A stretch of DNA of 63,856 bases from a bacterium (GTDB lineage Bacteria; Patescibacteriota; Minisyncoccia; Phycocordibacterales; Phycocordibacteraceae). Below, one piece after another: positions 1 through 63,856 of this stretch; positions within the stretch are counted from its first letter, which is position 1, and the number at the start of each line of letters is the position of its first letter. The notes below the pieces were generated by a model. The model did not search any database and was not told the origin of the DNA. It saw only the letters and a list, made by a program, of their open reading frames with translations. A program made the position numbers and the translations under genes. The stretch covers positions 1 to 63,856 of the forward strand of contig JAKAKH010000007.1 of the NCBI GenBank assembly GCA_021824605.1, read 5' to 3'.

Positions 1-1
1 G

Positions 2-802
2 CGTTCCCTGCTCACGCTCGTTGAGTTGCCGTACCGCAAGAATCCGAAAGAACAAAAAACCATCATTGAACTCGAGGCTCGGAAATACATTCCCGTGCCG
101 ATCTCTGAAGTGCAGCTCGATTGGTTTATCGTACCGGAGGAAACTCCTTCGGAGAGCGCCGCGCCGCGGGACAAGGTTTCCGTGCTGATCGTGGCCGTCC
201 ATAACGATGAATTGAAGTTTCTGCAGAGCGTTATCGCGGGAGCGCATCTTGCCGCGAGCTTTTACGAGATTGAGATCTTCAGCACCATCCGCGCGGCAAT
301 CGACGAGCCGGTAAAACCGGTCATGGTGCTCGATATCGGCGCCGCTTCGACAAAAACATATGTGGTCGAACACGGAGTCGTCGCACTGTCGCATACCATA
401 AACGCCGGGGGGCAGGACATCACGCGCGCTATCGCGGTTTCAAGCAATGTGTCTCTCGCACGCGCTGAAGCGCTGAAGAAGGAGGAAGGACTTGGGACCA
501 ATGCCGCTTCCGACTCCCCCGAACTGGTCTTTTCGCGCATTTTCTCGGAAGCGCGACGCGTCCTCATACAATATGAAACGGCGCACAAGAAATCCATCAC
601 CGCAATCGTGCTTACGGGCGGCGGTGGCGTCACGAAAGCGCTCGACGCCTATGCAAAGAGCATCTTCTCGATCGACGTACGTATCGCAGATCCTTTCGCA
701 AAGACCGAAGCACCCGCTTTCATGCGTCCAGTACTCGAGGGAATTGGACCGGAGTTCGCGGTTGCCGTTGGTCTTGCGTTACGCAAGCTCGAAGAAGTGT
801 AA
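2..802 (+). CDS. pilM: type IV pilus assembly protein PilM, actin-like ATPase fold (5' end lies outside the window)
   Basis: The frame is open from the window edge, so the TTG at 26 is not the real start. The C-terminal region is PilM-like (LDIGAASTK, IVLTGGGG). It is the first gene of a pilMNO-BTC gene order. Confidence 0.8.
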   Translation, partial: RSLLTLVELPYRKNPKEQKTIIELEARKYIPVPISEVQLDWFIVPEETPSESAAPRDKVSVLIVAVHNDELKFLQSVIAGAHLAASFYEIEIFSTIRAAIDEPVKPVMVLDIGAASTKTYVVEHGVVALSHTINAGGQDITRAIAVSSNVSLARAEALKKEEGLGTNAASDSPELVFSRIFSEARRVLIQYETAHKKSITAIVLTGGGGVTKALDAYAKSIFSIDVRIADPFAKTEAPAFMRPVLEGIGPEFAVAVGLALRKLEEV

Positions 803-869
803 ACGCGGGAAAAGTTTTGCACACATCGCGCGCTCGGGGCTTGTATGAGTAGCGTATACTGAAAAGGAA

Positions 870-1526
870 ATGGCTCTTCCCCCAACGATACCGACTTCGT
901 TCGTTCCTCATGAGGCGTCCGCATCAGCTCGTCGGTTTCGCGCCGATTACTCCGGTGCTTTCGGTTTCTTCGCTTACGGGGTTCTCGTCATAGCTCTCGT
1001 GCTTGCCATCGGTGTCTTCCTCTACGGTCGCATTCTTGTCGCGACGCAGTCCGCAAAGGACGCAGAGCTTGCGAAAGCCGAAGCAGGAGTCGATCCGGCG
1101 ACCGTAGAAAATTTTATACGATTGCACAACCGCCTCGCGTCGGGAGAAACGCTCCTGGGGAATCACGTCGCGTTCTCAAAATTTTTCACGCTACTCCAGA
1201 CCGTCATGCCCACGACCGTCCGTTTTTCTTCGCTGCACCTCTGGTTCGATAGCACCGGGACGGCAAACGTCGAAGGCACCGGTGTCGCCAAGAGTTTCAA
1301 CGCTCTCGCGGCCGCCTCCGCCGATTTTGCCGCAGACGGCGGCATTAAGAACGCTATTTTCTCGAATATCGTCGTGAGCAGTAAGAATAACGCCGTATCT
1401 TTCGCGTTGGCCGCAACGCTTGATCCGAAACTTGTTGCCTTTTCGCCGGCCGCATACGCTTCCACTACCACGGTACCCGCTTCCGGACTCCCGCAAGGAA
1501 GTGCAGCGAGCACCACATTGCCATGA
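870..1526 (+). CDS. PilN-like pilus assembly protein (single N-terminal TM helix)
   Basis: 218 aa with one TM helix (FGFFAYGVLVIALVLAIGVFLY) followed by a soluble domain. Its position between pilM and the pilO-like gene, and a 4-nt overlap with the next gene, support the call. Confidence 0.6.
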   Translation: MALPPTIPTSFVPHEASASARRFRADYSGAFGFFAYGVLVIALVLAIGVFLYGRILVATQSAKDAELAKAEAGVDPATVENFIRLHNRLASGETLLGNHVAFSKFFTLLQTVMPTTVRFSSLHLWFDSTGTANVEGTGVAKSFNALAAASADFAADGGIKNAIFSNIVVSSKNNAVSFALAATLDPKLVAFSPAAYASTTTVPASGLPQGSAASTTLP

Positions 1527-2074
1527 ACAACCGTATCCTGCCGCTTCTCGCACTTTTTGTTTCCGTCGGTATCTTCTTCGGCTATGTTCATCCGACGTGG
1601 ACCGGCGGGATAGCTCTTACGCAAGCCGCCATCGCTTCTGACAACCAGGCGCTTGCTGCGGCAAGCGCCTACGCAGCGCAACAAAACACGCTTATCGCCG
1701 CGCGCAACGCGATAGATCCGACAGATCTCGCACGGCTTGCAACCTTTCTGCCCGATTCCGTCGACAATGTCGGGATTATCCTTGACCTGAATGCACTCGC
1801 TGCGCGTTCCGGGCTCTCGCTTTCCAATATCGACGTCAGGAGCGCGGCGAATTCTTCCGGTACCGCAAACGGTGCAGTGCCATCTTCTGCGAATCCGGTG
1901 GGTTCGGTCGATCTCTCGCTTTCCGCGTCAGGAACCTATACCGCATTCCAAGCGTTCCTGAGCGGAGTCGAGAGGAGTCAACGCCTTCTTGATGTCCGCG
2001 ATCTCCTCGTAAAGGGATCCGATACTGGTATTTATACCTATCAAATGACGCTCCGCCTCTATTGGCTGCGCTAA
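1523..2074 (+). CDS. PilO-like pilus assembly protein
   Basis: 183 aa with an N-terminal TM helix, a coiled segment and a C-terminal beta-rich domain. It has an ATGA-type overlap with the upstream gene and sits in the pilO position. Confidence 0.6.
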   Translation: MNNRILPLLALFVSVGIFFGYVHPTWTGGIALTQAAIASDNQALAAASAYAAQQNTLIAARNAIDPTDLARLATFLPDSVDNVGIILDLNALAARSGLSLSNIDVRSAANSSGTANGAVPSSANPVGSVDLSLSASGTYTAFQAFLSGVERSQRLLDVRDLLVKGSDTGIYTYQMTLRLYWLR

Positions 2075-2079
2075 TCCCT

Positions 2080-2382
2080 ATGAAACTTAATTCCAATACC
2101 ATCATCATAATCGTTGTCGCGCTCATCGCGGCCGCGGCCGCCTACTGGTATTTCTTCACTGGAACGGGGAATCAGCCACCGCTCTCAGTGAGCACGTCGA
2201 AGAGTCAGGCGCAGACGCGTTTCCAAGTTCTCGCTAATGAACTTCAACCGATCTCCTTCAATACCGGCATCTTTTCAGACCCGCGGTTCAACGCACTGGT
2301 CGATCTCACGACGCCGGTTTCTCCGGAATCCACCGGTCGCTCCGACCCATTCGCTCCGATTGCAGGCGTGAGCGGGATGTGA
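2080..2382 (+). CDS. small membrane-anchored protein of the pilus operon (function unknown)
   Basis: The ATG at 2080 gives MKLNSNTIIIIVVALIAAAAAYWYFF, a TM anchor. The longer track start at 2062 overlaps the pilO-like gene. It lies between the pilO-like gene and pilB. Confidence 0.5.
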   Translation: MKLNSNTIIIIVVALIAAAAAYWYFFTGTGNQPPLSVSTSKSQAQTRFQVLANELQPISFNTGIFSDPRFNALVDLTTPVSPESTGRSDPFAPIAGVSGM

Positions 2383-2397
2383 GCGGAATAATGAGTA

Positions 2398-4170
2398 ATG
2401 AATCTTCTCGGATTGCTTCTTGATAAAGGGCTCCTTTCGTCGACCGACCGTGCGGCAGTCGAAGCCGCGCTCGCAAAAAAAATCCCTCTGGAAAGCGCGC
2501 TCGCCGAGCACGGCATCTCTTTGAAAGACGCACTCGCCGCTGCAGGAGAAACATACGGACTCCCGACGCGCATGCTCGGCGATCCGCCTGCCGCCGAAGA
2601 AGCGTTCAGCTATATTCCGATAGACTCCGCGCGCCACTACGGATTCGTACCGCTCGACCTGGTGGATGGTGCGCTCGAAGTGGGTATTATTGATCCCGAC
2701 AACATCGAAGCGCTCGACGCATTGCAGTTCATCTCGGGACAGACCGGCGTTCCCTACAAGATTTTTCTCATCACCAAACAGGATTTTGACCGCGTATTGG
2801 ATGCATACAAAAACCTTTCGGGCGAGATCGGTAGCGCGCTTTCCGAATATGAGACGACCACGAAGCCTCCGCCCGCCGCTCCCGCCGCCTCGTCCGGGGC
2901 GGAGTCTGTCCTCGACGACAAGCCATTGGTCCTCACGGGTGCTCATGAGGTTTTGAAAGAGGATGCACCGGTGACGAAAATCGTCTCGACGATATTGCGC
3001 TATGCCATTGAGGGACATGCATCCGACATTCACATCGAACCGTCGCCGGGCAAGACGCGCGTTCGTTTCCGTACGGACGGCGATTTGCACACGTCTTTGG
3101 AGCTTCCGGCGAAAATGCACGAAGCCGTCGTCGCGCGCGTGAAGATACTCGCGAAGCTGCGTCTCGACGAGAAAAGAAAGCCGCAGGACGGACGCTTCTC
3201 GGCGGTTGTCGAGAAACGCCGTATTGATTTCCGCGTCTCCACCTTTCCGACGGAATTCGGCGAAAAGGTCGTGATGCGTATTCTTGATCAGTCGGCTACC
3301 ACTGCATCCCTGGAGTCGATCGGGCTTACCGAGGAACAGCTTGCCGCGGTTCGGGGCATGATGAAAGTTCCATACGGCATCATCCTTATCGCCGGACCGA
3401 CCGGTTCTGGGAAATCAACGACGCTTTTCGCGATGCTCTCCGAACTTGATCGCGAGACCGCAAACGTCGTCTCGCTCGAAGACCCTGTCGAATATGAGAT
3501 TCCCGGCGTTGCGCAGAGCCAAGTGCGTCCTGAAATAGGCTATACGTTCGCGAGCGGACTCCGTTCGGTATTGCGCCAGGACCCGGACGTCATCATGGTC
3601 GGGGAAATCCGCGATAAAGAGACCGCAGCGCTCGCCGTGCAAGCGGCGCTTACCGGCCATCTCGTTTTCTCCACCATCCATACCAATACCGCCGCCGGCG
3701 CGATACCGAGGCTCATCGACATGGGCGTCGATCCCTTCCTTGTCGCGCCGACGTTGGTCGCGGTCATCGGTCAGCGTCTTGTGCAAAAACTCTGTACCGG
3801 CGCGGGCAAGCCCTTCGCGATTACGGACAGCGTTAAAGAGTTTCTGGATCGGCAATTTGCGGATCTACCACAGGAGTACCGCAAAAAATTGCCTCCCTTT
3901 AAGGAGTTTTATCACGCCAGCCCGACGTCGGAGTGTCCGAACGGTACGCGCGGGCGCATGGCCGTCTTCGAAATATTGCGTATGGACAAGAAGATCGAAC
4001 AGGTCGTACTCAAAGCGCCGGTCGAGGAAAATATCTACGCCGCCGCGCGCCTGGGCGGCATGCTCACGATGCGTGAAGACGCCATCGTGAAAGCGCTCGC
4101 GGGCCAAATTCCTTTTGAGGAGGTGAATACACTCGGCGGAGAACTCTTCTCAGCAGGGGATAGTGCCTGA
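2398..4170 (+). CDS. pilB: type IV pilus extension ATPase PilB (GspE family)
   Basis: 590 aa with a GspII_E N-terminal domain, Walker A GPTGSGKST, Asp/His boxes and a C-terminal Cys-containing segment (TSECPNGTRGR). Confidence 0.92.
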   Translation: MNLLGLLLDKGLLSSTDRAAVEAALAKKIPLESALAEHGISLKDALAAAGETYGLPTRMLGDPPAAEEAFSYIPIDSARHYGFVPLDLVDGALEVGIIDPDNIEALDALQFISGQTGVPYKIFLITKQDFDRVLDAYKNLSGEIGSALSEYETTTKPPPAAPAASSGAESVLDDKPLVLTGAHEVLKEDAPVTKIVSTILRYAIEGHASDIHIEPSPGKTRVRFRTDGDLHTSLELPAKMHEAVVARVKILAKLRLDEKRKPQDGRFSAVVEKRRIDFRVSTFPTEFGEKVVMRILDQSATTASLESIGLTEEQLAAVRGMMKVPYGIILIAGPTGSGKSTTLFAMLSELDRETANVVSLEDPVEYEIPGVAQSQVRPEIGYTFASGLRSVLRQDPDVIMVGEIRDKETAALAVQAALTGHLVFSTIHTNTAAGAIPRLIDMGVDPFLVAPTLVAVIGQRLVQKLCTGAGKPFAITDSVKEFLDRQFADLPQEYRKKLPPFKEFYHASPTSECPNGTRGRMAVFEILRMDKKIEQVVLKAPVEENIYAAARLGGMLTMREDAIVKALAGQIPFEEVNTLGGELFSAGDSA

Positions 4171-4196
4171 TACGCATGCGGTATACTAATTAGCAT

Positions 4197-4604
4197 ATGG
4201 CATACCGCGTGTATCTCGTTGACGATGACAGATTCTTGCTTGATCTCTATGCCGTTAAGTTCAAGAATGCCGGTCACGAAGTGAGTGCGTTTGGCGGCGG
4301 CGAAGATCTCCTCGCCGCGCTGCGCAAAGAAGGTGCGGTCGTACCCGACGCAATCCTGCTCGACATCATCATGCCTGGCATGAACGGTTTTGAAACGCTC
4401 GAAACGATACGAAAGGAAGGTCTCGCAAAGGGCGCGAAGATCATCATCCTCTCGAATCAAGGCCAAGATTCCGACTTCGAGAAATCAAAAGAACTCGTCG
4501 CCGACGGCTATATCATAAAAGCATCCGCTATTCCTTCCGAAGTGCTTACCGAAACCATGCGCATCATTGAAGCGGGGGCAGCCCGCGCGGAAGAGTCTCA
4601 CTGA
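4197..4604 (+). CDS. stand-alone response-regulator receiver domain (CheY-like)
   Basis: 135 aa with the acidic pocket VDDD, the phospho-acceptor context LLDIIMPGMNG, and a conserved Lys (IIKA). It is inserted between pilB and pilT. Confidence 0.85.
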   Translation: MAYRVYLVDDDRFLLDLYAVKFKNAGHEVSAFGGGEDLLAALRKEGAVVPDAILLDIIMPGMNGFETLETIRKEGLAKGAKIIILSNQGQDSDFEKSKELVADGYIIKASAIPSEVLTETMRIIEAGAARAEESH

Positions 4605-4608
4605 TCAT

Positions 4609-5670
4609 ATGGCTGCCGAAAAACGTCTCGAAGAGCTTCTCAATATCGTTGTTACCGAAGGCGGTTCCGACTTGCATCTTTTTGCCGGCGGATCGCCGGT
4701 GATCCGTGTTTCCAGTACATTGATCCCGCTTACCAAGTATCCCGCGTTTACCGCCGAGGAGACTGAAGCGATGCTCAAGAGCATCGTGCCTCCGGAGCGG
4801 TGGGATTCATTCGGGAAGAATCAGACCATCGACCTCTCCTATGCGCACCGAGCAGACATGCGTTTCCGCGTGAACGGCTACCGCGTGCAGGGCGGGACCG
4901 CCTTGGCGTTTCGGCTCATACCGCATGCTGTCCGCACGTTTACCGAACTCAATCTTCCGTCCGTGCTCGAAGTCTTTACACAACGCGAGCAAGGGTTCTT
5001 TCTTGTCGTGGGGCCGGTAGGGCAGGGTAAATCAACAACGCTCGCCGCGATGATAAACCGCATCAATGATTCGCGCGCAGAGCACATCCTCACCATCGAG
5101 GATCCGGTGGAATACCTTTTTACGCCGAAGAAGTCCCTCATCCATCAGCGTGAAGTCCATATCGATGCGCCGGATTTCGGCACGGCGCTCCAGAGCGCCT
5201 TCCGCGAGGACGTCGACGTCATCATGGTCGGCGAGATGCGCGATTACGAGACCATCTCTTCGGCAGTGACCGCCGCCGAGACCGGCCACCTGGTCTTTTC
5301 CACCCTCCACACCAACAACGCCGCACAGACCATCGATCGCATTATCGACATGTTCCCGTCCGAACAGCAGGGGCAGGTTCGCGTGCAGCTGGCCGGTTCT
5401 CTCGCGGGTATTTTCTCCCAGCGGCTCATTCCGCGGGTTTCCGGCGGACTCATTCCGGCATATGAACTCTTGATCAATAACAATGCGGTGGCGAACCTCA
5501 TCCGGGAAGCGCAGACCCATGAGATAAGCGCGATCATCCAAACTTCTTCTCAGGAAGGCATGATCGACCTTGATCGAATGCTTGCGGATCTCGTGCACCG
5601 GGGCGAAGTGACGGTCGGGCATGTCTATCAGCACGCAATGGATCCGAAAACCTTTGAGCGTTACCTTTAA
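4609..5670 (+). CDS. pilT: twitching-motility retraction ATPase PilT
   Basis: The ATG at 4609 lies 5 nt after the receiver gene's stop; the track start at 4567 overlaps that gene. Walker A is GPVGQGKST, and a PilT-type HTNNAAQTIDRIID motif is present. Confidence 0.9.
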   Translation: MAAEKRLEELLNIVVTEGGSDLHLFAGGSPVIRVSSTLIPLTKYPAFTAEETEAMLKSIVPPERWDSFGKNQTIDLSYAHRADMRFRVNGYRVQGGTALAFRLIPHAVRTFTELNLPSVLEVFTQREQGFFLVVGPVGQGKSTTLAAMINRINDSRAEHILTIEDPVEYLFTPKKSLIHQREVHIDAPDFGTALQSAFREDVDVIMVGEMRDYETISSAVTAAETGHLVFSTLHTNNAAQTIDRIIDMFPSEQQGQVRVQLAGSLAGIFSQRLIPRVSGGLIPAYELLINNNAVANLIREAQTHEISAIIQTSSQEGMIDLDRMLADLVHRGEVTVGHVYQHAMDPKTFERYL

Positions 5671-5682
5671 TTAATAAAAGCC

Positions 5683-6888
5683 ATGCTCTTCACCTACCGA
5701 GCGATCGACCAGGACGGGCACGAACGAGAGGGAACCATCGAGGCTCCTTCCCAGGAGGTCGCAGTCTCCTCGCTCCAGCGGCGCAATCTCATCATATCGG
5801 TCATCGAATCTTCCGAAAAACATTCATTGCTCGAGCTTGAAATCCCGATGTTCAACCGGATTTCAAACAAAGAAATCGTCATACTTTCGCGTCAGATATC
5901 AACACTCTTTGAGGCGCAGGTCTCTGCGCTGCGCGTCTTCCGTCTTCTCGCCTCTGAAGTCGATAACAAAAAACTCGCGACCGTTCTTTCTACAATCGGT
6001 GATGATATTCAGGGCGGGAGCCCGATCAGTAAAGCGCTCGCGCGCCACCCGAAAGTCTTCGCGCCGTTCTACGTAAACATGGTCCGTGCAGGAGAGGAGT
6101 CAGGAAAATTATCGGAAACGTTCATCTACCTCGCCGACTATCTTGACCGCTCCTACGACGTCATGAGCAAGGCTCAGAATGCGCTCATCTATCCCGCCTT
6201 CGTCATCGCGGTCTTCTTCGGCGTTATGGCGCTCATGCTCACGCTCGTCATTCCAAAAATAAGCGCTGTTCTCATCGATTCCGGGCAACCCGTGCCGCTC
6301 TATACCCGTATAGTCATCGGCTTCTCGAATTTCCTTGTCAACTACGGTATCTTTCTGCTCATCGCGCTCATCGCGCTCGGTTTCTATGTGTGGCAGCTTG
6401 GAAAGACCGAACGCGGCAAGCTCATTCTCGACGGCCTAAAGATCTCGGTACCCTATGTCGGCGATCTCTACAAAAAACTCTACCTCGCGCGCATCGCGGA
6501 TAATTTCTCGACCATGCTCATTTCCGGAGTCTCGGTCGTCGAGGCGCTCGATATCTCGGCATCGGTCGTAGGCAATTCCGTCTATGCAAAGGTACTTTCC
6601 GAAGTGACCGCGGATGTGAAAGGGGGTTCCTCAATATCCGATGCTTTCGGCAAGCATCCGGAAATGCCGGGCATCATGGTCGCAATGACGAAAGTCGGCG
6701 AAGAAACCGGCGAGCTCGGGAAAATCCTCATTACGCTCGCCAAATTCTACAACCGCGAAGTGAATAATGCGGTCGATACGCTCGTCGGTCTCATCGAGCC
6801 GATCATGATCGTTCTCTTGGGCGTGGGCGTGGGTACGCTCCTGGCCGCGGTATTGCTCCCGATTTATAATCTTGCCGGAGCCATATAG
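5683..6888 (+). CDS. pilC: type IV pilus platform protein PilC (GspF family)
   Basis: 401 aa with two GspF repeats and three TM segments. It occupies the standard position after pilT. Confidence 0.9.
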   Translation: MLFTYRAIDQDGHEREGTIEAPSQEVAVSSLQRRNLIISVIESSEKHSLLELEIPMFNRISNKEIVILSRQISTLFEAQVSALRVFRLLASEVDNKKLATVLSTIGDDIQGGSPISKALARHPKVFAPFYVNMVRAGEESGKLSETFIYLADYLDRSYDVMSKAQNALIYPAFVIAVFFGVMALMLTLVIPKISAVLIDSGQPVPLYTRIVIGFSNFLVNYGIFLLIALIALGFYVWQLGKTERGKLILDGLKISVPYVGDLYKKLYLARIADNFSTMLISGVSVVEALDISASVVGNSVYAKVLSEVTADVKGGSSISDAFGKHPEMPGIMVAMTKVGEETGELGKILITLAKFYNREVNNAVDTLVGLIEPIMIVLLGVGVGTLLAAVLLPIYNLAGAI

Positions 6889-6996
6889 GGTCTCAGTCCC
6901 GTGCAAAGAAACGATATCTGAGAACTATCCACACCCCTGCTCCCCAGCAGACCCCTCTAGGCGTACAATGGTTCTATTAGCCACATACAACATATT

Positions 6997-7452
6997 ATGT
7001 ACAAAAATCGTTCCCAAGGTTTCACCCTCATCGAACTTCTCGTCGTGATCGCCATCATTGGCATCCTCTCGGCGGTCGTGCTCGCTTCGCTCAACACTGC
7101 TCGCCAGAAAGGCAACGACGCCGCTATCCAATCCGACCTCTCGACCATCCAGACTCAGGCCGAGATCTACTACGGCGGTACGGGTGCGAATAGCTATGGC
7201 ACCGTAGCTGGCACCACCTGCAGCACGGCAAGCACGCTCTTTGCCGATGCGACGATCATAAAAGCGATCAATGGCGCCACGAACGCCGCCGGCGGAGCCG
7301 CGAATATCGTTTGCGGTAACTCAACTTCGGCCTATGCCGTGGAAGCAAAACTCACTGCTCCGGCGACAACAACATACTGGTGCGTCGACTCGACCGGTAC
7401 CGCGAAACAGGAGACCACAGTGTCTGCCGCCGGCTTCACGGTCTGTCCGTAA
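6997..7452 (+). CDS. type IV pilin, copy 1 (prepilin with class III signal peptide)
   Basis: The leader MYKNRSQ precedes GFTLIELLVVIAIIGIL (cleavage/methylation motif with Glu+5). It is 151 aa with four Cys. Confidence 0.9.
   Translation: MYKNRSQGFTLIELLVVIAIIGILSAVVLASLNTARQKGNDAAIQSDLSTIQTQAEIYYGGTGANSYGTVAGTTCSTASTLFADATIIKAINGATNAAGGAANIVCGNSTSAYAVEAKLTAPATTTYWCVDSTGTAKQETTVSAAGFTVCP
7018..7204 (+). repeat. 187-bp segment identical (by eye) to 7501-7687; encodes the pilin N-terminal helix
   Basis: I compared the two stretches directly and saw no mismatch. Identity stops abruptly at 7204/7687. Confidence 0.85.
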
Positions 7453-7479
7453 TTTTCCGTCATTCGCCCCAATCAAATT

Positions 7480-7932
7480 ATGAAAGTACAAAGGCAACGC
7501 GGTTTCACCCTCATCGAACTTCTCGTCGTGATCGCCATCATTGGCATCCTCTCGGCGGTCGTGCTCGCTTCGCTCAACACTGCTCGCCAGAAAGGCAACG
7601 ACGCCGCTATCCAATCCGACCTCTCGACCATCCAGACTCAGGCCGAGATCTACTACGGCGGTACGGGTGCGAATAGCTATGGCACCGCGCAATCGGCTTC
7701 CTGCGCTGCGACAGCAGGCACGCTCTGGTCGGATCCGACGATCGTCAAGGCCGTTACGGGCGCCCAGAACGCTTCGGGTGCAGCCGCAAACGTTGTGTGT
7801 AACAGCACGGCGACCGCCTATGCGATATCGGCTCAGCTCACGGCAGTAAGCGGTACGTACTGGTGCGTCGACTCGACCGGTACCGCGAAACAGGAGACCG
7901 CCGCACTCGGTACTCTCACAGCCTGTCAGTAA
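7480..7932 (+). CDS. type IV pilin, copy 2 (tandem paralogue)
   Basis: The leader MKVQRQR precedes GFTLIELLVV. It is 150 aa. The 5' and 3' coding segments are identical to copy 1 at the DNA level, and the middle is divergent. Confidence 0.9.
   Translation: MKVQRQRGFTLIELLVVIAIIGILSAVVLASLNTARQKGNDAAIQSDLSTIQTQAEIYYGGTGANSYGTAQSASCAATAGTLWSDPTIVKAVTGAQNASGAAANVVCNSTATAYAISAQLTAVSGTYWCVDSTGTAKQETAALGTLTACQ
7501..7687 (+). repeat. second copy of the 187-bp pilin N-terminal repeat
   Basis: See 7018-7204. A second 42-bp identical block lies at 7385-7426 and 7858-7899. Confidence 0.85.
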
Positions 7933-7952
7933 ATTATTTTCGGTGCGCGCGT

Positions 7953-7983
7953 CAGAAGCCCGCGGCTGTGCCGCGGGCTTCTG
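7953..7983 (+). terminator. perfect 13-bp GC-rich hairpin after pilin copy 2 (probable attenuating terminator before pilD)
   Basis: CAGAAGCCCGCGG ctgtg CCGCGGGCTTCTG. There is no strong T-tract, so termination is probably partial. Confidence 0.55.
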
Positions 7984-7996
7984 CTATGATGCGTAC

Positions 7997-8758
7997 ATGC
8001 TTTTTCTCGTCACGATCCTATTTTTCGTGCTCGGGACTATCGTGGCAAGTTTCGTCGGCGTGTTTGTCGCGCGTCTCAATACCGGTCAGAGTTTTCTCAT
8101 CGGCCGTTCCCGCTGCGATGCTTGCGGCGCGCCGCTTTCGGCATTCTCGCTTTTCCCGATTATCTCGTATGTCGCGCTTGGCGCTCGTGCGCGTTGCTGT
8201 GGCGCGCGCCTCTCATTCTTCGCGCCTCTCATGGAATTTATCTTAGGAGGACTTTTTGCGCTTGCGTATCTCAAAATCGGTTTTATCACCGCACTGCCGC
8301 TCATGCTTTTCTCTCTTTCGACGCTCCTCGCGCTTGTCCTCTACGACCTTGCCCACCAGATACTCCCGCCCGCGCTCCTCGGAGCGTTCGTTCTCGCGAG
8401 CGCTTGCACGGGATTTTTCCTGGCGGATGACACAAGCGCATTCGGCGTTTCGCTCATGGTCGCCGGCACTTTCGCGCTTTTTTTGGCGCTCATCAACCTT
8501 CTCTCGCGCGGACGGGCGATGGGACTCGCCGACGCGCCATTTGTATTCGGTCTCGCACTCCTTACGGGCCCCGCCGCATTCGCCGGTTTCATCTCATCGT
8601 TTTGGATCGGTGCGGTTATAGGGATAGTCATGTTGGCACGGAGACCGCGAGGTTCTAGAATGGGAGTTGAGGTACCGTTTGCACCCTTTCTCGCCGCCGG
8701 TTTCCTCCTCATGTACTTTACTCAATGGAATCCTCTCATCATCGCGGCTTTACGCTGA
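7997..8758 (+). CDS. pilD: prepilin peptidase PilD (A24 family)
   Basis: The ATG at 7997 lies after the hairpin; the track start at 7943 would run through it. The protein is polytopic, with an N-terminal CDAC...CCG Cys cluster and A24-type Asp-containing loops. Confidence 0.85.
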   Translation: MLFLVTILFFVLGTIVASFVGVFVARLNTGQSFLIGRSRCDACGAPLSAFSLFPIISYVALGARARCCGARLSFFAPLMEFILGGLFALAYLKIGFITALPLMLFSLSTLLALVLYDLAHQILPPALLGAFVLASACTGFFLADDTSAFGVSLMVAGTFALFLALINLLSRGRAMGLADAPFVFGLALLTGPAAFAGFISSFWIGAVIGIVMLARRPRGSRMGVEVPFAPFLAAGFLLMYFTQWNPLIIAALR

Positions 8759-9390
8759 TCGAACTTCTGGTCGTGTTGGCGATCATGGTCATCATCACCG
8801 CAGTCGTACTGACCAGCCAAAGCTCTTTCAATAAGACGCTCATCCTTGCGAATACCGCATACGATGTGGCGCTCACGTTGCGCAGCGCCGAGACCTATGG
8901 CCTGGGCAATCGCGTGGCCGGGACCGTAGAAAACGCGGGATACGGTCTCGATTTCCAAAGAGCGGCGCCAGGTTCCTTCACTCTTTTTGCCGATACGTAC
9001 CCGCCGCCTTCATCAACAAGCTGCCACCCGACCTCTGACCCGACGGCCCCGAACGCCCGACCGGGCGACTGCGTATATGAAGCGAGCCAGGGCGAGAAAG
9101 TTACTGGTTATACGCTCGGAAATGGTATTACGGTGAGTGATTTCTGCGCCTACACGCCGAACACGCTGTCGTGGTCGTGCGCGAATTCCGGAAATCAAGC
9201 GCTCTCGACGCTCGATATTATTTTCTCGCGTCCGAATCCCGATCCGTTCATGAGCGTAAACGGCGCTTATTCCGCCTCGTCTCCCGTAACGCAAGCATGT
9301 CTCACCCTCTCCTCTCCGCAGGGCGGCTCGCGTTTCATTTCAGTCGGCGCGTCGGGAGAAATAAACGCGACCGCCCTCTCATGTCCATGA
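8725..9390 (+). CDS. minor pilin / pseudopilin
   Basis: MESSHHRGFTLIELLVVLAIMVI is a prepilin motif. It overlaps the pilD end by 34 nt. Confidence 0.8.
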   Translation: MESSHHRGFTLIELLVVLAIMVIITAVVLTSQSSFNKTLILANTAYDVALTLRSAETYGLGNRVAGTVENAGYGLDFQRAAPGSFTLFADTYPPPSSTSCHPTSDPTAPNARPGDCVYEASQGEKVTGYTLGNGITVSDFCAYTPNTLSWSCANSGNQALSTLDIIFSRPNPDPFMSVNGAYSASSPVTQACLTLSSPQGGSRFISVGASGEINATALSCP

Positions 9391-9905
9391 CCCGCTCCAG
9401 AGGCTACACACTCATCGAACTCATTGTCGCTATGGGGCTCTTTTCGCTTGTCATGCTGCTGGCTTCGGGCGCCTACCTCATTCTGATCGGTGCCAACCGG
9501 CAGGCGCAGGCCATTTCTACCGGTATCGACAATCTTTCTTTCGCTCTTGAGAGTATGACGCGTAGCATCCGTACCGGCACGAACTATAACTGCGGCGGCC
9601 TAGGCGATTGCCCCAGTGGCGCCAGCAGTTTTTCTCTCGTGGACGATAACGGCGTGTCGGTCACATACAGCCTTGTCGGATCCGCAATCCAAAAAATGAC
9701 GGGCAATACGGCAAGCACATTGACTGACCCTTCGGTGACTATTTCGTCGCTTACGTTCTATGCGTTTGGTACGCATCCGGTGCCGACCGATTACCAGCAG
9801 GCGCGCGTTACCATCATCGTCTCCGGCACTGTCTCTTCCGGCCCGGGGAAAACAGAACCGTTTACGATTGAGACTGGCGCGACAATGCGTGGCTCCGACA
9901 TATGA
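9387..9905 (+). CDS. minor pilin / pseudopilin
   Basis: The ATG at 9387 overlaps the upstream stop (ATGA). The product starts MTRSRGYTLIELIVAMGLF. The upstream part of the longer track ORF (9171) overlaps the previous gene. Confidence 0.8.
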   Translation: MTRSRGYTLIELIVAMGLFSLVMLLASGAYLILIGANRQAQAISTGIDNLSFALESMTRSIRTGTNYNCGGLGDCPSGASSFSLVDDNGVSVTYSLVGSAIQKMTGNTASTLTDPSVTISSLTFYAFGTHPVPTDYQQARVTIIVSGTVSSGPGKTEPFTIETGATMRGSDI

Positions 9906-9928
9906 GTATGAAAACCATCCGCGAACTT

Positions 9929-10084
9929 GAAACCCATTTCAACCCCCCGTCCTCCCCGCGAGAGGTATGCGGCAGAAAGAGGCTTACGGAGCGCGACGGC
10001 GCGAGTACGAGCCGCTTTTTCAGCAGAAAAAGACGGCGTACTCCTTTCTGTCGCATACCCGAGCGGGGGATTGAAGTGGGTTTC
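9929..10084 (+). other. 156-nt imperfect palindrome that folds as a three-way junction, between two minor-pilin genes
   Basis: Three helices are visible. S1 pairs 9929-9948 with 10065-10084 (19 bp plus one bulge). S2 pairs 9964-9979 with 10044-10059 (16 bp, one G-U). S3 pairs 10003-10020 with 10027-10043. A small GCGC/GCGC hairpin lies at 9991-10002. Confidence 0.7.
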
Positions 10085-10662
10085 AGGGAACAAAACATAT
10101 TCCGCGGCTTCACACTCATTGAAGCCATGATTGCCGTAAGCATCCTTGCGCTTGCGGTTGCAGGGCCTCTGTTCGGCGCGAATCGCGCTATCGTTGCTGC
10201 GGAAGGCGCGCGCTACCAGCTCACCGCTTCTTATCTCGCGCAAGAAGGCGTCGAGTACGTGCGCGCGATGCGCGATGATGAGTATCTCCTCGCGTATCAG
10301 GCGGGCGGCACGAACACTTCAAGCGCCGCCTGGACCGACTTCCTTACCGGAACGGACAGCGCGGCCATCACCCAGTGTCAATCGATGGCCTGCACGCTCG
10401 ATCCGGCGCTTCCGATGGGAACCGGAAGCGGGTTCTCGCTCAACCCCTGTTCGGGCAGCGCCTGTACCCCGCTCTATCTTGCGAACAACGGCACCACGAA
10501 CTACTACACTGAGCAGAGCGGTAACGGTGCAGTAGTGCAGCCATTCACGCGCACGATACAAGCGTTCACGGTCTCTTCCACCGAAGAGCGCATCGTCTCG
10601 ACCGTGGCGTGGAATTTTCACGGTATCCCGTACACGGTTACGGTGATCGACCACCTTACGTC

Positions 10663-10672
<10 letters not shown>
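10076..10672 (+). CDS. minor pilin / pseudopilin (start uncertain: GTG 10076 or ATG 9902)
   Basis: GFTLIEAMIAVSILALAV is a prepilin motif. GTG 10076 gives a normal 10-aa leader, with GGGGGA 5 nt upstream. ATG 9902 would give a 68-aa leader translated through the palindromic element. Confidence 0.7.
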
Positions 10673-13214
<2,542 letters not shown>

Positions 13215-13226
13215 TAGAGTGCGGTG

Positions 13227-13520
13227 ATGGCAACGGCAGAAGAAGTAAAGAAGCTCGCGGCCCTCGCGCGCATCTCCTTGCCCGATGGAGAACTCGAAAA
13301 ATTCGCGAGTGAATTCGATGCGATCCTCGCCTACGTCGGACAGCTCGAGTCGCTCGATATCGCGCAGAGTTCTGCGAAAGAGAAGCCGCCGCTCCGCAAC
13401 GTCATGCGCGCGGACGGCGCGCCGCACGAAGGGGGCGTTTACACCGAAAAGCTTGCCGCGCAGTTTCCCGCGCGCGACGGCGACGCGCTTTCGGTAAAGC
13501 AGGTCATCCGCCATGACTAA
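13227..13520 (+). CDS. gatC: Asp/Glu-tRNA(Asn/Gln) amidotransferase subunit C
   Basis: About 97 aa with a typical GatC N-terminus (EEVKKLAALARISLPDGELEKF). It overlaps gatA by 8 nt. Confidence 0.88.
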   Translation: MATAEEVKKLAALARISLPDGELEKFASEFDAILAYVGQLESLDIAQSSAKEKPPLRNVMRADGAPHEGGVYTEKLAAQFPARDGDALSVKQVIRHD

Positions 13521-14946
13521 GCTGAATGAACTGACGATAGCGGAAGCGGCCCGCGCGCTGCGCGCGCGGGAGTTCACCGTGCAGGCGTTATGGGACGCGT
13601 GCGCGGCCGCGGCGGCCGCGCGCAATCCGGAACTAAACGCATTTCTTGAGATTTTCGATGCCGATGATGCGGCAATTGCCGCGGCACAAAAGCGTATCGA
13701 TACTGATGGCTCCGCCGCGCCGCTCCTCTGCGGCATCCCGCTCGCGATGAAGGACAATATCCTGATAGAAGGAAAGATTGCGAGCGCCGGTTCCAGGATG
13801 CTTGAGAATTATCGCGCGACGTACGACGCGACTGTCGTGAAGAAGCTGAAAGAAGCAGGAGCACTTTTCCTCGGACGCACCAATATGGACGAGTTCGCGA
13901 TGGGTTCTTCGACCGAACATTCCGCATACGGTCCGACAAAAAATCCGCATGATACGCATCGCGTGCCCGGCGGCTCCTCCGGCGGCTCCGCCGCCGCCGT
14001 TGCCGCGCACCTCGCGATTGCGGCGCTCGGCTCAGACACCGGCGGCTCCATTCGCCAGCCGGCCGCGCACACCGGACTCGTGGGATTGAAGCCGACCTAC
14101 GGCGCTGTCTCGCGTTCGGGACTCATAGCGATGGGTTCTTCGCTCGATCAGATAGGCCCTCTCGCAAAGACAGTGGAGGATGCGCGCCTCCTCTACGAGG
14201 CTATCGCTGGGCGCGATCCGCTTGACGCGACGACGATTCCCGCCGGTCTCTACCCGGCACGTAGCATCCCCGAGAAATTCCGCATCGGCGTACCGCGGCA
14301 CCTTCTGGAAAAAGGGGTCGATGCCGACCTGCGCGCCGCGTTTGATGCGTCACTGGAGCGATTGAAAGACGCCGGACATACGCTTATCGACATAGAGTTG
14401 CCGATGAGCGCCTACGCGCTCGCGGCGTATTACGTCCTCATGCCTGCAGAAGTCTCGACCAATCTCGCGCGGCTCGACGGCATCCGTTACGGGCACGCGG
14501 TGCGCGGCGAGACACTGCTCGACGACTATCTTCTTTCGCGTACAAGCGGATTCGGGAAAGAAACGCTTCGCCGCATTTTGCTCGGCACCTTCGTGCTGTC
14601 ATCCGGCTACATCGACGCGTATTACTACAAAGCGGACGCCGCGCGCCGCGTGTTGCGTCGCGAATACGAAAAAGCGTTTGGAAAAGCCGACATCGTCGCT
14701 TTCCCGACGACGCCATCGCCGGCATTCGCTCTCGGTGAAAAGAGTGATCCGCTTTCGATGTATCTCGAAGACATTTTCACAGCGACTGCAAACCTGACCG
14801 GCATGCCGGCGCTTTCCGTTCCGATGGGTTTTGTGGAGCGTGCAGGGAAACAGCTGCCTATCGGTATGCATTTCACCGCGCCAAATCAGGCAGAGGACAC
14901 GCTTTTCGTCCTCGGCACCGCAGTGGAGAAAGCGCGCGGCGCCTAG
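13513..14946 (+). CDS. gatA: Asp/Glu-tRNA(Asn/Gln) amidotransferase subunit A
   Basis: 477 aa with the amidase signature GGSSGGSAAAVA and a Ser-cisSer-Lys context. Confidence 0.93.
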   Translation: MTKLNELTIAEAARALRAREFTVQALWDACAAAAAARNPELNAFLEIFDADDAAIAAAQKRIDTDGSAAPLLCGIPLAMKDNILIEGKIASAGSRMLENYRATYDATVVKKLKEAGALFLGRTNMDEFAMGSSTEHSAYGPTKNPHDTHRVPGGSSGGSAAAVAAHLAIAALGSDTGGSIRQPAAHTGLVGLKPTYGAVSRSGLIAMGSSLDQIGPLAKTVEDARLLYEAIAGRDPLDATTIPAGLYPARSIPEKFRIGVPRHLLEKGVDADLRAAFDASLERLKDAGHTLIDIELPMSAYALAAYYVLMPAEVSTNLARLDGIRYGHAVRGETLLDDYLLSRTSGFGKETLRRILLGTFVLSSGYIDAYYYKADAARRVLRREYEKAFGKADIVAFPTTPSPAFALGEKSDPLSMYLEDIFTATANLTGMPALSVPMGFVERAGKQLPIGMHFTAPNQAEDTLFVLGTAVEKARGA

Positions 14947-14970
14947 CGCATCTCGTCTATACTGAAAGCG

Positions 14971-15555
14971 ATGCCCACCACTCCCGCTACGCAGCTAAAC
15001 GTCGAGTATTTTTTCCGCCTCCTGTACGATCTTTTCTATGGTACGCATGCGCCGGCAAACTATTCGGTGTTTCAGACTTTTCTCGCACACCTCTGGCTCT
15101 GGATCATCATCGTCGGCTACGCACTCTCGGTCATAGGACTTTTCGTCATTGTGTACGCCATGATACGTCTTTTCGAGCTTCGCGAGCGTGAAGAGGAACA
15201 GTACGGCACACTGCTTCTTGCACCGGAGACGGAGGGCGGCATGAACCGTCGCTGGCTGCACATCGAGTCGCTCGGGAATGGCGCAAACGCAAGCGCATGG
15301 CGCGAGGCGATTATCGAAGCCGATATCATGCTTGACGACATGCTCACCGAACAGGGGTATGCGGGCGAGGGCGTCGGCGAGAAGCTTAAAGCAGTCGAAC
15401 CGGCAGATTTCAATACGCTCCAGGACGCATGGGAGGCGCACAAAGTGCGCAATCAGATAGCGCATGAAGGTTCCGCTTTTGCTCTTTCCGAAACCCTCGC
15501 CCGCCGCACCCTCGCCCGCTACGAATCCGTCTTTCGCGAGTTCAAAATCATCTAA
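14971..15555 (+). CDS. hypothetical membrane protein
   Basis: 194 aa with one or two TM helices followed by a helical soluble domain. I recognise no family. Confidence 0.5.
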   Translation: MPTTPATQLNVEYFFRLLYDLFYGTHAPANYSVFQTFLAHLWLWIIIVGYALSVIGLFVIVYAMIRLFELREREEEQYGTLLLAPETEGGMNRRWLHIESLGNGANASAWREAIIEADIMLDDMLTEQGYAGEGVGEKLKAVEPADFNTLQDAWEAHKVRNQIAHEGSAFALSETLARRTLARYESVFREFKII

Positions 15556-15561
15556 AAAAAG

Positions 15562-15589
15562 TTGCAAGACGTTCCAAAATCGCTATAAT
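15562..15589 (+). promoter_or_regulatory. sigma-70-type promoter of tRNA-Met (TTGCAA-16 nt-TATAAT)
   Basis: TTGCAA lies at 15562-15567 and TATAAT at 15584-15589. The tRNA 5' end is 10 nt downstream. Confidence 0.75.
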
Positions 15590-15598
15590 GTGGTGCAT

Positions 15599-15669
15599 AG
15601 CGGGGTAGAGGAGAGGTACCTCGGGAGGCTCATAACCTCCAGACGCCGGTTCGATTCCGGCCCCCGCAA
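15599..15669 (+). tRNA. tRNA-Met (CAT), initiator-like acceptor end, CCA not encoded
   Basis: I folded it by hand as a cloverleaf. The acceptor is AGCGGGG/CCCCGCA with an A1-A72 mismatch. The D arm is GAGG-AGAGGTA-CCTC, the anticodon arm is GGAGG-CTCATAA-CCTCC, the variable region is 4 nt, and the T arm is GCCGG-TTCGATT-CCGGC. Confidence 0.85.
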
Positions 15670-15958
15670 CACGGTTGTGACGCCAGGAACTAGTACCGAC
15701 AGGCATCAAAGTTAGTACTGTACCGCTCAGGGTGTTCACCAGAAAAAGCTCGCAAATACAATGCGAGCTTTTTCTGTTACGCAGCAAGTTCAACATATTT
15801 CCAGTTCGATTCCTTTTCTCGTATTCGGTGATGTTTTGTGTCGCAATCACATCAAAATCAACTCGATTCTGAGCAGGGGCGCTGGAATCGAACCGACAAA
15901 AGCCACTGAATACACCAGTTTCTGATTTCTCACCCCCTCGAGGGGGGCGAGAAATCAG
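15661..15958 (+). repeat. copy 1 of a roughly 300-bp direct repeat that starts inside the 3' end of tRNA-Met
   Basis: It aligns with 18624-18915 (offset 2963). The first roughly 65 nt are near-identical. A terminator follows at the same position, then a roughly 180-nt segment at roughly 75-80 percent identity by eye. Confidence 0.8.
15741..15776. terminator. bidirectional rho-independent terminator (A-tract, 9-bp stem, T-tract)
   Basis: AGAAAAAGCTCGCA aatacaa TGCGAGCTTTTTCT. Confidence 0.8.
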
Positions 15959-15964
15959 TTCATG

Positions 15965-15973
15965 TGGTAGAAT
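15965..15973 (+). promoter_or_regulatory. possible extended -10 element (TGgTAGAAT) upstream of ppa
   Basis: This is a sequence match only. No convincing -35 is present, and it lies 90 nt upstream of the ppa start. Confidence 0.3.
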
Positions 15974-16063
15974 TTCTCTATCTCAATAGGCGATGAGGCT
16001 CGCCGTATAACCGCTTGAAAGAGCTGATAGCTTCTACGGATTATCAGTTTTTATCTATTCCGT

Positions 16064-16570
16064 ATGAAGCCATTGTCAGCAGGAAAGAATCCACCGCACG
16101 AGATCGATGTGTACATCGAGATACCGCAGGGCTCGTCGGTGAAATATGAGCTCGACAAGGAGCTCGACGTCGTCCGTGTGGATCGCTTCCTACACACCTC
16201 GATGCAGTACCCGTTCAACTACGGCTTCATACCCGCGACGCACGCCGAGGACGGCGACCCGGCCGATGTCCTGCTCCTGTCCTCATTGCCAATAGTTCCT
16301 GGGGTCATCGTGAGCGCCCGTCCGATAGGCGTGCTTGAAATGGAGGACGAAGCCGGACCGGACAACAAGATACTCGCCGTACCGCTCGAGAAGATCGACC
16401 CTGACCTCGCACACATCAAAGACGCTCAGGATCTGAGCGAGCATGTGAAGCGGCGCATCAAACACTTCTTCGAGAGCTATAAGCAGCTTGAGAATGGGAA
16501 GTGGGTCAAGACCGGTGAGTTCCTGGGTAAGATGGAGGCTGAAGCAGAGATAAGGAAGTCGCTCGGCTGA
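16064..16570 (+). CDS. ppa: inorganic pyrophosphatase, family I
   Basis: 168 aa with a YELDKE...DRFL...YPFNYGFIPATHAEDGDPADVLLL signature region. Confidence 0.92.
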   Translation: MKPLSAGKNPPHEIDVYIEIPQGSSVKYELDKELDVVRVDRFLHTSMQYPFNYGFIPATHAEDGDPADVLLLSSLPIVPGVIVSARPIGVLEMEDEAGPDNKILAVPLEKIDPDLAHIKDAQDLSEHVKRRIKHFFESYKQLENGKWVKTGEFLGKMEAEAEIRKSLG

Positions 16571-16571
16571 C

Positions 16572-16778
16572 GTGGCGGGACTCTTTCTTATCATCGGTCT
16601 CGTCTTCGCGCCGCTTGCGGGAGCAATCGCATTCCTCATCACGTTCCAGGAATACCGCAAACATCGCTTTTCGGGTAAACCGCTCTATCAGGCTGCCCTT
16701 AGAGCCGGGCTTTTGACATTCGCGTTCTTCCTCCTGCTCGCGCTCGCACTTGGCTATGCACTTCCCTTCATCGTATGA
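16572..16778 (+). CDS. small two-TM membrane protein
   Basis: 68 aa with a GTG start 2 nt after the ppa stop and two hydrophobic helices. No family is recognised. Confidence 0.45.
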   Translation: MAGLFLIIGLVFAPLAGAIAFLITFQEYRKHRFSGKPLYQAALRAGLLTFAFFLLLALALGYALPFIV

Positions 16779-16900
16779 GAAGAGTTGGCGTAAACGGCAC
16801 CCGATCCGGGAATTCTTACTCACGCTTATTGTCTGCGCCGTGCTTCTGTTCCCGCGTATTCCGCCACGTTGACGCATAAGCTATAATTCACTGAAACGAT

Positions 16901-17353
16901 ATGGATACGCTCGCAATCTTTGGTGCAAAATATCTCTACCTATTCGCCGTAGCGATTGCCGCCGGATATTTTCTTCTGTCAGACAGGAAGAAGGAAATAG
17001 CGATCTTCTCCATTCTTGATTTGGCGGCCGTATACGTAACCGGGCTCTTAGGGAGCGCTTTGTACTACAATCCGCGCCCGTTCGTTTCAGAACACATAAC
17101 GCCTCTCATATCCCATGCTGCCGACAACGGATTTCCTTCCGACCACACGCTTCTTGTCGCGGCGCTCGCGAGCATCTTGTATTGTTATAACCGCGTCTTG
17201 GGCATTGTCGTCTTTGCTATCGCGATCCTGGTCGGTGCATCCCGGGTGTTTGCGGGCATCCACCACTCGATCGATATCATCGGTTCTCTCGGTATTGCCA
17301 TCGCGGTGACGCTCGTCGTGTATAGAATGGCCAGAAAACGCTTTTTTGCCTGA
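16901..17353 (+). CDS. PAP2-family lipid phosphatase (undecaprenyl-diphosphate/phosphatidate phosphatase-like)
   Basis: The PAP2 motifs PSDHT and SRVFAGIHHSIDI are present in a polytopic 150-aa protein. Confidence 0.82.
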   Translation: MDTLAIFGAKYLYLFAVAIAAGYFLLSDRKKEIAIFSILDLAAVYVTGLLGSALYYNPRPFVSEHITPLISHAADNGFPSDHTLLVAALASILYCYNRVLGIVVFAIAILVGASRVFAGIHHSIDIIGSLGIAIAVTLVVYRMARKRFFA

Positions 17354-17357
17354 GATC

Positions 17358-18545
17358 ATGGAACAAGCGGAAAAGAAACGTCCGGGCAATGTGTTCTATA
17401 TCGGACTCCTGAGCTTCTTCGGCGGCATAAGCCAGGACATGTTCGTGCCGATCCTGCCGCTGTATCTCGCGAACGTTCTCGGTTTTGACAAGGCGTTCAT
17501 CGGCATCTCCGAAGGGCTCGTTACAAGCGGCGTCGCAATCTTCCGTTTCGTAGCCGGGTTCCTCTCCGACCGATTCGGCAAGAAGAAACCCATCGTTTTC
17601 ATTGGATACTTCTTCTCGCTTGTCGCAAGACCTCTCCTGGCGCTCGCGTCGATCGGGGGCGCCATTCTCGGTCTGCGCCTCCTCGACGGCATCGGCAAGG
17701 GGATGAAGGATTCGCCCAAGGATGCGCTCATTGCCGACTCTACCGACTCGCACGGGCGCGGCAAAGGATTCGGGATCGCCCGCGCGCTCGATACGCTCGG
17801 GTCTGTCGCGGGGCCTCTCATTCTCTTCGGACTCCTCTACCTCCTCCAAGGGAATGCACTCAAGTATCACATCATCCTCTTTCTTTGCGCGATCCCGCTC
17901 CTCGTGACGCTCGCGGTTCTCGTCTTTAAAGTCAGAGAGGTACCGACACAAACAAAGGAGCTCGACGCCCCGGCTGCCTTCACTCTCCCACGGCGGTTCT
18001 ACGTGTTCCTTGGCATCGTGCTGTTGTTCAGTATCGGCAACTCCTCCGACGCCTTCCTCATCTTGCGTGCGCAGAATCTTGGTGTCGTGCTTCTCGTCAT
18101 TCCGCTCGTCTATGCGCTCTTCAATTTCGTGTACGCGAGCGCGTCCATACCGCTCGGAAGCCTTTCCGACCGCATCGGGCGTGAGAAAGTTATCCTGCTC
18201 GGATGGGCCGCTTACGCGCTTGCGTACCTCGGATTCGCAAAGGCAGACGCCGCGTGGCAGGTCTGGGCACTCTTCGCGTTCTATGGCCTCTACTATGCGA
18301 CGACCGAGGGTGTCGCCAAGGCGTTTGTTGCCGATATGGTGTCGCCAGAGCGGCGCGGGCGCGCTTATGGAATCTATAACACCGCTGTCGGGCTCATCGC
18401 GCTCCCCGCGAGCTACATTGCCGGGCTTCTCTGGGACCGCATAAGTCCGGCCGCCCCGTTCTATTTCGGCGCTTCGTTTGCGATCGCCGCGTGTGTCGCA
18501 CTAGTATTGTTTTTATGGCTCTCGCCAAAAAGTCACGCTGAATGA
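17358..18545 (+). CDS. MFS transporter
   Basis: About 395 aa with 12 predicted TM segments and an MFS loop motif (GFLSDRFGKKKP, and again LSDRIGREK). Confidence 0.85.
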   Translation: MEQAEKKRPGNVFYIGLLSFFGGISQDMFVPILPLYLANVLGFDKAFIGISEGLVTSGVAIFRFVAGFLSDRFGKKKPIVFIGYFFSLVARPLLALASIGGAILGLRLLDGIGKGMKDSPKDALIADSTDSHGRGKGFGIARALDTLGSVAGPLILFGLLYLLQGNALKYHIILFLCAIPLLVTLAVLVFKVREVPTQTKELDAPAAFTLPRRFYVFLGIVLLFSIGNSSDAFLILRAQNLGVVLLVIPLVYALFNFVYASASIPLGSLSDRIGREKVILLGWAAYALAYLGFAKADAAWQVWALFAFYGLYYATTEGVAKAFVADMVSPERRGRAYGIYNTAVGLIALPASYIAGLLWDRISPAAPFYFGASFAIAACVALVLFLWLSPKSHAE

Positions 18546-18581
18546 CGGGTGCCGGAATCGAACCGAAGTCGTAAAGAAAAT

Positions 18582-18632
18582 AGCGAGGGATTATGCGGCG
18601 AACGGAGGTGAAGTCAATTCCTGCCCCCGCAA
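18582..18632 (+). pseudogene. degenerate, internally shortened copy of the tRNA-Met gene
   Basis: ATAGCGAGGG...GTCAATTCCTGCCCCCGCAA aligns with the 5' and 3' ends of the tRNA at 15599-15669. Only about 50 nt remain and it cannot form a cloverleaf. Confidence 0.5.
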
Positions 18633-18915
18633 CACGGTTGTGACGCCAGGAACCAGTACCGACAGGCATCAAAATTGGTACTGTTCCGGCGCCCCTAAAA
18701 GACCAAAAACCCGCGTATTTCCATACGCGGGTTTTTGGGTTATGTAGCAAATACAACAAATAGCCAGTTCGATTCCAACTCTCGTATTCGAAGCAGTTCT
18801 GTGTCGCAATCACACGAAAATCAATCCGATTTTGAGCATGGGCGCGGGAATCGAACCGGCAGGGGCCAATGAATACGCCGGTTCTATATTCCTGCCCTCG
18901 TAAGGGAGCAGGAAG
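18624..18915 (+). repeat. copy 2 of the tRNA-linked roughly 300-bp direct repeat
   Basis: See 15661-15958. Confidence 0.8.
18703..18739. terminator. bidirectional rho-independent terminator (different sequence, same position as in copy 1)
   Basis: CCAAAAACCCGCGTA tttcca TACGCGGGTTTTTGG. Confidence 0.8.
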
Positions 18916-18974
18916 TTATCGGGAAATATGACCTAAAACTGAGAAGCAACAGAGAGAATCTCTCTAGATATATA

Positions 18975-19002
18975 TTGATTATTTATATTTGTGTGATACA
19001 AT
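18975..19002 (+). promoter_or_regulatory. promoter of the ATP-grasp/precursor operon (TTGATT-16 nt-TACAAT with TGn extension)
   Basis: TTGATT lies at 18975-18980, TGa at 18994-18996 and TACAAT at 18997-19002. The RBS AAAGGAGA follows at 19023-19030. Confidence 0.6.
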
Positions 19003-19037
19003 TTCACGCGGAAGTTAAATTGAAAGGAGAATTGATC

Positions 19038-20033
19038 ATGAACGAGTGGATTGCAATTGTGTCGTATTCGACAGACCTGCATGCCGAGCATGTTTTGAAG
19101 AGCTTGGTGAGTCAGGGCGCTAAGCCCGTCTTACTGGACCTTGGCGAATATCCTGAGGGAATTCAGATATCGGTCGGGCTAAATAGCGAAGCTCATACAA
19201 GCGTTTCTTTCGAGGTTCGAGGTGAAATCTTGCATGGAGAAGATCTTAAAAGCGTGTGGTGGCGGAGGCCTCTCGGCGCTTATCAGGATGAGTGCGTGGA
19301 TCTTCAGCGTCGATATATTGCTAGCGAGGGAGAAGCTATTACAAGGTCCTTATCGGATCTCTTACCTGCAGCTCACTGGATCTCTGATCCCGACGCAACG
19401 CGAGTTGCCGGCCGTAAGCCAAAGCAACTCGCGCTCGCCGCTAATCTTGGATTCCGTGTTCCTGATTCACTGGTCAGTAATTCGGCTATTGCGATTGAGA
19501 AATTTCTCGATCGCAATGGTGATCGTCCGATTATCTTGAAGGCTGTCAATAGCGCCTTCATTCGTCTCAATCCGAAAGCTCGGGACGATGAAGGTGTGAA
19601 TCGGGTGGTGTATACCAAGCTCGTGCAGCCAGATTTCATCCGTCTGCATCTCTCAAATATTGCCGTATGCCCGTTTATCGTGCAGGAGGCGATATTCAAG
19701 ACTGAAGATATTCGAGTAACCGTTGTCGGAGACGAAGTTTTCGCGATGGGTATCCGGACAAAAATGAAAATCGGCGATGAGCTCGTGGTCGACTGGCGAA
19801 AGATGGATGCAGACCGCGATTATTTCCGGCACGAATTACCGGACGCTGTCGCGGATCTTTGTAGGAAGATAACACAGGAGCTTGGTCTTAAGTTCGGGTG
19901 CATCGACCTGGCCTATTCCGAAGATAATGGATACACGTTCTTCGAAATTAATCCGCAAGGGCAATGGCTTACGTCTGAAGTTCTGCTTAAGTTTCCGATT
20001 ACGGCCGCATTGACCGCACTCTTGCTTAGTTGA
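19038..20033 (+). CDS. ATP-grasp peptide ligase of the microviridin MdnB/MdnC (graspetide macrocyclase) type
   Basis: 331 aa from the ATG at 19038, which has an RBS 7 nt upstream. Landmarks match MdnC-type ligases as I recall them: SVWWRR, KPKQLALAANLGFRVPDS, CPFIVQEAIFKTEDIRVTVVG, DWRK, FGCIDL and FFEINPQGQW. Confidence 0.8.
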   Translation: MNEWIAIVSYSTDLHAEHVLKSLVSQGAKPVLLDLGEYPEGIQISVGLNSEAHTSVSFEVRGEILHGEDLKSVWWRRPLGAYQDECVDLQRRYIASEGEAITRSLSDLLPAAHWISDPDATRVAGRKPKQLALAANLGFRVPDSLVSNSAIAIEKFLDRNGDRPIILKAVNSAFIRLNPKARDDEGVNRVVYTKLVQPDFIRLHLSNIAVCPFIVQEAIFKTEDIRVTVVGDEVFAMGIRTKMKIGDELVVDWRKMDADRDYFRHELPDAVADLCRKITQELGLKFGCIDLAYSEDNGYTFFEINPQGQWLTSEVLLKFPITAALTALLLS

Positions 20034-20082
20034 AGTTTCTGGCCGTATACGGTATAAGACATGGAGAAAGGAGGTGATCAAA

Positions 20083-20238
20083 ATGCAAGACGCAAAGGAA
20101 AAGGCAAATACTACCGTACCACTGACGTTCCTCGTCGCTCAGCCGATTGAGACTGAAATCAAGGCTGCACAGGCGTATGGTTATTCGATGGAAATCGATA
20201 CCAAGCAGCCCAACGGCGACGGATCCGATACTGTCTAG
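20083..20238 (+). CDS. 51-aa candidate graspetide precursor peptide (not in the ORF track)
   Basis: The RBS AAAGGAGG (20067-20074) lies 8 nt before the ATG. The peptide is MQDAKEKANTTVPLTFLVAQPIETEIKAAQAYGYSMEIDTKQPNGDGSDTV. A terminator follows 15 nt after the TAG. Confidence 0.7.
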   Translation: MQDAKEKANTTVPLTFLVAQPIETEIKAAQAYGYSMEIDTKQPNGDGSDTV

Positions 20239-20253
20239 TTCGGGTCTTTACAC

Positions 20254-20295
20254 ACAGACGATGCGTTCCAACGCGTCGTCTGTTCTTTTTATTTT
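20254..20295 (+). terminator. rho-independent terminator of the ATP-grasp/precursor operon
   Basis: ACAGACGATGCGT tcca ACGCGTCGTCTGT followed by TCTTTTTATTTT. Confidence 0.8.
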
Positions 20296-20316
20296 GGTGC
20301 CGTACAATATTAATAC

Positions 20317-20814
20317 ATGCTGAATTCTGAATTATCTGAGCGTCTTTTACAGTTGCTCGCAGAGGACCAGGATGGCCTGAGACAATATAGAGCAGGAACG
20401 CTCTCTCTTGGAGAGATAAACCGTGCTATTCGTGTGCGTACAGAGGAGGCACGCAAGATTTTTAAAATCGAATTTCCGAAAAAGCGACTTGTCGGTGAGG
20501 ATGCTTATCGGGCATTTATTGCGCTTGTTCTGCATTCCGATGATCCTGAATTTATGGATCAGGTTGCGAATACTATTCGTGCATCCGAGACGGAAGATGC
20601 TGATAAATCTCACGCAGCATTTATTATCGATAAATTGCTGGTGCGAGAAGGGAAACCACAGCGGTACGGAACACAATACAGTGCAATAAACGAGGATGGT
20701 TCTGTAGCATTCGTGCCTTTCGAAGATCCAAAAGAAATCGACTCGCGACGAGCAGAGATTGGACTATCATCCATGAAAGAATACGAGGAAACGATTCGAA
20801 AGATTAGGGTTTAA
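20317..20814 (+). CDS. hypothetical protein
   Basis: 165 aa, helical, containing GKPQRYGTQ. No family is confidently recognised. Confidence 0.5.
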   Translation: MLNSELSERLLQLLAEDQDGLRQYRAGTLSLGEINRAIRVRTEEARKIFKIEFPKKRLVGEDAYRAFIALVLHSDDPEFMDQVANTIRASETEDADKSHAAFIIDKLLVREGKPQRYGTQYSAINEDGSVAFVPFEDPKEIDSRRAEIGLSSMKEYEETIRKIRV

Positions 20815-20861
20815 TCTGACGTAGGAATCAGATTCGATTCGAGAAGAAATAACGAAGCAAT

Positions 20862-21203
20862 ATGCAGCACCAGATGAAATTATCGACAGAACCTTTCAAC
20901 CAGATTGCATCTGGCGCGAAAGTTATCGAGTCCCGCCTCTACGACGAGAAACGCCAGCAGATTGCGCTCGGTGACGAGATAGAATTCAGCGAGAATGATC
21001 ATCCTGAAAACAAGGTATACACGAAGGTCATCGAGCTTCTTCGCTACCAATCGTTTAAAGACCTTTTTGTCGATCACGAGCCAGCACTCTTCGGCGGCGA
21101 GAGTCGTGAATTCCTCCTCAATCAGATTAAACAGTTCTACTCGGACGAAGACGAGCAGAAGTACGGTGTGGTGGGTGTGCGAATCGAAAAGGTGAGTGTC
21201 TAG
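20862..21203 (+). CDS. ASCH-domain protein
   Basis: 113 aa. PFNQIASGAKVIESRLYDEKRQQIALGDEIEF is typical of the ASCH (PUA-like) fold. Confidence 0.7.
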   Translation: MQHQMKLSTEPFNQIASGAKVIESRLYDEKRQQIALGDEIEFSENDHPENKVYTKVIELLRYQSFKDLFVDHEPALFGGESREFLLNQIKQFYSDEDEQKYGVVGVRIEKVSV

Positions 21204-21209
21204 CCTAAC

Positions 21210-21255
21210 GACAAACACAGAAGCCGCGACGTACGTCGCGGCTTCTGTGTTTGTC
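21210..21255. terminator. long perfect hairpin terminator
   Basis: GACAAACACAGAAGCCGCGACGT/ACGTCGCGGCTTCTGTGTTTGTC form palindromic arms. Confidence 0.7.
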
Positions 21256-21271
21256 CAGTATCATTGCGCGT

Positions 21272-21511
21272 ATGAAAGTCTACGCCGAAGTTGGGGTTGG
21301 GAATGACACGTTCCTCTCGACTGAATACGAAGAAGGGGATCGGGAATATCGGGTCCCAAGCTTCGTGAAGCCACCACATGTAACAGAATATTATGTCCGT
21401 ATTTGGATACGAAAGACGGTCTATATATTCTCGACCAATGAGGGTTTCAAGAAGATCTCAAAGGATAAAAACAGATTCAAGTTACTTTTTGGAGTTGGCG
21501 GTGTGCGTTAG
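21272..21511 (+). CDS. hypothetical small protein
   Basis: 79 aa from the ATG at 21272. The track start at 21251 lies inside the terminator stem. Confidence 0.4.
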   Translation: MKVYAEVGVGNDTFLSTEYEEGDREYRVPSFVKPPHVTEYYVRIWIRKTVYIFSTNEGFKKISKDKNRFKLLFGVGGVR

Positions 21512-21520
21512 TATGACACT

Positions 21521-22165
21521 ATGACCAAAAATATCTTTCTCCTCAGTATGATGAGCCCGCTCGACGAAGGGTTGCGCGAGACGCTTGCTCGAGAAATTCT
21601 CAAGCGCGGCATGAAGGTTGCGTACATATCCTCGAGTCCGCAGAGTGGTGACCGGCCATACTACCAGTCGACCATTGCCGACTATACGGCAATCAGTCCC
21701 GACATTCGTGTCGACTATTTCGATCTCTCAGATGCTTTCACAGACGAGATGCTCGCTACGCTTCCTTCCTATGCCGCCATCTACCTCTCGGGAGGGAACA
21801 CATTTACTTTTATGGATAGTGCACGAAAGCGCGGACTTCAGACAATTCTTGAACAGCACCTAGCAAACGACGGGGTGCTCATCGGCGCAAGTGCGGGGAG
21901 CATCATGTGCACGCCCTCAATTGAACTTGCGAAGTTTGGTGACGAGAACGAAGTCGGCATGACCGACTTCTCAGGATTCGGATTTATCGACTTCGAGTTC
22001 CATCCGCACTTTAATGATGAATCGAGGGAGCGCGAGCAACTAGCAGAATACCAGCGCACACACGCACAGGAAATTTATACATGCAAGGATGGGGCAGGGA
22101 TACATGTCTCTGACCCAGGAATCGAAGTGTTTGGTGAGGTTTCGAAGCTTGTGTCGATTGAATGA
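21521..22165 (+). CDS. peptidase S51 family (dipeptidase E-like)
   Basis: 214 aa with IYLSGGNTF and the nucleophile context IGASAGS. Confidence 0.75.
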   Translation: MTKNIFLLSMMSPLDEGLRETLAREILKRGMKVAYISSSPQSGDRPYYQSTIADYTAISPDIRVDYFDLSDAFTDEMLATLPSYAAIYLSGGNTFTFMDSARKRGLQTILEQHLANDGVLIGASAGSIMCTPSIELAKFGDENEVGMTDFSGFGFIDFEFHPHFNDESREREQLAEYQRTHAQEIYTCKDGAGIHVSDPGIEVFGEVSKLVSIE

Positions 22166-22303
22166 ATAGGTGAACAGGAATATCTCAATAAGATCATAAG
22201 GTATTGTCGAATACTGATGGCGTGTTACTATCTCGCATGGACATCGGTGGTGCTTGTCCAGGATTCTCCCGTACAACGCCAGTGTCCTTCCTAGGAGTTT
22301 GTT

Positions 22304-22528
22304 GTGGGTAAAAAATCGCAAAAACCTGTATCGAGTCACAATCCATTCGCGGCCGAGGGTTTCAAGCTCTCTTCCTTTACGCATAAATGTTGTTGTGTTG
22401 CCGTGCGTGTTGGGGAGATGGTGGAAGTTCGGGACACGAAAAACCCCGAAGGTCCAACCCTTTCTTTCAACAAGGACGAATGGAAGGCTTTCGTCAGCGG
22501 CATCAAAAATAACGAATTCGACGTCTGA
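22304..22528 (+). CDS. DUF397-domain protein
   Basis: 74 aa with a GTG start and AGGAG 7 nt upstream. The pattern SSF..KCCCVAV....VEVRDTKNPEGPTLSF..DEW.AF is DUF397-like. Confidence 0.65.
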   Translation: MGKKSQKPVSSHNPFAAEGFKLSSFTHKCCCVAVRVGEMVEVRDTKNPEGPTLSFNKDEWKAFVSGIKNNEFDV

Positions 22529-22537
22529 AGGATTCAT

Positions 22538-22575
22538 GGAGGGGACGAATATGTTCCCTCTATTTTATTTTTATT
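22538..22575 (+). terminator. rho-independent terminator
   Basis: GGAGGGGAC gaatat GTTCCCTCT followed by ATTTTATTTTTATT. Confidence 0.7.
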
Positions 22576-22619
22576 CGATCTAGACAATTGCCGCGCAGCA
22601 ATCTGTTATTATCTTCTCA

Positions 22620-23210
22620 ATGTCTTCCCGTAAAACATTTTTCATCATTCCCGGCTTTAAACAAAAAGCGGGTAATAAATCGTTTGTGTGGCTCGGAAAT
22701 CTCTTAAAAGACAGAGGGTTTGAGGTAGTAAAAGTATCTATATGTTGGGAACGTAGAACCATGAAAGAATATGTCGAAGATTTCATCGAAGTGTATAAGA
22801 AGTATCAGTCTGGGGAAAATTATATTTTGGGATTTTCATATGGAGCGGTTATCGCTTTATTGTCGGCTAATGCACTGAAACCAAAGAAAATATATTTGTG
22901 TTCCCTAAGCCCAGACTTCAAAGAAGATGTTTCGGCAATGACGCCCTGGCTAAAGAAATATGTTGGCAAAAGACGTATCGCGTACAGTTTAAAGACAAGC
23001 GGGAGAGAGATCGCGAAGAATCTCAGGATCTCTTCCGTGATTTTTTATGGTGAAGCAGAGGCCAGGGGTTATCCGCAAATTAAAGTTCGATGTGAAGAAA
23101 CGGCTAATCTTGCTGCACGATCAAAGCTCGTGGTGGTAGAAAAGTCGCCTCATCAAATAGACTTCCCAACTTATAAAACGGCACTCATTAAAGAGCTGAA
23201 AACTATATAG
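22620..23210 (+). CDS. alpha/beta-hydrolase-fold protein
   Basis: 196 aa with the nucleophile elbow GFSYG and an FIIPGF start typical of small serine hydrolases. Confidence 0.6.
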   Translation: MSSRKTFFIIPGFKQKAGNKSFVWLGNLLKDRGFEVVKVSICWERRTMKEYVEDFIEVYKKYQSGENYILGFSYGAVIALLSANALKPKKIYLCSLSPDFKEDVSAMTPWLKKYVGKRRIAYSLKTSGREIAKNLRISSVIFYGEAEARGYPQIKVRCEETANLAARSKLVVVEKSPHQIDFPTYKTALIKELKTI

Positions 23211-23270
23211 AAGCCTCTCTTCTTTGCGATTTCTTGTGAGACGGTCGAACGTATTTGCTAGAATACTCAC

Positions 23271-23855
23271 ATGACCGACGAACAATTGATAACCAGAGCA
23301 AAATCCCTACAGGATGAGGCGCGGCGGATTCTAGAGGAACTCGACCTACTCGCGGTTATCGGGGCAATTTCCGAACCAGAAGTCGTCGGGAGCGTGAAGA
23401 ACGGGCTCATGATTATGCCGGACATTGATATTCATGCATGGATGGAAGAGCCAGATCTTAGTGCCGTCGCAAACCTTTTTCCGACACTCATGAAGATGCC
23501 GACTATCCAGATGGTGCATTTCAATAACTATCGCGAGCTACGAAGAGATTTCCGAAAAGATCGCATCAATTTTCCACATGCGTACTATGTCGGAATGCGT
23601 ACGACACAACCCTCTGGCGAGTGGAAGATTGATATGTGGTTTGGAAAGCGTGGGGAAGTGGGCGACTACGATGCGACCGAACTCGATACGATGACCGACG
23701 AACAACGTCTCGTCATTCTGAGACTCAAGGAAATATGGAAAGACGGTAAGGGGTATCGAGATGGTGTCCTCAGTACTGATTTCTACAAAGCGGTCATGCG
23801 ACATAACGTGAAAGATGAAGAAGGATTTATAGAATACTTGAGAACGAAAGAATAA
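23271..23855 (+). CDS. nucleotidyltransferase-fold (Pol-beta superfamily) protein
   Basis: GS-x10-DIDIH (GSVKNGLMIMPDIDIH) fits the GS...DxD NTase motif. It is 194 aa. Confidence 0.55.
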   Translation: MTDEQLITRAKSLQDEARRILEELDLLAVIGAISEPEVVGSVKNGLMIMPDIDIHAWMEEPDLSAVANLFPTLMKMPTIQMVHFNNYRELRRDFRKDRINFPHAYYVGMRTTQPSGEWKIDMWFGKRGEVGDYDATELDTMTDEQRLVILRLKEIWKDGKGYRDGVLSTDFYKAVMRHNVKDEEGFIEYLRTKE

Positions 23856-23858
23856 CGT

Positions 23859-24359
23859 ATGGAAATAAAATCAACATTGAAAAGCCGACTGTCGGGGATA
23901 GTGCCGGTGGTATATCGAGACATCGAATCGATTGATGAGCTTGGTGACCGAGTGGTCCACGGCGTCCATGCGTATTGTTTTGTAGGCGATAAGCTCGTCA
24001 TCGTGTATTCAGAAGCAAAGGGATATTGGACACCGCCGGGTGGGGGAGTAGAGCCGGGCGAGACGATTGAAGAGGCAACTATACGTGAAGTGCTCGAAGA
24101 AACAAATATGCGCGTGCTCAAACAGCGCATCATCGGCTATCAAGAAGTCTCTGAACCACATCGACTTACGGTGCAGGTGCGTTCGGTCTGTATCGTCGAA
24201 CCGATTGGACCGTTCGTTGCAGACGCTGACTCCAGTGATGGCGAGGGTGTGACAGAGATTAAACTCATCGACCCAAAAAACATCAAACAGTACTTTGACT
24301 GGGGCGAAGTTGGCGAGCATATCCTCGCCCGGGCCTTGTCTATCAAAGGAGGGCTTTGA
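23859..24359 (+). CDS. NUDIX hydrolase
   Basis: The Nudix box is GGGVEPGETIEEATIREVLEETN. Confidence 0.85.
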   Translation: MEIKSTLKSRLSGIVPVVYRDIESIDELGDRVVHGVHAYCFVGDKLVIVYSEAKGYWTPPGGGVEPGETIEEATIREVLEETNMRVLKQRIIGYQEVSEPHRLTVQVRSVCIVEPIGPFVADADSSDGEGVTEIKLIDPKNIKQYFDWGEVGEHILARALSIKGGL

Positions 24360-24371
24360 ACGCTGTTGATT

Positions 24372-24704
24372 ATGCAAGAAGTCGCACAAAAGATTCGGAG
24401 TGATTTTGAAGCCGGTGTGATTGATCAGGAATTACTTGTTGAGCTTTATAAGGGGTATAAAGATGTTGGCGATACGGTACAGTTTGTAACCAAAGCAAGA
24501 GAGATATTTCCGAATGGGAATTGCGGCCTCGCATCTCTCTATCTTAAGGAGAAGCTCGGAGGGGAAGTAGTTCAGGGGAAGTATGGAAAACATAATCATA
24601 CGTTTCTGTTTGTCGATGGAACGGTTATTGATATCACCGCAGATCAATTCGGAGGTCCTAAAGTTTATATAGGACCTCTTCAATTTCCCTGGGAGCTTGC
24701 TTAA
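24372..24704 (+). CDS. hypothetical protein
   Basis: 110 aa from the ATG at 24372. No family is recognised. Confidence 0.45.
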   Translation: MQEVAQKIRSDFEAGVIDQELLVELYKGYKDVGDTVQFVTKAREIFPNGNCGLASLYLKEKLGGEVVQGKYGKHNHTFLFVDGTVIDITADQFGGPKVYIGPLQFPWELA

Positions 24705-24709
24705 TAAAA

Positions 24710-24727
24710 GCCGCCCCTTGGGGCGGC
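24710..24727. terminator. GC hairpin between convergent genes (the T-tract is on the minus strand)
   Basis: GCCGCCCC tt GGGGCGGC preceded by AAAA. It serves the minus-strand GNAT gene best. Confidence 0.6.
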
Positions 24728-24732
24728 AAGCA

Positions 24733-25401
24733 TTAGAAGATGCTCGTTTCTTTTTCGAGTTGTGCATGTTGTTCGTCTGTAAGTCTCGGTAGACTTTTTG
24801 TTTTTTGGTAGTTCGCCCAAATTGGTTCCCAATCCTCCCGAAAGATCTCGAGGCTAATACTGTCGACGAAGTTTCCGTTGTCGAAGTGGTGAGATTTATG
24901 TCGACCAACTTGCTTGAAACCGCAGGCCAGCAAGTGACCCCAGCTATTCCCATTGAATGCTTTTACGCGCGAGCAGACCTTACGGAATCCGCGTACACGA
25001 AATGCTTCGTATAGGAGCAGTAGCTTCGCTTCGGTACCGTAGCCCTTGCCGAAGCAGGTTGGGTCGATAATGAGACTCCCACTTTCGCAGTATCCGCCTG
25101 GCCACGTTAGGTCGTGTAGACCAGTATGGCCGATATAGCGGTATCCAGTTACGATGCCCGCCGAATCTTTCTGGTGAAGAAGGATGGCAAAGATGAGATT
25201 ACCTCTCTTGCTGATATTTTCGTACCATGCGAATTCGGTTTCGAGTGTTACTGGTGGTTGCAATACAACCCCTCGCGTCACTTCTGGGTTATTCACTCCC
25301 GACATGCAGAGGGGGATGTAGTCCCGTTGCATTGCGCCGAGAGACAAGTACAGCAAGCCATGGCGAGTTGGATAATGAGTACCCACAACTATTCCTCTCA
25401 A
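24733..25401 (-). CDS. GNAT-family N-acetyltransferase (RimJ/RimL-like)
   Basis: 222 aa with the acetyl-CoA motif region FGKGYGTEAKLLLLYEAF. Confidence 0.75.
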   Translation of the reverse strand: MRGIVVGTHYPTRHGLLYLSLGAMQRDYIPLCMSGVNNPEVTRGVVLQPPVTLETEFAWYENISKRGNLIFAILLHQKDSAGIVTGYRYIGHTGLHDLTWPGGYCESGSLIIDPTCFGKGYGTEAKLLLLYEAFRVRGFRKVCSRVKAFNGNSWGHLLACGFKQVGRHKSHHFDNGNFVDSISLEIFREDWEPIWANYQKTKSLPRLTDEQHAQLEKETSIF

Positions 25402-25720
25402 AGATCACGCTCTGCTCAAGAAGATAAAGAAAAACCTCAGCTTCCGCAGAGCCGAGGTTTTTCTTTGTATCTTTATTGTTAGAGGGTGTGGAGAAGAAAA
25501 ATCGCGGCTATGCACAAGCAAGACCAAGACCTGAGATCTCGATCGTCATTCGTGAATAGTCGCAATTCAAATGCATAACGAAATACTAGCTTTTCTAGTA
25601 TTTTTGTCAATACCGGTAGGTACGCCGTACCTCACCTACCGAGCGTCGTGACTACTTGCTGCGTGGTATACTCAATCGCGTATCCTGAGATACTTATTAA
25701 GTTTAGTATTACTTTATTGT

Positions 25721-26383
25721 ATGTATAACTTCGTCCGTTCTCGTGCTGTTTCTGTAGCCACTGGTGCTGTCTTCTTCGCAGCACTTTTTAGCGTGGCACC
25801 AGTTGCCCAGGCGGCTACTCTCTCAGCAACGCAGATCAGTGCCATTACAAATCTGCTCCAAGCTTTCGGCGCTGATCCGGCGGTTGTGGCAAACGTCCAG
25901 TCGGTGCTTGAGGGTACGTCGACCTCGACGCCGGCAGTCCAGCCTCCGGTGCAGCTTCCGACTATCTCCGGGACACTGATGGGTGGAAATGGATGCAATG
26001 TCGTCTCCGGTGATCTTCGCCCAGGTGTCTTTGGTGCGGAGGTGTCACGACTCCAAGCGTTCCTTGGGAAGGACAAGAGCATTTACCCTGAGGGTTCAGT
26101 CACAGGCCACTTTGGTCCGATGACCGAGGAAGCTGTGCAGCGATGGCAGTCCTCACACGGTATTGTGGCCACGGGTACGCCAGCGACAACCGGTTTTGGC
26201 GTTGTTGGTCCGCGAACGCTCAGGGAGATGGATCGCGAGATGGAGATGGAGTGCGAGAATGGTGACACAGGTAGCGTCACAGCATCTTCAACTTCTTCCG
26301 AGTCGTCAGCAAGCGTTGAAGGTACGGCAGTAACGACCACTGGTGACAGTACCGCCTCCTCGACCTCGTCGCACGATAACTAG
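25721..26383 (+). CDS. secreted protein with peptidoglycan-binding (PG_binding_1) domain
   Basis: A signal peptide is present. GAEVSRLQAFLGKD...GHFGPMTEEAVQRWQ is PG_binding_1-like, and the tail is Ser/Thr-rich. Confidence 0.7.
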   Translation: MYNFVRSRAVSVATGAVFFAALFSVAPVAQAATLSATQISAITNLLQAFGADPAVVANVQSVLEGTSTSTPAVQPPVQLPTISGTLMGGNGCNVVSGDLRPGVFGAEVSRLQAFLGKDKSIYPEGSVTGHFGPMTEEAVQRWQSSHGIVATGTPATTGFGVVGPRTLREMDREMEMECENGDTGSVTASSTSSESSASVEGTAVTTTGDSTASSTSSHDN

Positions 26384-26388
26384 TATTT

Positions 26389-26435
26389 CGTCAAAATAAA
26401 AACCGCGCACACAGTGCGCGGTTTTTATTTTGACG
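26389..26435. terminator. 47-nt perfect palindrome, bidirectional terminator
   Basis: CGTCAAAATAAAAACCGCGCAC aca GTGCGCGGTTTTTATTTTGACG. Confidence 0.8.
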
Positions 26436-26498
26436 AAGGTAGTTGCGACGAGGGGAGGAGCGTGATATGGTTAGATACTCTAACTAATTACCATCTGC

Positions 26499-27779
26499 AT
26501 GTCTGAACGATTCCATCGCATCCTCTCCTATCTCTTACAGCCGGTAGTGGCTCTCGGCGGTGCTGTCGTTATTGCCGTAGTTCTTATCGGCATGGCGTGG
26601 CGGACGAGCACCGTTCTGCCAGTAGGGCAGTATGTGGCAGTACAAACCGCTCCTATCACGGCAGTTGGCGGCGCGAATTCTGAACTGTCGTTTCAGGTAC
26701 CTGGGCAGATTGTGGCTATTCCCGTGAAGCTTGGTCAGATTGTCGGTGCGGGCGCAACGCTTATCGCACTCGACCAGTCAGCGCTGCTCGCGACCCGAGC
26801 AGGAGCTGTCGCAAATCTCGAGGCGGCGCAGGCGAGACTTGCCGCACTTCGGGCGGGTACTCGGCCTGAGCAACTGACGATCGACGAGACAGCGGTCACG
26901 CAGGCGGAGGAGGCGTTGCGTGGTGCGATTCGAAGTGCGTACATTACTGCAGACGATGCGATTCATACCAAGACCGATCAGTTTTTCCTCAATCCGCGCA
27001 CCTCGTCAGCGACGCTTGCGTTTACGTTCTCTGATCAGACACTGCAAAACACCGTACAAAATGAGCGGGTCGCTCTCGAGGCGGTGCTCGCTGACTGGGG
27101 TTCCGAGGTGAGTGCGACAAGTTTCGCGACCCAGGATCCTCATGCGAGCGCTGCGGTTGCTCAAACGAATCTCGCGCAAATTTCTGCTTTTCTCGATACC
27201 GTTGCGAGCTTGCTCGCAGAGAGCACGCCGTCTGCTACGTTGCCACTTACAACCCTGCAGGGATATCAGTCGGCGATCAATACCGCCCGTCTCGGTGTCT
27301 CGGGAGCAGCCAATACCATAACGAGTGCGACAACCGCGCTCCGGTCTGCGGAGGGAGTCCTTACGCTCGCACAAGCCGGTCCGACGACAAATGATATTGC
27401 AGCAGCACAGGCGGCAGTCGACGCGGCACAAGCGACGCTCAGCGGTGTGGATGTCTCAATTCGAAATGCAGTTCTGACTGCACCAGTGGCCGGTACGGTC
27501 GTCACGCTGAATGCGCACTTGGGACAGACGGTGGTGCCGGGGCAGGTACTGGTTTCGATCCAGTCACTTGGAGGAAGTAAGGAGCAGGCGCTCGTTGTCC
27601 CGACGAGCAGCATCATGACCGATGGCGGACAATCGTTTGTGTATGTGAAGCGCGGCACCGGTGCTCCCGTAAAGACGCTTGTGACAACCGGTCTTGTGAG
27701 CGCTACCGGTATGACCGAAATCGTTTCGGGGCTTACCAGCGGGCAAGAGGTACTCTCGTTTGGCATCACCACTCAGTAA
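26499..27779 (+). CDS. efflux periplasmic adaptor (HlyD/MFP family) with long coiled coil
   Basis: 426 aa with a TM anchor, a lipoyl-like half (GQIVGAGATLIALD), an Ala-rich coiled coil and a beta-barrel (VAGTVVTLNAHLGQTV). Confidence 0.8.
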   Translation: MSERFHRILSYLLQPVVALGGAVVIAVVLIGMAWRTSTVLPVGQYVAVQTAPITAVGGANSELSFQVPGQIVAIPVKLGQIVGAGATLIALDQSALLATRAGAVANLEAAQARLAALRAGTRPEQLTIDETAVTQAEEALRGAIRSAYITADDAIHTKTDQFFLNPRTSSATLAFTFSDQTLQNTVQNERVALEAVLADWGSEVSATSFATQDPHASAAVAQTNLAQISAFLDTVASLLAESTPSATLPLTTLQGYQSAINTARLGVSGAANTITSATTALRSAEGVLTLAQAGPTTNDIAAAQAAVDAAQATLSGVDVSIRNAVLTAPVAGTVVTLNAHLGQTVVPGQVLVSIQSLGGSKEQALVVPTSSIMTDGGQSFVYVKRGTGAPVKTLVTTGLVSATGMTEIVSGLTSGQEVLSFGITTQ

Positions 27780-27787
27780 TATTTACT

Positions 27788-28402
27788 ATGACACCACTTC
27801 GAAAAAAGCTCATCGTTATTGGTAGTAGTATCACTATCATTCTTGCGGGTGCAATAATTGCGTACGGTATTTCGACAGCGAATCGTATCGCCATTGATAC
27901 GGCAAGTATTGAGGCACCACTCATTACGCTCACTGCGGCTGCGCCAGGGCGTCTCGATCGGGTGTATGTGCACTCGGGGGATACGGTTGCAGCAAATCAG
28001 CCAGTAGCGCTCGTGGGGACACAAGTCATTACGAGTAAAGTTGCAGGTCTTGTGGTGCAGGTGAATGACGTGCTCGGAGCCGAGATTGGTGCGGGGTCGG
28101 AGGTCGTGACGATGATCGACCCGCTGCAGCTTCGCGTTGTCGGGAGAATTGATGAGAATAAAGGTCTTGCGCAGATACAGGTGGGCGACCCGGTCGTCTT
28201 CACGGTGGACGCGTTTGGTGGTCGACAGTTCTCGGGCGTGATTGATGAGGTGGCACCGACCAGTAATCAATCGGGCATCGTGTTCAATATCTCCGACCAA
28301 CGCCAAGTTCAGCAATTTGATGTGAAAGCTCGTTTTGATACGAATGCGTATCCGGAACTCCGAAATGGCATGTCGGCACGCATGTGGATCTCGACGCGGT
28401 AG
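27788..28402 (+). CDS. short HlyD-family adaptor protein (no coiled coil)
   Basis: 204 aa with a TM anchor, lipoyl-like motifs (VHSGDTVAANQPVAL; AGLVVQVN) and a barrel domain. Confidence 0.7.
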   Translation: MTPLRKKLIVIGSSITIILAGAIIAYGISTANRIAIDTASIEAPLITLTAAAPGRLDRVYVHSGDTVAANQPVALVGTQVITSKVAGLVVQVNDVLGAEIGAGSEVVTMIDPLQLRVVGRIDENKGLAQIQVGDPVVFTVDAFGGRQFSGVIDEVAPTSNQSGIVFNISDQRQVQQFDVKARFDTNAYPELRNGMSARMWISTR

Positions 28403-28414
28403 TGCACGGACGCT

Positions 28415-29944
28415 ATGGCGGGCACCCCTGAGGACACTTCGAATCAGTCGCGCGGCGGGTCGCCGTGGCTGGTGCTTGGGACAGTGATGGTGGGGACGCT
28501 CCTCATTGGTCTTGACCGTACGGTCGTGAATCTTGCGATGCCGAAGATTATGGGTGACTTCGGTATCACTGTCAGTTCAGCCGCATGGATTGCTACCGCG
28601 TACATCATCAGCAATGCTATCTTCGTGCCGGTGTTCGGGAAGCTCGGCGACCTATTCGGGAATCGAGTGATTTATCTTTGGAGTTTTGTCGGATTCATCG
28701 GCGTTTCTATTCTGGCAGGGCTTTCGTGGAGCCTCAACTCACTGATATTCTTCCGCGTGCTTCAAGGGCTTGTCGGTGCAGCGGTGTATCCCACGGCTAT
28801 GTCGCTCATCGCGAAGTCATTTCTCGATCCGAAGAAGCGCGCGCAGGCGCTCGGTATCTGGTCGTCTTCCTTTGCAATATCTGCGGTTATTGGGCCGCTG
28901 CTGGGCGGGTACCTTGTCGATAATTTCGATTGGCGCTGGGTATTCTTTATTAATTTGCCGATCGGTATCGCCGGCCTCATTATGACGCTGCTCTTCATTT
29001 CGCAGGATCGTCCCGGGGAGCGGGGAACATTCGACTGGTTTGGCGCGGTACTTCTCTCGGGCGCGATCTCGAGTCTCGTGCTCGTGGTTGACCGAGGGCA
29101 GGATTGGGGCTGGCTTTCAAGCACGAGCATGCTGTGTTACGGGGGCACGCTCGTCTTTGGTCTCCTTGTGTACTGGTGGGAGACGCGGCACAGCCATCCT
29201 ATTATTGATTTCAAATTCTTTCGGAATCCCGTGATTGTCTCAGTGCTCGTGGTGTCGTTTATCTCTTTTGGCGGCATGATGGGAGCGATGCTCTTGTTGC
29301 CGGTATTTGCGCAGACGTTTCTCCATTACACCGCGACTCAGAGCGGGTATCTCTTCGTACCCATGGCGCTCGCGCTTCCCGTTTTCGCACCATTTGGTGC
29401 CCGGCTTGCGAATCGGTTTCACCCCCGATATACGGTGTCGTTTGGTATGGCACTCTCAGCGCTCGGGCTGTTTCTCTTGATGCATCTTGATCCTGCGATG
29501 ACTTCGAGCGATTTCATACTTCCCCTCGTGCTTTTCGGCGCGGGTCTTGGCCTTGGGATGGCGCCGCTCACGAGTGCGGCGACTACCTCGGTTCCACTGC
29601 ATGAAGTCGGGATGTCGTCGGGCTTACTGAATCTCACGCGAAATATCGGCGGCGCATTTGGCATTGCCATTTTTAGTACCATTCTTGCGAATGCGACGAA
29701 TGCGAACGTCCTTCTGGTTGCACAGAATTCGCATATTCACGGTGCGACGGGAGCGATCCTCGCTGAGGCCGCGCAACTTATCATTATGAAAGCGCAGCTT
29801 CTCTCCTACGGAACAGTCTTCGGGTATGCCGCGGAAGCGATGCTGCTTGGTGCGTTCATTGCGCTTTTCTTCCTGCGCACCACAGAGGCGAGAGGCGAAG
29901 ATATTCCACCAGAGTTGCGTGCAGAGGCCGCTGCGGGTGGATAA
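28415..29944 (+). CDS. MFS drug:H+ antiporter, DHA2 (EmrB/QacA) family, 14 TM segments
   Basis: 509 aa with LDRTVVNLAMPKI and GKLGDLFGNR motifs and 14 hydrophobic segments. Confidence 0.88.
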   Translation: MAGTPEDTSNQSRGGSPWLVLGTVMVGTLLIGLDRTVVNLAMPKIMGDFGITVSSAAWIATAYIISNAIFVPVFGKLGDLFGNRVIYLWSFVGFIGVSILAGLSWSLNSLIFFRVLQGLVGAAVYPTAMSLIAKSFLDPKKRAQALGIWSSSFAISAVIGPLLGGYLVDNFDWRWVFFINLPIGIAGLIMTLLFISQDRPGERGTFDWFGAVLLSGAISSLVLVVDRGQDWGWLSSTSMLCYGGTLVFGLLVYWWETRHSHPIIDFKFFRNPVIVSVLVVSFISFGGMMGAMLLLPVFAQTFLHYTATQSGYLFVPMALALPVFAPFGARLANRFHPRYTVSFGMALSALGLFLLMHLDPAMTSSDFILPLVLFGAGLGLGMAPLTSAATTSVPLHEVGMSSGLLNLTRNIGGAFGIAIFSTILANATNANVLLVAQNSHIHGATGAILAEAAQLIIMKAQLLSYGTVFGYAAEAMLLGAFIALFFLRTTEARGEDIPPELRAEAAAGG

Positions 29945-29951
29945 TAGCACT

Positions 29952-30419
29952 ATGACATCGCGTACTATTCCGAAACAGAAACCACAGAGTGCGCGAGACA
30001 TTGCGCGTGCAATATCTCTGTTCTTTGCGGTACGCGGCAGAATGCGCACGAAACTCGCTGGTGGGACGAAGCTTGATCCCTCGTCGTGGCTCCGTATTGA
30101 GACGATGAAATTCATTGCCGATCACACGGATTCGAAAATGAAGGATGTTGCTGAGTACCTTTCAATCACTGCACCCTCGGCCACTTCGCTCATTCGTGGC
30201 TTAGTGAAAAGTGGTCTTGTCGCGCACTGTACGGATGATCGTGACCATCGTGTCTTGCGGCTTGCACTCACTGCGAAGGGGAGGACTGAGCTTGCGTCTG
30301 CTATTGCCTACGGACGACGACGTCTCCGTGGCTTATTTGCAGTACTTTTAGACGAAGAGCTGCAGGCATTTATCGGCGCGCTCGAGAAGATTCGAAGCGT
30401 ATCAACGGACGAGAAATAA
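29952..30419 (+). CDS. MarR-family transcriptional regulator
   Basis: The ATG at 29952 follows the MFS stop. The winged helix is MKDVAEYLSITAPSATSLIRGLVKSGLV...DRDHRVLRLALT. Confidence 0.85.
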   Translation: MTSRTIPKQKPQSARDIARAISLFFAVRGRMRTKLAGGTKLDPSSWLRIETMKFIADHTDSKMKDVAEYLSITAPSATSLIRGLVKSGLVAHCTDDRDHRVLRLALTAKGRTELASAIAYGRRRLRGLFAVLLDEELQAFIGALEKIRSVSTDEK

Positions 30420-30470
30420 TTTTCGTCGAAAAGCTCGTCAAGGAACAGACCTTTGGTATCATATTGCTAT

Positions 30471-30857
30471 ATGAAAGGATACATCACCAACATCGAAGAA
30501 CGTGCACTCGCAAACAATTATTTCAGAGAGGTGCTGTATACCGACGAACGACTGCAGTTGGTCGTTATGAGCCTACAGCCGAATGAGGACATTGGTGAAG
30601 AGGTGCATGAACTCGATCAGTTTATTCGCGTCGAGAAAGGGGCAGGGAAGACCGTACTCGAGGGTGTTGAGCACGAGCTTACAGAGGGTTCGGCGATCAT
30701 TGTTCCGAAAGGTACTCGACACAATATTATAAATACCTCAGCGACTGAGCCGATGAAGCTCTACACCGTGTATGCGCCGCCGAATCACAAGGAGGGTACG
30801 GTGCATCAAACGAAAGCGGAAGCAGAGGCTGATGAGGGCGAACACTACGCCGGGTAA
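30471..30857 (+). CDS. cupin-domain protein
   Basis: The cupin motifs are GEEVHELDQFIRVEKG and IVPKGTRHNIIN. Confidence 0.75.
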   Translation: MKGYITNIEERALANNYFREVLYTDERLQLVVMSLQPNEDIGEEVHELDQFIRVEKGAGKTVLEGVEHELTEGSAIIVPKGTRHNIINTSATEPMKLYTVYAPPNHKEGTVHQTKAEAEADEGEHYAG

Positions 30858-30861
30858 CGGT

Positions 30862-31437
30862 ATGCCGCCTCTTTCCATCGACACGTCAAAAACAGCGCTC
30901 GTCGTCATTGATCTGCAGAAAGGTATTGTCGAGCGCGAAGTCGCCCCGCACTCATCCGAAGAAGTGATAGAGCACGCTGCACGTCTTGCGGGTGCGTTTC
31001 GACAGAAGAGTATGCCGGTGTTTCTGGTGCGAGTGACGCCATCGCCCGATGGGAAAGACGCACTGCACCCTCTTGCCGATGCCGGTATGGCGATGGCGAC
31101 ACCTCCGGCAGGGTGGGCAGACATTGTACCGGAGCTTGGTTCGAAGCAGGGAGATTTCGTGATTACGAAACATCAGTGGGGTGCGTTTTATGGTACAGAG
31201 CTTGATCTTGAATTCCGGCGGCGCGACATCACGACGATGGTGCTCTGCGGTATCTCGACCAACATCGGTGTCGAGAGTACGGCACGTTTCGCGTACGAGT
31301 ACGGGTACCACCAAATCTTCGTCGAGGATGCGATGGCGGCCATGTCAGCAGAAGAGCATATCGCGACCGTCACAAAGATATTCCCACGTATCGGCCTTGT
31401 AAGGAAAACAGAAGACGTTTTACAGGCCTTGGGCTAA
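30862..31437 (+). CDS. isochorismatase-family hydrolase
   Basis: TALVVIDLQ is present, with the catalytic Cys context VLCGISTNIGVEST. Confidence 0.82.
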   Translation: MPPLSIDTSKTALVVIDLQKGIVEREVAPHSSEEVIEHAARLAGAFRQKSMPVFLVRVTPSPDGKDALHPLADAGMAMATPPAGWADIVPELGSKQGDFVITKHQWGAFYGTELDLEFRRRDITTMVLCGISTNIGVESTARFAYEYGYHQIFVEDAMAAMSAEEHIATVTKIFPRIGLVRKTEDVLQALG

Positions 31438-31503
31438 CGAGCGGTTTGCAGAAAAGAACTACAGCTTTCTCGACGAGAAAGGGCGTATACTAGGGGTACG
31501 CCT

Positions 31504-32238
31504 ATGAACGCTCAGAAGGTCATAGAGCAGCTTGGATACACCGCAAAGGAGGCGAAGGTGTACATTGCTGCACTGTCGCTTGGAGAGTGTCATATCTCGG
31601 ACCTTGCCGCGAAACTCAAGATGCCGCGGTCGAGTGTACAGAGCATTCTCGATACGCTCCATAAGGATGGCCTTATTAATTTTTACGTGCAGCGCCGGTA
31701 TCGATATTGGGTTGCAGAGAGTCCGGAACGGTTATTGAAACTGCTACAGGAGCGCGAGGCGAGTGTGTCAGCAGCTCTCCCGATATTGTCTGGTCTGCGG
31801 AAGGGTAGCAGTACGAAGACCTCCGTCAAAGTATTTGCCGGGACTGACGAGATACGAATGATGTATGACGATATGCTTGTTATGCGGCAGCATATTCTTG
31901 GTATGGTTCCCTGGGATGAGTGGCAGCGACTACTCGGACGTGGGTTCACGGAAGATTTTATAGAAAAACGGGTACGACATTTCTTGCACATTCGTCTCAT
32001 CGTTCCCAAGTCAGTTGCGACGACGGCGCTCAAGGAGCGCGACGCGAAAGAGTCACGCATCACGCGCTATTCCCCCGAGGGAATGACCATCAAGACTGCG
32101 CTCTTCATCTACGGAACAAAAGTTGCGATTGTGACGCTTAATAAACGAATGCCGACGGCGATTGTCCTCGATGATCAGGATATTCGAGACACTTTTGAAC
32201 TATTCTTCGAAGGATTGTGGGAGCAGAGCAGCGAGTAG
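31504..32238 (+). CDS. TrmB-family transcriptional regulator
   Basis: The N-terminal wHTH is LGYTAKEAKVYIAALSLGECHISDLAAKLKMPRSSVQSILDTL. It is 244 aa. Confidence 0.8.
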   Translation: MNAQKVIEQLGYTAKEAKVYIAALSLGECHISDLAAKLKMPRSSVQSILDTLHKDGLINFYVQRRYRYWVAESPERLLKLLQEREASVSAALPILSGLRKGSSTKTSVKVFAGTDEIRMMYDDMLVMRQHILGMVPWDEWQRLLGRGFTEDFIEKRVRHFLHIRLIVPKSVATTALKERDAKESRITRYSPEGMTIKTALFIYGTKVAIVTLNKRMPTAIVLDDQDIRDTFELFFEGLWEQSSE

Positions 32239-32463
32239 TGTAGAAATGACGATATTTTCGTCGTCGTGAAGGCAGCGTACGAGTTTTGTACCGAAACATC
32301 TTTTCTCGGCGAGTGTCTTTTCTGACAAGAATGATTGTCTTTTGTGAAGGTGATTTTATCCTGTAAGGAGGTCGGGATCTCGAGGCAAGATGGGTGCTTC
32401 GATTATTGGCTATTTATATACCATGGTTTTGTGCTGTTGGGGGAACTATTAGCAACAGTAACT

Positions 32464-32793
32464 ATGCTCTCTATGTGGAAAGAATATACTAATGCAGCGC
32501 TCGGGCTTGGAGTAGCCATTGTCGCGTTTCTTGGTCTGACCGATGCCACACTTATGACAACGCTCTTCGTTCTTGGCGCCGCAGTGTTGGTGCTTGGGTT
32601 GTGGAGTGCGAGTACGTGGCAGGATTATACCAACGCAGCGCTCGGACTTGGTATCGCCGTGGTCGGACTCTTCGGTTTGACGGGCGCAGCCCTCTCCTGG
32701 ACGCTCTTCGTTCTTGGCGCCGCAGTGCTGGTGCTTGGGCTCTGGGGTGCAAACACTCTCTCCTCGTCGGAATTCGAACGAAGTCACGCGTAG
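32464..32793 (+). CDS. four-TM membrane protein built from two 47-aa tandem repeats
   Basis: W(K/Q)(E/D)YTNAALGLG...LFVLGAAVLVLGLW occurs twice. The start is uncertain; the track start at 32335 is unlikely. Confidence 0.55.
   Translation: MLSMWKEYTNAALGLGVAIVAFLGLTDATLMTTLFVLGAAVLVLGLWSASTWQDYTNAALGLGIAVVGLFGLTGAALSWTLFVLGAAVLVLGLWGANTLSSSEFERSHA
32473..32754 (+). repeat. two tandem copies of a 141-bp unit inside the CDS
   Basis: For example, TTCGTTCTTGGCGCCGCAGTG(T/C)TGGTGCTTGGG occurs at 32566 and 32707 (a 141-nt period). Confidence 0.75.
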
Positions 32794-32835
32794 TGCTTTG
32801 CCGTCAATTGTCTTAGGCGGGTATGGACGTACCGA

Positions 32836-33072
32836 GTGCTACTCCCTTGCGTTTTGCCGCTCGCTCTTCGTATCTCGCGAAAGATAGGACATCCCGACAA
32901 CCCCGAATATGCAGTGTGTGCAGTAACTGAAGATGGGGAACTTATCTGTAATGAGGCAGAATCAACGAAACTCGATCAACGTTGGCTTAAGGAGGTGGCT
33001 AAGCGTGAACAAGGAAAAGCGATGCGCCGCCGTACTCTGTACGGCGGCGCACGTCATACGGCGAAGAAGTAA
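32836..33072 (+). pseudogene. remnant of a phosphoribosyltransferase-family gene
   Basis: RKIGHPDNPEYAVCAVTEDGELICNE...RRRTLYGG matches the middle of COG1926-type PRTases. The N-terminal RGG region and the PRPP-binding loop are missing. Confidence 0.5.
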
Positions 33073-33105
33073 TGCGCATCCTGTCTGAGTTTTAAAAAGA
33101 AGGGG

Positions 33106-33831
33106 CTAGAAACTTGCAAGTCGTATAACAACGTAGAGTATGCCCATACCAAGAAGGGTCATAAGAGTGGTCCATCGCTTCGGATGAGAGTGGTAGCTCT
33201 CTGGGATGAGATCACTTGCGCCGAGGTACAGAAAGAACCCAGAGAAGAGCGCGAGCAGGAGGCCAAGTGTTTCTCCGGGAAGTACGAAAAAGATCGTCGA
33301 AAGCACACCGAGTACTGGCGCGAATGCGTCAACGAGAAGCCAGCGGAATGCTTGAGTACGAGTGCCCGCGTGCTTCAGTACGAAGTTCACAGTGTTGATA
33401 CCATCAGAGAAATCATGCGTAAGTACGGCGACCGCAACAATGAGTCCTACTGCCGGAGATACTTGGAAAGCGAGACCAATACCCATGCCGTCAAGGAAGC
33501 TGTGAAGAGAGAGGCTCCCAGCACCGGCGTTCGCTTTGTGGTTGTGCAGCGCTTCGTCACCAGCGTGGTCATGCAGGAGTATAAAACGATCAAGGATGAG
33601 GTACGCAGCAAATCCGAGAGCAACCACCGAGAGTACTGTCGCAGCAGAGTATACTTTTTCAGTCAAAGCGAGCGCCTCGGGGAGAAGGTCGAAGAAGGCG
33701 ACCGCGAGAATAGCCCCGGCACTAAAACCGAGTATGAGATGTAGTTTGTCTTTTAAGTAGAGTGCAAACAGGCCACCGATGAGCGTGGAAAAAAAGGCGG
33801 CGACGGTGATAAGAATCAGTACAGAATTCAT
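33106..33831 (-). CDS. ZIP-family divalent metal transporter (ZupT-like)
   Basis: 241 aa with HSFLDGMGIG and HDFSDG motifs and a His-rich loop. Confidence 0.85.
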   Translation of the reverse strand: MNSVLILITVAAFFSTLIGGLFALYLKDKLHLILGFSAGAILAVAFFDLLPEALALTEKVYSAATVLSVVALGFAAYLILDRFILLHDHAGDEALHNHKANAGAGSLSLHSFLDGMGIGLAFQVSPAVGLIVAVAVLTHDFSDGINTVNFVLKHAGTRTQAFRWLLVDAFAPVLGVLSTIFFVLPGETLGLLLALFSGFFLYLGASDLIPESYHSHPKRWTTLMTLLGMGILYVVIRLASF

Positions 33832-33926
33832 AGGTCAGCTATATGCGCGTAGTATAGAGGAAAGAGTGATGTGGAGATAGGAGGATGTGCACCCGCATTC
33901 TTTCGTATTTTTGTACGCCTGATACG

Positions 33927-34595
33927 CTACCGTGTATTCGCCGCAATGGCTTCTTCAAATAGTTCGGGCGTGGGCGGGTGGTGGGCGTTCATTGTCTCGA
34001 TGAATGCTTCGTGACTGAGAAGGAAGCGAGGATTCTTGCTTTTCTCGTGCCCGATAGTAGAAGCCGTACGACCCTTGTAGTCATGCGCAGGGTATACGAC
34101 AGTTTCATCAGGGAGTGCACCGAGCGTGTTGTGGAGGGAGTGGTACAGTGCCTCGCTGTCGCCAAGTTGGAAATCAGTGCGACCGGTGCCTTCGATGAGC
34201 AGGGCATCGCCAGTGAAGACAGCTTCGTCGATATGGAGCGAGATACTCTCGTTGGTGTGACCGGGTGTCGCAAGGATATTTATGGTGTGCTCGCCAAGCG
34301 GCAGTGTTTCGCCGCCTGCTACCGACACGTCCTTATGAGGAGAGGGAGCATTTTTATGCCGAAGGATCTTTGCACCAGTTAGTTCAGCAAGTTGTATTGC
34401 AGACGAGATGTGATCAGCGTGGGTATGCGTCTCTGCAATATAGCGGAGAGTGGCCCCTTGCTCCTTGAGAGCAGTAAGGTAGAGATCACTCGCTATTTCT
34501 ACCGAGGGGTCTATAAGAAGTGCTTCTTTTGAAGTGGGATCGACAACCAGGTAGGACAGACACCCGCGTTGCGCGTGGAAGGGGAGTATGTGCAT
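33927..34595 (-). CDS. MBL-fold hydrolase, persulfide-dioxygenase (ETHE1)-like
   Basis: The ATG at 34595 gives MHILPFHAQRGCLSYLVVD. The metal motif THTHADH is present. The longer track ORF overlaps the rhodanese gene. Confidence 0.75.
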   Translation of the reverse strand: MHILPFHAQRGCLSYLVVDPTSKEALLIDPSVEIASDLYLTALKEQGATLRYIAETHTHADHISSAIQLAELTGAKILRHKNAPSPHKDVSVAGGETLPLGEHTINILATPGHTNESISLHIDEAVFTGDALLIEGTGRTDFQLGDSEALYHSLHNTLGALPDETVVYPAHDYKGRTASTIGHEKSKNPRFLLSHEAFIETMNAHHPPTPELFEEAIAANTR

Positions 34596-34606
34596 GGGGA
34601 GGGAAG

Positions 34607-34933
34607 TTAGGTAGTAGGGAGCCCTGCGTTTTCCCAGGCAATGATGCCGCCTGAGACGTTCATAACCTGGGTCATACCGAGTCCGTGAAGCAGGTTTGCT
34701 GCCATGGCGCTTCGGCCGCCAGAGCGGCACATAACGTGAATTGACGTATACCCCGCCAAACGAGATGCTTGCGCCTCGAGCTGGTCGAGGGGAATGTTCA
34801 CAGCACCAGGGACACCAATATCACGCACTTCCTCTCGTGAGCGGACATCGATAAGGACGTGTCCTTCAGTACCAAGGGTTGCGTGAGCATCGTGGACAGT
34901 AATATTTTTCGGGCCAAATGAGAATCCAAACAT
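34607..34933 (-). CDS. single-domain rhodanese sulfurtransferase
   Basis: 108 aa with the active-site loop CRSGGRS. Confidence 0.88.
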   Translation of the reverse strand: MFGFSFGPKNITVHDAHATLGTEGHVLIDVRSREEVRDIGVPGAVNIPLDQLEAQASRLAGYTSIHVMCRSGGRSAMAANLLHGLGMTQVMNVSGGIIAWENAGLPTT

Positions 34934-34935
34934 AG

Positions 34936-35199
34936 TTAAGAAAGATGAAAAGCTGAATTAATAATGATATCGAGTTCTTTTGCGAGCCGAGCAGGACCCT
35001 TCTTTTCGCTGAGACAGCGCTTCGCAGAATCGTGCGCAAGTGCCTCAGCGAAACTTTTAAGTCCATTGGTTGCCGCCTTGACCTGGGTCAGAGTTCCGGC
35101 ACAGTCGATATCTTCGGTGCTGAGCGAACGTTTGAGGGCTGCGATCTGCCCCTCAATGCGATTTAATCGTATGACGAGGTTGTGATGGGTAGTGGACAT
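34936..35199 (-). CDS. CsoR/RcnR/CstR-family metal- or persulfide-sensing repressor
   Basis: 87 aa. RLNRIEGQIAALKR is the family signature, and two Cys are present (DIDC, KRC). Confidence 0.85.
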   Translation of the reverse strand: MSTTHHNLVIRLNRIEGQIAALKRSLSTEDIDCAGTLTQVKAATNGLKSFAEALAHDSAKRCLSEKKGPARLAKELDIIINSAFHLS

Positions 35200-35228
35200 A
35201 TTGTGGGGCTACTCCTGGAGTATAGCAC

Positions 35229-35245
35229 ATACCCCCCTGGGGTAT
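35229..35245. promoter_or_regulatory. CsoR-type operator ATACCCCCCTGGGGTAT
   Basis: This GC-tract pseudo-palindrome flanked by ATAC/GTAT lies 30-46 nt upstream of the repressor start. On the minus strand it sits between TTGCAT and TATACT. Confidence 0.7.
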
Positions 35246-35337
35246 GCAAGTCGGGCATGCTCAACAGGAGCAATAGATCACACCGGCGTCGCGAGTGGAG
35301 TCGCGACGGCCGGTGTGATCTGCGCGAAATGCCGCGA

Positions 35338-36102
35338 CTAGAAGAATCCGAACATGTGGGAGAAGAATCCGCCGATCAGACCAAAGAATCCTCGATGCGC
35401 CGGGGCAGGAGTGGTCCCGTTTGCTGGTGCTTGGAGCGTGCCGGAATCAATGACTGTAGTTGCCGTGATTGCCGTACCCTGCACCGTGCCCTGGACGATA
35501 ACGGTATCGCCAACGGCGATGTTTGTGCTGGTGGCATTCGCGATACCGGTCTTTGTTACTTTTGCAGAGCTGATATCGACTGTGTACGTGACGTTACTTT
35601 TATTGGTCACAGTGAGTGAGGTGCCGCTCTGGGCAGTAACGGTGCCGCCAATCACTGGCTGTCCATTCCCGATTATTGCCGGAGTATGTGAGGCAATGTC
35701 CATGTCAGGTGTTTCACCGAACATTCTGCCCCAATGACCTGCCCGCCCATCTCGAATCATGGTTGCGGTGACGGTCGTGCCACTCAACGTGCCTTCTACC
35801 ATCACTCGATCGCCAATGGCGATTGCCGAGAGCGTAGAATTCAGACCTTCTTTCGTCACGGTTGCTTGTGCGGCCTGGACGGTATAGGTCGTCTCTGTTT
35901 TCTGTGCTGCGCGTGGCCATGCTTTCGAATCAACCGTCAGTGTCGTGCCTGCGATTCCGGAGACAGTACCGACAACGACGGGACGATGGAATGGTGGCGT
36001 CGGTTCCTCAGCCGCAAATGCGGTTCCTGCGAGGCCGACGGAGCTGATAAGTGCTGACCCTACGAGTAGGGCAGAAAAGTTACGTTTTGAGAGAATAGAC
36101 AT
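35338..36102 (-). CDS. secreted protein with repeated beta-rich (DUF5666-like) modules
   Basis: A signal peptide is present. GTV.G...T..TV modules recur, and the C-terminus is FGLIGGFFSHMFGFF. Confidence 0.55.
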   Translation of the reverse strand: MSILSKRNFSALLVGSALISSVGLAGTAFAAEEPTPPFHRPVVVGTVSGIAGTTLTVDSKAWPRAAQKTETTYTVQAAQATVTKEGLNSTLSAIAIGDRVMVEGTLSGTTVTATMIRDGRAGHWGRMFGETPDMDIASHTPAIIGNGQPVIGGTVTAQSGTSLTVTNKSNVTYTVDISSAKVTKTGIANATSTNIAVGDTVIVQGTVQGTAITATTVIDSGTLQAPANGTTPAPAHRGFFGLIGGFFSHMFGFF

Positions 36103-36186
36103 GAGTTGGATGCTTGAATTGATAACACTGTACGTACAGGTATATATACGCCCGGGGCGTTGGAATGTTTCATTCGTCGAGCAGGA

Positions 36187-36651
36187 TTAGAGAGAGATCT
36201 CCGTCAACACTTCATTTGTGCCGTTTCCTTGAGAGAAGTCGCCCCAGCGAACCCAGTGAGGGGTAAGCTTCAAGAACACCATATCGGCAGGACTAAAACG
36301 TGTAAGGGGTGCGAAGTAATTGGTATTGGAAAGGAGTACCGCAGTGAGGTCGACTAACGCAGGGTCGATGAGCGCCGTTTTTGTCAGGTTTGAGACCGTA
36401 CCTTCAATCTGGAGGGTCTGAGGAATGGTTTCGTCTGATACGGTGAAGGCGGCTTGCAGGCTGGTTTGCAGGTCGGCCCATTTTCGAGTGTCTCCGTGGG
36501 TCACGAAATAGATTGAGAAAGAATCATCGGAAGCGAAGTAGATAGTTCGTACTCGCGGCGTTCCCTCTGGCGAGACGGTCGCGAGCGCGCCGGTGATATG
36601 TGCTTTGAGGAAGGCGAGAGCCGTGTTTCGAACAGTAGCAGATGGTTCCAT
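36187..36651 (-). CDS. pyridoxamine 5'-phosphate oxidase-family FMN-binding protein
   Basis: FLKAHITGALATVSPEGTPRVRTIYF is a typical PNPOx-like split-barrel N-terminus. Confidence 0.75.
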   Translation of the reverse strand: MEPSATVRNTALAFLKAHITGALATVSPEGTPRVRTIYFASDDSFSIYFVTHGDTRKWADLQTSLQAAFTVSDETIPQTLQIEGTVSNLTKTALIDPALVDLTAVLLSNTNYFAPLTRFSPADMVFLKLTPHWVRWGDFSQGNGTNEVLTEISL

Positions 36652-36680
36652 ACTGGTGGGTTACGTGTGAGTAGCATACC

Positions 36681-37715
36681 ATGTGGTACGCTATGGATAT
36701 GGATACACATCGTTTTGGAACTATCCCTCTCCTGGTGCTTTTTGCTGCAGTCTCGCTTCTCCTCTTCTTTGTGTACAGTCCTTTTCTATCGGTGCTTTCA
36801 CTTGCGGGGGTTTCTGCGGTCATGCTGCATGGTCCTCACGAGAAGCTGACGCGCATCCTCGGCGGGAGGAGTGGCATCTCCGCGTTAATCATGGTCTTGC
36901 TCTTGTGCATATTTTTCGTGGTGCCGCTCTTCTTCCTTGGATTACAAATTTTCCAAGAGGCGCAAAATCTCTTCGTGGGCATCCAGGGGAATGGTGCGTC
37001 GTATGTGGAAGCGGTACGCAACGTGATTCAAGTACCGCTGCAGCGATGGGTTCCAGGATTCGTATTCGATATCCATACGGCAGTTGAGAACGTGATCCTC
37101 TTTATTTCGAGCAATCTAGGATCACTTGTCTACCAGACACTCTCAGTATTTTTTGGGGCTTTCCTTATGCTCTTGTCGCTGTTTTTCTTCCTCCGTGACG
37201 GACGTGCACTTCTTGCTTCATTTGTAGACTTGAGTCCTTTTGGAAAAGGGGTGACGGATGAAATCTTGCAGAATATGTATCTCACGATTCGTTCGGTCGT
37301 ACGGGGTACGTTATTTATCGTAGTGATTCGTGCCGCGTGTATGTGGGTGGCGTTTACTCTCTTTGGCATACCGAACGCCCTTTTCTGGGGTACGCTCGGA
37401 GGTGTTGCAGGAGCGATACCAGGTCTCGGTACTGCTTTTGCCTTTCTGGGGGCAGCCGTCTATTTCTACCTTATGGGGAATATGGCGGGCGTCATCGGTA
37501 GTATCCTCTCGGGAGGTATTGCGGTGATTCTCGTCGACAATATTCTCACCTCGTATTTCTTTGGTAAGGGGTTAGCGGTATCACCGATATTCGTACTCTT
37601 CGCTATTTTGGGTGGACTTGTATACTTCGGTCCGCTGGGATTCATACTCGGCCCACTCGTGCTCTCCGTATTCCTCTCAGTAGTGCGTATTTCTCCAATG
37701 AGCGGACACGCGTAA
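36681..37715 (+). CDS. AI-2E family transporter (PerM/UPF0118)
   Basis: About 340 aa and polytopic, with a conserved C-terminal half (GIPNALFWGTLGGVAGAIPGLG). Confidence 0.8.
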   Translation: MWYAMDMDTHRFGTIPLLVLFAAVSLLLFFVYSPFLSVLSLAGVSAVMLHGPHEKLTRILGGRSGISALIMVLLLCIFFVVPLFFLGLQIFQEAQNLFVGIQGNGASYVEAVRNVIQVPLQRWVPGFVFDIHTAVENVILFISSNLGSLVYQTLSVFFGAFLMLLSLFFFLRDGRALLASFVDLSPFGKGVTDEILQNMYLTIRSVVRGTLFIVVIRAACMWVAFTLFGIPNALFWGTLGGVAGAIPGLGTAFAFLGAAVYFYLMGNMAGVIGSILSGGIAVILVDNILTSYFFGKGLAVSPIFVLFAILGGLVYFGPLGFILGPLVLSVFLSVVRISPMSGHA

Positions 37716-37738
37716 CCACCGAAGTGTTTGGTGTCGGG

Positions 37739-39253
37739 TTATGCGAAGCCAGGGAAGTAATCGGTTTTTATATGGAGCGGGGATACACCCATGTCACGCA
37801 GGGCGACTGTAAATGCGTCGATCATGCCATGAGGACCAGAAATGTAGAACAGCCGCTCTTTATAATCAGGGATTTCTTTGGCTATAAGGTCGCTCGTAAT
37901 GGTACCAGCATAGGTACCAGGTACCGGGCTCGGTTCATTCGTAAGAGCGTATACGGTCTTCAATCCTATCGCGCTCCCCGCAGCATCAAAGACTTCTTTA
38001 TACGCGATTTCAGAAGCTGTTTTATTTGAGTAGAGGAGGGTGATGTCTCGTGTGTCTTTCGTGTCGATGAGATACTGCACCATACTTCGGAAAGGAGTGA
38101 CACCAATGCCGCCGGCAATGAAGACGAGTTTTTTCTTTGCATCTCGCGGAAGGACAAAGTCTCCAGCGATATGGGATGCCGAGAGCGTATCATGCTCCTC
38201 CATTGCCCAGAGCGCACGCTTAAATGTGCTTGCGGGTTTGTAGAATTTCACGCCAAGTCGGACGACCTCTTCAGTCGGCGAAGAGGCGATCGTGAAGTAG
38301 CGACGATTGCCACGGTCATCACAGAAGCGATGACTCAGTGTCCATTCGAGATACTGTCCAGGACGGAACGTGAGTGGACGATCAGGAGCGAAAACAAATT
38401 CGAATGTCCCGGTCGCGAGTTCTCGCTTCTCAAGGAGTGTGAGAGTGAATCGCCCTTTCGGGCTTACGATATAGACGAATATATTGCCGATAAGCAAGGC
38501 AAGCTCTGGAGTGAAGTAGAACGAACCGAGATGAATGTTCGGCGCAAAAAGGAAGCCGACCAATGCACCATAAATGATTCTCGAGAGTCGGTTTGGAGGC
38601 ATCGTAAGCGGTTCTGTGAGCATCACGAATGCGAGGAAGAAGATGGCTGAGTGGAGGATCGTTTGCATCACTGCGGTGATAAAGTTGCCGCCATTTGCCG
38701 TGAGAATGATGGTGAAGAGAGAGACGACACCAAAGGCGATAACTAAATCGAATCGATGGATTTTCCGTACGATGAGGAGACCGCCAAGTACGACGAGCGG
38801 TAAGAGAGGAAGGTTCCCGCCGACCCACCAGGTGGCTGACTGTCCAAGTACGATGGCGCCGAGCGCGACGCCAAATGCGGCTGGGTTAAAAATGTGTTTT
38901 TTCCCAATGGCGAAAATGAATTTTGAGGCCATAGCCCACGCGGCGGCAAAGACAAGGAATCCGACACCGGCGTAGTTGGTTGGAGCAACTGGCGTGATGA
39001 TGAGGGAGAGAATGAGGCCGGTAATATAGACCGATTCCACATTCGGCATCGCCCCGAACCCTTTCACGAACAGCATATTTGTCACCCAGCTTGTCGCCAG
39101 AATTAGGAGTGTCGAGAAAGCGAGGTCACCCGGACTGTAGGGCAGGAGGGTAAAGAATCCGAAGACGGCTGCTGCAACGAGCAGAGTAATGAGGTAGTAC
39201 AGCACCAGGCGGTACATGGTAATTTTATTGAGGAAGTCGTCGACGAATTTCAT
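37739..39253 (-). CDS. fusion of an RnfD/NqrB-like membrane domain with an FNR-type FAD/NAD(P)H oxidoreductase domain
   Basis: The N-terminal polytopic part contains KHIFNPAAFG. The C-terminal part has RRYFTIASSP (FAD) and LVFIAGGIGVTPF (NAD(P)H). The ATG at 39253 abuts the upstream stop. Confidence 0.75.
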   Translation of the reverse strand: MKFVDDFLNKITMYRLVLYYLITLLVAAAVFGFFTLLPYSPGDLAFSTLLILATSWVTNMLFVKGFGAMPNVESVYITGLILSLIITPVAPTNYAGVGFLVFAAAWAMASKFIFAIGKKHIFNPAAFGVALGAIVLGQSATWWVGGNLPLLPLVVLGGLLIVRKIHRFDLVIAFGVVSLFTIILTANGGNFITAVMQTILHSAIFFLAFVMLTEPLTMPPNRLSRIIYGALVGFLFAPNIHLGSFYFTPELALLIGNIFVYIVSPKGRFTLTLLEKRELATGTFEFVFAPDRPLTFRPGQYLEWTLSHRFCDDRGNRRYFTIASSPTEEVVRLGVKFYKPASTFKRALWAMEEHDTLSASHIAGDFVLPRDAKKKLVFIAGGIGVTPFRSMVQYLIDTKDTRDITLLYSNKTASEIAYKEVFDAAGSAIGLKTVYALTNEPSPVPGTYAGTITSDLIAKEIPDYKERLFYISGPHGMIDAFTVALRDMGVSPLHIKTDYFPGFA

Positions 39254-39254
39254 A

Positions 39255-39911
39255 TTATCTTTTAGCAAGAGTAAGCGCAGAAGCAAGGGATTGCTGGAAC
39301 GCTTGGCTGGTAAAGGTTGCCCCGGACACGCCGTCTATCTGCGCGCTCTGTGCCTGGATGGCTTCCTGGGTGAGGAGCGGCATCGCCTGGCTGTTGATGT
39401 AGCGCGAATTACTGCGATCGTTTGGGTACTGGAGGAATTGCACATCTGCCAGCTGCCCGTTTTTTACAATGACTTGTACTTGGACAGTGCCATAGTAGGC
39501 GTCAGCGGGAGTTCCCGAGTACGAGCCATCGACATATTTTCCAAGGGGTTTGGGAGGCGTGGGCACCGGCGTTGGTGTCGGAGTGGGTGAGGGAGTTTGG
39601 GTGTGTGACGGGAGAGTGGTTGGCTGGGTGACGGGGAGCGTCGCTTCAGCTTGGGGTTGCGATGTTGAGCTGGTTAACTGCGCAAGTGTTTTTAAAAGTG
39701 CATCGTTTGCTGCTTGATACGATCGCCCTGTCGCCACAATGTCAGCAGAAGATGTTCCTCGTAAGGACGAAAGAGTGGCGAGCGAGGCATTGGTTGTGTC
39801 AAGGGTATGCTGCCATACCACATAAATTATGGACGCAACAATAAACCCGAGAGAGAGGAATAGTTTTTTGCGAGGCGCCGGATGGGTCGGTCTAACTTGA
39901 GAAAAACTCAT
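39255..39911 (-). CDS. membrane-anchored FMN-binding-domain protein (flavinylation target)
   Basis: It has a TM anchor, a Thr/Pro/Ser-rich linker, and an FMN_bind domain with the flavinylation motif DGVSGAT. Confidence 0.8.
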   Translation of the reverse strand: MSFSQVRPTHPAPRKKLFLSLGFIVASIIYVVWQHTLDTTNASLATLSSLRGTSSADIVATGRSYQAANDALLKTLAQLTSSTSQPQAEATLPVTQPTTLPSHTQTPSPTPTPTPVPTPPKPLGKYVDGSYSGTPADAYYGTVQVQVIVKNGQLADVQFLQYPNDRSNSRYINSQAMPLLTQEAIQAQSAQIDGVSGATFTSQAFQQSLASALTLAKR

Positions 39912-39951
39912 AGAAGTACTCTATAGATACACGCGAACGGTGGCATTTATT

Positions 39952-40662
39952 TCATTCATCTTTTGGAAGGATGCGAATACCGTACGCATAGATGGTCTCG
40001 CCTCGTACCCGAGCGGCGACGTAGACTTTGTCACCGATCGAAAGCTGTCCGAGATCAAACCCGTCGGGAGGAATAATCGACCAAGTTCCTTCGTCGCTAT
40101 CACGGTCGCTGTCGTTGTGAGAAATAGTGAAATACGATGGCGCAATATTGGTGACCTCGCCTCGATAGACTCCCTTATCTTGGTGTGAGTCATGGATACT
40201 TTCATACCAGTTTCCGAGAAGGGGGAGTTCGCCGTTGTCTGCCTTTGAAAGGAGGAATGTATGCAGCGGAGTGAAGCCGAGAAGGGTGCTGCCCACAAGA
40301 CCAACGACCAGTAGCCACAAGAAAATGCGGAGGAGGGGGAGTCGATATCCGAAACTAAAGTTACGGAGTAGCGCCTCGAGCAGAACAAAGAGTGCAAATA
40401 CGATAAGGAGCGTGAGCCACGGGAAGAGTGTGACAAATGTCGCGAGACCTTGTTCGCTGAACTCAAGAAGGAACTGCACCCCGCTTTCGCGGACGCTGAA
40501 GAATATAAAGCTGAGTATGAAGAGAGCGACGAGAAGAAGCACAAAGGCAGCAATGCCAATGAGGGCGGCGCGCAGTATGAAGTAGATACGTGGACGCATC
40601 AGCACCGCACCTTTGCGGATCTCTTCGAGCACGTTCTTTTGGATGTCATTCTCCGGTAACAT
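39952..40662 (-). CDS. polytopic membrane protein, putative anti-sigma factor
   Basis: It overlaps the sigma gene end by 17 nt. It has four TM helices and a C-terminal soluble domain. No family is recognised. Confidence 0.45.
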   Translation of the reverse strand: MLPENDIQKNVLEEIRKGAVLMRPRIYFILRAALIGIAAFVLLLVALFILSFIFFSVRESGVQFLLEFSEQGLATFVTLFPWLTLLIVFALFVLLEALLRNFSFGYRLPLLRIFLWLLVVGLVGSTLLGFTPLHTFLLSKADNGELPLLGNWYESIHDSHQDKGVYRGEVTNIAPSYFTISHNDSDRDSDEGTWSIIPPDGFDLGQLSIGDKVYVAARVRGETIYAYGIRILPKDE

Positions 40663-41203
40663 ATTTTTTTAAGGCTTCACGAGCGCGACGCAAGCGGATA
40701 CCAACTGTCCCGATAGGCACGTGAAGGATCTCCGCGATTTCTTGGTATTCGAGCTGCTCGACATAATAGAGAATGATAACTTCTCGGTAGATTGGTACAA
40801 GGGCACTGAGACCCGTATCAATAAGCGTTTTCATTTGTTCGCGCTCTTCGTCGCCTGCCGGATCTATCTCGTAGGCGGCGTGGGCTGAGAACATATCCAG
40901 GTCGACGGCGATGAAGGGCTGACGACTGTTCGATCGGAGCGCATTCACAAAGAGGTTATGGGCAATGCGGTAGATCCAGGGCGAGAACGGTCGCGTCGTG
41001 TCGAATTCCTGAATATTTTGATAGGTTTTGATGAATACTTCTTGCACGACGTCTTCGATAGGTGCCACATCGAGCAGGAATCTTCTTCCGTAGCGCAGAA
41101 GCTTGGGTTGGTACCTACTCATAAGTACACCAAACGCGTCCTCATTCTTTCCCTGGACGAGTGCAGCAAGCTCTTCATCAGTTTTCTGGCTGAGCGCCTC
41201 CAT
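40646..41203 (-). CDS. ECF-type RNA polymerase sigma-70 factor
   Basis: Region 2 (YRIAHNLFVNALR) and region 4 (YQEIAEILHVPIGTVGIRLRRAR) are present. The alternative start at 41257 adds 18 aa. Confidence 0.85.
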   Translation of the reverse strand: MEALSQKTDEELAALVQGKNEDAFGVLMSRYQPKLLRYGRRFLLDVAPIEDVVQEVFIKTYQNIQEFDTTRPFSPWIYRIAHNLFVNALRSNSRQPFIAVDLDMFSAHAAYEIDPAGDEEREQMKTLIDTGLSALVPIYREVIILYYVEQLEYQEIAEILHVPIGTVGIRLRRAREALKKYVTGE

Positions 41204-41284
41204 GTCTTTGTAGTATACCCCGGAGAAGGAAACATTCGTCGCGGACCGGTGTACCATAGGTACTATTCACTAATTATTTTCACT

Positions 41285-42526
41285 ATGGCTGCCTTCCAAT
41301 ATTTTAAAGAAAATTTACGTGCCTCGGCACAGCTAATCGGTCTCTCGGATGCAGAACTGGAGACATTTCAGAAACCCGATCGTATCTTGCGAGCGGATCT
41401 TACTATTCCGCTTGATGCGGGTGGGACTGCCTCATTTCCGGCCTATCGGGTCCAATTTAATAATGCGCGTGGTCCATACAAGGGTGGTATTCGCTTCCAC
41501 CCCGGTGCTGACGAAGACGAAGTGCTCGCGCTTGCCGCTATGATGGCGGTGAAATGCGCCGTAGTCGGCATCCCGCTTGGGGGTGCGAAAGGGGGTATTG
41601 CTGTTGATCCGAAAAAACTGTCTTCGAGCGAGGTGACAGCACTCTCGCGGGCGTATGTCCGTGCCTTTGCTGAGCATCTTGGTCCCGATACGGATATTCC
41701 CGCGCCAGACGTGTACACAACACCAGAGATCATGGCGGTGATGCTTGATGAGTATGAGCGTCATATGGGTAAGAGTCTTCCTGCGATGATCACGGGGAAA
41801 CCGCTTTCCATCGGCGGAAGTCTCGGGCGCGACACGGCGACCGCAGACGGTGCGGTGGCAGTGCTCAGTGCTTTTCTTGAAGATCGAGGACTCGATGCGA
41901 CTCGACTGTCAGCGGCAGTGCAGGGAGCGGGGAATGCGGGAGCACAGGCGGCGCGCCTCCTCGAGCAGATGGGGACTCGAGTTATCGCCCTTGCGGATTC
42001 GAAAGGCACACTCTTGCGGGAAGAGGGTCTTCCCATTGCGTCGGTGCTGGCGGTCAAAGAGCAGGCGGGTTCAGTGCTCGATGCGGCGGTAGCGGCAACA
42101 GAGCGAGCCGATTCAGCAGCGGTACTGCAGAGTCAGGCGGATCTATTTGTTCCCGCAGCACTCGAGGAGCAAGTGACAAAAGCAACGGTCACAGATATGC
42201 ACGCGGGCATTATCTTGGAAATAGCAAATGGTCCGGTGACCCCCGACGCAGACGCTGAGCTTGCCACCCGTGGTGTCACCATTATTCCTGACGTGCTTGC
42301 GAACGCCGGGGGTGTGACCGTCTCCTATTTTGAATGGATACAGAATCGTACCGGTGAGCGGTGGAGTCGGGCGATCGTTGAGACAAAGCTTGCCGAAACA
42401 ATGCGGCATGCGTATCGCGAAGTCGCTGATTTCGCCACAGAACGCGGGGTACCGCTGCGGCAGGCAGCGTATGCCCTCGCGCTCACGCGCATTACGGACG
42501 CCATGAAAGTACGAGGTCGACTCTAA
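41285..42526 (+). CDS. gdhA: glutamate dehydrogenase
   Basis: Motifs KGGIRFHP and GGAKGG are present, with an NAD(P) fold (VQGAGNAG). The ATG at 41285 removes the overlap with the sigma gene. Confidence 0.9.
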   Translation: MAAFQYFKENLRASAQLIGLSDAELETFQKPDRILRADLTIPLDAGGTASFPAYRVQFNNARGPYKGGIRFHPGADEDEVLALAAMMAVKCAVVGIPLGGAKGGIAVDPKKLSSSEVTALSRAYVRAFAEHLGPDTDIPAPDVYTTPEIMAVMLDEYERHMGKSLPAMITGKPLSIGGSLGRDTATADGAVAVLSAFLEDRGLDATRLSAAVQGAGNAGAQAARLLEQMGTRVIALADSKGTLLREEGLPIASVLAVKEQAGSVLDAAVAATERADSAAVLQSQADLFVPAALEEQVTKATVTDMHAGIILEIANGPVTPDADAELATRGVTIIPDVLANAGGVTVSYFEWIQNRTGERWSRAIVETKLAETMRHAYREVADFATERGVPLRQAAYALALTRITDAMKVRGRL

Positions 42527-43530
42527 GGAGCCGGGACGATATTCGTCGGTGTGTCGGCAGCAAAATTCCGTATATTGTCGAGCGTGGTGTTGATAATACG
42601 TATCACTGCTTCGGTAGTATTGAATCCTGCGTGGGGGGTCACAATGACGCGGGGGTGCGAGATAAGGTAGTGATTCTCAAGTGTGATCCTGAGCGCGGCT
42701 TCGTTCGGGTGTGGCTGGGCGAGCAGTACCATCTCGTCGTTGAGGTCGCCTTCTTCCTCGAGCACATCGAGTCCTGCTCCTGCGAGCGTGCCATTACGAA
42801 GCGCTTCGACGAGCGCTTCTGTCTCGACGACGGCGCCGCGTGAGGTGTTGATGAGGTAGGATCCTTTCTTCATCATACCGATATTGTCTTTATTGATGAG
42901 GTGGTGCGTATGTGGGTTGTAGGGCACGTGCAGCGAGACGATGTCCGACTGCGCAAGGAGGTCGGGAAGCGAAGCGTAGGTGAAGTGGTTGTCGCGGGCA
43001 CGTGCTTCGTCGGGGTGGGTCTCGAAACCGAGCACTTTCATGCCAAAACCGTTCGCGATGCGAATGGTGTGCATACCGATGTGTCCGCAGCCAATGACGC
43101 CGAGTGTCTTACCCTGAAGATCAAATCCGCGAAGCCCGCTTGGCGAGAAGGCCCCTGACTGGACAAGTGCTTCAGCTTCGAGAATACGGCGCGACAATGC
43201 AAGAATGAGTGCGAACGCAAATTCGGCGACGGTATTTTCACCGTAAGAAGGAACCGTGGCTACGGTAATGCCGCGGGCTTTGGTTGCCGCAAGATCGATA
43301 TGGTCGAACCCGGTCGAACGGGTCGCAATAAGTTTGACAGCCGGGAAGCGATCCAGTTCTGCTTCGCCAATAGGAGAGTCGATAAAAATACTGAGGACGG
43401 TTGCCTCAGGATCGGTTAAGTCAGGGTATGCGCTGAGCGGCTTCTCGTGGAAGGTAATCTGTTCGTTGGTAAGTTTTTCGCGCACATATGCCTCCTCCCA
43501 CGCCTCGCCCGAAAAGTAATGAATATTCAT
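42523..43530 (-). CDS. D-isomer-specific 2-hydroxyacid dehydrogenase (glycerate/hydroxypyruvate or lactate type)
   Basis: GVIGCGHIGMHT is the NAD motif, with a catalytic Arg/Glu/His context (NTSRG...TPHAG). Confidence 0.85.
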   Translation of the reverse strand: MNIHYFSGEAWEEAYVREKLTNEQITFHEKPLSAYPDLTDPEATVLSIFIDSPIGEAELDRFPAVKLIATRSTGFDHIDLAATKARGITVATVPSYGENTVAEFAFALILALSRRILEAEALVQSGAFSPSGLRGFDLQGKTLGVIGCGHIGMHTIRIANGFGMKVLGFETHPDEARARDNHFTYASLPDLLAQSDIVSLHVPYNPHTHHLINKDNIGMMKKGSYLINTSRGAVVETEALVEALRNGTLAGAGLDVLEEEGDLNDEMVLLAQPHPNEAALRITLENHYLISHPRVIVTPHAGFNTTEAVIRIINTTLDNIRNFAADTPTNIVPAP

Positions 43531-43539
43531 ACGTTTATT

Positions 43540-44730
43540 TTACACCGTTTCAGTTTCGCGTTCTATAGCGAGTAAGCGCTCGTATTTCTCAAGACGCTCT
43601 TTCTGACCGAGACCGCCAGCTTTAATACCATGGGCGCCGACGCCGTAGGCAAAGTCAGCGATAAATGTGTCATCAGTCTCGCCCGAGCGGTGTGAGGCAA
43701 TGGGTTCCCATCCTGCAGCGAAAGTTGCTTGGACAGCCTGGAGCGCCTCCTCCACCGTCCCCACCTGATTTGGCTTAATAAGTACGGCATTAATTTCTCT
43801 TGCTCTGCGGGCGCTCGCGATGCGTGCCGGCGTAGTGACCGTGAGGTCATCGCCGACGATGAGTACCCGCTCTCCTAGGCGGGCTGTAAGCTCGGTAAAG
43901 TCGGTATGTGCGTCCTCCGCGAACGGATCTTCGATACTGTGGAAAGGGAAGCGCGAAATGAGTTGCTCGTAGACCGTTGCCAATTCGTCGGCGGTGTACG
44001 ACTTCCCGAGAAGCTGGTAGTGGCCGCCCTGGAAGAGTTCACTTGCGGCCGCATCGATAGCAATCGAGGTACCGGGAAGCGTGCTCACGAGATCGCTCAG
44101 AAGTTCGAATGGTTTCTCGAGAGTGTCAAACGTGGGTGCGTAGCCACCCTCGTCGCCCATTGGGACACCAGCGCCGAGCCGCTCACCGAGTTTCGTAAAA
44201 GCTTCTTGTGCAAGAGGCAGGGCGTCGCTTGTCTTCCCGTCGACGACGAGAATATATTCTTGAAACGGGAGTTGGAAATTTGCATGGACACCGCCATTCA
44301 TCACGTTCACATAGAGACGGGGTGCTCGGGATGGTGTGTTCGCGCGCAGCGCGATAGCTTTCCAGAGTGGCTGTCCTGTCGCTTGGGCGAAAAGGCGTTG
44401 TGTCGCTATCGAGACCGAGAGAATGGCATTTGCGCCGAGGCGCGACTTATTCTCAGTCCCATCAAGCGCAATGAGTGTAGCGTCGAGCTCGTCAGGGGTA
44501 GCGAATTCGCGCGACGTGAGGGCACCGGCAATCTCTCCGGTGACATGTGCGAGAGCCTGTGCGACACTCCCGTCAGGGTCGCGCAATTCGAGTGCCTCGT
44601 GACTCCCGGTACTTTTCCCTGAAGGGACTGAGGCAGTCGCGGTGAGTTCTCCGGCGATGAGAGTTGTTTCGAGCGTGGGACGTCCGCGAGTGTCGAGTAT
44701 TGAACGAGCACGAACTGTGTCGAGACGCAT
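43540..44730 (-). CDS. eno: enolase (short form, 396 aa)
   Basis: The N-terminus is RARSILDTRGRPTLE...SVPSGKSTGSHEALELRD, with the C-terminal SHRSGETDD motif. Confidence 0.88.
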   Translation of the reverse strand: MRLDTVRARSILDTRGRPTLETTLIAGELTATASVPSGKSTGSHEALELRDPDGSVAQALAHVTGEIAGALTSREFATPDELDATLIALDGTENKSRLGANAILSVSIATQRLFAQATGQPLWKAIALRANTPSRAPRLYVNVMNGGVHANFQLPFQEYILVVDGKTSDALPLAQEAFTKLGERLGAGVPMGDEGGYAPTFDTLEKPFELLSDLVSTLPGTSIAIDAAASELFQGGHYQLLGKSYTADELATVYEQLISRFPFHSIEDPFAEDAHTDFTELTARLGERVLIVGDDLTVTTPARIASARRAREINAVLIKPNQVGTVEEALQAVQATFAAGWEPIASHRSGETDDTFIADFAYGVGAHGIKAGGLGQKERLEKYERLLAIERETETV

Positions 44731-44733
44731 ACG

Positions 44734-47154
44734 CTAGCGGGAGAGTTTCTCCTCTATCTCTGCAACGTGCTCAATCGTTTTCACGACGGAGTCAGGATTG
44801 AGCGACATACTTTCAATGCCTTCTTGCACCAAGAATGCTGCGAAATCAGGGAGGTCAGAAGGACCTTGTCCGCAGATGCCGATATATTTCCCGCGGGCGG
44901 TACACTTGCGAATCACCTGGCTGATGAGTGCACGGACTGCTTCGTCATTTTCATTACTAATATGGGTGACAATGCCTGAGTCGCGGTCGAGCCCAAGCGT
45001 GAGCTGCGTCAGGTCGTTACTCCCAATCGACATGCCGTCAAATAGATCGAGAAATTCTTCGGCGAGGAGTACGTTACTCGGGATTTCACACATCATATAG
45101 ACCGGAGTGGTTGTCTCAGCGCCTTTTGCAAGTGATTTTGCAACGAGACCGTATTCCGCCATACTCGCGAGCACCTGTTCTGCTTCGTGTGTTGTGCGGC
45201 AGAAAGGAATCATCGGAATGACGTTATCGAGTCCCATATCGGTGCGCACTTTCACAAGTGCACGGCACTCAAGACCGAACGCCTCTTTGAACTTCGGGTC
45301 GTAGTAGCGTGAGGCACCACGCCACCCCAGCATAGGATTCTCTTCTTGCGGTTCATAAGGCTCTCCGCCAAGAAGAGTCGAATATTCATTTGTCTTGAAA
45401 TCGGAGAAGCGAACGATGACGGGTCGTGGTGCGAAAGCCGCACCAATCTTCGCGATGCCATACGCGAGATTGTCGACGTAGAAATCAACAGGATCCTTCC
45501 ATCCGCGCATTTTTTGTGCGAGCGCGGCACGGACTTTGGGTGGCTGCTTTTTGTAATTGAGTAGCGCCAGCGGATGGACGCCAATGTGTGAGGCGATAAT
45601 GAACTCCTCTCGTGCGAGGCCGACTCCCGAGACGGGCAGGAATGAATTCTCAAGCGCGATATCAGGTGAAGCGATATTCACCATAATTTTCGTCTCTGTT
45701 TTTGGAAGCGTCCCGAGAGCATGTTCGCGCACAGTGATGTTCGCTTTGCCGGCAGTAATAATGCCGGCGCTCCCGGTGGTATCGACCGTGACGAGAGTGC
45801 TCTTTTTAAAGACTTTGGTAGCGTTGCCCGCCCCGACGATAGCAGGGAGACCGAGCTCTCTCGAGACAATCGCTGCGTGGCTCGTGCGACCACCTTCGTC
45901 AGTCACAATGGCACTCGCCATCTTCATAATAGGTTCCCAGTCAGGGTCAGTCATCGTGGTTACCAGGATCTCGCCCTGTTTGAATTCTCGAATTTGTTTC
46001 GGACTCAGAATAAGGTGAGTCTTGCCGGTCGCAGCTTTCGCGCCAACTGAAATACCTCGCGCAAGTTCTTTCCCTTGGCCAGTGACGGTGTATTCGACGA
46101 GTTTTGAGATATCGCGATCAGCCTGGACGGTCTCGGGGCGTGCTTGCACGATGAAGAGTTCTCCTGTGATACCATCTTTCGCCCATTCCATATCCATCGG
46201 CGTCCATTTCTTCGCGCGCTCTGAGTAATGAGTCTCGATCGTAGCTCCCCAGGTAGCCATGGTGATGATCTCCTCATCCGTGAGGACAAATCGCCCGGTA
46301 TCCTTCGGCGGCGTTGCGACGATCTTGGTCTGTTCGACTGCCGATTTCCCGGTGGCATAGATCATCTTCTTTGCATTGGTGCCGATTTTTTTCCAAATGA
46401 TAGGTGACGCAACTTTGCCGATTCTCGATTTCGACACAAGGTATTCGTCGGGAGTCACAAATCCTTGCACAATCATTTCACCGAGACCATAGGTAGCATT
46501 CACGACGACGACGTCACGGAACCCGCTTTCGGTATCAACGGTGAACATAACACCCGACGCGCCCTTATCGCTGCGTACCATTTTCTGTACCCCAACCGAT
46601 AGAGCGACTTTCATATGATCGAATCCACGATCAGCACGATACGAGATGGCCCGGTCCGTAAAGAGGGAGGCCATTGTCCATAGCGACGCACGCACGACAT
46701 CTTTTGCTCCGCGTATGTTGAGGTAGGTTTCTTGTTCTCCGGCAAAGGAGGCACCAGGAAGATCCTCAGCGGTGGCTGAACTGCGAACCGCCACGTCAGT
46801 CCCTTTCCCATACTGTTGTTCCATTTTCTCGTACGCAGTCACGATAGCCTGTTCGAGGTCAGCCGGCAGGCGGGTCACGCGCATCTTCTCGCGTATGAGT
46901 TTGCCGCAGCGAGCAAGCTCTTTCAGATTTTTAGTATTTAGTCCGGCAAGGGTCTTTTCGATAAAGAGATCGAGTCCGGTCTCCTTGAGGTAGTGGTAGT
47001 AGGCGGCCGCAGTGATAGCGAAGCCGTGTGGGATGCGCACGCCCTTTGGTTCAACGGCACGGATGAGTTCGCCAAGCGAGGCATTCTTGCCGCCGACCTG
47101 CGCGACGTTGTCCATACTGATATCTTCAAACCAGAGAATAAAAGGATCAGTCAT
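44734..47154 (-). CDS. ppsA: phosphoenolpyruvate synthase (pyruvate, water dikinase)
   Basis: 806 aa with VGGKNASLGE, the phosphohistidine domain GGRTSHAAIVSRELG, and a PEP-utilising C-terminal TIM barrel. Confidence 0.93.
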   Translation of the reverse strand: MTDPFILWFEDISMDNVAQVGGKNASLGELIRAVEPKGVRIPHGFAITAAAYYHYLKETGLDLFIEKTLAGLNTKNLKELARCGKLIREKMRVTRLPADLEQAIVTAYEKMEQQYGKGTDVAVRSSATAEDLPGASFAGEQETYLNIRGAKDVVRASLWTMASLFTDRAISYRADRGFDHMKVALSVGVQKMVRSDKGASGVMFTVDTESGFRDVVVVNATYGLGEMIVQGFVTPDEYLVSKSRIGKVASPIIWKKIGTNAKKMIYATGKSAVEQTKIVATPPKDTGRFVLTDEEIITMATWGATIETHYSERAKKWTPMDMEWAKDGITGELFIVQARPETVQADRDISKLVEYTVTGQGKELARGISVGAKAATGKTHLILSPKQIREFKQGEILVTTMTDPDWEPIMKMASAIVTDEGGRTSHAAIVSRELGLPAIVGAGNATKVFKKSTLVTVDTTGSAGIITAGKANITVREHALGTLPKTETKIMVNIASPDIALENSFLPVSGVGLAREEFIIASHIGVHPLALLNYKKQPPKVRAALAQKMRGWKDPVDFYVDNLAYGIAKIGAAFAPRPVIVRFSDFKTNEYSTLLGGEPYEPQEENPMLGWRGASRYYDPKFKEAFGLECRALVKVRTDMGLDNVIPMIPFCRTTHEAEQVLASMAEYGLVAKSLAKGAETTTPVYMMCEIPSNVLLAEEFLDLFDGMSIGSNDLTQLTLGLDRDSGIVTHISNENDEAVRALISQVIRKCTARGKYIGICGQGPSDLPDFAAFLVQEGIESMSLNPDSVVKTIEHVAEIEEKLSR

Positions 47155-47156
47155 AG

Positions 47157-48452
47157 TTACTTTTTAATAGCGATAATAAGATCGGACACATTTGATCCAG
47201 TATACCCCGTGAGGAGCGCATCACCGGTCGCAGTGAAGAAGTCATACGCACTGTGTCCTTCGAGATGCTCAGTGATGGAGAGGTTGTGGGTCCGTGCGTG
47301 TTCTCGAGTGACGGCATCGCCAATCGCTCCTGCACAATCGGTATTGTCGTGACCGTCGGATGCAAAGGGGAGAATCAATTCGTCGTCGTGGATATCTGCA
47401 AGTGCGGCAAGGGCCATTTCCTGATTGCGTCCCCCAGCTCCGTGGTTGGCACCGAGGGTCACCGTGGTCTCGCCGGCGTAGAGGAGGACGCTTTTGGCGG
47501 GTACGGTATGGAGTGTTTCGAGGATCGTTTTTTCGACATCACGAACATCGCCTGCGATATGGTCACTCATAACAGTGGCGATATACCCGAGTCGTGTCGC
47601 CTCGGCATGCATAGCCGCAAGTGCGTGTTGGTTTGTTAAAAAGAGCGTCGTCGTCACACGATCGAAATATTTTTGCTCCTTTGGCGTTTCGATACAGCTA
47701 ATACGTAACGAGGATGGAATCGCATAGCGAGTGAGAATCGCGTCAGCATCGGCGATGGTCGAGGTATCAAGTACAGTGGGTCCCGATGCGATGTATTCGA
47801 CATCGTTTCCAGGAACGTCAGAGACGACAAGCGAAATCACTTGCGCCGGATACGCTGCTGCCGCGAGTCCGCCACCGCGCGCTCGCGAGATATGCTTGCG
47901 GACGGTATTCATATCTTGAATGGTTGCGCCACGTGCCGTGAGCTCGTTCCAGAGCATACTCTCATCGGTGCAGGTCATTGGCGACGGAGGGAGGCAGAGA
48001 AGTGTCGAGCCACCCCCGGAGATGAGCATAATGACGAGATCGTCTGCAGCGCGACCGGCGAGAAACGCGAGGATACGTTCGGTAGCGCGCTCGTTTACTT
48101 CGCTCGGGAGGGGGTGGGTCCCGACGTACATTTCAACTTTCTGTAAGGATGACTCTCCCAAGGGAGAGACGTCGAGTGCGACACCGCCCGTGAGTCGATC
48201 GCCGAATATCTCTTCGATGGCGTGCGCGGCTGCGAAGGCACACTTACCCACGCCAACAAAAAAGACCCGCCGTCCCGCAAGAGGGTACGGGGTGCCATCG
48301 ATAGTGAGCTCGGCATCATCGAGAACGATTCGTTCGTGCAGTGCTGTCTCGACAGTAATAGCAGCGTAGCCTGCTTCAGCGAGAGAGAGAGCTGTATGCC
48401 GGAGGGGAGTTGTCGCGAGTGAATCGAAGTTCTGTATGATTCGGTGCTCCAT
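47157..48452 (-). CDS. glycerate 2-kinase (DUF4147 + MOFRL family)
   Basis: 431 aa. The MOFRL C-terminus is GYTGSNVSDL, and an N-terminal GVGKCAF motif is present. Confidence 0.82.
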   Translation of the reverse strand: MEHRIIQNFDSLATTPLRHTALSLAEAGYAAITVETALHERIVLDDAELTIDGTPYPLAGRRVFFVGVGKCAFAAAHAIEEIFGDRLTGGVALDVSPLGESSLQKVEMYVGTHPLPSEVNERATERILAFLAGRAADDLVIMLISGGGSTLLCLPPSPMTCTDESMLWNELTARGATIQDMNTVRKHISRARGGGLAAAAYPAQVISLVVSDVPGNDVEYIASGPTVLDTSTIADADAILTRYAIPSSLRISCIETPKEQKYFDRVTTTLFLTNQHALAAMHAEATRLGYIATVMSDHIAGDVRDVEKTILETLHTVPAKSVLLYAGETTVTLGANHGAGGRNQEMALAALADIHDDELILPFASDGHDNTDCAGAIGDAVTREHARTHNLSITEHLEGHSAYDFFTATGDALLTGYTGSNVSDLIIAIKK

Positions 48453-48473
48453 ACTCCTAACTATACTCGATAG

Positions 48474-48977
48474 TTAGGCTGGTTGTTCAGGGGTACCTGG
48501 GGGGATAACCCAGTCTTGGACAATTGCTTTGAACTCTGGCGTGCGATCTTCAAACCCTTCTTGAATCATATGTTTGATCGGGCGGTACTCAGGAGTGAAT
48601 TCGTAGTGGCATCGCACTTCGCCGTCATTAAATATGCGTAGGTGGTATTGATACTTGAATCCGACAGTTCGTCGAAGACTCACAATCTCGTCGTCGTCTT
48701 TCCAGGCGATGAAGTGATTCCCAAATCCTTGAGCAACGAGGAATGCGACAAATTCTTGCAGCGACCGTGCGGGATCGAGAATGCCGAGGAGGAAATCCTG
48801 GCGTCCTTCATGGCGGAGAATGCGAAGAGAGGTCGAGAGGTCGCGGAGGTAGGGGTGGAGTGGCGTGTAGAACATCCAGAACACATACTTAATACGATCA
48901 TGGAGGGCGGTCGGATATGCCATCCGTGAACGCGGCACCGCTCGAATCCAATCTTCCTGAAGGGCACGCATACGCAC
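48474..48977 (-). CDS. hypothetical protein
   Basis: 167 aa. No family is recognised. Confidence 0.45.
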   Translation of the reverse strand: MRMRALQEDWIRAVPRSRMAYPTALHDRIKYVFWMFYTPLHPYLRDLSTSLRILRHEGRQDFLLGILDPARSLQEFVAFLVAQGFGNHFIAWKDDDEIVSLRRTVGFKYQYHLRIFNDGEVRCHYEFTPEYRPIKHMIQEGFEDRTPEFKAIVQDWVIPPGTPEQPA

Positions 48978-49531
48978 TAGACAGATTTTTTAGTAACTGA
49001 GGCGCACCAGCGAGAGAGCGCAGGTTGTGCGTATCGGTCGAGGCCCCAGGAGCCAGCCACACGATGGGCGGTCATAATGCCGAGTGCGAGCATGAGCATA
49101 ATCGGATTCATACTCACAGTCCCCGCAAGCAAGTAATTGAAGTTCATAAAGAATCCAAAGAATGCCGCACAACCAGTAAAAAGTCCAACGATAAGCCCCA
49201 GTCCGACAAGAAGCTCCCCGAGAGCAACCGCGTTTGACCAGAGCACGGGGTGAGGGAGGACAGCGCTTTGCAGAAACGAGGCATACCACAGCTGTACGTC
49301 AGGATGCGCCCCGGTCGTTTTCGTAAGGGCGCCTTGCACAAAGCCGCGGAGGGCAGCTCCTGCACCGGTACCGAACCAGGCTGGGTTCAGAATCTTGTCG
49401 TAGCCGGCAGTGAGCCACTCATAGCCGAGATAGAGTCGAACAACGAGCCAGAGCGGGGCGCTCATGGTGTTGGCGGTAAAGAAGTGCGCCAAGCGGGACT
49501 GCGATATCGTAGAATCGGCCATTCGTTCCAT
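48977..49531 (-). CDS. DoxX-like membrane protein
   Basis: Four TM helices, with LWLVVRLYLGYEWLTAGYDKI typical of DoxX/TQO-like proteins. The start is uncertain (49531 or 49522). Confidence 0.5.
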   Translation of the reverse strand: MERMADSTISQSRLAHFFTANTMSAPLWLVVRLYLGYEWLTAGYDKILNPAWFGTGAGAALRGFVQGALTKTTGAHPDVQLWYASFLQSAVLPHPVLWSNAVALGELLVGLGLIVGLFTGCAAFFGFFMNFNYLLAGTVSMNPIMLMLALGIMTAHRVAGSWGLDRYAQPALSRWCASVTKKSV

Positions 49532-49566
49532 TCTAGAATAATTTTCGTGAAAGGAAAGCAGCAGGA

Positions 49567-50325
49567 GTGGAGTACTATAAAGGTATGAAAGAAACGCGTC
49601 TTTGTATGGGTATGCCCATTGAGATTGAAATCGTCGGGACAGACGTATCGAAGCCTCTTGAGGCGGCTTTTGCATATTTGGCGGCTGTGGATGAGCGTTT
49701 TAGCACCTATAAAGAGACCAGTGAAATAGCACAAATGAATCGCGGTGAGGTCACGCTCGCGGCAGCAAGTGAAGATATGCGCGAGGTCTTTGCGATCGCT
49801 GAAGCGACAAAGCAAGAGACACAGGGGTACTTCGATATCCGTCGACCTGACGGGAACCTCGACCCATCAGGCATCGTGAAGGGCTGGGCGATTCGTAATA
49901 CCGCCGCACGCATACAGAAAGCGGGGTATGAAAATTACTTCGTTAATGCAGGTGGGGATATCGCGATGGGCGGCACAAATGCGGAGGGGAAAGACTGGAG
50001 TGTGGGTATTCGTAATCCATTCAATACGAATGAAATTGTGAAGGTCGTATATCCGCGAGGAAAGGGTATTGCAACCTCCGGTTCGTATATCCGCGGCGCG
50101 CATATCTATAACCCGCATATGCCAGAAGAAGAGCTGACGGATATCGTGAGCATTACCGTCATTGGTCCTGACGTGCTCGAGGCGGACCGTTTTGCAACAG
50201 CAGCTTTTGCTATGGGGAGACAGGGCATCGCCTTTATCGAGCGGCTCCCCGCTTTTGAGGGGTATGCGATCGGCGCGTCAGGCATCGCGACGATGACCAG
50301 CGGTTTTCGCACCTATACACAGTAG
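49567..50325 (+). CDS. apbE: FAD:protein FMN transferase ApbE
   Basis: Motifs GYFDIRRPDG, DPSGIVKGWA and IATSGSY are present. It is about 250 aa. Confidence 0.85.
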   Translation: MEYYKGMKETRLCMGMPIEIEIVGTDVSKPLEAAFAYLAAVDERFSTYKETSEIAQMNRGEVTLAAASEDMREVFAIAEATKQETQGYFDIRRPDGNLDPSGIVKGWAIRNTAARIQKAGYENYFVNAGGDIAMGGTNAEGKDWSVGIRNPFNTNEIVKVVYPRGKGIATSGSYIRGAHIYNPHMPEEELTDIVSITVIGPDVLEADRFATAAFAMGRQGIAFIERLPAFEGYAIGASGIATMTSGFRTYTQ

Positions 50326-50363
50326 ATAATTTGTGGTATTTTCTCAACAGAAAGGAGCTCCGT

Positions 50364-50552
50364 ATGTCTGACTCATTCAAGTACTGTGAGTGCGGGCGAC
50401 CAATTCGAGTAAGGAATGTGCGACACAAATGGATACGGCCCAGGAGGGATCACGACCAATGCAATCAATGTTTCCGGGCGATTCTTGGATTGCCGCATCA
50501 TACCGCCTTCCGCAGGTCATCCGCACCCCGCAAGCCCACGAGAAGCCCATAA
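50364..50552 (+). CDS. small basic zinc-ribbon protein
   Basis: The RBS AAAGGAG lies 6 nt before the ATG. It is 62 aa, Arg/Lys/His-rich, with CxC-x22-CxxC. Confidence 0.5.
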   Translation: MSDSFKYCECGRPIRVRNVRHKWIRPRRDHDQCNQCFRAILGLPHHTAFRRSSAPRKPTRSP

Positions 50553-50573
50553 TTCGTGGGCTTCTCTTTTTTC
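50540..50573 (+). terminator. rho-independent terminator whose loop contains the stop codon of the zinc-ribbon ORF
   Basis: GAGAAGCCCAT aattc GTGGGCTTCTC followed by TTTTTTC. Confidence 0.8.
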
Positions 50574-50596
50574 TACTATACTATTGAAGCAATACT

Positions 50597-51616
50597 ATGA
50601 TGCCACTTGATCGAAATGAGAGTTACTGGCTGCTTGATGATGAGTTGGTTGGGGCTGTGCAGGCTCCGAAAATGCAGGAGCTCTCAACGTACCCAGAGTA
50701 TGACGAGTTGAAGGGCGCACTCGCACAGTATGCGGGTGTTACCTCAGGACAGGTGCTTATCACCCCTGGTTCGGTGACAGCAATAGAATATATCGCACGT
50801 GTATATGCGAAAAAAGAAGAGGCAATTTTACCGGTACCAACTTTCTATTGTTACGAGTCAATTCTTGAGAGTGTGGATGCAAAAATTCTGCCTATTGCAT
50901 ACGAAGAACAAAATGGTTCCTTCGTATTTCCTCTTCAAAAAACAATAGAAGCGCTTGAGCGCGATTCGACAAAAATACTTTTTCTCTGTCATCCGAATAA
51001 TCCGCTTGGCTGCTCGCTCTCTGCAGCCGACATTTCGGCGCTCGTAGCTGCCGCACGAAGAAGTAAGGCTCTGATTGTTTCTGATGAAGCCTATTTTGAG
51101 TTCTCTACAGGAACAACTTTCTTGCCATATCTCTCAGAGTTACCGAATTTGATTATCATCCGTACTCTTTCGAAGGCGTTTGCGCTTTCAGGTGCGCGTG
51201 TGGGGTATGTTATTGCGGCTCCAGAGATTGTGAAGGAAATAGAGAAGATTATATTGCCTTGGCCAGTAGCGTATCAGAGTGTGACTGCCGCACTTACTCT
51301 TCTTGCTCAGGCCGATAAAGTGAAAGTGCGTCGCGATGCGGTCATCGCTGAACGTGAGCATTTCATACAGGAATTGAGGAAGATCTCGGGCATCATCGTA
51401 TATCCGTCTGAGACCAATTTTGCTCTCGTGCGCGTGCCGGATGCTGCGCGTATTCGCGACGCTCTCTTCGCGCAAGGTATCCGTGTAGCTCTAGGAGAAC
51501 CGATGAGTCATGTTCCTGAAGCAAAAATGCTTCTCAGAGATACGCTTCGTATCGCAGTGCCTGATCCAGAATCAAAAATTTATTTGCTTGAGAAACTGCG
51601 AGAATACTTTCATTAA
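50597..51616 (+). CDS. class I/II PLP-dependent aminotransferase (histidinol-phosphate aminotransferase-like)
   Basis: 339 aa with the PLP-Lys context RTLSKAFALSGARVGY and NPNNPLG. Confidence 0.75.
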   Translation: MMPLDRNESYWLLDDELVGAVQAPKMQELSTYPEYDELKGALAQYAGVTSGQVLITPGSVTAIEYIARVYAKKEEAILPVPTFYCYESILESVDAKILPIAYEEQNGSFVFPLQKTIEALERDSTKILFLCHPNNPLGCSLSAADISALVAAARRSKALIVSDEAYFEFSTGTTFLPYLSELPNLIIIRTLSKAFALSGARVGYVIAAPEIVKEIEKIILPWPVAYQSVTAALTLLAQADKVKVRRDAVIAEREHFIQELRKISGIIVYPSETNFALVRVPDAARIRDALFAQGIRVALGEPMSHVPEAKMLLRDTLRIAVPDPESKIYLLEKLREYFH

Positions 51617-51645
51617 TTTGAATATCGTGGTATATATAAGGCTTA

Positions 51646-53181
51646 ATGAGTCTGAGTAAGACGAAGTTAGTACTTCCCGCCGCACTTATTAAACCGGTTG
51701 CGCGTGGTATGGCCGAGCGAGTGCGTACCTCTGATTCCTTGACGTGGATGCGTCTCCGCTCACGAAATTCTTTGGCCCTTTTTCATGATGTTGCGAAAAG
51801 GGTCCCTGCGTACCGTGATTTTTTAAAAGAGCATGGCGTAAAAGCGGAAAAAATTCATTCTCGAGAAGATTTTGAAAAAATTCCAGTGACGAGTAAGATT
51901 TCATATTTGAAAAAATATTCGCTTGAGAAACTTTGTTGGGACGGCATAATTGGCCGTCCCACTGTTTTTTCATCAACATCCGGTTCGACCGGAAAACCTT
52001 TCTATTTTCAGCGACTCTCGAACCTTGAAGAAGAATACTCAATACTCGCTGAGCTTTTTCTTGGGAATGGTGCGTATGCCCCGGGGCCGAAGAATCCGAC
52101 ACTTGTCATTGTCGGGTTCGGGATGGGTGTGTGGATTGGAGGAACACTCACGTACCGTGCATTTGATATTGCGAGTCGTCGTGCATATCCTGTCTCCATA
52201 CTTCCCGCCGGAGTGAATAAAACAGAAATTCTGAAAGCACTCCACGAACTCGCACCCTCATTCAAACAAACCATTCTTATTGGATATCCCCCTTTTGTGA
52301 AGGATATTATTGACGAGGCGGAGTATGAAGGTATTGACCTCAAGTCACTTAATATGCGCCTCTTTTTTGCCGCGGAAGCTTTCTCGGAGCGATTTCGGGA
52401 TTATTTGGCTCAGAAAGTTGGTATAAAGAATGTGTATCGCGACACATTGAATATCTACGGTACGGCTGATATTGGTGCGATGGCATTTGAGACTCCTACG
52501 GCAATCCTTATTCGCCGGTTGGCAATGGAAAATAAGCAGATATTCACGCGGATCTTCGGCGATGTGCAGAAGACTCCAACTCTAGCGCAGTACAATCCAG
52601 CGTTCGTCTCATTTGAGGCGCCAGAAGGAGAAATTCTTCTTACCGGGTACAGTGCCATTCCGCTCATTCGTTATGCTGTTGGTGATCGTGGTGGGGTACA
52701 TAGTTATGATGAATTGAAATCTATTTTTGCTGAATCAGGCATTAATCTCGAAAAAGAAGCTAAGCTACGCGACGTCCCGCTTTACGAACTCCCGTTTGTC
52801 TATGTATATGAACGTTCAGATCTCGCAACAACACTTTACGGACTTCAGATTTACCCTGAGTATTTACGTGATGTTATGATGAGTGATTTTATGCAACGCC
52901 TTTGCACGGGCAAGTTTCAGATCATGACAAAGTACGATGAAAAGGAGAATCAATACCTCGAAATAAATATTGAACAGAAAAGAGGTGTTGAGGTTGTTCC
53001 GGGGGCTTTTATAAACAAGGCAGAAGCCGCCATAGAGAAAGCATTTAGAGACAAGAGTTCGGAGTACAAAGAACTCGCCTCATTCGTAAATGATCGACCG
53101 CTCTTCAAGCTCATGTTTCGTACAATGGGTGATCCAGAATTCTTTCCTTCCGGTATCAAACAGAAGTGGGTGAAGAAGTAA
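51646..53181 (+). CDS. adenylate-forming enzyme, phenylacetate-CoA ligase / F390 synthetase-like
   Basis: 511 aa with the AMP-binding P-loop SSTSGSTGKPF and YGTADIG. Confidence 0.7.
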   Translation: MSLSKTKLVLPAALIKPVARGMAERVRTSDSLTWMRLRSRNSLALFHDVAKRVPAYRDFLKEHGVKAEKIHSREDFEKIPVTSKISYLKKYSLEKLCWDGIIGRPTVFSSTSGSTGKPFYFQRLSNLEEEYSILAELFLGNGAYAPGPKNPTLVIVGFGMGVWIGGTLTYRAFDIASRRAYPVSILPAGVNKTEILKALHELAPSFKQTILIGYPPFVKDIIDEAEYEGIDLKSLNMRLFFAAEAFSERFRDYLAQKVGIKNVYRDTLNIYGTADIGAMAFETPTAILIRRLAMENKQIFTRIFGDVQKTPTLAQYNPAFVSFEAPEGEILLTGYSAIPLIRYAVGDRGGVHSYDELKSIFAESGINLEKEAKLRDVPLYELPFVYVYERSDLATTLYGLQIYPEYLRDVMMSDFMQRLCTGKFQIMTKYDEKENQYLEINIEQKRGVEVVPGAFINKAEAAIEKAFRDKSSEYKELASFVNDRPLFKLMFRTMGDPEFFPSGIKQKWVKK

Positions 53182-53184
53182 AAT

Positions 53185-53964
53185 TCAATTCTTCTTTTTT
53201 CGTATTTGTTTGTCGAGTCGTCCTGCTTCTTCCCACGCAAGTCTGAAGAGACTTTTCATAACATTCGCTACATCTCGACTTTGAATGATCACCCCGAATT
53301 CTTCCACTATAGAAATGAATACAATTTTATCTGTGTATATGCGTAATTCAGAAGGGAATGAATATATGTTAGCAGGAACATATCGTACTTCCGATCTGCT
53401 CTTTTTATCGAGAGTCACATCCTCAACTGTCTTTTTATAAGGAGAAATTATCTTTGTCTTATATCTGCACAGAATATTTTTTCTCTTCAAAAAAGAAGAC
53501 GATGAATCCAAGTATGCTTTTGGTGAAGGTAGGAATGCGTACACCTCAGTACTTCGTGGCTGCATCAATAAATCATTGTTAACAGTGCGTATTCCACCAG
53601 TTCCTTCATAAAATAAAATATGTGGCTGAACTTTTAATTTTTCAGATACTGAGAGAAGTTCAGGAAGCAATGAATTCATTTCTTCTTCTTGACGAAGTGA
53701 ATTCTGTGCTAATTCATCAGCTCGCGCTACGAGTCTCTCTGGGGAGATTGCATGATATTTAAAGACCCCATTGTATTGTGATTGTTCTACAATTCCTCGT
53801 TCTATCAACGCTTCAAGTAGGACGTATGTTGATGACCGATTGAGATTTGCACTCCTTGCGATTTCGTGCGCGCCTGCAGAACCTATATCAAGTAATATTT
53901 GATACAAGACCGCTTCTTTTTTTGAAAGCCCGAATTCTTGAAGACATGAAAGTAGATTGCTCAT
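53185..53964 (-). CDS. TrmB-family transcriptional regulator
   Basis: The wHTH is FGLSKKEAVLYQILLDIGSAGAHEIARSANLNRSSTYVLLEAL. It has an ATGA overlap with the upstream paralogue. Confidence 0.8.
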   Translation of the reverse strand: MSNLLSCLQEFGLSKKEAVLYQILLDIGSAGAHEIARSANLNRSSTYVLLEALIERGIVEQSQYNGVFKYHAISPERLVARADELAQNSLRQEEEMNSLLPELLSVSEKLKVQPHILFYEGTGGIRTVNNDLLMQPRSTEVYAFLPSPKAYLDSSSSFLKRKNILCRYKTKIISPYKKTVEDVTLDKKSRSEVRYVPANIYSFPSELRIYTDKIVFISIVEEFGVIIQSRDVANVMKSLFRLAWEEAGRLDKQIRKKKN

Positions 53965-54740
53965 GGAAATTTCTCGCCCAACCCCTGAGCTTCTTTAATT
54001 GCAAGATCAAATATCACCTTCATCAATTCAGCAATCTGTCTACTCTTTACAAATGCTGTAAACAGGAATGTATGTGACATAAAGACTGTTTTGTCGTCGT
54101 AAATACCAAGGTCTGCAGGGAACTGATATTTATCCTCGGGAATGAAGTAATGTTTGTCGAGGGATTTAGATACAGGCATGCTTTTGAACGCGTTCATGCT
54201 GTGAGGTTCTGCTGGGTGAATACCGACCATACTCACAGATTTCTCCATACGCTTTTGAACGTATGTTGACAAGTACTCTGGTATAGTTCTAAAAATATCA
54301 GGACCGGAGGAAATGACCCTCATGGGCCCTTCTTTTAAAGAAAGGCTGTCTTCAAATCCTTCTATTAGACCCTGTCGCCCCTCAAGTACAGTAACTTTCG
54401 GTCGATAATACGCCCCGCGATGTTTGGAAGAAAGTGTCGGAAGCATGTTTCGCAGGTTCTTGCTGAGCATCTCGTGTCTCTCGGTCTGCTCTTTTGCTAG
54501 CTGTAGAAGGCGTTCAGGCGGTGCGGCCACATATTTTCTGATTCCATGAGTAGCTCCAATGCTTACAATCCCTCGTTTAATAAGTCGTTCGAGAACCACG
54601 TAAGTTGAGCTGCGGTTTATATCGGCCTCTTTACTAATTGTCTGGACTGTTGCTTCACTAAAAGATAGAAGTGCAAGGTAGACTCGCGCATCCTTTTCGG
54701 GAAGTCCAAGTGCTGAGAGCCGTTTAACGAGGGGTGTCAT
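53961..54740 (-). CDS. TrmB-family transcriptional regulator (tandem paralogue)
   Basis: The wHTH is LGLPEKDARVYLALLSFSEATVQTISKEADINRSSTYVVLERL. The start at 54740 is chosen by family alignment; the track start is 54797. Confidence 0.75.
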   Translation of the reverse strand: MTPLVKRLSALGLPEKDARVYLALLSFSEATVQTISKEADINRSSTYVVLERLIKRGIVSIGATHGIRKYVAAPPERLLQLAKEQTERHEMLSKNLRNMLPTLSSKHRGAYYRPKVTVLEGRQGLIEGFEDSLSLKEGPMRVISSGPDIFRTIPEYLSTYVQKRMEKSVSMVGIHPAEPHSMNAFKSMPVSKSLDKHYFIPEDKYQFPADLGIYDDKTVFMSHTFLFTAFVKSRQIAELMKVIFDLAIKEAQGLGEKFP

Positions 54741-54994
54741 GCCGTTCCAACAGATAGAAAATTGATTCATCCATTTGTTGTCATACATTAGCAACAATAT
54801 TGAATATAATCAAGTCAATATGTGTTTAAAATCGATTCAATTTATCATGACATTTTAACTCTCATTTCGACGGCTTCTTCAAAATGGTTGTTTTTTGTTG
54901 ACAACATATTCAATCAGAACAAACTACGTACAGACTGTTCTTTGTCACGGATTGGCCGTAACCGAGTGGCAGTCGTTTTCCTTGGAAGGTTTGT

Positions 54995-55159
54995 ATGGAC
55001 CATACTTATGGATTCCCGTGGAGCAATAGCTCCCCTCCGATGGGTGGTTTCGATAGCGACGGCATCGACTCTGGTGGTGATCGTCTGTTTGCAAGCGGCG
55101 GTTGCGACGGCGACGGCAGCTGCGGCAATGGCGGTGAAGGCGTCGGTTGCGGGCACTAA
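54995..55159 (+). CDS. 54-aa Gly/Asp/Ser/Cys-rich peptide (not in the ORF track)
   Basis: GGAAGG lies 5 nt before the ATG. The peptide is MDHTYGFPWSNSSPPMGGFDSDGIDSGGDRLFASGGCDGDGSCGNGGEGVGCGH. Its codons mostly end in pyrimidines (GGY/GAY/AGC/TGC), unlike the GCG/ACG-rich overlapping frame. A strong terminator follows. Confidence 0.5.
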   Translation: MDHTYGFPWSNSSPPMGGFDSDGIDSGGDRLFASGGCDGDGSCGNGGEGVGCGH

Positions 55160-55169
55160 CCGCTGACCG

Positions 55170-55208
55170 AAGGGCTGTTATCTTGAAAGATAACAGCCCT
55201 TACTTTTT
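55170..55208 (+). terminator. rho-independent terminator (15-bp perfect stem)
   Basis: AAGGGCTGTTATCTT ga AAGATAACAGCCCTT followed by ACTTTTT. Confidence 0.85.
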
Positions 55209-55246
55209 AACAGTGTTTCAAAATATATAAGTTTATAATCAATAAA

Positions 55247-57037
55247 ATGAATACAGCATATAGCATCGAAGATTTTCTAGAAGTAAAATCTGCTGGAGGT
55301 GCAAATTTTAGCCATGATGGCACGCGAGTTGTGTACCTGAGTAACGTTACGGGCACGTCTCAAATTTTCCTTGTGTCTGTTGATGATGAAGATCCTGAAC
55401 AGCTTACAGACTTCCAAGACCCTGTTTCTTTCGTGCAATTTTCTCCGACAGAGGATGTGCTCATATTTGGGAAAGCGGAGGGCGGCAACGAGCGGACGCA
55501 ATTCTATTTGCTAGATCTAGATACTCGGCAAGTCACTGACATCACCGCAAGGCCTGGCGTGAGACATGACTTTGGGGCATGGGCCCCAGACGGAACGAGT
55601 ATTTGCTTCGCATCAAATGAAAGAAATGGAAAAGATTTTGACGTATATGTTATGAATATTGCTACGTTTAAGAAACGCCGAATTTTCGATGATGGAGGGT
55701 GGTATGTGGCAGAAGGATTCTCTCCGCAAGCTACATACGTGGCTGCGCGGAAGAAACATTCGGCAGCGAATACAGATATATATCTTTACAATCTTAAGAC
55801 TGACAATGTCGAGTACATCACTCCGCACGACGGGAATGTATTTTACGCGAATCTTCTTTGGCTTCCTGATGAGTCTGCTTTTTTTCTCGTACAGGACCAA
55901 GATAGAGAATTCAAGGGTCTCGCGCGCTATTCGCTTGCTGAGAGAAGATTTCAGCATGTCCTTACTCCAGATTGGGACGTCGAAGACGCCGTCATAGATC
56001 GGGCCGGTAAGAATATAGCTGTCATCGTAAATGAGGAAGGATATGAACGAATGATGATATATGATACTTCAGGATTTGAAGTGCATTCATGCCATTTGCC
56101 CACTGGCAATATTTATAGAGCAAGATTTTCTGAGAATGGGTTGCAAATCGTGTTTAGTCTGGGTGACTCCTGTCGGACATCGGATATATGGATTCTTGTC
56201 TTACAGACAGGAGAATCGCATCAGCTCACTCATAGCCACCAAGACGTCCCGCCTGAGACAATGGTTGATCCGGAACTCATTCATTTCATTTCATTCGATG
56301 GGCTCTCAGTCCCGGCTTTTGTCTATAGGCCGAAAGGAGTTAGGCAGGGAATGAAGACCCCGGTAATTATCAATATTCATGGTGGTCCTGAGGAGCAGTA
56401 TCAGCCGATATATCAGCCAGTAATACAGTATCTAGTACACAATGGATATGCGGTGATTGCACCGAATGTACGTGGTAGCTCGGGCTACGGAAAATCATAC
56501 ATGGCACTCGATAATGTGGAGAAACGTTTGGATTCGGTGAAGGATATCGTTGCATTACGCGACTATATTGCCGATATGCCTGATATGGATGCTGCAAAAA
56601 TTGCGTTATATGGAGCAAGTTATGGAGGATTCATGGTTCTCGCGTGTATGGCATTTTATCCGAGACTTTGGGCTGCTGGAGTCGATATAGTAGGTATCGT
56701 GAATTTTGTTACATTTCTTGAGAACACGGCTTTGTATCGTCGTGCACTGCGAGAAGCTGAATACGGCTCGCTAGAGAAGGATAGGGGGTTTCTGGAAAAG
56801 ATCTCCCCCATACACTCGATTGAAAATATAAAAGCGCCGCTACTGTTGATTCACGGTGTGAATGACCCAAGGGTTCCAATTTCTGAAGCAGAGCAAGTAG
56901 TCGCGAGACTTAAGGAGATAGGCAGGTACGTTGAATTGCTCGTATATCCAGACGAGGGGCATGGGATTACAAAGCTTCAGAATAAGCTCGATGCGTATCC
57001 AAAGGCAATTGAGTTTCTAGATAAGGCATTAGCATAA
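55247..57037 (+). CDS. S9-family serine peptidase (prolyl oligopeptidase/DPP type) with N-terminal beta-propeller
   Basis: 596 aa. The catalytic Ser is in GASYGG, with downstream Asp (GVNDPRV) and His (DEGHGI). Confidence 0.88.
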   Translation: MNTAYSIEDFLEVKSAGGANFSHDGTRVVYLSNVTGTSQIFLVSVDDEDPEQLTDFQDPVSFVQFSPTEDVLIFGKAEGGNERTQFYLLDLDTRQVTDITARPGVRHDFGAWAPDGTSICFASNERNGKDFDVYVMNIATFKKRRIFDDGGWYVAEGFSPQATYVAARKKHSAANTDIYLYNLKTDNVEYITPHDGNVFYANLLWLPDESAFFLVQDQDREFKGLARYSLAERRFQHVLTPDWDVEDAVIDRAGKNIAVIVNEEGYERMMIYDTSGFEVHSCHLPTGNIYRARFSENGLQIVFSLGDSCRTSDIWILVLQTGESHQLTHSHQDVPPETMVDPELIHFISFDGLSVPAFVYRPKGVRQGMKTPVIINIHGGPEEQYQPIYQPVIQYLVHNGYAVIAPNVRGSSGYGKSYMALDNVEKRLDSVKDIVALRDYIADMPDMDAAKIALYGASYGGFMVLACMAFYPRLWAAGVDIVGIVNFVTFLENTALYRRALREAEYGSLEKDRGFLEKISPIHSIENIKAPLLLIHGVNDPRVPISEAEQVVARLKEIGRYVELLVYPDEGHGITKLQNKLDAYPKAIEFLDKALA

Positions 57038-57156
57038 TTTAGTATCATTGGTTCGATACTGACATACGTTCAGCCCACGGAGTTTCTGAGTCAGGAACTT
57101 TAGATCATCAACGATGGTTCATTTCTTTAGACTCACTAAAGCATATTTAAATTGCA

Positions 57157-57176
57157 GTTTAACTTTTATGTTAAAC
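57157..57176. promoter_or_regulatory. inverted repeat GTTTAAC-6 nt-GTTAAAC immediately upstream of the nitroreductase gene (possible operator)
   Basis: It is a perfect 7-bp inverted repeat that abuts the start region. Confidence 0.3.
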
Positions 57177-57177
57177 T

Positions 57178-58203
57178 TTGTCTATGATGTTTTCGTCGGC
57201 AGGTGATTTCGAACAGAAATTTCCATTTCAGAAAGAAATTTCCGAACAGATATATTTCTTGCTTGCGGCTGCCACTCGTGCACCCTCAACACATAATAGT
57301 CAGCCATGGCGATTTAAAATCGAGAGTGATCGACTTTTTGTTTATCGAGACACAAGCATTAAGTTTCCACATTCGGATTCGGTGAATCGATACGCATATA
57401 TCAGCATTGGATTTCTTCTCCATCACATAGAGACGCTGAGTTCGTGGCTTTCTATGAATCCACACATTACTCCTGTGAATAAGGATGATTGTGTTGCAGA
57501 GATTACATTTTCTCCTGCAATAAAGAGTGAAAGTACCCCCTCTCTTGTCGCAGCGATTTTCAGACGAAGGAATCGTCGCGGCAACTTTGAACCGAAGGTT
57601 ATTCCGCAAGAAGTACTCGGTGAAGCGGCTAGTGCCGAGGGTTCACCCTTTGGTTCTCCAGAAATTACGATTGCTACCAACAGGGACGTCCTTGCGAATA
57701 TTGCTGAGGCAACTTCGATCAACATGAAGCGCGTATATAAGAATCCGGCGTTTCGTCGCGAAATGGCGGCGTGGATTACACCGAATAATTCATCACGAAA
57801 GAGTGGTATCCCCGGGTACTCGCTTAATCAATCTATGGTAATGAGCTGGATACTTCCAAAAATCATTCGGTTTATAAATATGGGCAAGGTGCTTGCTGGC
57901 CTAAACAGGGCAGCAATAGTTTCGGCACCCGCTGCGTTTGGTTTCGGCGCTCCCGATTATCCAGATGGCTGGGTCTCAGTCGGTTTCGCTGCTTCCCATG
58001 CAGCTCTCACGCTCGTAGCGCATAATTTCGATTACGCGGTATTTGTCGCCTCAATCGAATACGACGATACTCGCCAATCTGTAGGAGAAATTTTCGGCCT
58101 CCATCAGCCACTTGAATTTCTTTTTGTGGCAGGAACTCTTTTCGGGGAAGCTTCGTGGATGACTCCACGAATATCAGTTGATGATAAACTTATGAAATCA
58201 TGA
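57178..58203 (+). CDS. Acg-family (tandem nitroreductase-fold) FMN-binding protein
   Basis: AATRAPSTHNSQPWRF and IFRRRNRRGNF match the Acg/Rv2032-type pattern. It is about 340 aa, and the true start is probably ATG 57184 or 57187. Confidence 0.75.
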   Translation: MSMMFSSAGDFEQKFPFQKEISEQIYFLLAAATRAPSTHNSQPWRFKIESDRLFVYRDTSIKFPHSDSVNRYAYISIGFLLHHIETLSSWLSMNPHITPVNKDDCVAEITFSPAIKSESTPSLVAAIFRRRNRRGNFEPKVIPQEVLGEAASAEGSPFGSPEITIATNRDVLANIAEATSINMKRVYKNPAFRREMAAWITPNNSSRKSGIPGYSLNQSMVMSWILPKIIRFINMGKVLAGLNRAAIVSAPAAFGFGAPDYPDGWVSVGFAASHAALTLVAHNFDYAVFVASIEYDDTRQSVGEIFGLHQPLEFLFVAGTLFGEASWMTPRISVDDKLMKS

Positions 58204-59255
58204 CAAGCAATTTCTCCGTTCGGATTTTTGATCCTCGCAAGACTGAAGACGCGGGCGAAATAACACGCCTTCGTGAAGAGGGATATGTTTTTGTCGATAC
58301 ATATGATGAACAAATCATGGAGCTTCGAGAGATACGTGATCCTCAGGCGGCAGGACAGACCCCAGCTCCGCTCTCTGATGATCCAGAAGAACGAGTGGTC
58401 GAGTATCCATGGCGTCAGACATTAGTCCGGATTGTTGGACCCGATGCTTACTTTGAATTGCGTACGAATAGAAATCATGAATTGCTTACAGTAGAGGAGC
58501 AAAAGCGTTTTGCAGCATCTCGCATTGGATTTGCGGGACTTAACGTTGGTAACCCGGGTGCAGTTTGTGTTGCGCTTGAGGGAGGATCGCATGCGATGAA
58601 GTTGACGGATTTCGATACTCTCTCATTGACTAATCTAAATCGATTCCGTGCCGGTCTTCCTGATCTTGGAGTGAACAAGGCAACGCTTACCGCTCGACAA
58701 ATACTCGAAATCGATCCTTATTATGAGATTGAATTGCACGATAAGGGTCTTTCACCATCCACGGTTGGTTCGTTCTTAAGTGAACCAAAGATTGATCTTC
58801 TTGTCGAAGAAATGGATGCACTTCCACTTAAGATTGCTGTTCGTGAAGAGGCTCGTCGACAAAAGATCCCGGTTGTTATGGTTACTGGGAATGGGGAGGG
58901 AATATTGCTTGACATCGAACGATATGATCTTGAGCCAGATCTACCCATTTTGAATGGTCTTCTCAGAGAGACAATAATCTCTGCTATTCACGATCCAATG
59001 ATTAAAACACTTTCGAAACGCAGTAAGGCACACCTCGCTCGTGATTTTATGGGAGTTCAGTATCTTGATTCCCGTCTAAATGATTCGTTTGAGTCATTCG
59101 GAATAGCTCTTGCAGGCATACCACAACTTGCCGAATCTTCTTTCCTGCGCGGCGCGGCACTTTGTTATGCTGCAAAAGCAATAATTCTGGGACGCAATCT
59201 TCCTTCAGGTCGCTACTCATTCTCGTTCTCCAGAAATCTTTCTCCCGTTTCATAA
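58200..59255 (+). CDS. ThiF/E1-like adenylyltransferase-fold protein (resembles the N-terminal half of Rv1355c-family proteins)
   Basis: It has an ATGA overlap with the upstream gene, a Rossmann-like IGFAGLNVGNPGA, and DFDTLSLTNLNR. It is 351 aa. Confidence 0.65.
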   Translation: MTSNFSVRIFDPRKTEDAGEITRLREEGYVFVDTYDEQIMELREIRDPQAAGQTPAPLSDDPEERVVEYPWRQTLVRIVGPDAYFELRTNRNHELLTVEEQKRFAASRIGFAGLNVGNPGAVCVALEGGSHAMKLTDFDTLSLTNLNRFRAGLPDLGVNKATLTARQILEIDPYYEIELHDKGLSPSTVGSFLSEPKIDLLVEEMDALPLKIAVREEARRQKIPVVMVTGNGEGILLDIERYDLEPDLPILNGLLRETIISAIHDPMIKTLSKRSKAHLARDFMGVQYLDSRLNDSFESFGIALAGIPQLAESSFLRGAALCYAAKAIILGRNLPSGRYSFSFSRNLSPVS

Positions 59256-59257
59256 AT

Positions 59258-60826
59258 ATGAACACAATTACCAACTTAGATTTGTTGTGGGTCGGCATCT
59301 CAGTTGCAGGCGCTGGCACGCTTGGGTACTCAATATATTTCTCAGAACCAAAAAGTTCAACCGCACGTTTTTTCCTATTATTTGCAGTTATTGGTATCTT
59401 TTGGAATCTGGCGAATTTCGCAAGTGCGCGTGTCACAAATCCGGAAAATCTTCTTTGGTCAATCCGTCTAGTTATCTTTTGCGCCGGCTGGCTTGTCTTT
59501 TCGCTTCTGTTACTTTCAATACAGTTTCCAGAATCAAGGTCTGTGATTGAAAAGAGGACATTTCTTGCTCTTATCTTATGGACTTCTTTTGTTTCCATTA
59601 CAACTCTTACTTCATTTGTATATAGGTCGGCCATATCAACGAATTACGCAATCAGTACACAAACCGGTCCAGGTATCGTGATTTTTGCAGTCACCGTTCT
59701 CGGATATGTTGTTGCTGCAATTTTTAATTTCGGATTGAAATTTCTGAAAGCAAAAGGAGAACAGAGACGTCAGTTCGAGTTCGTACTTTCCGGTCTTTCC
59801 ATAACTTTTGTCTTCCTGGTTGTTTTTGAGTTGATATTTCCAGCATTTTTAAATGATCCGATTTTTGTGCCATATGGAGGTCTTTTCTTTTTGCCTTTTA
59901 TTGTCGGGACAGCCTATGCAATCCTGCAGTATCGATTGTTTAATCCGCGGGTTGCGTTCTTCGGTGCCATGACTTTCATACTTGCGACAGCAACATTCTT
60001 TGATGTTCTTTTGTCCAGCACGTTCGGGCAGGTGCTTTATCGCGTTACAGAGCTCATTCTTATACTTATTGCAGGAATGTGGCTTCTTAAGAGTATGGTG
60101 CGAGAGTTTGAACTCGAACGGGAATTACAAGAAATTAACAAGCGGCAAGAGACACTCATCCACTTCATCGGGCACGAGGTCAAAGGTTTCCTGACGAAGG
60201 CGGAGGGTGCGCTCGCCGAGCTTGTGGAGGGCGATTTTGGTGCCCTGTCTGACCCCGCGAAAGGGTTTGCTGAACGCGCACTCACCGAGGCGCGGCAGGG
60301 AGTCGATTCGGTGTCGAATATTTTGAAAGCGTCGAACTTGAAGAAGGGAACGGTGACGTATACGAAAGAGCCGTTTGATATGAAAGAGCTCGTTGCCGGC
60401 GTGATCGAACGAGCGAAACCAGCAGCGGAGAAGAAGGGCTTGGTGCTCTCGTATGCTGCAGAGGATGCGGAATATCAAGTCGTGGGGGATAAAGAGCAGA
60501 TCAATACCCACGTGCTGCGCAATCTTATCGATAATGCGATTAACTACACCCCGTCAGGTTCAATCACGGTCTCTCTCAAGAAAGAGAATGGCAAGGTTGT
60601 TTTCGCGGTGAAGGATAGTGGTGTGGGTATCACCGAAGAGGATAAGAAACGTCTCTTTACCGAAGGTGGTCACGGGAAGGATTCACAGACGATCAATGTG
60701 CACTCGACGGGGTATGGGCTCTACATCGCGAAACAAGTCACTGAGGCTATGGGCGGCACCATCCATGCTGACTCAGAGGGGGCGGGGAAAGGCTCGACGT
60801 TCGTCGCTGAATTTCCGGCAGAGTAA
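59258..60826 (+). CDS. sensor histidine kinase with multi-TM N-terminal sensor domain
   Basis: The H-box is HFIGHEVKG, the N-box is LIDNAINYTP, and G-boxes are DSGVGI and GYGLYIAK. The ATG at 59258 lies 3 nt after the upstream stop. Confidence 0.88.
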   Translation: MNTITNLDLLWVGISVAGAGTLGYSIYFSEPKSSTARFFLLFAVIGIFWNLANFASARVTNPENLLWSIRLVIFCAGWLVFSLLLLSIQFPESRSVIEKRTFLALILWTSFVSITTLTSFVYRSAISTNYAISTQTGPGIVIFAVTVLGYVVAAIFNFGLKFLKAKGEQRRQFEFVLSGLSITFVFLVVFELIFPAFLNDPIFVPYGGLFFLPFIVGTAYAILQYRLFNPRVAFFGAMTFILATATFFDVLLSSTFGQVLYRVTELILILIAGMWLLKSMVREFELERELQEINKRQETLIHFIGHEVKGFLTKAEGALAELVEGDFGALSDPAKGFAERALTEARQGVDSVSNILKASNLKKGTVTYTKEPFDMKELVAGVIERAKPAAEKKGLVLSYAAEDAEYQVVGDKEQINTHVLRNLIDNAINYTPSGSITVSLKKENGKVVFAVKDSGVGITEEDKKRLFTEGGHGKDSQTINVHSTGYGLYIAKQVTEAMGGTIHADSEGAGKGSTFVAEFPAE

Positions 60827-60835
60827 GATTAGCCA

Positions 60836-61360
60836 ATGAACGATCACCCCGTATTTCATTCCCTTAAAGAAGCATACGCACTCCTTCAAGTATCTTCTCC
60901 AGGTGATCTCGCACGTAAATTCATTGAGGAAGATCAAAGGCTCTTAACCGCACAAGCATGGGACTATAAGAACTCTGGGCTTGTTCTGAATAAAGTGAAG
61001 GAAATAGTTGAAAGCGCACTCGATGGCGGGATTGTCTTGGATCAAGAGGATAATGATGATCTACGAGATATTTTGTGGTTTTGGTACCATCACGCTACTG
61101 GGTATGCAATTTGGGGTGATAAAGATAAGCTAAAAGCTCAGGAATTTTCTGAAAAGGCGCTCAAATATCAAATTGCCGATAATCCAAATCGAATCACCCG
61201 CCTACTCTATTTTCTCGTGCGTAGTAAAGACGCGGAAGCAACTGCTTGGCTTAAGACTATCATTAATGAGCCAGACAAGGGCATTTCCATGGAAATAATG
61301 AAAGAATATTTAGCCGGAAATTTTTTCAAATCTAAAACTTGCGTTCCTGTAGAGTTGTGA
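60836..61360 (+). CDS. hypothetical protein
   Basis: 174 aa, helical. No family is recognised. Confidence 0.45.
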   Translation: MNDHPVFHSLKEAYALLQVSSPGDLARKFIEEDQRLLTAQAWDYKNSGLVLNKVKEIVESALDGGIVLDQEDNDDLRDILWFWYHHATGYAIWGDKDKLKAQEFSEKALKYQIADNPNRITRLLYFLVRSKDAEATAWLKTIINEPDKGISMEIMKEYLAGNFFKSKTCVPVEL

Positions 61361-61417
61361 TACTATAAAAACGGTTGTTGATTCATGTGAATCAGCCGAT
61401 CTTTGTCAGGAGGCATC

Positions 61418-61993
61418 ATGCGAATCTTAAATGGGCGATCGCTTGATCTTCACGAGCTCAAGGAAGAAGATGTATCAACGCTCTATCTCTGGCGGAACTC
61501 GAGCGACTTCATCAGGCTGTGTTCAACTCGCCGGAACCTTGTTTCTCTTGAAGAATTTCGGACTGAACTACAGTCTGATCTGAAGAAAGACCGACACCGT
61601 CAATTCTTGATTAAGCGAAAGAGTGAATTTATCGGTACGATTTATTCCTACAATTTAAATCAAACTGATGGTCATGTTTTCGTGACGATCTTTATCGCCG
61701 AACCGTGGCGAAATAACGGTTATGGCGCGGAAGCCGTGATCGTGTTTCTCGAATACCTCTTCCGTGAGCATAGTCTCCACAAGGTATATGCCGAGGCCTA
61801 TAACTACAACACCGAGTCCCTCCATGCACTCGCGAGCGGAGGGTTCATCGAGGAAGGAAGGTTCGTGGATCACCGATTGTTCCATGGCAAACGCTACGAT
61901 CTCGTGCGACTTGCCTTCTTTAGAAGGCAAGTGAGTGAATCCTCGACACTCGTGGAAAGGGTCACTGGACGAGATCCGTCATATTGGTTGTAA
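61418..61993 (+). CDS. GNAT-family N-acetyltransferase
   Basis: AGGAGG lies 4 nt before the ATG at 61418. The GNAT motif region is WRNNGYGAEAVIVFLEYLF. Confidence 0.8.
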   Translation: MRILNGRSLDLHELKEEDVSTLYLWRNSSDFIRLCSTRRNLVSLEEFRTELQSDLKKDRHRQFLIKRKSEFIGTIYSYNLNQTDGHVFVTIFIAEPWRNNGYGAEAVIVFLEYLFREHSLHKVYAEAYNYNTESLHALASGGFIEEGRFVDHRLFHGKRYDLVRLAFFRRQVSESSTLVERVTGRDPSYWL

Positions 61994-62029
61994 ATTTTGC
62001 TCAACTAGAGCGGAAAGGAGGTGAGAGTT

Positions 62030-62308
62030 ATGAGTAAATTCAGCGACAGTAGCGGAACGTTCCGCAGTGGTACGGACAGTCGTGGAATGTCTCTTCGGAC
62101 CGTGTTGAACACAATGGTTCCAACAACCACGAGCACACGTGGTCGAAAACCGGCACCGATGGACAACACAAGGAAGGCTGGCACGGATCCAAGGCGGACA
62201 CATCCGGTAATCGCGGTAGCGACGACAGCAGCAAGTAATTCAGGCCCATTTCGGCGAGTAAAGTTCATCAATGGACTTTACTCGCCCTTTTTTATACAAT
62301 GTCTCTGA
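62030..62308 (+). CDS. small hydrophilic ORF with an unresolved reading frame
   Basis: AAAGGAGG lies 9 nt before the ATG at 62030. However, this frame reads through the terminator at 62253-62293, while the -1 frame stops at TAA 62236-62238 just before it. Confidence 0.35.
   Translation: MSKFSDSSGTFRSGTDSRGMSLRTVLNTMVPTTTSTRGRKPAPMDNTRKAGTDPRRTHPVIAVATTAASNSGPFRRVKFINGLYSPFFIQCL
62253..62293 (+). terminator. rho-independent terminator
   Basis: GGCGAGTAAAG (12-nt loop) CTTTACTCGCC followed by CTTTTTT. Confidence 0.75.
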
Positions 62309-63615
62309 TGAATTTCAATAAGAAGCTGTCAGACTTGTATTGGTCATTCAAAGACAGGAGGCCGGTAATCAAGTTCAATAGGAAGCCTGACTGTCATTTT
62401 TTGTATCTGCCAAGACATACTAAAAAGATATTCGTTGATATGTATATCAAGGCAGGAGCATTAGCCGAAAAAGAAGAACAGGCCGGTGTTGGACATCTCT
62501 TGGAACATTATCTCGCTACGCTTATAAGTAAAGAGCTCCCGAGAGGAGTAATTTTTGATGCAAAAATAAACGACTATTATATTGTCTTTTATTTAGAATC
62601 AGAGAACGAAAAAATTCTCGCTAATTTTATACAGAAATTCCTTGCTATACTTGCGAACCCAGATTTCTCTCATCAAGAGATATTCGACTACGAGAAGAAG
62701 TCGATCATCAACGAACTGGAAAAAGAAAAGAATAGCACAGAATTAAAACTGGAGAGATTAATCGAAAAGACCAGATATATTGATGAACCGAATGGACGGT
62801 CATTCGTCGACCATCTTCAAAGATTGGAAGACTTGAAAATCGAGGACATCGTCGCTTACCATAAAAATATCTTTACAAAAGAGAATGTAGAGATATTTGT
62901 GTCGGCAACAAAGTCGAACTCGCATATGTGCACCGCCATTAGCGATTCATTGCTCAAGTTACATTTGCCAGAAGGATTTGCGGTCTTTCCAAAACCGACG
63001 TATTCAGATTCTCAAATACAGACCTATAAAGAATCAGGCCTGTCTGGCAATTACATGGTAATGACATTTCCATCCATCAGCCGGTCAGCAAGCCTACGAG
63101 ATAAGATTGTTTTTGCACTGATGGTTGAAATCATTCGGGACAAGGATAGAAAAAATTTCTGGCAAAAGATCAGAGAGGCGGGCATCTACGATCTTAAGGT
63201 TACGTATAGTCAGGGTATCTATAATGGCTATCTCGCTCTGCAGAGTCATGTGAGTAAAGAACAGATCATGTTGTGGCTCGAAATCATTTGTAGCATGATT
63301 GGCGAATTAAAGGATGGAAAAATTGATCCACTTCTGTTCATAAATACGAAGAATAAGTGGGCTGACGATAGGTTGGCGTTCTGGCGAAGTAACGATGGGC
63401 GCTTCAGCATCTTGACGCAGAGTATTCTAGATCAAGAAGAGATCCCAAGATGCAAGACTGTCGAGGACATAGTTGCGTCTGTCAATAAACAGGATATAAG
63501 CGCAATGGCTCAAAAAACATTTGACAAGGGAAACATAAATCTCATCCTCTTCGGAGAAGATACGGGACTTGATCAGGATGAGTTGGGGCGTATGCTTATG
63601 CGCAACGGGAATTAA
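62299..63615 (+). CDS. M16-family (insulinase/pitrilysin-like) zinc peptidase
   Basis: The inverted zinc motif HLLEH (GVGHLLEHYLA) is present. It is 438 aa. Confidence 0.75.
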   Translation: MSLMNFNKKLSDLYWSFKDRRPVIKFNRKPDCHFLYLPRHTKKIFVDMYIKAGALAEKEEQAGVGHLLEHYLATLISKELPRGVIFDAKINDYYIVFYLESENEKILANFIQKFLAILANPDFSHQEIFDYEKKSIINELEKEKNSTELKLERLIEKTRYIDEPNGRSFVDHLQRLEDLKIEDIVAYHKNIFTKENVEIFVSATKSNSHMCTAISDSLLKLHLPEGFAVFPKPTYSDSQIQTYKESGLSGNYMVMTFPSISRSASLRDKIVFALMVEIIRDKDRKNFWQKIREAGIYDLKVTYSQGIYNGYLALQSHVSKEQIMLWLEIICSMIGELKDGKIDPLLFINTKNKWADDRLAFWRSNDGRFSILTQSILDQEEIPRCKTVEDIVASVNKQDISAMAQKTFDKGNINLILFGEDTGLDQDELGRMLMRNGN

Positions 63616-63676
63616 ATAGTGTCAGCTGCCACTGCCTCATTCCAGGCAACGTAAGGGAGTGGTACGATAAGACTCT

Positions 63677-63856
63677 ATGTCTTCTGAGATGGAAAAGTCG
63701 GCCCGAGTAGGGTCGGTCGTGCGGGCGTATGGCAAGGCCGCTTTTGCCTACCCATGGGCTCTCGGGCTTGCGGTCTTTGGAGCAATCACCATTGAGGTGG
63801 CTGGCGTTGTGGCGCCTCTGTACCTGCGACAATTCATTAATCTACTATCATCGGGT
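63677..63856 (+). CDS. ABC exporter, N-terminal transmembrane domain (3' end lies outside the window)
   Basis: MSSEMEKSARVGSVVRAYGKAAFAYPWALGLAVFGAITIEVAGVVAPLYLRQFINLL is a typical start for a type I ABC exporter TMD. It is not in the ORF track because no stop is reached. Confidence 0.6.
   Translation, partial: MSSEMEKSARVGSVVRAYGKAAFAYPWALGLAVFGAITIEVAGVVAPLYLRQFINLLSSG

Follow-up and report, generated by a model that had tools for sequence, protein, structure and literature searches.

Two copies of one module stand in the same orientation in a 63,856-nt stretch of bacterial DNA (the window), the first beginning inside a tRNA-Met gene and the second following a pyrophosphatase-phosphatase-transporter cassette, and the question is how this arrangement arose. 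An earlier note had read the pair as scars of site-specific integration at a tRNA gene, with segmental duplication as the alternative. The genomes of CPR bacteria are tiny, most of these bacteria are uncultured, and their routes of gene gain are little known. From the comparisons described below, we propose that the repeat copies are probably attachment-site junctions of an integrative element family located just 3' of tRNA-Met in Patescibacteria (CPR), and that the DNA between them is a recombinase-less cassette.

Anatomy of the repeat pair at tRNA-Met

The direct repeats span 15651-15920 and 18614-18883, with the same order of sub-elements and an offset of 2963, so the ~300-bp repeat described earlier is real. 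It does begin inside the 3' end of the tRNA, as had been claimed; however, its true start is not 15661 but about 10 nt earlier, in the T-loop. Block 1 (75 nt, 15651-15725 vs 18614-18688) corresponds to the stretch that the earlier note called almost identical and has 92% identity, while block 2 (152 nt, 15769-15920 vs 18732-18883), the conserved segment reported after the terminators, has 80%. The total homology of both copies, D1 included, is ~270 nt. A perfect, bidirectional terminator-type hairpin lies between the blocks in both copies, at the same position and of unrelated sequence, again as noted before, and a second hairpin pair with unrelated sequences stands beyond block 2 (the downstream one located by eye, at ~18885-18915). 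The features are as follows.

15562-15589, + strand: promoter-like site TTGCAA-16-TATAAT before the tRNA (consensus scan, 10/12 matches; a consensus match only)
15599-15669 (/70), + strand: tRNA-Met(CAT), putative left (B) half of the attachment site (ARAGORN; Rfam tRNA, 58.9 bits)
15670-15671, + strand: CA dinucleotide, tRNA positions 74-75, putative crossover point (L062-group breakpoint, half-site combinations, CA...CA inserts)
15669-15690, + strand: core copy 1, ACACGGTTGTGACGCCAGGAAC; from 15672 a putative element-side (P') half-site (22-mer count; 53 loci)
15691-15739, + strand: trailer hairpin region, GTAC-rich, predicted to pair back onto the core (folds of 62 trailers)
15740-15776, no strand: bidirectional terminator-type hairpin, copy 1 (perfect 15-nt arms)
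15777-15921, no strand: D1 segment copy 1, 145 nt (80% identity to copy 2)
~15801-15813 and 15884-15895: inverted repeat inside D1 copy 1, CCAGTTCGATTCC / GGAATCGAACCG
15922-15958, no strand: hairpin 2, copy 1, conserved in position but not in sequence (inverted repeat and alignment)
15980-16043, + strand: fluoride riboswitch ahead of the cassette genes (Rfam RF01734, 48.6 bits vs gathering score 34)
16064-18545, + strand: whole cassette cargo (gene calls with Pfam assignments on identical contigs)
16064-16570, + strand: inorganic pyrophosphatase, ppa (gene call/Pfam on identical contigs)
16572-16778, + strand: 68-aa ORF (gene call on identical contigs)
16901-17353, + strand: PAP2 phosphatase (gene call/Pfam on identical contigs)
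17358-18545, + strand: MFS transporter (gene call/Pfam on identical contigs)
18546-18634, + strand: putative element-side left (P) arm, a tRNA-like 5'/3' mimic ending ...TCAATTCCTGCCCCCGCAACA (arm recurs in other loci)
18547-18566: inverted T-arm-like motif GGGTGCCGGAATCGAACCGA inside the P arm (repeat search)
18632-18653, + strand: core copy 2, which with the P arm would form an attP-like internal junction (22-mer match; L001 comparison)
18703-18738, no strand: bidirectional terminator-type hairpin, copy 2 (inverted repeat search)
18740-18884, no strand: D1 segment copy 2 (L001 carries another D1 and other cargo there)
18885-18915, no strand: hairpin 2, copy 2 (read from the sequence)
15672-18634, + strand: putative mobile unit of 2,963 nt, comprising core, trailer, terminator, D1, riboswitch-ppa-PAP2-MFS and P arm (identity to L001)

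The tRNA-Met has unpaired A1 and A72, the discriminator A73 at 15669 and no encoded CCA (stems read from the sequence), and it looks like an initiator-type tRNA. The 22-mer core occurs twice in the window (0.00 expected), and all 6 occurrences of GGAATCGAAC fall within the two repeat copies (0.25 in shuffles). Since both copies were also found in independent assemblies and in Logan contigs, the repeat is no assembly artefact. In the window, nothing but the tRNA and the fluoride riboswitch reached the Rfam threshold, and the trailer and D1 matched no curated covariance model; permissive Rfam matches on the equivalent module of L001 were terminator or tRNA look-alikes. The GC content falls from 0.535 at 18-19 kb to 0.43-0.49 at 19-25 kb, in line with the drop previously seen at the right-hand copy.

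The stretch 18582-18632 had been taken for the remains of a decayed second tRNA. Neither ARAGORN nor Rfam calls a tRNA there, and the T-arm-like fragment reported directly after the MFS stop is present. However, in L023, L013 and L049 almost the same arm stands between unrelated genes and the core, the P-arm architecture also stands behind unrelated genes in L010 and L046, a related two-motif arm occurs in 8 further loci, and the T-loop/stem variant of the P arm, TCAATTCCTGC, is unlike the resident tRNA-Met. The pseudogene reading is not supported; judged by its recurrence, the tRNA-like stretch 18546-18634 is a conserved arm borne by the element. By the same token, tRNA-like fragments near tRNA genes should be annotated with caution, as they may be site arms of elements and not decaying copies.

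Site variants and probable cassette exchange downstream of tRNA-Met

The exact 22-nt core was found in 53 GTDB loci, and all title-named taxa among them are Patescibacteria; no exact core was found in viral contigs. About 26 loci retain the order ligA-gatC-gatA-hyp-tRNA-Met-core, and the DNA beyond is hypervariable. In the loci examined, all copies stand in arrays downstream of tRNA-Met. Ten contigs carry 2-4 exact cores in direct orientation, imperfect copies raise the numbers, and L045 and L073 have 3-5 sites each; such arrays often surround gene cassettes of 1.3-3.3 kb. In the window the ppa unit is followed by the graspetide region, and in L001 the array consists of the ppa unit, a UDG unit and a recombinase element.

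The window and L001 do not differ at a single position from 15631 to 18675, yet their flanking ligA and gatCA are just 71-75% identical; the first difference after the cassette is at 18676, and right of the core each contig has different cargo. Four assemblies (L062, L064, L066 and L067) are 99-100% identical to window 14464-15671 and unrelated after 15671, where they continue with AGCAAGCAAAAGCCGCC..., a terminator and then unrelated genes, with no core or D1 within 6 kb. The putative insertion is flanked by direct repeats containing the tRNA 3' end, and the content polymorphism has a sharp edge at the repeat (15671/15672 in the L062 group; 15631-18675 in L001). These comparisons agree with the earlier proposals of att-type boundaries at a tRNA gene, of serial events and of an integrase-less element, and they differ from what a dispersed repeat family had been expected to give, namely identical flanks everywhere and no variant sites: the module is missing from L062, and the cargo to the right is different in L001. 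Metagenome assemblies cannot phase flanks over the 3-kb identical cassette, and some left/right combinations (L002 vs the window) are possibly chimeric. Logan contigs gave two joints, both ambiguous, one of which (low depth, 15671 to 18631 plus 4 nt) is indistinguishable from another strain; the assembled contigs showed neither an excision product nor a circular junction.

As sequence patterns, the left and right site halves around CA (15670-15671) occur in all four combinations. B-CA-B' (attB-like) is found in L062; B-CA-P' (attL) in window copy 1; P-CA-P' (attP-like) in window copy 2, L042, L053, L059 and L060; and P-CA-B' (attR) in L073 at 1700-1640 (type-c arm, CA, then AGCAA and a terminator), where a recombinase element of 12.4 kb has its far end. 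Small inserts are bordered by CA...CA. From these junctions we infer that the crossover takes place at the CA, tRNA positions 74-75, and that the core from 15672 serves as a recombinase half-site. The tRNA end and the reverse-complemented core show only modest dyad symmetry (z 2.9, p ~0.01; other arms z -0.5 to 2.4). Because a crossover at this point would lie 3' of the mature tRNA, the mature tRNA would be left intact, the element need not restore it, and no part of it would be displaced.

D1 has copies of 75-88% identity in at least 22 other loci, in every inspected case after a core and a terminator, and is absent beside the recombinase genes. Window copy 1 is 87.6% identical to the D1 of L047 and 87.0% to that of L054, compared with 79.9% to window copy 2, and the trailer and terminator of window copy 2 match the tRNA-linked trailer of L029. 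Judged by the comparison with L001, D1 copy 2 is part of the next unit (the graspetide region) and lies outside the ppa cassette. The D1 stem is conserved, with little covariation. Pairing of the invariant core with variable downstream strands is predicted in 51/55 trailers, trailer hairpin stability is modest and unremarkable (median z -1), and the tRNA and trailer are present on metatranscriptome contigs.

It appears that copy 1 would be an attL-type junction, made of the tRNA half and an element-side core, and copy 2 an internal attP-like junction, made of the tRNA-mimicking arm of the ppa cassette and the core of the next unit. Incoming DNA would bring a new trailer, hairpin and terminator. 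The 2,963-nt unit, without its own recombinase, would most likely owe its capture and movement to the large serine recombinase of related arrays, acting in trans.

A candidate recombinase and the competing explanations

Although tRNA genes are classic targets of tyrosine integrases, and tRNA gene ends are unusual ones for large serine recombinases, the enzyme associated with these sites appears to be a large serine recombinase. In L001 (14508-15842) and L073 it has the domains Resolvase (PF00239), Recombinase (PF07508) and Zn_ribbon_recom (PF13408). The gene was found in 7/53 core loci, each time convergent with the tRNA, and its identity between species is 80-86%; in L040, L078 and L079 the core adjoins the recombinase stop codon, which in L040 abuts the trailer terminator. 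In 80 metagenome loci with recombinase homologues, 55 tRNAs lie in 262 kb downstream and 5 in 307 kb upstream, and convergent tRNAs number 49 downstream vs 4 upstream. The closest homologues are located at tRNA-Met with the core, while more distant ones stand, in fixed orientation and with the same trailer architecture, 94-135 nt from Ser, Arg, Gly, Lys or Asp tRNAs, and the trailer type tracks the recombinase clade across different tRNAs. The cargo seen in two elements consists of restriction-modification or defence genes, and no phage genes were seen. From these arrangements we infer that the recombinase acts on the sites described here and can mobilise recombinase-less cassettes in trans. 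No recombinase is present between the repeats or elsewhere in the window, in agreement with the earlier report that it has no integrase.

Some points weigh against attachment-site junctions. Besides the missing recombinase, the failure to find excised or circular forms among assembled contigs and the modest dyad symmetry, the ~270-nt homology is longer than needed, serine-recombinase sites being far shorter, D1 is not found beside the recombinase genes, and the internal P-CA-P' junctions would require attP x attL recombination, a reaction that canonical large serine recombinases are not known to carry out. It is possible, though unlikely, that the module belongs to the host (a 3'-trailer RNA together with a gene for a small RNA, for example) and that cassettes are shuffled and transferred by homologous recombination between conserved blocks, with no site-specific step. 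The long homology with its 145-nt D1 conserved in so many loci, the predicted core pairing, the trailers on metatranscriptome contigs and the recombinase-free window would all fit such a module, and the end of the L001-identical tract inside conserved sequence, at 18675, is compatible with both models. Against it, a strain with an identical left flank has none of the module, so that the module is dispensable for the host; the tRNA-recombinase association is strong and one-sided (49 vs 4); the trailer type goes with the recombinase clade; all 2 x 2 half-site combinations meet precisely at CA, and one recombinase element ends in an attR; and the hairpins are unremarkable in stability, with little covariation in D1.

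We consider it improbable that another enzyme (a tyrosine integrase, a Xer-type recombinase or an HUH enzyme on hairpin DNA) uses the sites while the serine recombinase is frequent hotspot cargo. The tRNA target, the hairpin potential of the sites and the internal attP-like junctions, atypical of large serine recombinases, would speak for it; but no tyrosine integrase or recombinase was among the matches listed for 135 gene-cluster representatives from these loci, where single weak matches could be hidden, and the fixed orientation and distance (94-140 nt) of the homologues from the 3' ends of many tRNA types is the arrangement of an integrase beside its own site. A local tandem duplication of the tRNA-Met region, with subsequent decay of the second tRNA, is hardly credible: the shared orientation, order and constant offset would be expected from it, yet the copies have nearer relatives elsewhere (L047 and L054 in D1, L029 in trailer and terminator), the supposed decayed tRNA is conserved elsewhere behind unrelated genes, and L001 has the unit unchanged beside flanking genes of 71-75% identity.

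Building on the attachment-site reading, we tentatively suggest, as a possibility short of even odds, a cassette-accretion system of CPR bacteria driven by serine recombinases and anchored at tRNA 3' flanks. A recombinase subfamily for each tRNA type would cut just outside the mature tRNA; attP-like recombination would be permissive; recombinase-less cassettes would be captured, stacked and exchanged between species; and D1 and the T-arm-like motifs may be accessory binding sites. Each cassette would bear a tRNA-mimicking arm, a core and often D1, integron-like but with a different enzyme. A defined hotspot and a candidate enzyme would account for the movement of metabolic and defence cassettes between species-level lineages of one community, as with the fluoride-riboswitch-controlled pyrophosphatase-phosphatase-transporter unit in this mine-drainage community. 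If true, tRNA-end serine integrases with per-tRNA subfamilies may become site-specific tools, of interest because tRNA-end targets are conserved.

Relation to known integrative systems

In staphylococci, composite SCCmec/SCC islands form at the 3' end of rlmH/orfX with the large serine recombinases CcrAB/CcrC; many units have no recombinase of their own and are presumably mobilised in trans, and the cargo consists of adaptive genes. The system proposed here likewise combines a large serine recombinase, insertion just behind a conserved housekeeping gene that is kept active, and tandem units with adaptive cargo, many without a recombinase, parted by direct site repeats. The target here, however, is a tRNA 3' flank instead of a protein-coding gene, the hosts are CPR bacteria, and the repeated module, made up of core, hairpin, terminator and D1, is far longer and includes tRNA-mimicking arms. 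On its domains, the recombinase here is a large serine recombinase, not necessarily of the Ccr clade.

Genomic islands at tRNA genes and CIMEs (ICESt1/CIME accretion-mobilisation) share the tRNA hotspot, direct repeats with the tRNA 3' end, serial accretion and integrase-less att-flanked elements beside autonomous ones. Unlike these, the present system appears to use a serine recombinase in place of a tyrosine integrase, the putative crossover lies outside the mature tRNA, and the tRNA-like piece would be element-owned and not displaced host DNA. The large serine integrases of phages (phiC31, Bxb1, A118, TP901-1) have the same Resolvase, Recombinase and zinc ribbon domains, a gene beside its own site, and left and right halves exchanged at a dinucleotide in the centre. 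The targets of this family are mostly protein-coding genes or intergenic DNA, whereas here whole subfamilies are tied to one tRNA type each, no phage genes were seen, two elements having restriction-modification or defence cargo, and chromosomal attP-like junctions and arrays would be unexpected for strict attP x attB enzymes. Integron arrays are similar in having co-oriented cassettes of 1-5 genes, a terminal site with hairpin potential and a fixed platform. In contrast to integrons, no IntI was among the matches listed for the 135 gene-cluster representatives, there are no structure-only attC sites here, the 22-nt core is invariant, the platform is a tRNA, and the inspected cassettes bear their own promoter-like sites and terminators.

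Anatomy of the repeats around ppa-PAP2-MFS

The genes ppa, PAP2 and MFS are surrounded by two direct-repeat copies, copy 1 beginning at tRNA-Met, the sole tRNA of the window, and copy 2 lying 2963 nt further on.

Features of the two copies and of the unit between them
15599-15669/70, tRNA-Met(CAT) (ARAGORN, Rfam)
15651-15725 and 18614-18688, repeat block 1, 75 nt, 92% identity, offset 2963
15669-15690 and 18632-18653, the core, 22 nt following the tRNA end
15740-15776 (copy 1) and 18703-18738 (copy 2), perfect hairpin with T run between the blocks, stem sequences unrelated
15769-15920 and 18732-18883, repeat block 2, 152 nt, 80% identity, offset 2963
15777-15921 and 18740-18884, D1, a 145-nt segment
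15980-16043, fluoride riboswitch (48.6 bits)
16064-18545, ppa, a 68-aa ORF, PAP2 and MFS

Read from the sequence, the acceptor stem of tRNA-Met pairs 15600-15605 with 15662-15667, A1 (15599) and A72 (15668) are left unpaired, which is an initiator-like feature, and the discriminator A15669 is followed by CAC, the CCA not being encoded. The T-arm of this genuine copy reads GGTTCGATTCCGG. The 22-mer ACACGGTTGTGACGCCAGGAAC occurs twice in the window (0.00 expected), and all six occurrences of GGAATCGAAC fall within the two repeat copies (0.25 expected). After the core, the trailers (hairpin region and terminator) diverge, with T at 15691 in copy 1 versus C at 18654 and then ...AAAATTGG in copy 2, and a second hairpin after block 2 is again unrelated in sequence between the copies. 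Pairwise alignment and repeat search agreed on two blocks with unrelated hairpins, GC content is lower after copy 2, and neither ARAGORN nor Rfam recognised a tRNA at 18582-18632. The earlier note thus described the sequence correctly. Both copies were found in several independent assemblies.

Since the riboswitch lies ahead of ppa-PAP2-MFS, the mobile cassette has the look of a unit that responds to fluoride. Pyrophosphatases are well known for their sensitivity to fluoride, and the source community of the cassette is mine drainage. To the right, the low-GC region 18993-25400 encodes an MvdD-type ATP-grasp protein with a 51-aa ORF, DUF6624, ASCH, DUF3977, Peptidase_S51, NUDIX and YunG. Homologues in other orders, 77-90% identical in amino-acid sequence, lie in core-carrying loci L014, L043 and L045 (L numbers denote the related loci compared), in L045 directly 3' of the tRNA. 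No further site copy was found at the right end of this region. Cumulative GC skew over the window (1-63856) reaches its lowest value, -0.99, near 18-19 kb and then climbs. This switch near 15-19 kb occurs even though most genes called immediately to the left of the tRNA, and in the cassette and island on its right, are on the plus strand; it could mark a replication origin or a junction of native and imported DNA.

Transfer of the ppa unit and junctions at the tRNA

Contig L001, from the same study, has 71-75% nucleotide identity to the window over ligA, gatC, gatA and a 192-aa gene, yet 0 differences over window positions 15631-18675 (3,045 nt), the first one falling at 18676. Right of the cassette, L001 goes on with a D1 that differs from that of the window and with a UDG-like gene; after a third copy of the site come a large serine recombinase, at L001 14508-15842 on the minus strand, and a type I restriction-modification system. 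That an identical cassette sits in so divergent a genome indicates that the unit between the repeats moves. Conversely, L062, L064, L066 and L067, from four assemblies, are 99-100% identical to window 14464-15671 and then continue with AGCAAGCAAAAGCCGCCCGAAAGGGCGGC (terminator) and unrelated genes, with neither core nor D1 within 6 kb. This places the breakpoint two bases past the discriminator and means that the host can live without the whole module. The related-genome comparison proposed in the earlier note thus yielded a variant site that lacks the module.

Because short-read assembly cannot phase a 3-kb identical cassette, some left/right combinations (L002) may be chimeric. The depths of one run, 15-18 on the left flank, 23 on the cassette and 20 on the right flank, fit the arrangement of the window. 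Contigs over the tRNA and core (15616-15769 and 18542-18695; runs X1-X4) reach 10-20 times the cassette depth (434 versus 23 in X1), so many co-existing strains carry these sequences, a possible cause of assembly breaks and chimeras at the locus. Candidate excision joints in the assembled contigs searched are ambiguous.

Junction types around CA
attB-like, L062: ..GGTTCGATTCCGGCCCCCGCAA CA AGCAAGCAAAAGCC..
attL, window copy 1: left half as in L062 (..GGTTCGATTCCGGCCCCCGCAA), CA, CGGTTGTGACGCCAGGAAC..
attP-like, window copy 2: ..GAAGTCAATTCCTGCCCCCGCAA CA CGGTTGTGACGCC..
attP-like, L042, L053, L059 and L060: ..GTACAGTACCGNCNNGGGCAA CA CGGTTGTGACGCC..
attR, L073 1700-1640: ..GTACAGTACCGACACGGGCAA CA AGCAAATGAAAAC.. 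(terminator)

The attR of L073 lies at the far end of a 12.4-kb element that has the core, at L073 14053, as its start; the element encodes the recombinase along with three DNA methylases, an HNH nuclease and an ATPase. In L045, L061 and L073 the junction point holds short inserts with a CA on either side. To judge by these sequences, the two-by-two pattern of left and right halves is what recombination at a central dinucleotide would be predicted to give.

Core, arms and recombinase across Patescibacteria

With one genome per species, exact matches to the 22-mer core were found in 53 loci, and a profile search added imperfect copies. Loci with a taxon in the record title all belong to Patescibacteria (Kaiserbacteria, Paceibacterota, Minisyncoccia, Nomurabacteria and others), the remainder being unlabelled MAGs; viral contigs gave no exact match, and a phage origin was rejected on this ground. 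ORF clustering showed the order ligA-gatC-gatA-192-aa protein-tRNA-Met-core kept in about 26 genomes, and hypervariable DNA 3' of the core, with hundreds of singleton gene clusters, chiefly small metabolic and house-cleaning enzymes. Ten contigs hold 2-4 exact cores each, in direct orientation and 1.3-3.3 kb apart, and the genes between them run mostly in the direction of the tRNA.

Before the core comes a genuine tRNA or else an arm, of which there are a few conserved types that all end in ..CAACA. The arm of copy 2 consists of an inverted GGGTGCCGGAATCGAACC motif, a spacer of about 40 nt and ..GTGAAGTCAATTCCTGCCCCCGCAACA; it is almost unchanged in L023 and looser in L010, L013, L049 and L046, and the genes before it are unrelated. 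As it recurs behind unrelated genes, this arm is a conserved part of inserted units and not the decayed second tRNA copy that the earlier note had seen in it.

D1 is 75-88% identical in at least 22 loci, preceded by core and terminator in every case inspected. It contains a conserved inverted repeat (13 bp, 70 nt apart) of T-arm-like sequence with little covariation, and its invariant blocks read GTGATTGCGACAC and GAATACGAGA on the minus strand, where G-U cells outnumber C-A cells, a hint only. Neither D1 nor the trailer matched an Rfam family at threshold. A tRNA- or tmRNA-like gene on the D1 minus strand was rejected, as ARAGORN and Rfam were blank and its supposed T-stem contains 1-2 mismatches and shows no covariation. 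An ORF (cluster c0, antisense to the tRNA) would cross the terminator and the tRNA antisense strand, and was judged spurious by this reasoning only. D1 may serve as a regulatory element, provide accessory binding sites or give rise to an RNA. The trailer is of modest RNA stability (median z -1; 12/55 below -2), and the idea of an exceptionally stable hairpin was dropped. Metatranscriptome contigs span tRNA and trailer, with DNA carry-over possible and processing not visible from contigs. LOOT RNA (RF03000, 48-85 bits) lies a few kb from the arrays in four related loci (L055 1311-1429, L026 1331-1449, L053 6392-6510, L038 4011-4133).

A protein with Resolvase, Recombinase and Zn_ribbon_recom domains is encoded in 7 of the 53 core loci. 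Its gene and the tRNA always lie on opposite strands, the 3' end of the gene pointing to the tRNA, and in L040 the stop codon directly borders the terminator of the trailer. Between species the protein shows 80-86% identity, more than the housekeeping flanks do; the window has no homologue. In the converse direction, 80 metagenome loci with genes for homologues at 55-86% identity showed 55 tRNAs in 262 kb downstream of the recombinase gene, 49 of them convergent, versus 5 in 307 kb upstream. A convergent tRNA lay within 7 kb in 26 of the 33 loci having at least 3 kb of downstream sequence. All seven convergent downstream tRNA-Met genes were in loci of at least 56% identity (six of them 62-86%), three with the core. 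For homologues of 55-63% identity, the distance to the 3' end of the tRNA (Ser, Arg, Gly, Lys or Asp) is 94-135 nt, and their trailers run CA, a GT-rich block (e.g. AGCAGTCAG or ACGGTTGTGA), hairpins, GGTACC, terminator and recombinase stop. With the same layout at different tRNAs, the trailer type tracks the recombinase rather than the tRNA, and thus core and trailer are the recombinase-proximal element end. Loci at tRNA-Gln and tRNA-Ser have repeated trailer copies with cassettes between tRNA and recombinase. Both recombinase-bearing elements examined carry restriction-modification or defence genes: type I HsdM/HsdS and PIN in L001 (13775-20507), and N6/N4 and two C5 methylases, HNH and HATPase_c_3/Ymh in L073 (1674-14053). 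A tyrosine integrase was discarded as the enzyme, since none was listed among the representatives of 135 gene clusters or appeared in a regex screen.

Proposed insertion route, rivals and variation at tRNA-Met

We propose that a serine recombinase acts at these sites, which is the central step of the model. The enzyme would recognise the T-arm and acceptor end of the tRNA as the left half of attB and swap strands at the CA that corresponds to positions 74-75 of the tRNA, so leaving the mature tRNA unaltered. The element would supply a new trailer and a bidirectional terminator that in autonomous elements would also end the convergent recombinase gene. Newcomers would insert at the tRNA-proximal junction and shift older units outward, which would give arrays with attP-like internal junctions. 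The ppa unit (15672-18634), with both site halves and no enzyme, would rely on the recombinase of another unit; in L001 the identical cassette is two units away from the recombinase.

The model has weak points: large serine integrases of the canonical kind are not known to join attP to attL, the repeat homology exceeds the length needed, and D1 is missing beside recombinase genes. Homologous recombination between host-encoded conserved blocks would account for the long homology and the enzyme-free window, but it leaves unexplained the one-sided tRNA-recombinase linkage, the module-free strain and the junction combinatorics, and the trailer hairpin, of unremarkable stability, speaks for it only weakly; we consider it unlikely. 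Use of the sites by a different, unseen enzyme appears quite improbable. Local duplication of the tRNA-Met region, the segmental duplication of the earlier note, is hardly credible, because copy 1 of D1 is closer to L047 (87.6%) than to copy 2 (79.9%) and the arm of copy 2 is kept behind unrelated genes in other genomes.

Under the serine-recombinase model, the locus resembles in operation SCCmec-type composite islands and CIME accretion at tRNA genes, and differs from them in combining a serine recombinase with tRNA targets, in the probable crossover outside the mature tRNA and in the tRNA-mimicking arms. To our knowledge, serine integrases rarely use tRNA genes, and a limited literature search found no description of them at tRNA genes in CPR.

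The tRNA-Met of relatives varies in other ways. A group I intron of about 300 nt (Rfam RF00028, 41-59 bits) interrupts the anticodon loop between U33 and C34 in L001 (9266-9567), L002, L004, L012, L059 and, counted by eye, about 10 GTDB loci; the tRNA-Met of the window has none. In L028, L041 and L048 the insert seems to be another one, which ends ...GTAAAAG ahead of AACCTCC. Beside intron-bearing tRNA-Met genes lies an ORF of about 233-255 aa (L021 2203-2970, L036 3421-4122, L044 3636-4337), whose N-terminus is HTH-like and whose LGLGLYWGEG motif looks, by eye, like a LAGLIDADG homing endonuclease. Upstream of relatives' tRNA, and not in the window, stand 1-3 tandem units of about 76-138 nt (L045 18-260, L001 9097-9230, L016 109-187), each opening with nt 1-17 of the tRNA (AGCGGGGTAGAGGAGAG) and, in those read in L045, having a promoter-like site of its own.

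Follow-up and report, generated by a model that had tools for sequence, protein, structure and literature searches.

A graspetide-type RiPP cassette in a Patescibacteria genome, with DUF6624 as a conserved third member

Does an ATP-grasp ligase gene followed by a very short open reading frame make up a complete peptide-modification system, and what would its product look like? We addressed this for one locus in a window of 63,856 nucleotides (the whole stretch of DNA that was analysed), for which a preliminary description had proposed a two-gene graspetide cluster in a CPR-like host. We conclude that the locus is a graspetide-type RiPP cassette, for a peptide modified by ring formation, in an ultra-small bacterium of the Patescibacteria/CPR. 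The assignment of the host stood: homologues bear Minisyncoccia, Paceibacterota or Patescibacteria names, and the window is syntenic with the Patescibacteria MAG GCA_018971045.1 at the 70-80% nucleotide level. We consider it very probable that the locus is a three-gene cassette of a Patescibacteria-specific clade, made up of a ligase-precursor unit for ester macrocyclisation and a separately transcribed DUF6624 gene. The three genes (ligase, precursor and DUF6624) span about 1.9 kb, with the following features.

18975..19002, plus strand: promoter-like site, -35 TTGATT (18975), 16-nt spacer, extended -10 TGaTACAAT (TACAAT at 19002); consensus scan, putative function
19022..19030, plus strand: Shine-Dalgarno GAAAGGAGA of the ligase, 7 nt 5' of the ATG; read from the sequence, kept in the relatives L080 and L081
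19038..20033, plus strand: graspetide ATP-grasp macrocyclase, 331 aa (ATG at 19038, stop at 20033); HMMs, PDB sequence matches, predicted fold
20067..20074, plus strand: Shine-Dalgarno AAAGGAGG of the precursor, 8 nt 5' of the ATG; read from the sequence
20083..20238, plus strand: precursor peptide, 51 aa, with residues 1-12 variable and residues 13-51 forming a conserved 39-residue module; homologous ORFs, selection, profile
20119..20133, plus strand: leader recognition motif P13-L-T-F-L17; column conservation in 25-31 distinct sequences
20191..20235, plus strand: core E37-I-D39-T40-KQPNG-D46-GS-D49-T50-V51; column conservation, putative ring-forming role
20254..20295, plus strand: intrinsic terminator between precursor and DUF6624, a 13-bp GC-rich hairpin (20254-20283) and then the T-tract TCTTTTTATTTT
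20303..20308, plus strand: -10-like box TACAAT, 8 nt 5' of the DUF6624 ATG, which has no Shine-Dalgarno; consensus, putative promoter and leaderless start
20317..20814, plus strand: DUF6624 protein, 165 aa, third cassette gene; PF20329, 49.6 bits

The ligase and its precursor peptide

Profile scores and the predicted fold indicate that the ligase is a RiPP-type ATP-grasp macrocyclase and not an enzyme of the RimK, GshB or Ddl type. The motifs on which this had been proposed (SVWWRR, KPKQL..LGF.VP, CPFIVQE..DIRVTVVG, DWRK, FGCIDL and FFEINPQGQW) were all in the translation. Pfam PF21068 (MvdD pre-ATP-grasp) matched with 35.4 bits (cut-off 27), and the NCBIfam RiPP maturase models scored 145-188 bits, compared to 49.7 bits for the RimK family (cut-off 143.4) and 34.3 bits for LysX (cut-off 275.6). 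The ligase is related to the subfamilies SAV_5884 (TIGR04187; 188 bits, cut-off 350), MvdC (TIGR04185; 164 bits, cut-off 425), MvdD (TIGR04184; 145 bits, cut-off 475) and grasp-with-spasm (TIGR04192; 70 bits, cut-off 230) and is a member of none, all scores being under the trusted cut-offs. A search of PDB sequences returned MdnB as the best match (1.5e-27), followed by MdnC, AMdnB, CdnC, PruB and PsnB. The AF2 model (pLDDT 92.8) gave the same picture: the top 32 PDB fold matches were all graspetide macrocyclases (AMdnB, MdnC, CdnC, PruB, MdnB and PsnB; TM 0.7-0.83), with RimK, LysX and ArgX ranked below every one of them.

The 51-codon ORF downstream from the ligase is a real precursor gene, as judged from sequence comparison, and is under strong purifying selection. 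The ORF begins 49 nt past the ligase stop, its translation is identical to that read earlier, and its ribosome binding site is near-perfect, with the 8-nt spacing; the alternative GTG start at 20074, which overlaps this site, is unlikely to be used. The ORF had been called hidden, which is true of the ORF track supplied at that time, but public gene calls include its exact 51-aa product. Dozens of loci have a homologous short ORF behind a homologous ligase: there were about 40 distinct relatives in Patescibacteria, located 50-85 nt 3' of the ligase, and a profile search found 59 called relatives. One deposited relative (MFZ2555736.1) is annotated as 'hypothetical protein'. Between the window and L080 (which, like L081, is 80% identical to the window), codons 13-51 had 17 synonymous-only differences versus 2 amino-acid changes. 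Searches of Pfam and NCBIfam with the precursor gave no match, and there were no further copies of it within the window.

The precursor relatives have in common a 39-residue module, free of gaps, with the pattern P-x-T-x-L ... E-x-D-T-x9-D-T-x-stop. P13 and L17 were invariant and T15 nearly so across the 25-31 distinct sequences, in agreement with the earlier designation of PLTFL as the leader element, and the motif conforms to the graspetide leader signature Phhx(1,2)h (PMC8939145). The C-terminal tail had been designated as the core, and its E-x-D-T...D-T-x end is indeed conserved, with E37, D39, T40, D49 and T50 invariant and the stop codon always one residue past the last Thr. The list of nucleophiles proposed for this core needed trimming: T40 and T50 are conserved, but S35 and S48 are variable, and 9/31 sequences have K41. 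All 31 aligned precursors have a loop Asp or Glu at position 46 or 47. At least one other relative (P0164) has it elsewhere, and its positions overall are 32, 46 or 47 in peptide numbering.

DUF6624 and the transcription of the cassette

DUF6624 is functionally tied to the graspetide system, and the view of the locus as a minimal two-gene cluster is not supported. Across 54 related loci, only two families recurred: the ligase, in 48, and DUF6624, in 44, with its position and orientation unchanged. A separate count placed DUF6624 3' of the precursor in about 43 loci. Ligase and DUF6624 distances were correlated (r = 0.94), and the precursor also co-diverged with the ligase (partial r of 0.32 for the core and 0.40 for the leader, p = 0.0005). 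In partial Mantel tests for association beyond the ligase, DUF6624 had no signal with the precursor core (partial r = -0.03), and its signal with the leader part was weak (0.23, p = 0.009); since the loci are not independent of one another in phylogeny, we take the latter as no more than a hint. Such a correlation would fit a DUF6624 that binds or cleaves the leader better than one that confers immunity by binding the core.

The structure of the protein led to no functional assignment. It has a set of invariant polar residues (H73, D105, E111, R116, Y117, T119, Q120 and R145) and belongs to the same family as the 'cluster 23' of Makarova et al., many members of which are predicted lipoproteins (PMC8939145). 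The AF2 model (pLDDT 84) had no convincing counterpart among PDB folds (best E = 0.34, TM below 0.35), and the one match of the sequence profile in the PDB, to ABCE1, covered 24 residues at chance level. Some DUF6624 genes stand apart from graspetide genes. In the syntenic relative L084, a DUF6624 that is 81% identical is present with neither ligase nor precursor, and among distant DUF6624 genes there are some with no accompanying ATP-grasp gene, one case being a tandem pair located behind an ABC-2 exporter. We conclude that DUF6624 is probably not an obligatory subunit of the ligase.

No other neighbour is a conserved part of the cassette. Like the related loci, the window has a single ligase, and no GNAT protein or ABC exporter is conserved among these loci, both as first described; among the neighbour families of the 54 loci, none was a conserved protease or exporter. 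The lack of a conserved exporter or protease counts against the explanation as a whole, as the route and the site of action of the product are then hard to place. We considered several adjacent genes. The upstream MFS transporter (17346-18545) was dismissed as a candidate exporter: it has no homologue in any related locus, and it is inside a segment flanked by a direct repeat of roughly 200 bp that begins at the 3' end of tRNA-Met. The peptidase S51 (21521-22165) and DUF397 (22304-22528) genes, also considered for membership, are not kept near other cassettes. A PADLOC search of the ligase, precursor and DUF6624 gave no match, and, in a search for structured RNA, all Rfam matches in the spacer at 18546-18975 were sub-threshold.

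Ligase and precursor would be transcribed from one promoter as a bicistronic mRNA, both genes with strong Shine-Dalgarno sequences, that ends at the intrinsic terminator. The proposal that the pair has its own promoter was borne out in part: the site is present, and its -35 and -10 are kept in L080 and L081, but such sites are about as frequent in the region as chance would give (4 versus 3.1 expected). The terminator was as originally described. A hairpin precedes a T-run at this position in 36/42 distinct loci, with a mean dG of -16.5 kcal/mol (-1.7 kcal/mol for shuffled sequences), and the stems are not the same in sequence from locus to locus.

DUF6624 appears to be transcribed apart from the pair, from a promoter just past the terminator, as a leaderless mRNA. 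A -10-like box was 3-9 nt 5' of the DUF6624 start in 26/35 loci (shuffle mean 13.1, maximum 21), and a Shine-Dalgarno sequence preceded the gene in 0/35. The presence of the box together with the absence of a Shine-Dalgarno sequence suggests that DUF6624 has its own promoter and a leaderless start.

Predicted rings and competing explanations

By homology to MdnC and PsnB, the ligase would bind the P-L-T-F-L element of the leader, and the fixed 24-residue spacer would set the C-terminal core in the active site. Side-chain carboxylates would be phosphorylated at the expense of ATP and attacked by Thr hydroxyls, giving omega-ester macrolactones. Because Thr40 and Thr50 are the only conserved donors and Glu37, Asp39 and Asp49 are invariant acceptors, the conserved product is most likely bicyclic, with two esters (-36 Da). 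The structure that we favour, as a guess, is a beta-hairpin stapled by esters between Thr40 and Asp49 and between Thr50 and Asp39 (or Glu37) around a Pro/Gly/Asn-rich turn. To our knowledge, a connectivity with donors and acceptors on both arms of a hairpin has been described for no characterised graspetide. Since the loop acid shifts position, the subfamily of the window may form a microviridin-like Thr40-Asp46 (i+6) ring; an extra Lys41 lactam could form only in the 'DTK' subfamily. We favour a role for DUF6624 after cyclisation, in protection (immunity) or processing of the peptide, and this is the least certain step of the mechanism.

How DUF6624 relates to the ligase is where the explanations diverge. 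If ligase and precursor were self-sufficient and DUF6624 an unrelated neighbour, one could readily understand the strong terminator between them and the ligase-free DUF6624 genes of L084 and of distant genomes, and some published graspetide groups do consist of synthetase and precursor only (PMC13097080). But DUF6624 is fixed in position and orientation in 44/54 loci while all other neighbours vary, it co-diverges with the ligase, and two surveys found the association independently (PMC8939145; PMC13097080); we regard a chance neighbour as improbable. At the other extreme, the ligase might depend on DUF6624 for biosynthesis, with DUF6624 as its chaperone or as a subunit that presents the leader (the part that MirC plays for rosaritide), or DUF6624 might have a new fold and act as a tailoring enzyme or leader peptidase. 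Strict co-occurrence and co-divergence with the ligase, the weak partial correlation with the leader and the block of invariant polar residues all speak for this; partner-dependent graspetide synthetases exist, and DUF6624 has been suggested to be a possible undiscovered biosynthetic enzyme (PMC13097080). It is harder to reconcile with the apparently separate transcription behind a terminator, the orphan gene in a close relative, the ligase-free contexts, the lack of an enzyme relative of the fold, and the lipoprotein or secreted members of the family, which are ill-suited as partners of a cytoplasmic ATP-dependent ligase (PMC8939145). We consider such a role possible and doubt it.

A different objection concerns the ligase, which might be a primary-metabolism or RimK-like enzyme that, for example, extends a small acidic protein by further residues at its C-terminus, so that the peptide would be no macrocyclised RiPP. 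The strictly conserved acidic C-terminus with its fixed stop is reminiscent of the RimK substrate S6, and there is a weak match to the Pfam RimK domain (27.6 bits). This is outweighed by the NCBIfam scores, the MvdD-type pre-ATP-grasp domain, the structural ranking of graspetide macrocyclases above RimK, LysX and ArgX, and the conserved graspetide-type leader motif, and we give the objection almost no credence. A more far-reaching reading links two possibilities: reciprocal Thr40-Asp49 and Thr50-Asp39 esters across a beta-hairpin, and DUF6624 as a peptide-handling protein of new fold (immunity factor or leader peptidase) that is common to several graspetide groups (18, 20, 23 and 42; Makarova branches 1, 2 and 5), has its own leaderless transcript and becomes an orphan after ligase loss. 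Taken in full, this combination is speculative and, in our judgement, unlikely. If it were true, the cassette could mediate interaction with host cells or competitors in these ultra-small episymbiotic bacteria.

This locus alone leaves the picture of graspetide biology unchanged. Because Patescibacteria genomes are tiny, a peptide-modification cassette that dozens of lineages have retained is probably important to the way they live; the lineages that bear it come from groundwater, lake and marine samples. Of the graspetides characterised so far, most are serine protease inhibitors. The cassette is compact and easy to express heterologously, and would give a first CPR graspetide structure. It is also a clean setting in which to study the role of DUF6624, which turns up in several graspetide groups and to which two publications have drawn attention. 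We add the fixed 39-residue module, the two conserved Thr donors, the conserved terminator, the putative leaderless DUF6624 transcript and the orphan DUF6624, which turn the DUF6624 question into specific experiments.

Comparison with known graspetide systems

Microviridin ligases (group 1) are the best solved structural relatives of the ligase (MdnB, 1.5e-27; TM 0.8), and the microviridin leader likewise combines Pro with hydrophobic residues (PFFARFL there, PLTFL here). The T-K-x-P-x-x-D of the window's subfamily has the i+6 Thr-Asp spacing of the first microviridin lactone. However, the system is not a microviridin, as had been recognised from the start: microviridins have two ligases (MdnB and MdnC), a TxKxPSDx(D/E)(D/E) core and a GNAT protein or ABC transporter, whereas here there is one ligase that scores far below the MvdC and MvdD equivalog cut-offs, a PLTFL leader, no conserved Lys, no PSD motif and neither accessory protein.

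Plesiocin (group 2) is also made by a single ligase, PsnB, which matches the fold of the ligase (TM about 0.75) with sequence identity of about 22%. Its ester-only Thr-acid cross-links, hairpin-like core and nested rings would have likely parallels here. The plesiocin core has four copies of TTxxxxEE with all donors N-terminal to the acceptors, and the single D-T...D-T core here would place donors and acceptors on both arms.

Graspetide clusters of CPR bacteria, and their DUF6624/cluster 23 partner, have already been published (Makarova et al. 2022, Biol Direct, PMC8939145; Carter, Ramesh, Saad, Mubarik & Mitchell 2026, ACS Chem Biol, PMC13097080), so that the supposed rarity of RiPPs in these hosts is no longer a claim to novelty. 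By sequence, the precursor family appears to match none of the published CPR representatives compared, those of the available parts of these sources. The CPR 'Branch 1' of Makarova et al. is similar in its Parcubacteria ligases of 327-338 aa, in the P-h-h-x-h leaders of its precursors (IPLMFLFGE, LPLTFEFGE) and in its cluster 23 partner, which shares the motif GKPQRYGTQ with DUF6624 here; it differs in its core signature TxxxTx(6-10)Dx(1-4)D and in the TPR proteins or metallopeptidases that often accompany it, none of which are present here (PMC8939145). Our precursor profile had no match among the Makarova CPR precursors compared, and the words ITFL and LTFL and this precursor family are absent from the available portion of the supplementary text (PMC8939145).

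Group 42 (representative ligase MFW0837389.1), as presented in the available part of the report, has the architecture of the cassette (PMC13097080). The representative from Ca. Komeilibacteria (...KPLILDRL...MEGFTTHGTPNDPDSGGTD), compared by its precursor only, is missed by our family profile and is without the E-x-D-T...D-T-x end. Like the family described here, it spans about 40 residues between the leader Pro and its C-terminus and has a Thr/Asp-rich end. As here, group 42 has hosts of the candidate phyla, a single synthetase, a short precursor and, as its sole enriched partner, DUF6624, in 18/22 BGCs (82%) (PMC13097080).

The ligase and its precursor

The pattern of NCBIfam scores places the ligase in the graspetide clade, yet outside every named subfamily. 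The RiPP maturase models gave 188 (SAV_5884 type), 164 (MvdC) and 145 bits (MvdD), and the RimK and LysX models were far lower at 50 and 34 bits; all five scores fell under the trusted cut-offs. The preliminary description had called the enzyme a microviridin-type ATP-grasp ligase. The PF21068 domain marks RiPP macrocyclases. This MvdD pre-ATP-grasp domain was found at the N-terminus of the ligase, above the gathering score (Pfam). The solved sequence relatives were graspetide macrocyclases only (MdnB, at 1.5e-27, MdnC, AMdnB, CdnC, PruB and PsnB), and the same six made up the first 32 fold matches of the AlphaFold model (pLDDT 92.8; TM 0.7-0.83), with ArgX, LysX and RimK ranking after them. 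Based on the HMM scores, the solved relatives and the fold ranking, a primary-metabolism ATP-grasp identity was rejected. About 75 relatives of the ligase, with at least 36% identity, came out of a search through 5.8 billion proteins, and those with a named source were from Minisyncoccia, Paceibacterota, Parcubacteria, Taylorbacteria or the "Patescibacteria group". For comparison we drew 79 loci from collections of genomes and metagenomes and added further loci by exact look-up.

Features of the cassette in the window
18975-19002: promoter-like site TTGATT-16-TGaTACAAT, from a consensus scan
19038-20033, + strand: ligase ORF, 331 aa, ATG at 19038 and stop at 20033, with GAAAGGAGA upstream of the start
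20067-20074, + strand: precursor ribosome-binding site AAAGGAGG, 8 nt ahead of the ATG
20083-20238, + strand: precursor ORF, 51 codons, after a 49-nt spacer from the ligase stop
20254-20283: GC-rich 13-bp hairpin, then a T-tract, 15 nt past the precursor stop
20303-20308, + strand: -10-like box TACAAT, 8 nt before the DUF6624 ATG
20317-20814, + strand: DUF6624 protein, PF20329 (Pfam)

Both ORFs, the ribosome-binding site and the hairpin with its T-tract were present as originally described. A longer GTG-start version of the precursor, listed by the ORF tool, begins inside the ribosome-binding site and is probably not translated from there. The promoter that had been claimed for the gene pair is less certain: the site is there, but such sites occur in the region at chance density (4 found versus 3.1 expected in the scan). 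It is plausible as a putative promoter of the cassette because its -35 and -10 positions are retained in both 80%-identical relatives.

The precursor is genuine coding sequence under selection; as had first been inferred, it combines a leader element with a core at the C-terminus. A scan of the neighborhoods of homologous ligases found a short ORF 50-85 nt downstream in nearly all loci of the clade. Starting at the leader proline, these peptides can be aligned ungapped up to their C-termini, a stretch of exactly 39 residues in 31 of about 40 distinct sequences, and the stop codon always lies one residue beyond the final threonine. P13 and L17 in the proposed leader and E37, D39, T40, D49 and T50 in the proposed core are invariant, with T15 nearly so; the loop acidic residue is at 46 or 47, and elsewhere in the loop in at least one relative. 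Between the window and an 80% relative, codons 13-51 have 17 synonymous-only differences and two amino-acid changes, and codons 1-12 drift freely. Of the nucleophiles first proposed, T40 and T50 held; Ser35 and Ser48 vary, and Lys41 occurs in 9 of 31 sequences.

The precursor was also less hidden than it had seemed: the exact peptide is present in public gene calls, and a relative has a database entry as a hypothetical protein, although many pipelines missed it. In loci L086-L088 (4993-5277), public calls leave an empty 284-nt gap between ligase and DUF6624, which contains an uncalled 50-aa precursor ORF, METKNQVRDETPITFLHAETCPVKVVDPPQQGCASENDTFYQGSGDSDTQ; the gene for a serine recombinase follows at a distance of 0.4 kb. 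One precursor relative occurs in 67 blocks of the sequence collection, marine metagenomes among them.

DUF6624 as the third gene

The cluster had been described as a minimal two-gene system, and the recurrence of DUF6624 and its co-divergence with the ligase argue that it is not. A DUF6624 homologue lies directly 3' of the precursor in about 43 loci. When all ORFs of at least 70 aa from 54 loci were clustered, just two families recurred, the ligase in 48 loci and DUF6624 in 44; every other family was in at most 4 of the 54, except an antisense shadow ORF within the ligase gene. Across 25 distinct loci, ligase distances tracked those of DUF6624 closely (r = 0.94), a relationship that points to inheritance of the cassette as one unit.

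The terminator between precursor and DUF6624 is conserved: a hairpin of -10 kcal/mol or lower directly before a T-run was found in 36 of 42 distinct loci (mean of -16.5 kcal/mol versus -1.7 for shuffles), with stem sequences that vary from locus to locus. None of 35 loci had a Shine-Dalgarno sequence at the DUF6624 start codon, and 26 of the 35 had a TAnnnT box ending 3-9 nt before it (shuffles: mean of 13.1, maximum of 21). The simplest reading, we infer, is that DUF6624 would be transcribed from its own promoter, into an mRNA that is leaderless.

Invariant positions of the family include an EGKPQRYGTQ block, H73, D105 and R145. The predicted model (pLDDT 84) is a helical bundle with a single beta-hairpin; it had no significant fold match in the PDB (best E 0.34, TM <0.35), nor did the sequence profile. 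Our searches of the literature found no tests of DUF6624.

DUF6624 genes in loci without the ligase
L084 8001-8510 (also L085): orphan, 81% identical to that of the window, in a syntenic Patescibacteria genome without ligase and precursor
L095 4274-5603; L097 107-691: distant, ligase-free DUF6624 genes

Three observations count against DUF6624 as an obligatory subunit of the ligase: L084, which matches the window at 70-80% nucleotide identity across several blocks, keeps the gene with no trace of ligase or precursor; distant DUF6624 genes are found where there is no ATP-grasp gene, for instance as two tandem copies behind an ABC-2 exporter; and lipoproteins are predicted for many members of the family (PMC8939145). 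Against an immunity role through core binding, DUF6624 showed no covariation with the core when the ligase was controlled (partial r = -0.03); its covariation with the leader part was weak (0.23, p = 0.009). We lean modestly toward a role in handling the peptide after cyclization.

The orphan in L084 is preceded by an opposite-strand Fic gene, with a 137-aa small ORF immediately upstream. The tandem pair sits between a membrane-fusion/ABC-2 exporter operon and outer-membrane channel genes, and another ligase-free copy adjoins an aldehyde dehydrogenase.

Genomic surroundings

The cassette lies in a lower-GC island (about 0.45-0.49 versus about 0.55), with tRNA-Met and remnants of repeats next to it. 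In some genomes related cassettes adjoin recombinases or transposases, as would fit mobility. The window has two lower-GC islands, 18600-26000 and 50000-62000 (0.42-0.49 versus ~0.55), with the cassette in the first.

Features around the cassette
Window 15599-15670: tRNA-Met
Window 15655-15860 and 18618-18830: direct repeat, ~200 bp, whose start is the final ~12 nt of tRNA-Met
Window 15980-16043, + strand: fluoride riboswitch, RF01734, 48.6 bits (Rfam)
Window 16064-16570, + strand: inorganic pyrophosphatase gene, riboswitch directly upstream
Window ~18830-18870, - strand: tRNA T-arm-like fragment GGTTCGATTCCCGCGCCC, just upstream of the putative cassette promoter
Window 22304-22528, + strand: DUF397 protein, 2 kb downstream of the cassette
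L082 2089-5865 and L083 2158-4690, the closest loci beyond the 80%-identical relatives (L080/L081): ~520-aa protein after the cassette, no Pfam match

The repeats, which begin with the tRNA-Met 3' end, flank a 2.8-kb riboswitch-PPase-PAP2-MFS segment, and each contains a hairpin whose stem differs between copies with pairing preserved. The segment looks like an insertion at the tRNA, because L084 has a single repeat copy. The pyrophosphatase gene is followed by a membrane ORF of 68 aa and a PAP2 phosphatase. The MFS transporter, upstream of the cassette, was rejected as a cassette member: it has no counterpart at related loci, and it falls inside this repeat-flanked segment. The T-arm-like fragment, not called by ARAGORN or Rfam, may be a tRNA or attachment-site remnant. 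In Actinomycetota, DUF397-DUF5753 are described as regulator pairs found together with graspetides of groups 11 and 13 (PMC13097080); DUF397 was not conserved near other cassettes among the 54 loci clustered. The genes downstream in L082 and L083 may form a second modification module; in L082 a ThiF-like E1 enzyme, a nitroreductase-like protein and a 7TM histidine kinase follow the ~520-aa protein.

Proposed chemistry and relation to published graspetides

By homology with MdnC and PsnB, the ligase would bind the leader, turn side-chain carboxylates into acyl phosphates and esterify them with Thr hydroxyls. The conserved product is most likely bicyclic, because two Thr residues are invariant. 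A hairpin stapled by Thr40-Asp49 and Thr50-Asp39/Glu37 links would be attractive, since these five residues are invariant while the loop acid moves; in the subfamily of the window (T-K-x-P-x-x-D), a microviridin-sized Thr40-Asp46 ring is also allowed. No gene within the conserved cassette accounts for leader removal or export.

Taken together, the original observation is confirmed and its interpretation partly supported. The cassette is mainly of value as a compact system in which to obtain a first structure of a CPR graspetide and to test what DUF6624 does.

CPR graspetide clusters were already reported by Makarova et al. (2022; PMC8939145), whose Branch 1 has Parcubacteria ligases of 327-338 aa and P-h-h-x-h leaders, and whose uncharacterized "cluster 23" is a partner in CPR and Bacteroidetes loci. 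In their cluster 23 alignment, GKPQRYGTQ occurs 81 times, which identifies cluster 23, by sequence, as the DUF6624 family. Of the 43 graspetide groups that Carter et al. (2026; PMC13097080) defined, group 42 (22 BGCs, many with candidate-phyla hosts) has DUF6624 in 82%, as its sole enriched partner. The architecture of the cassette has thus already been described. The precursor family appears not to have been: our precursor profile detected neither the group 42 representative nor any CPR precursor of the Makarova set, and the leader words of the family did not occur in the portions of supplementary text of the two papers that were searched.

Ligases one clade further out (35-37% identity) belong to another system, in which the precursor lies upstream and has a PFLARFA-type leader and RETTDD cores.

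Outgroup precursors
L089 667-882; L090 3862-4011: PFLARFA/PFLLRFA leaders, one or two "RETTDD" cores

L091 has DDE transposase genes near its copy, and L090 has them on either side. In this outgroup a downstream membrane protein takes the place of the DUF6624 protein of the window-type cassette.
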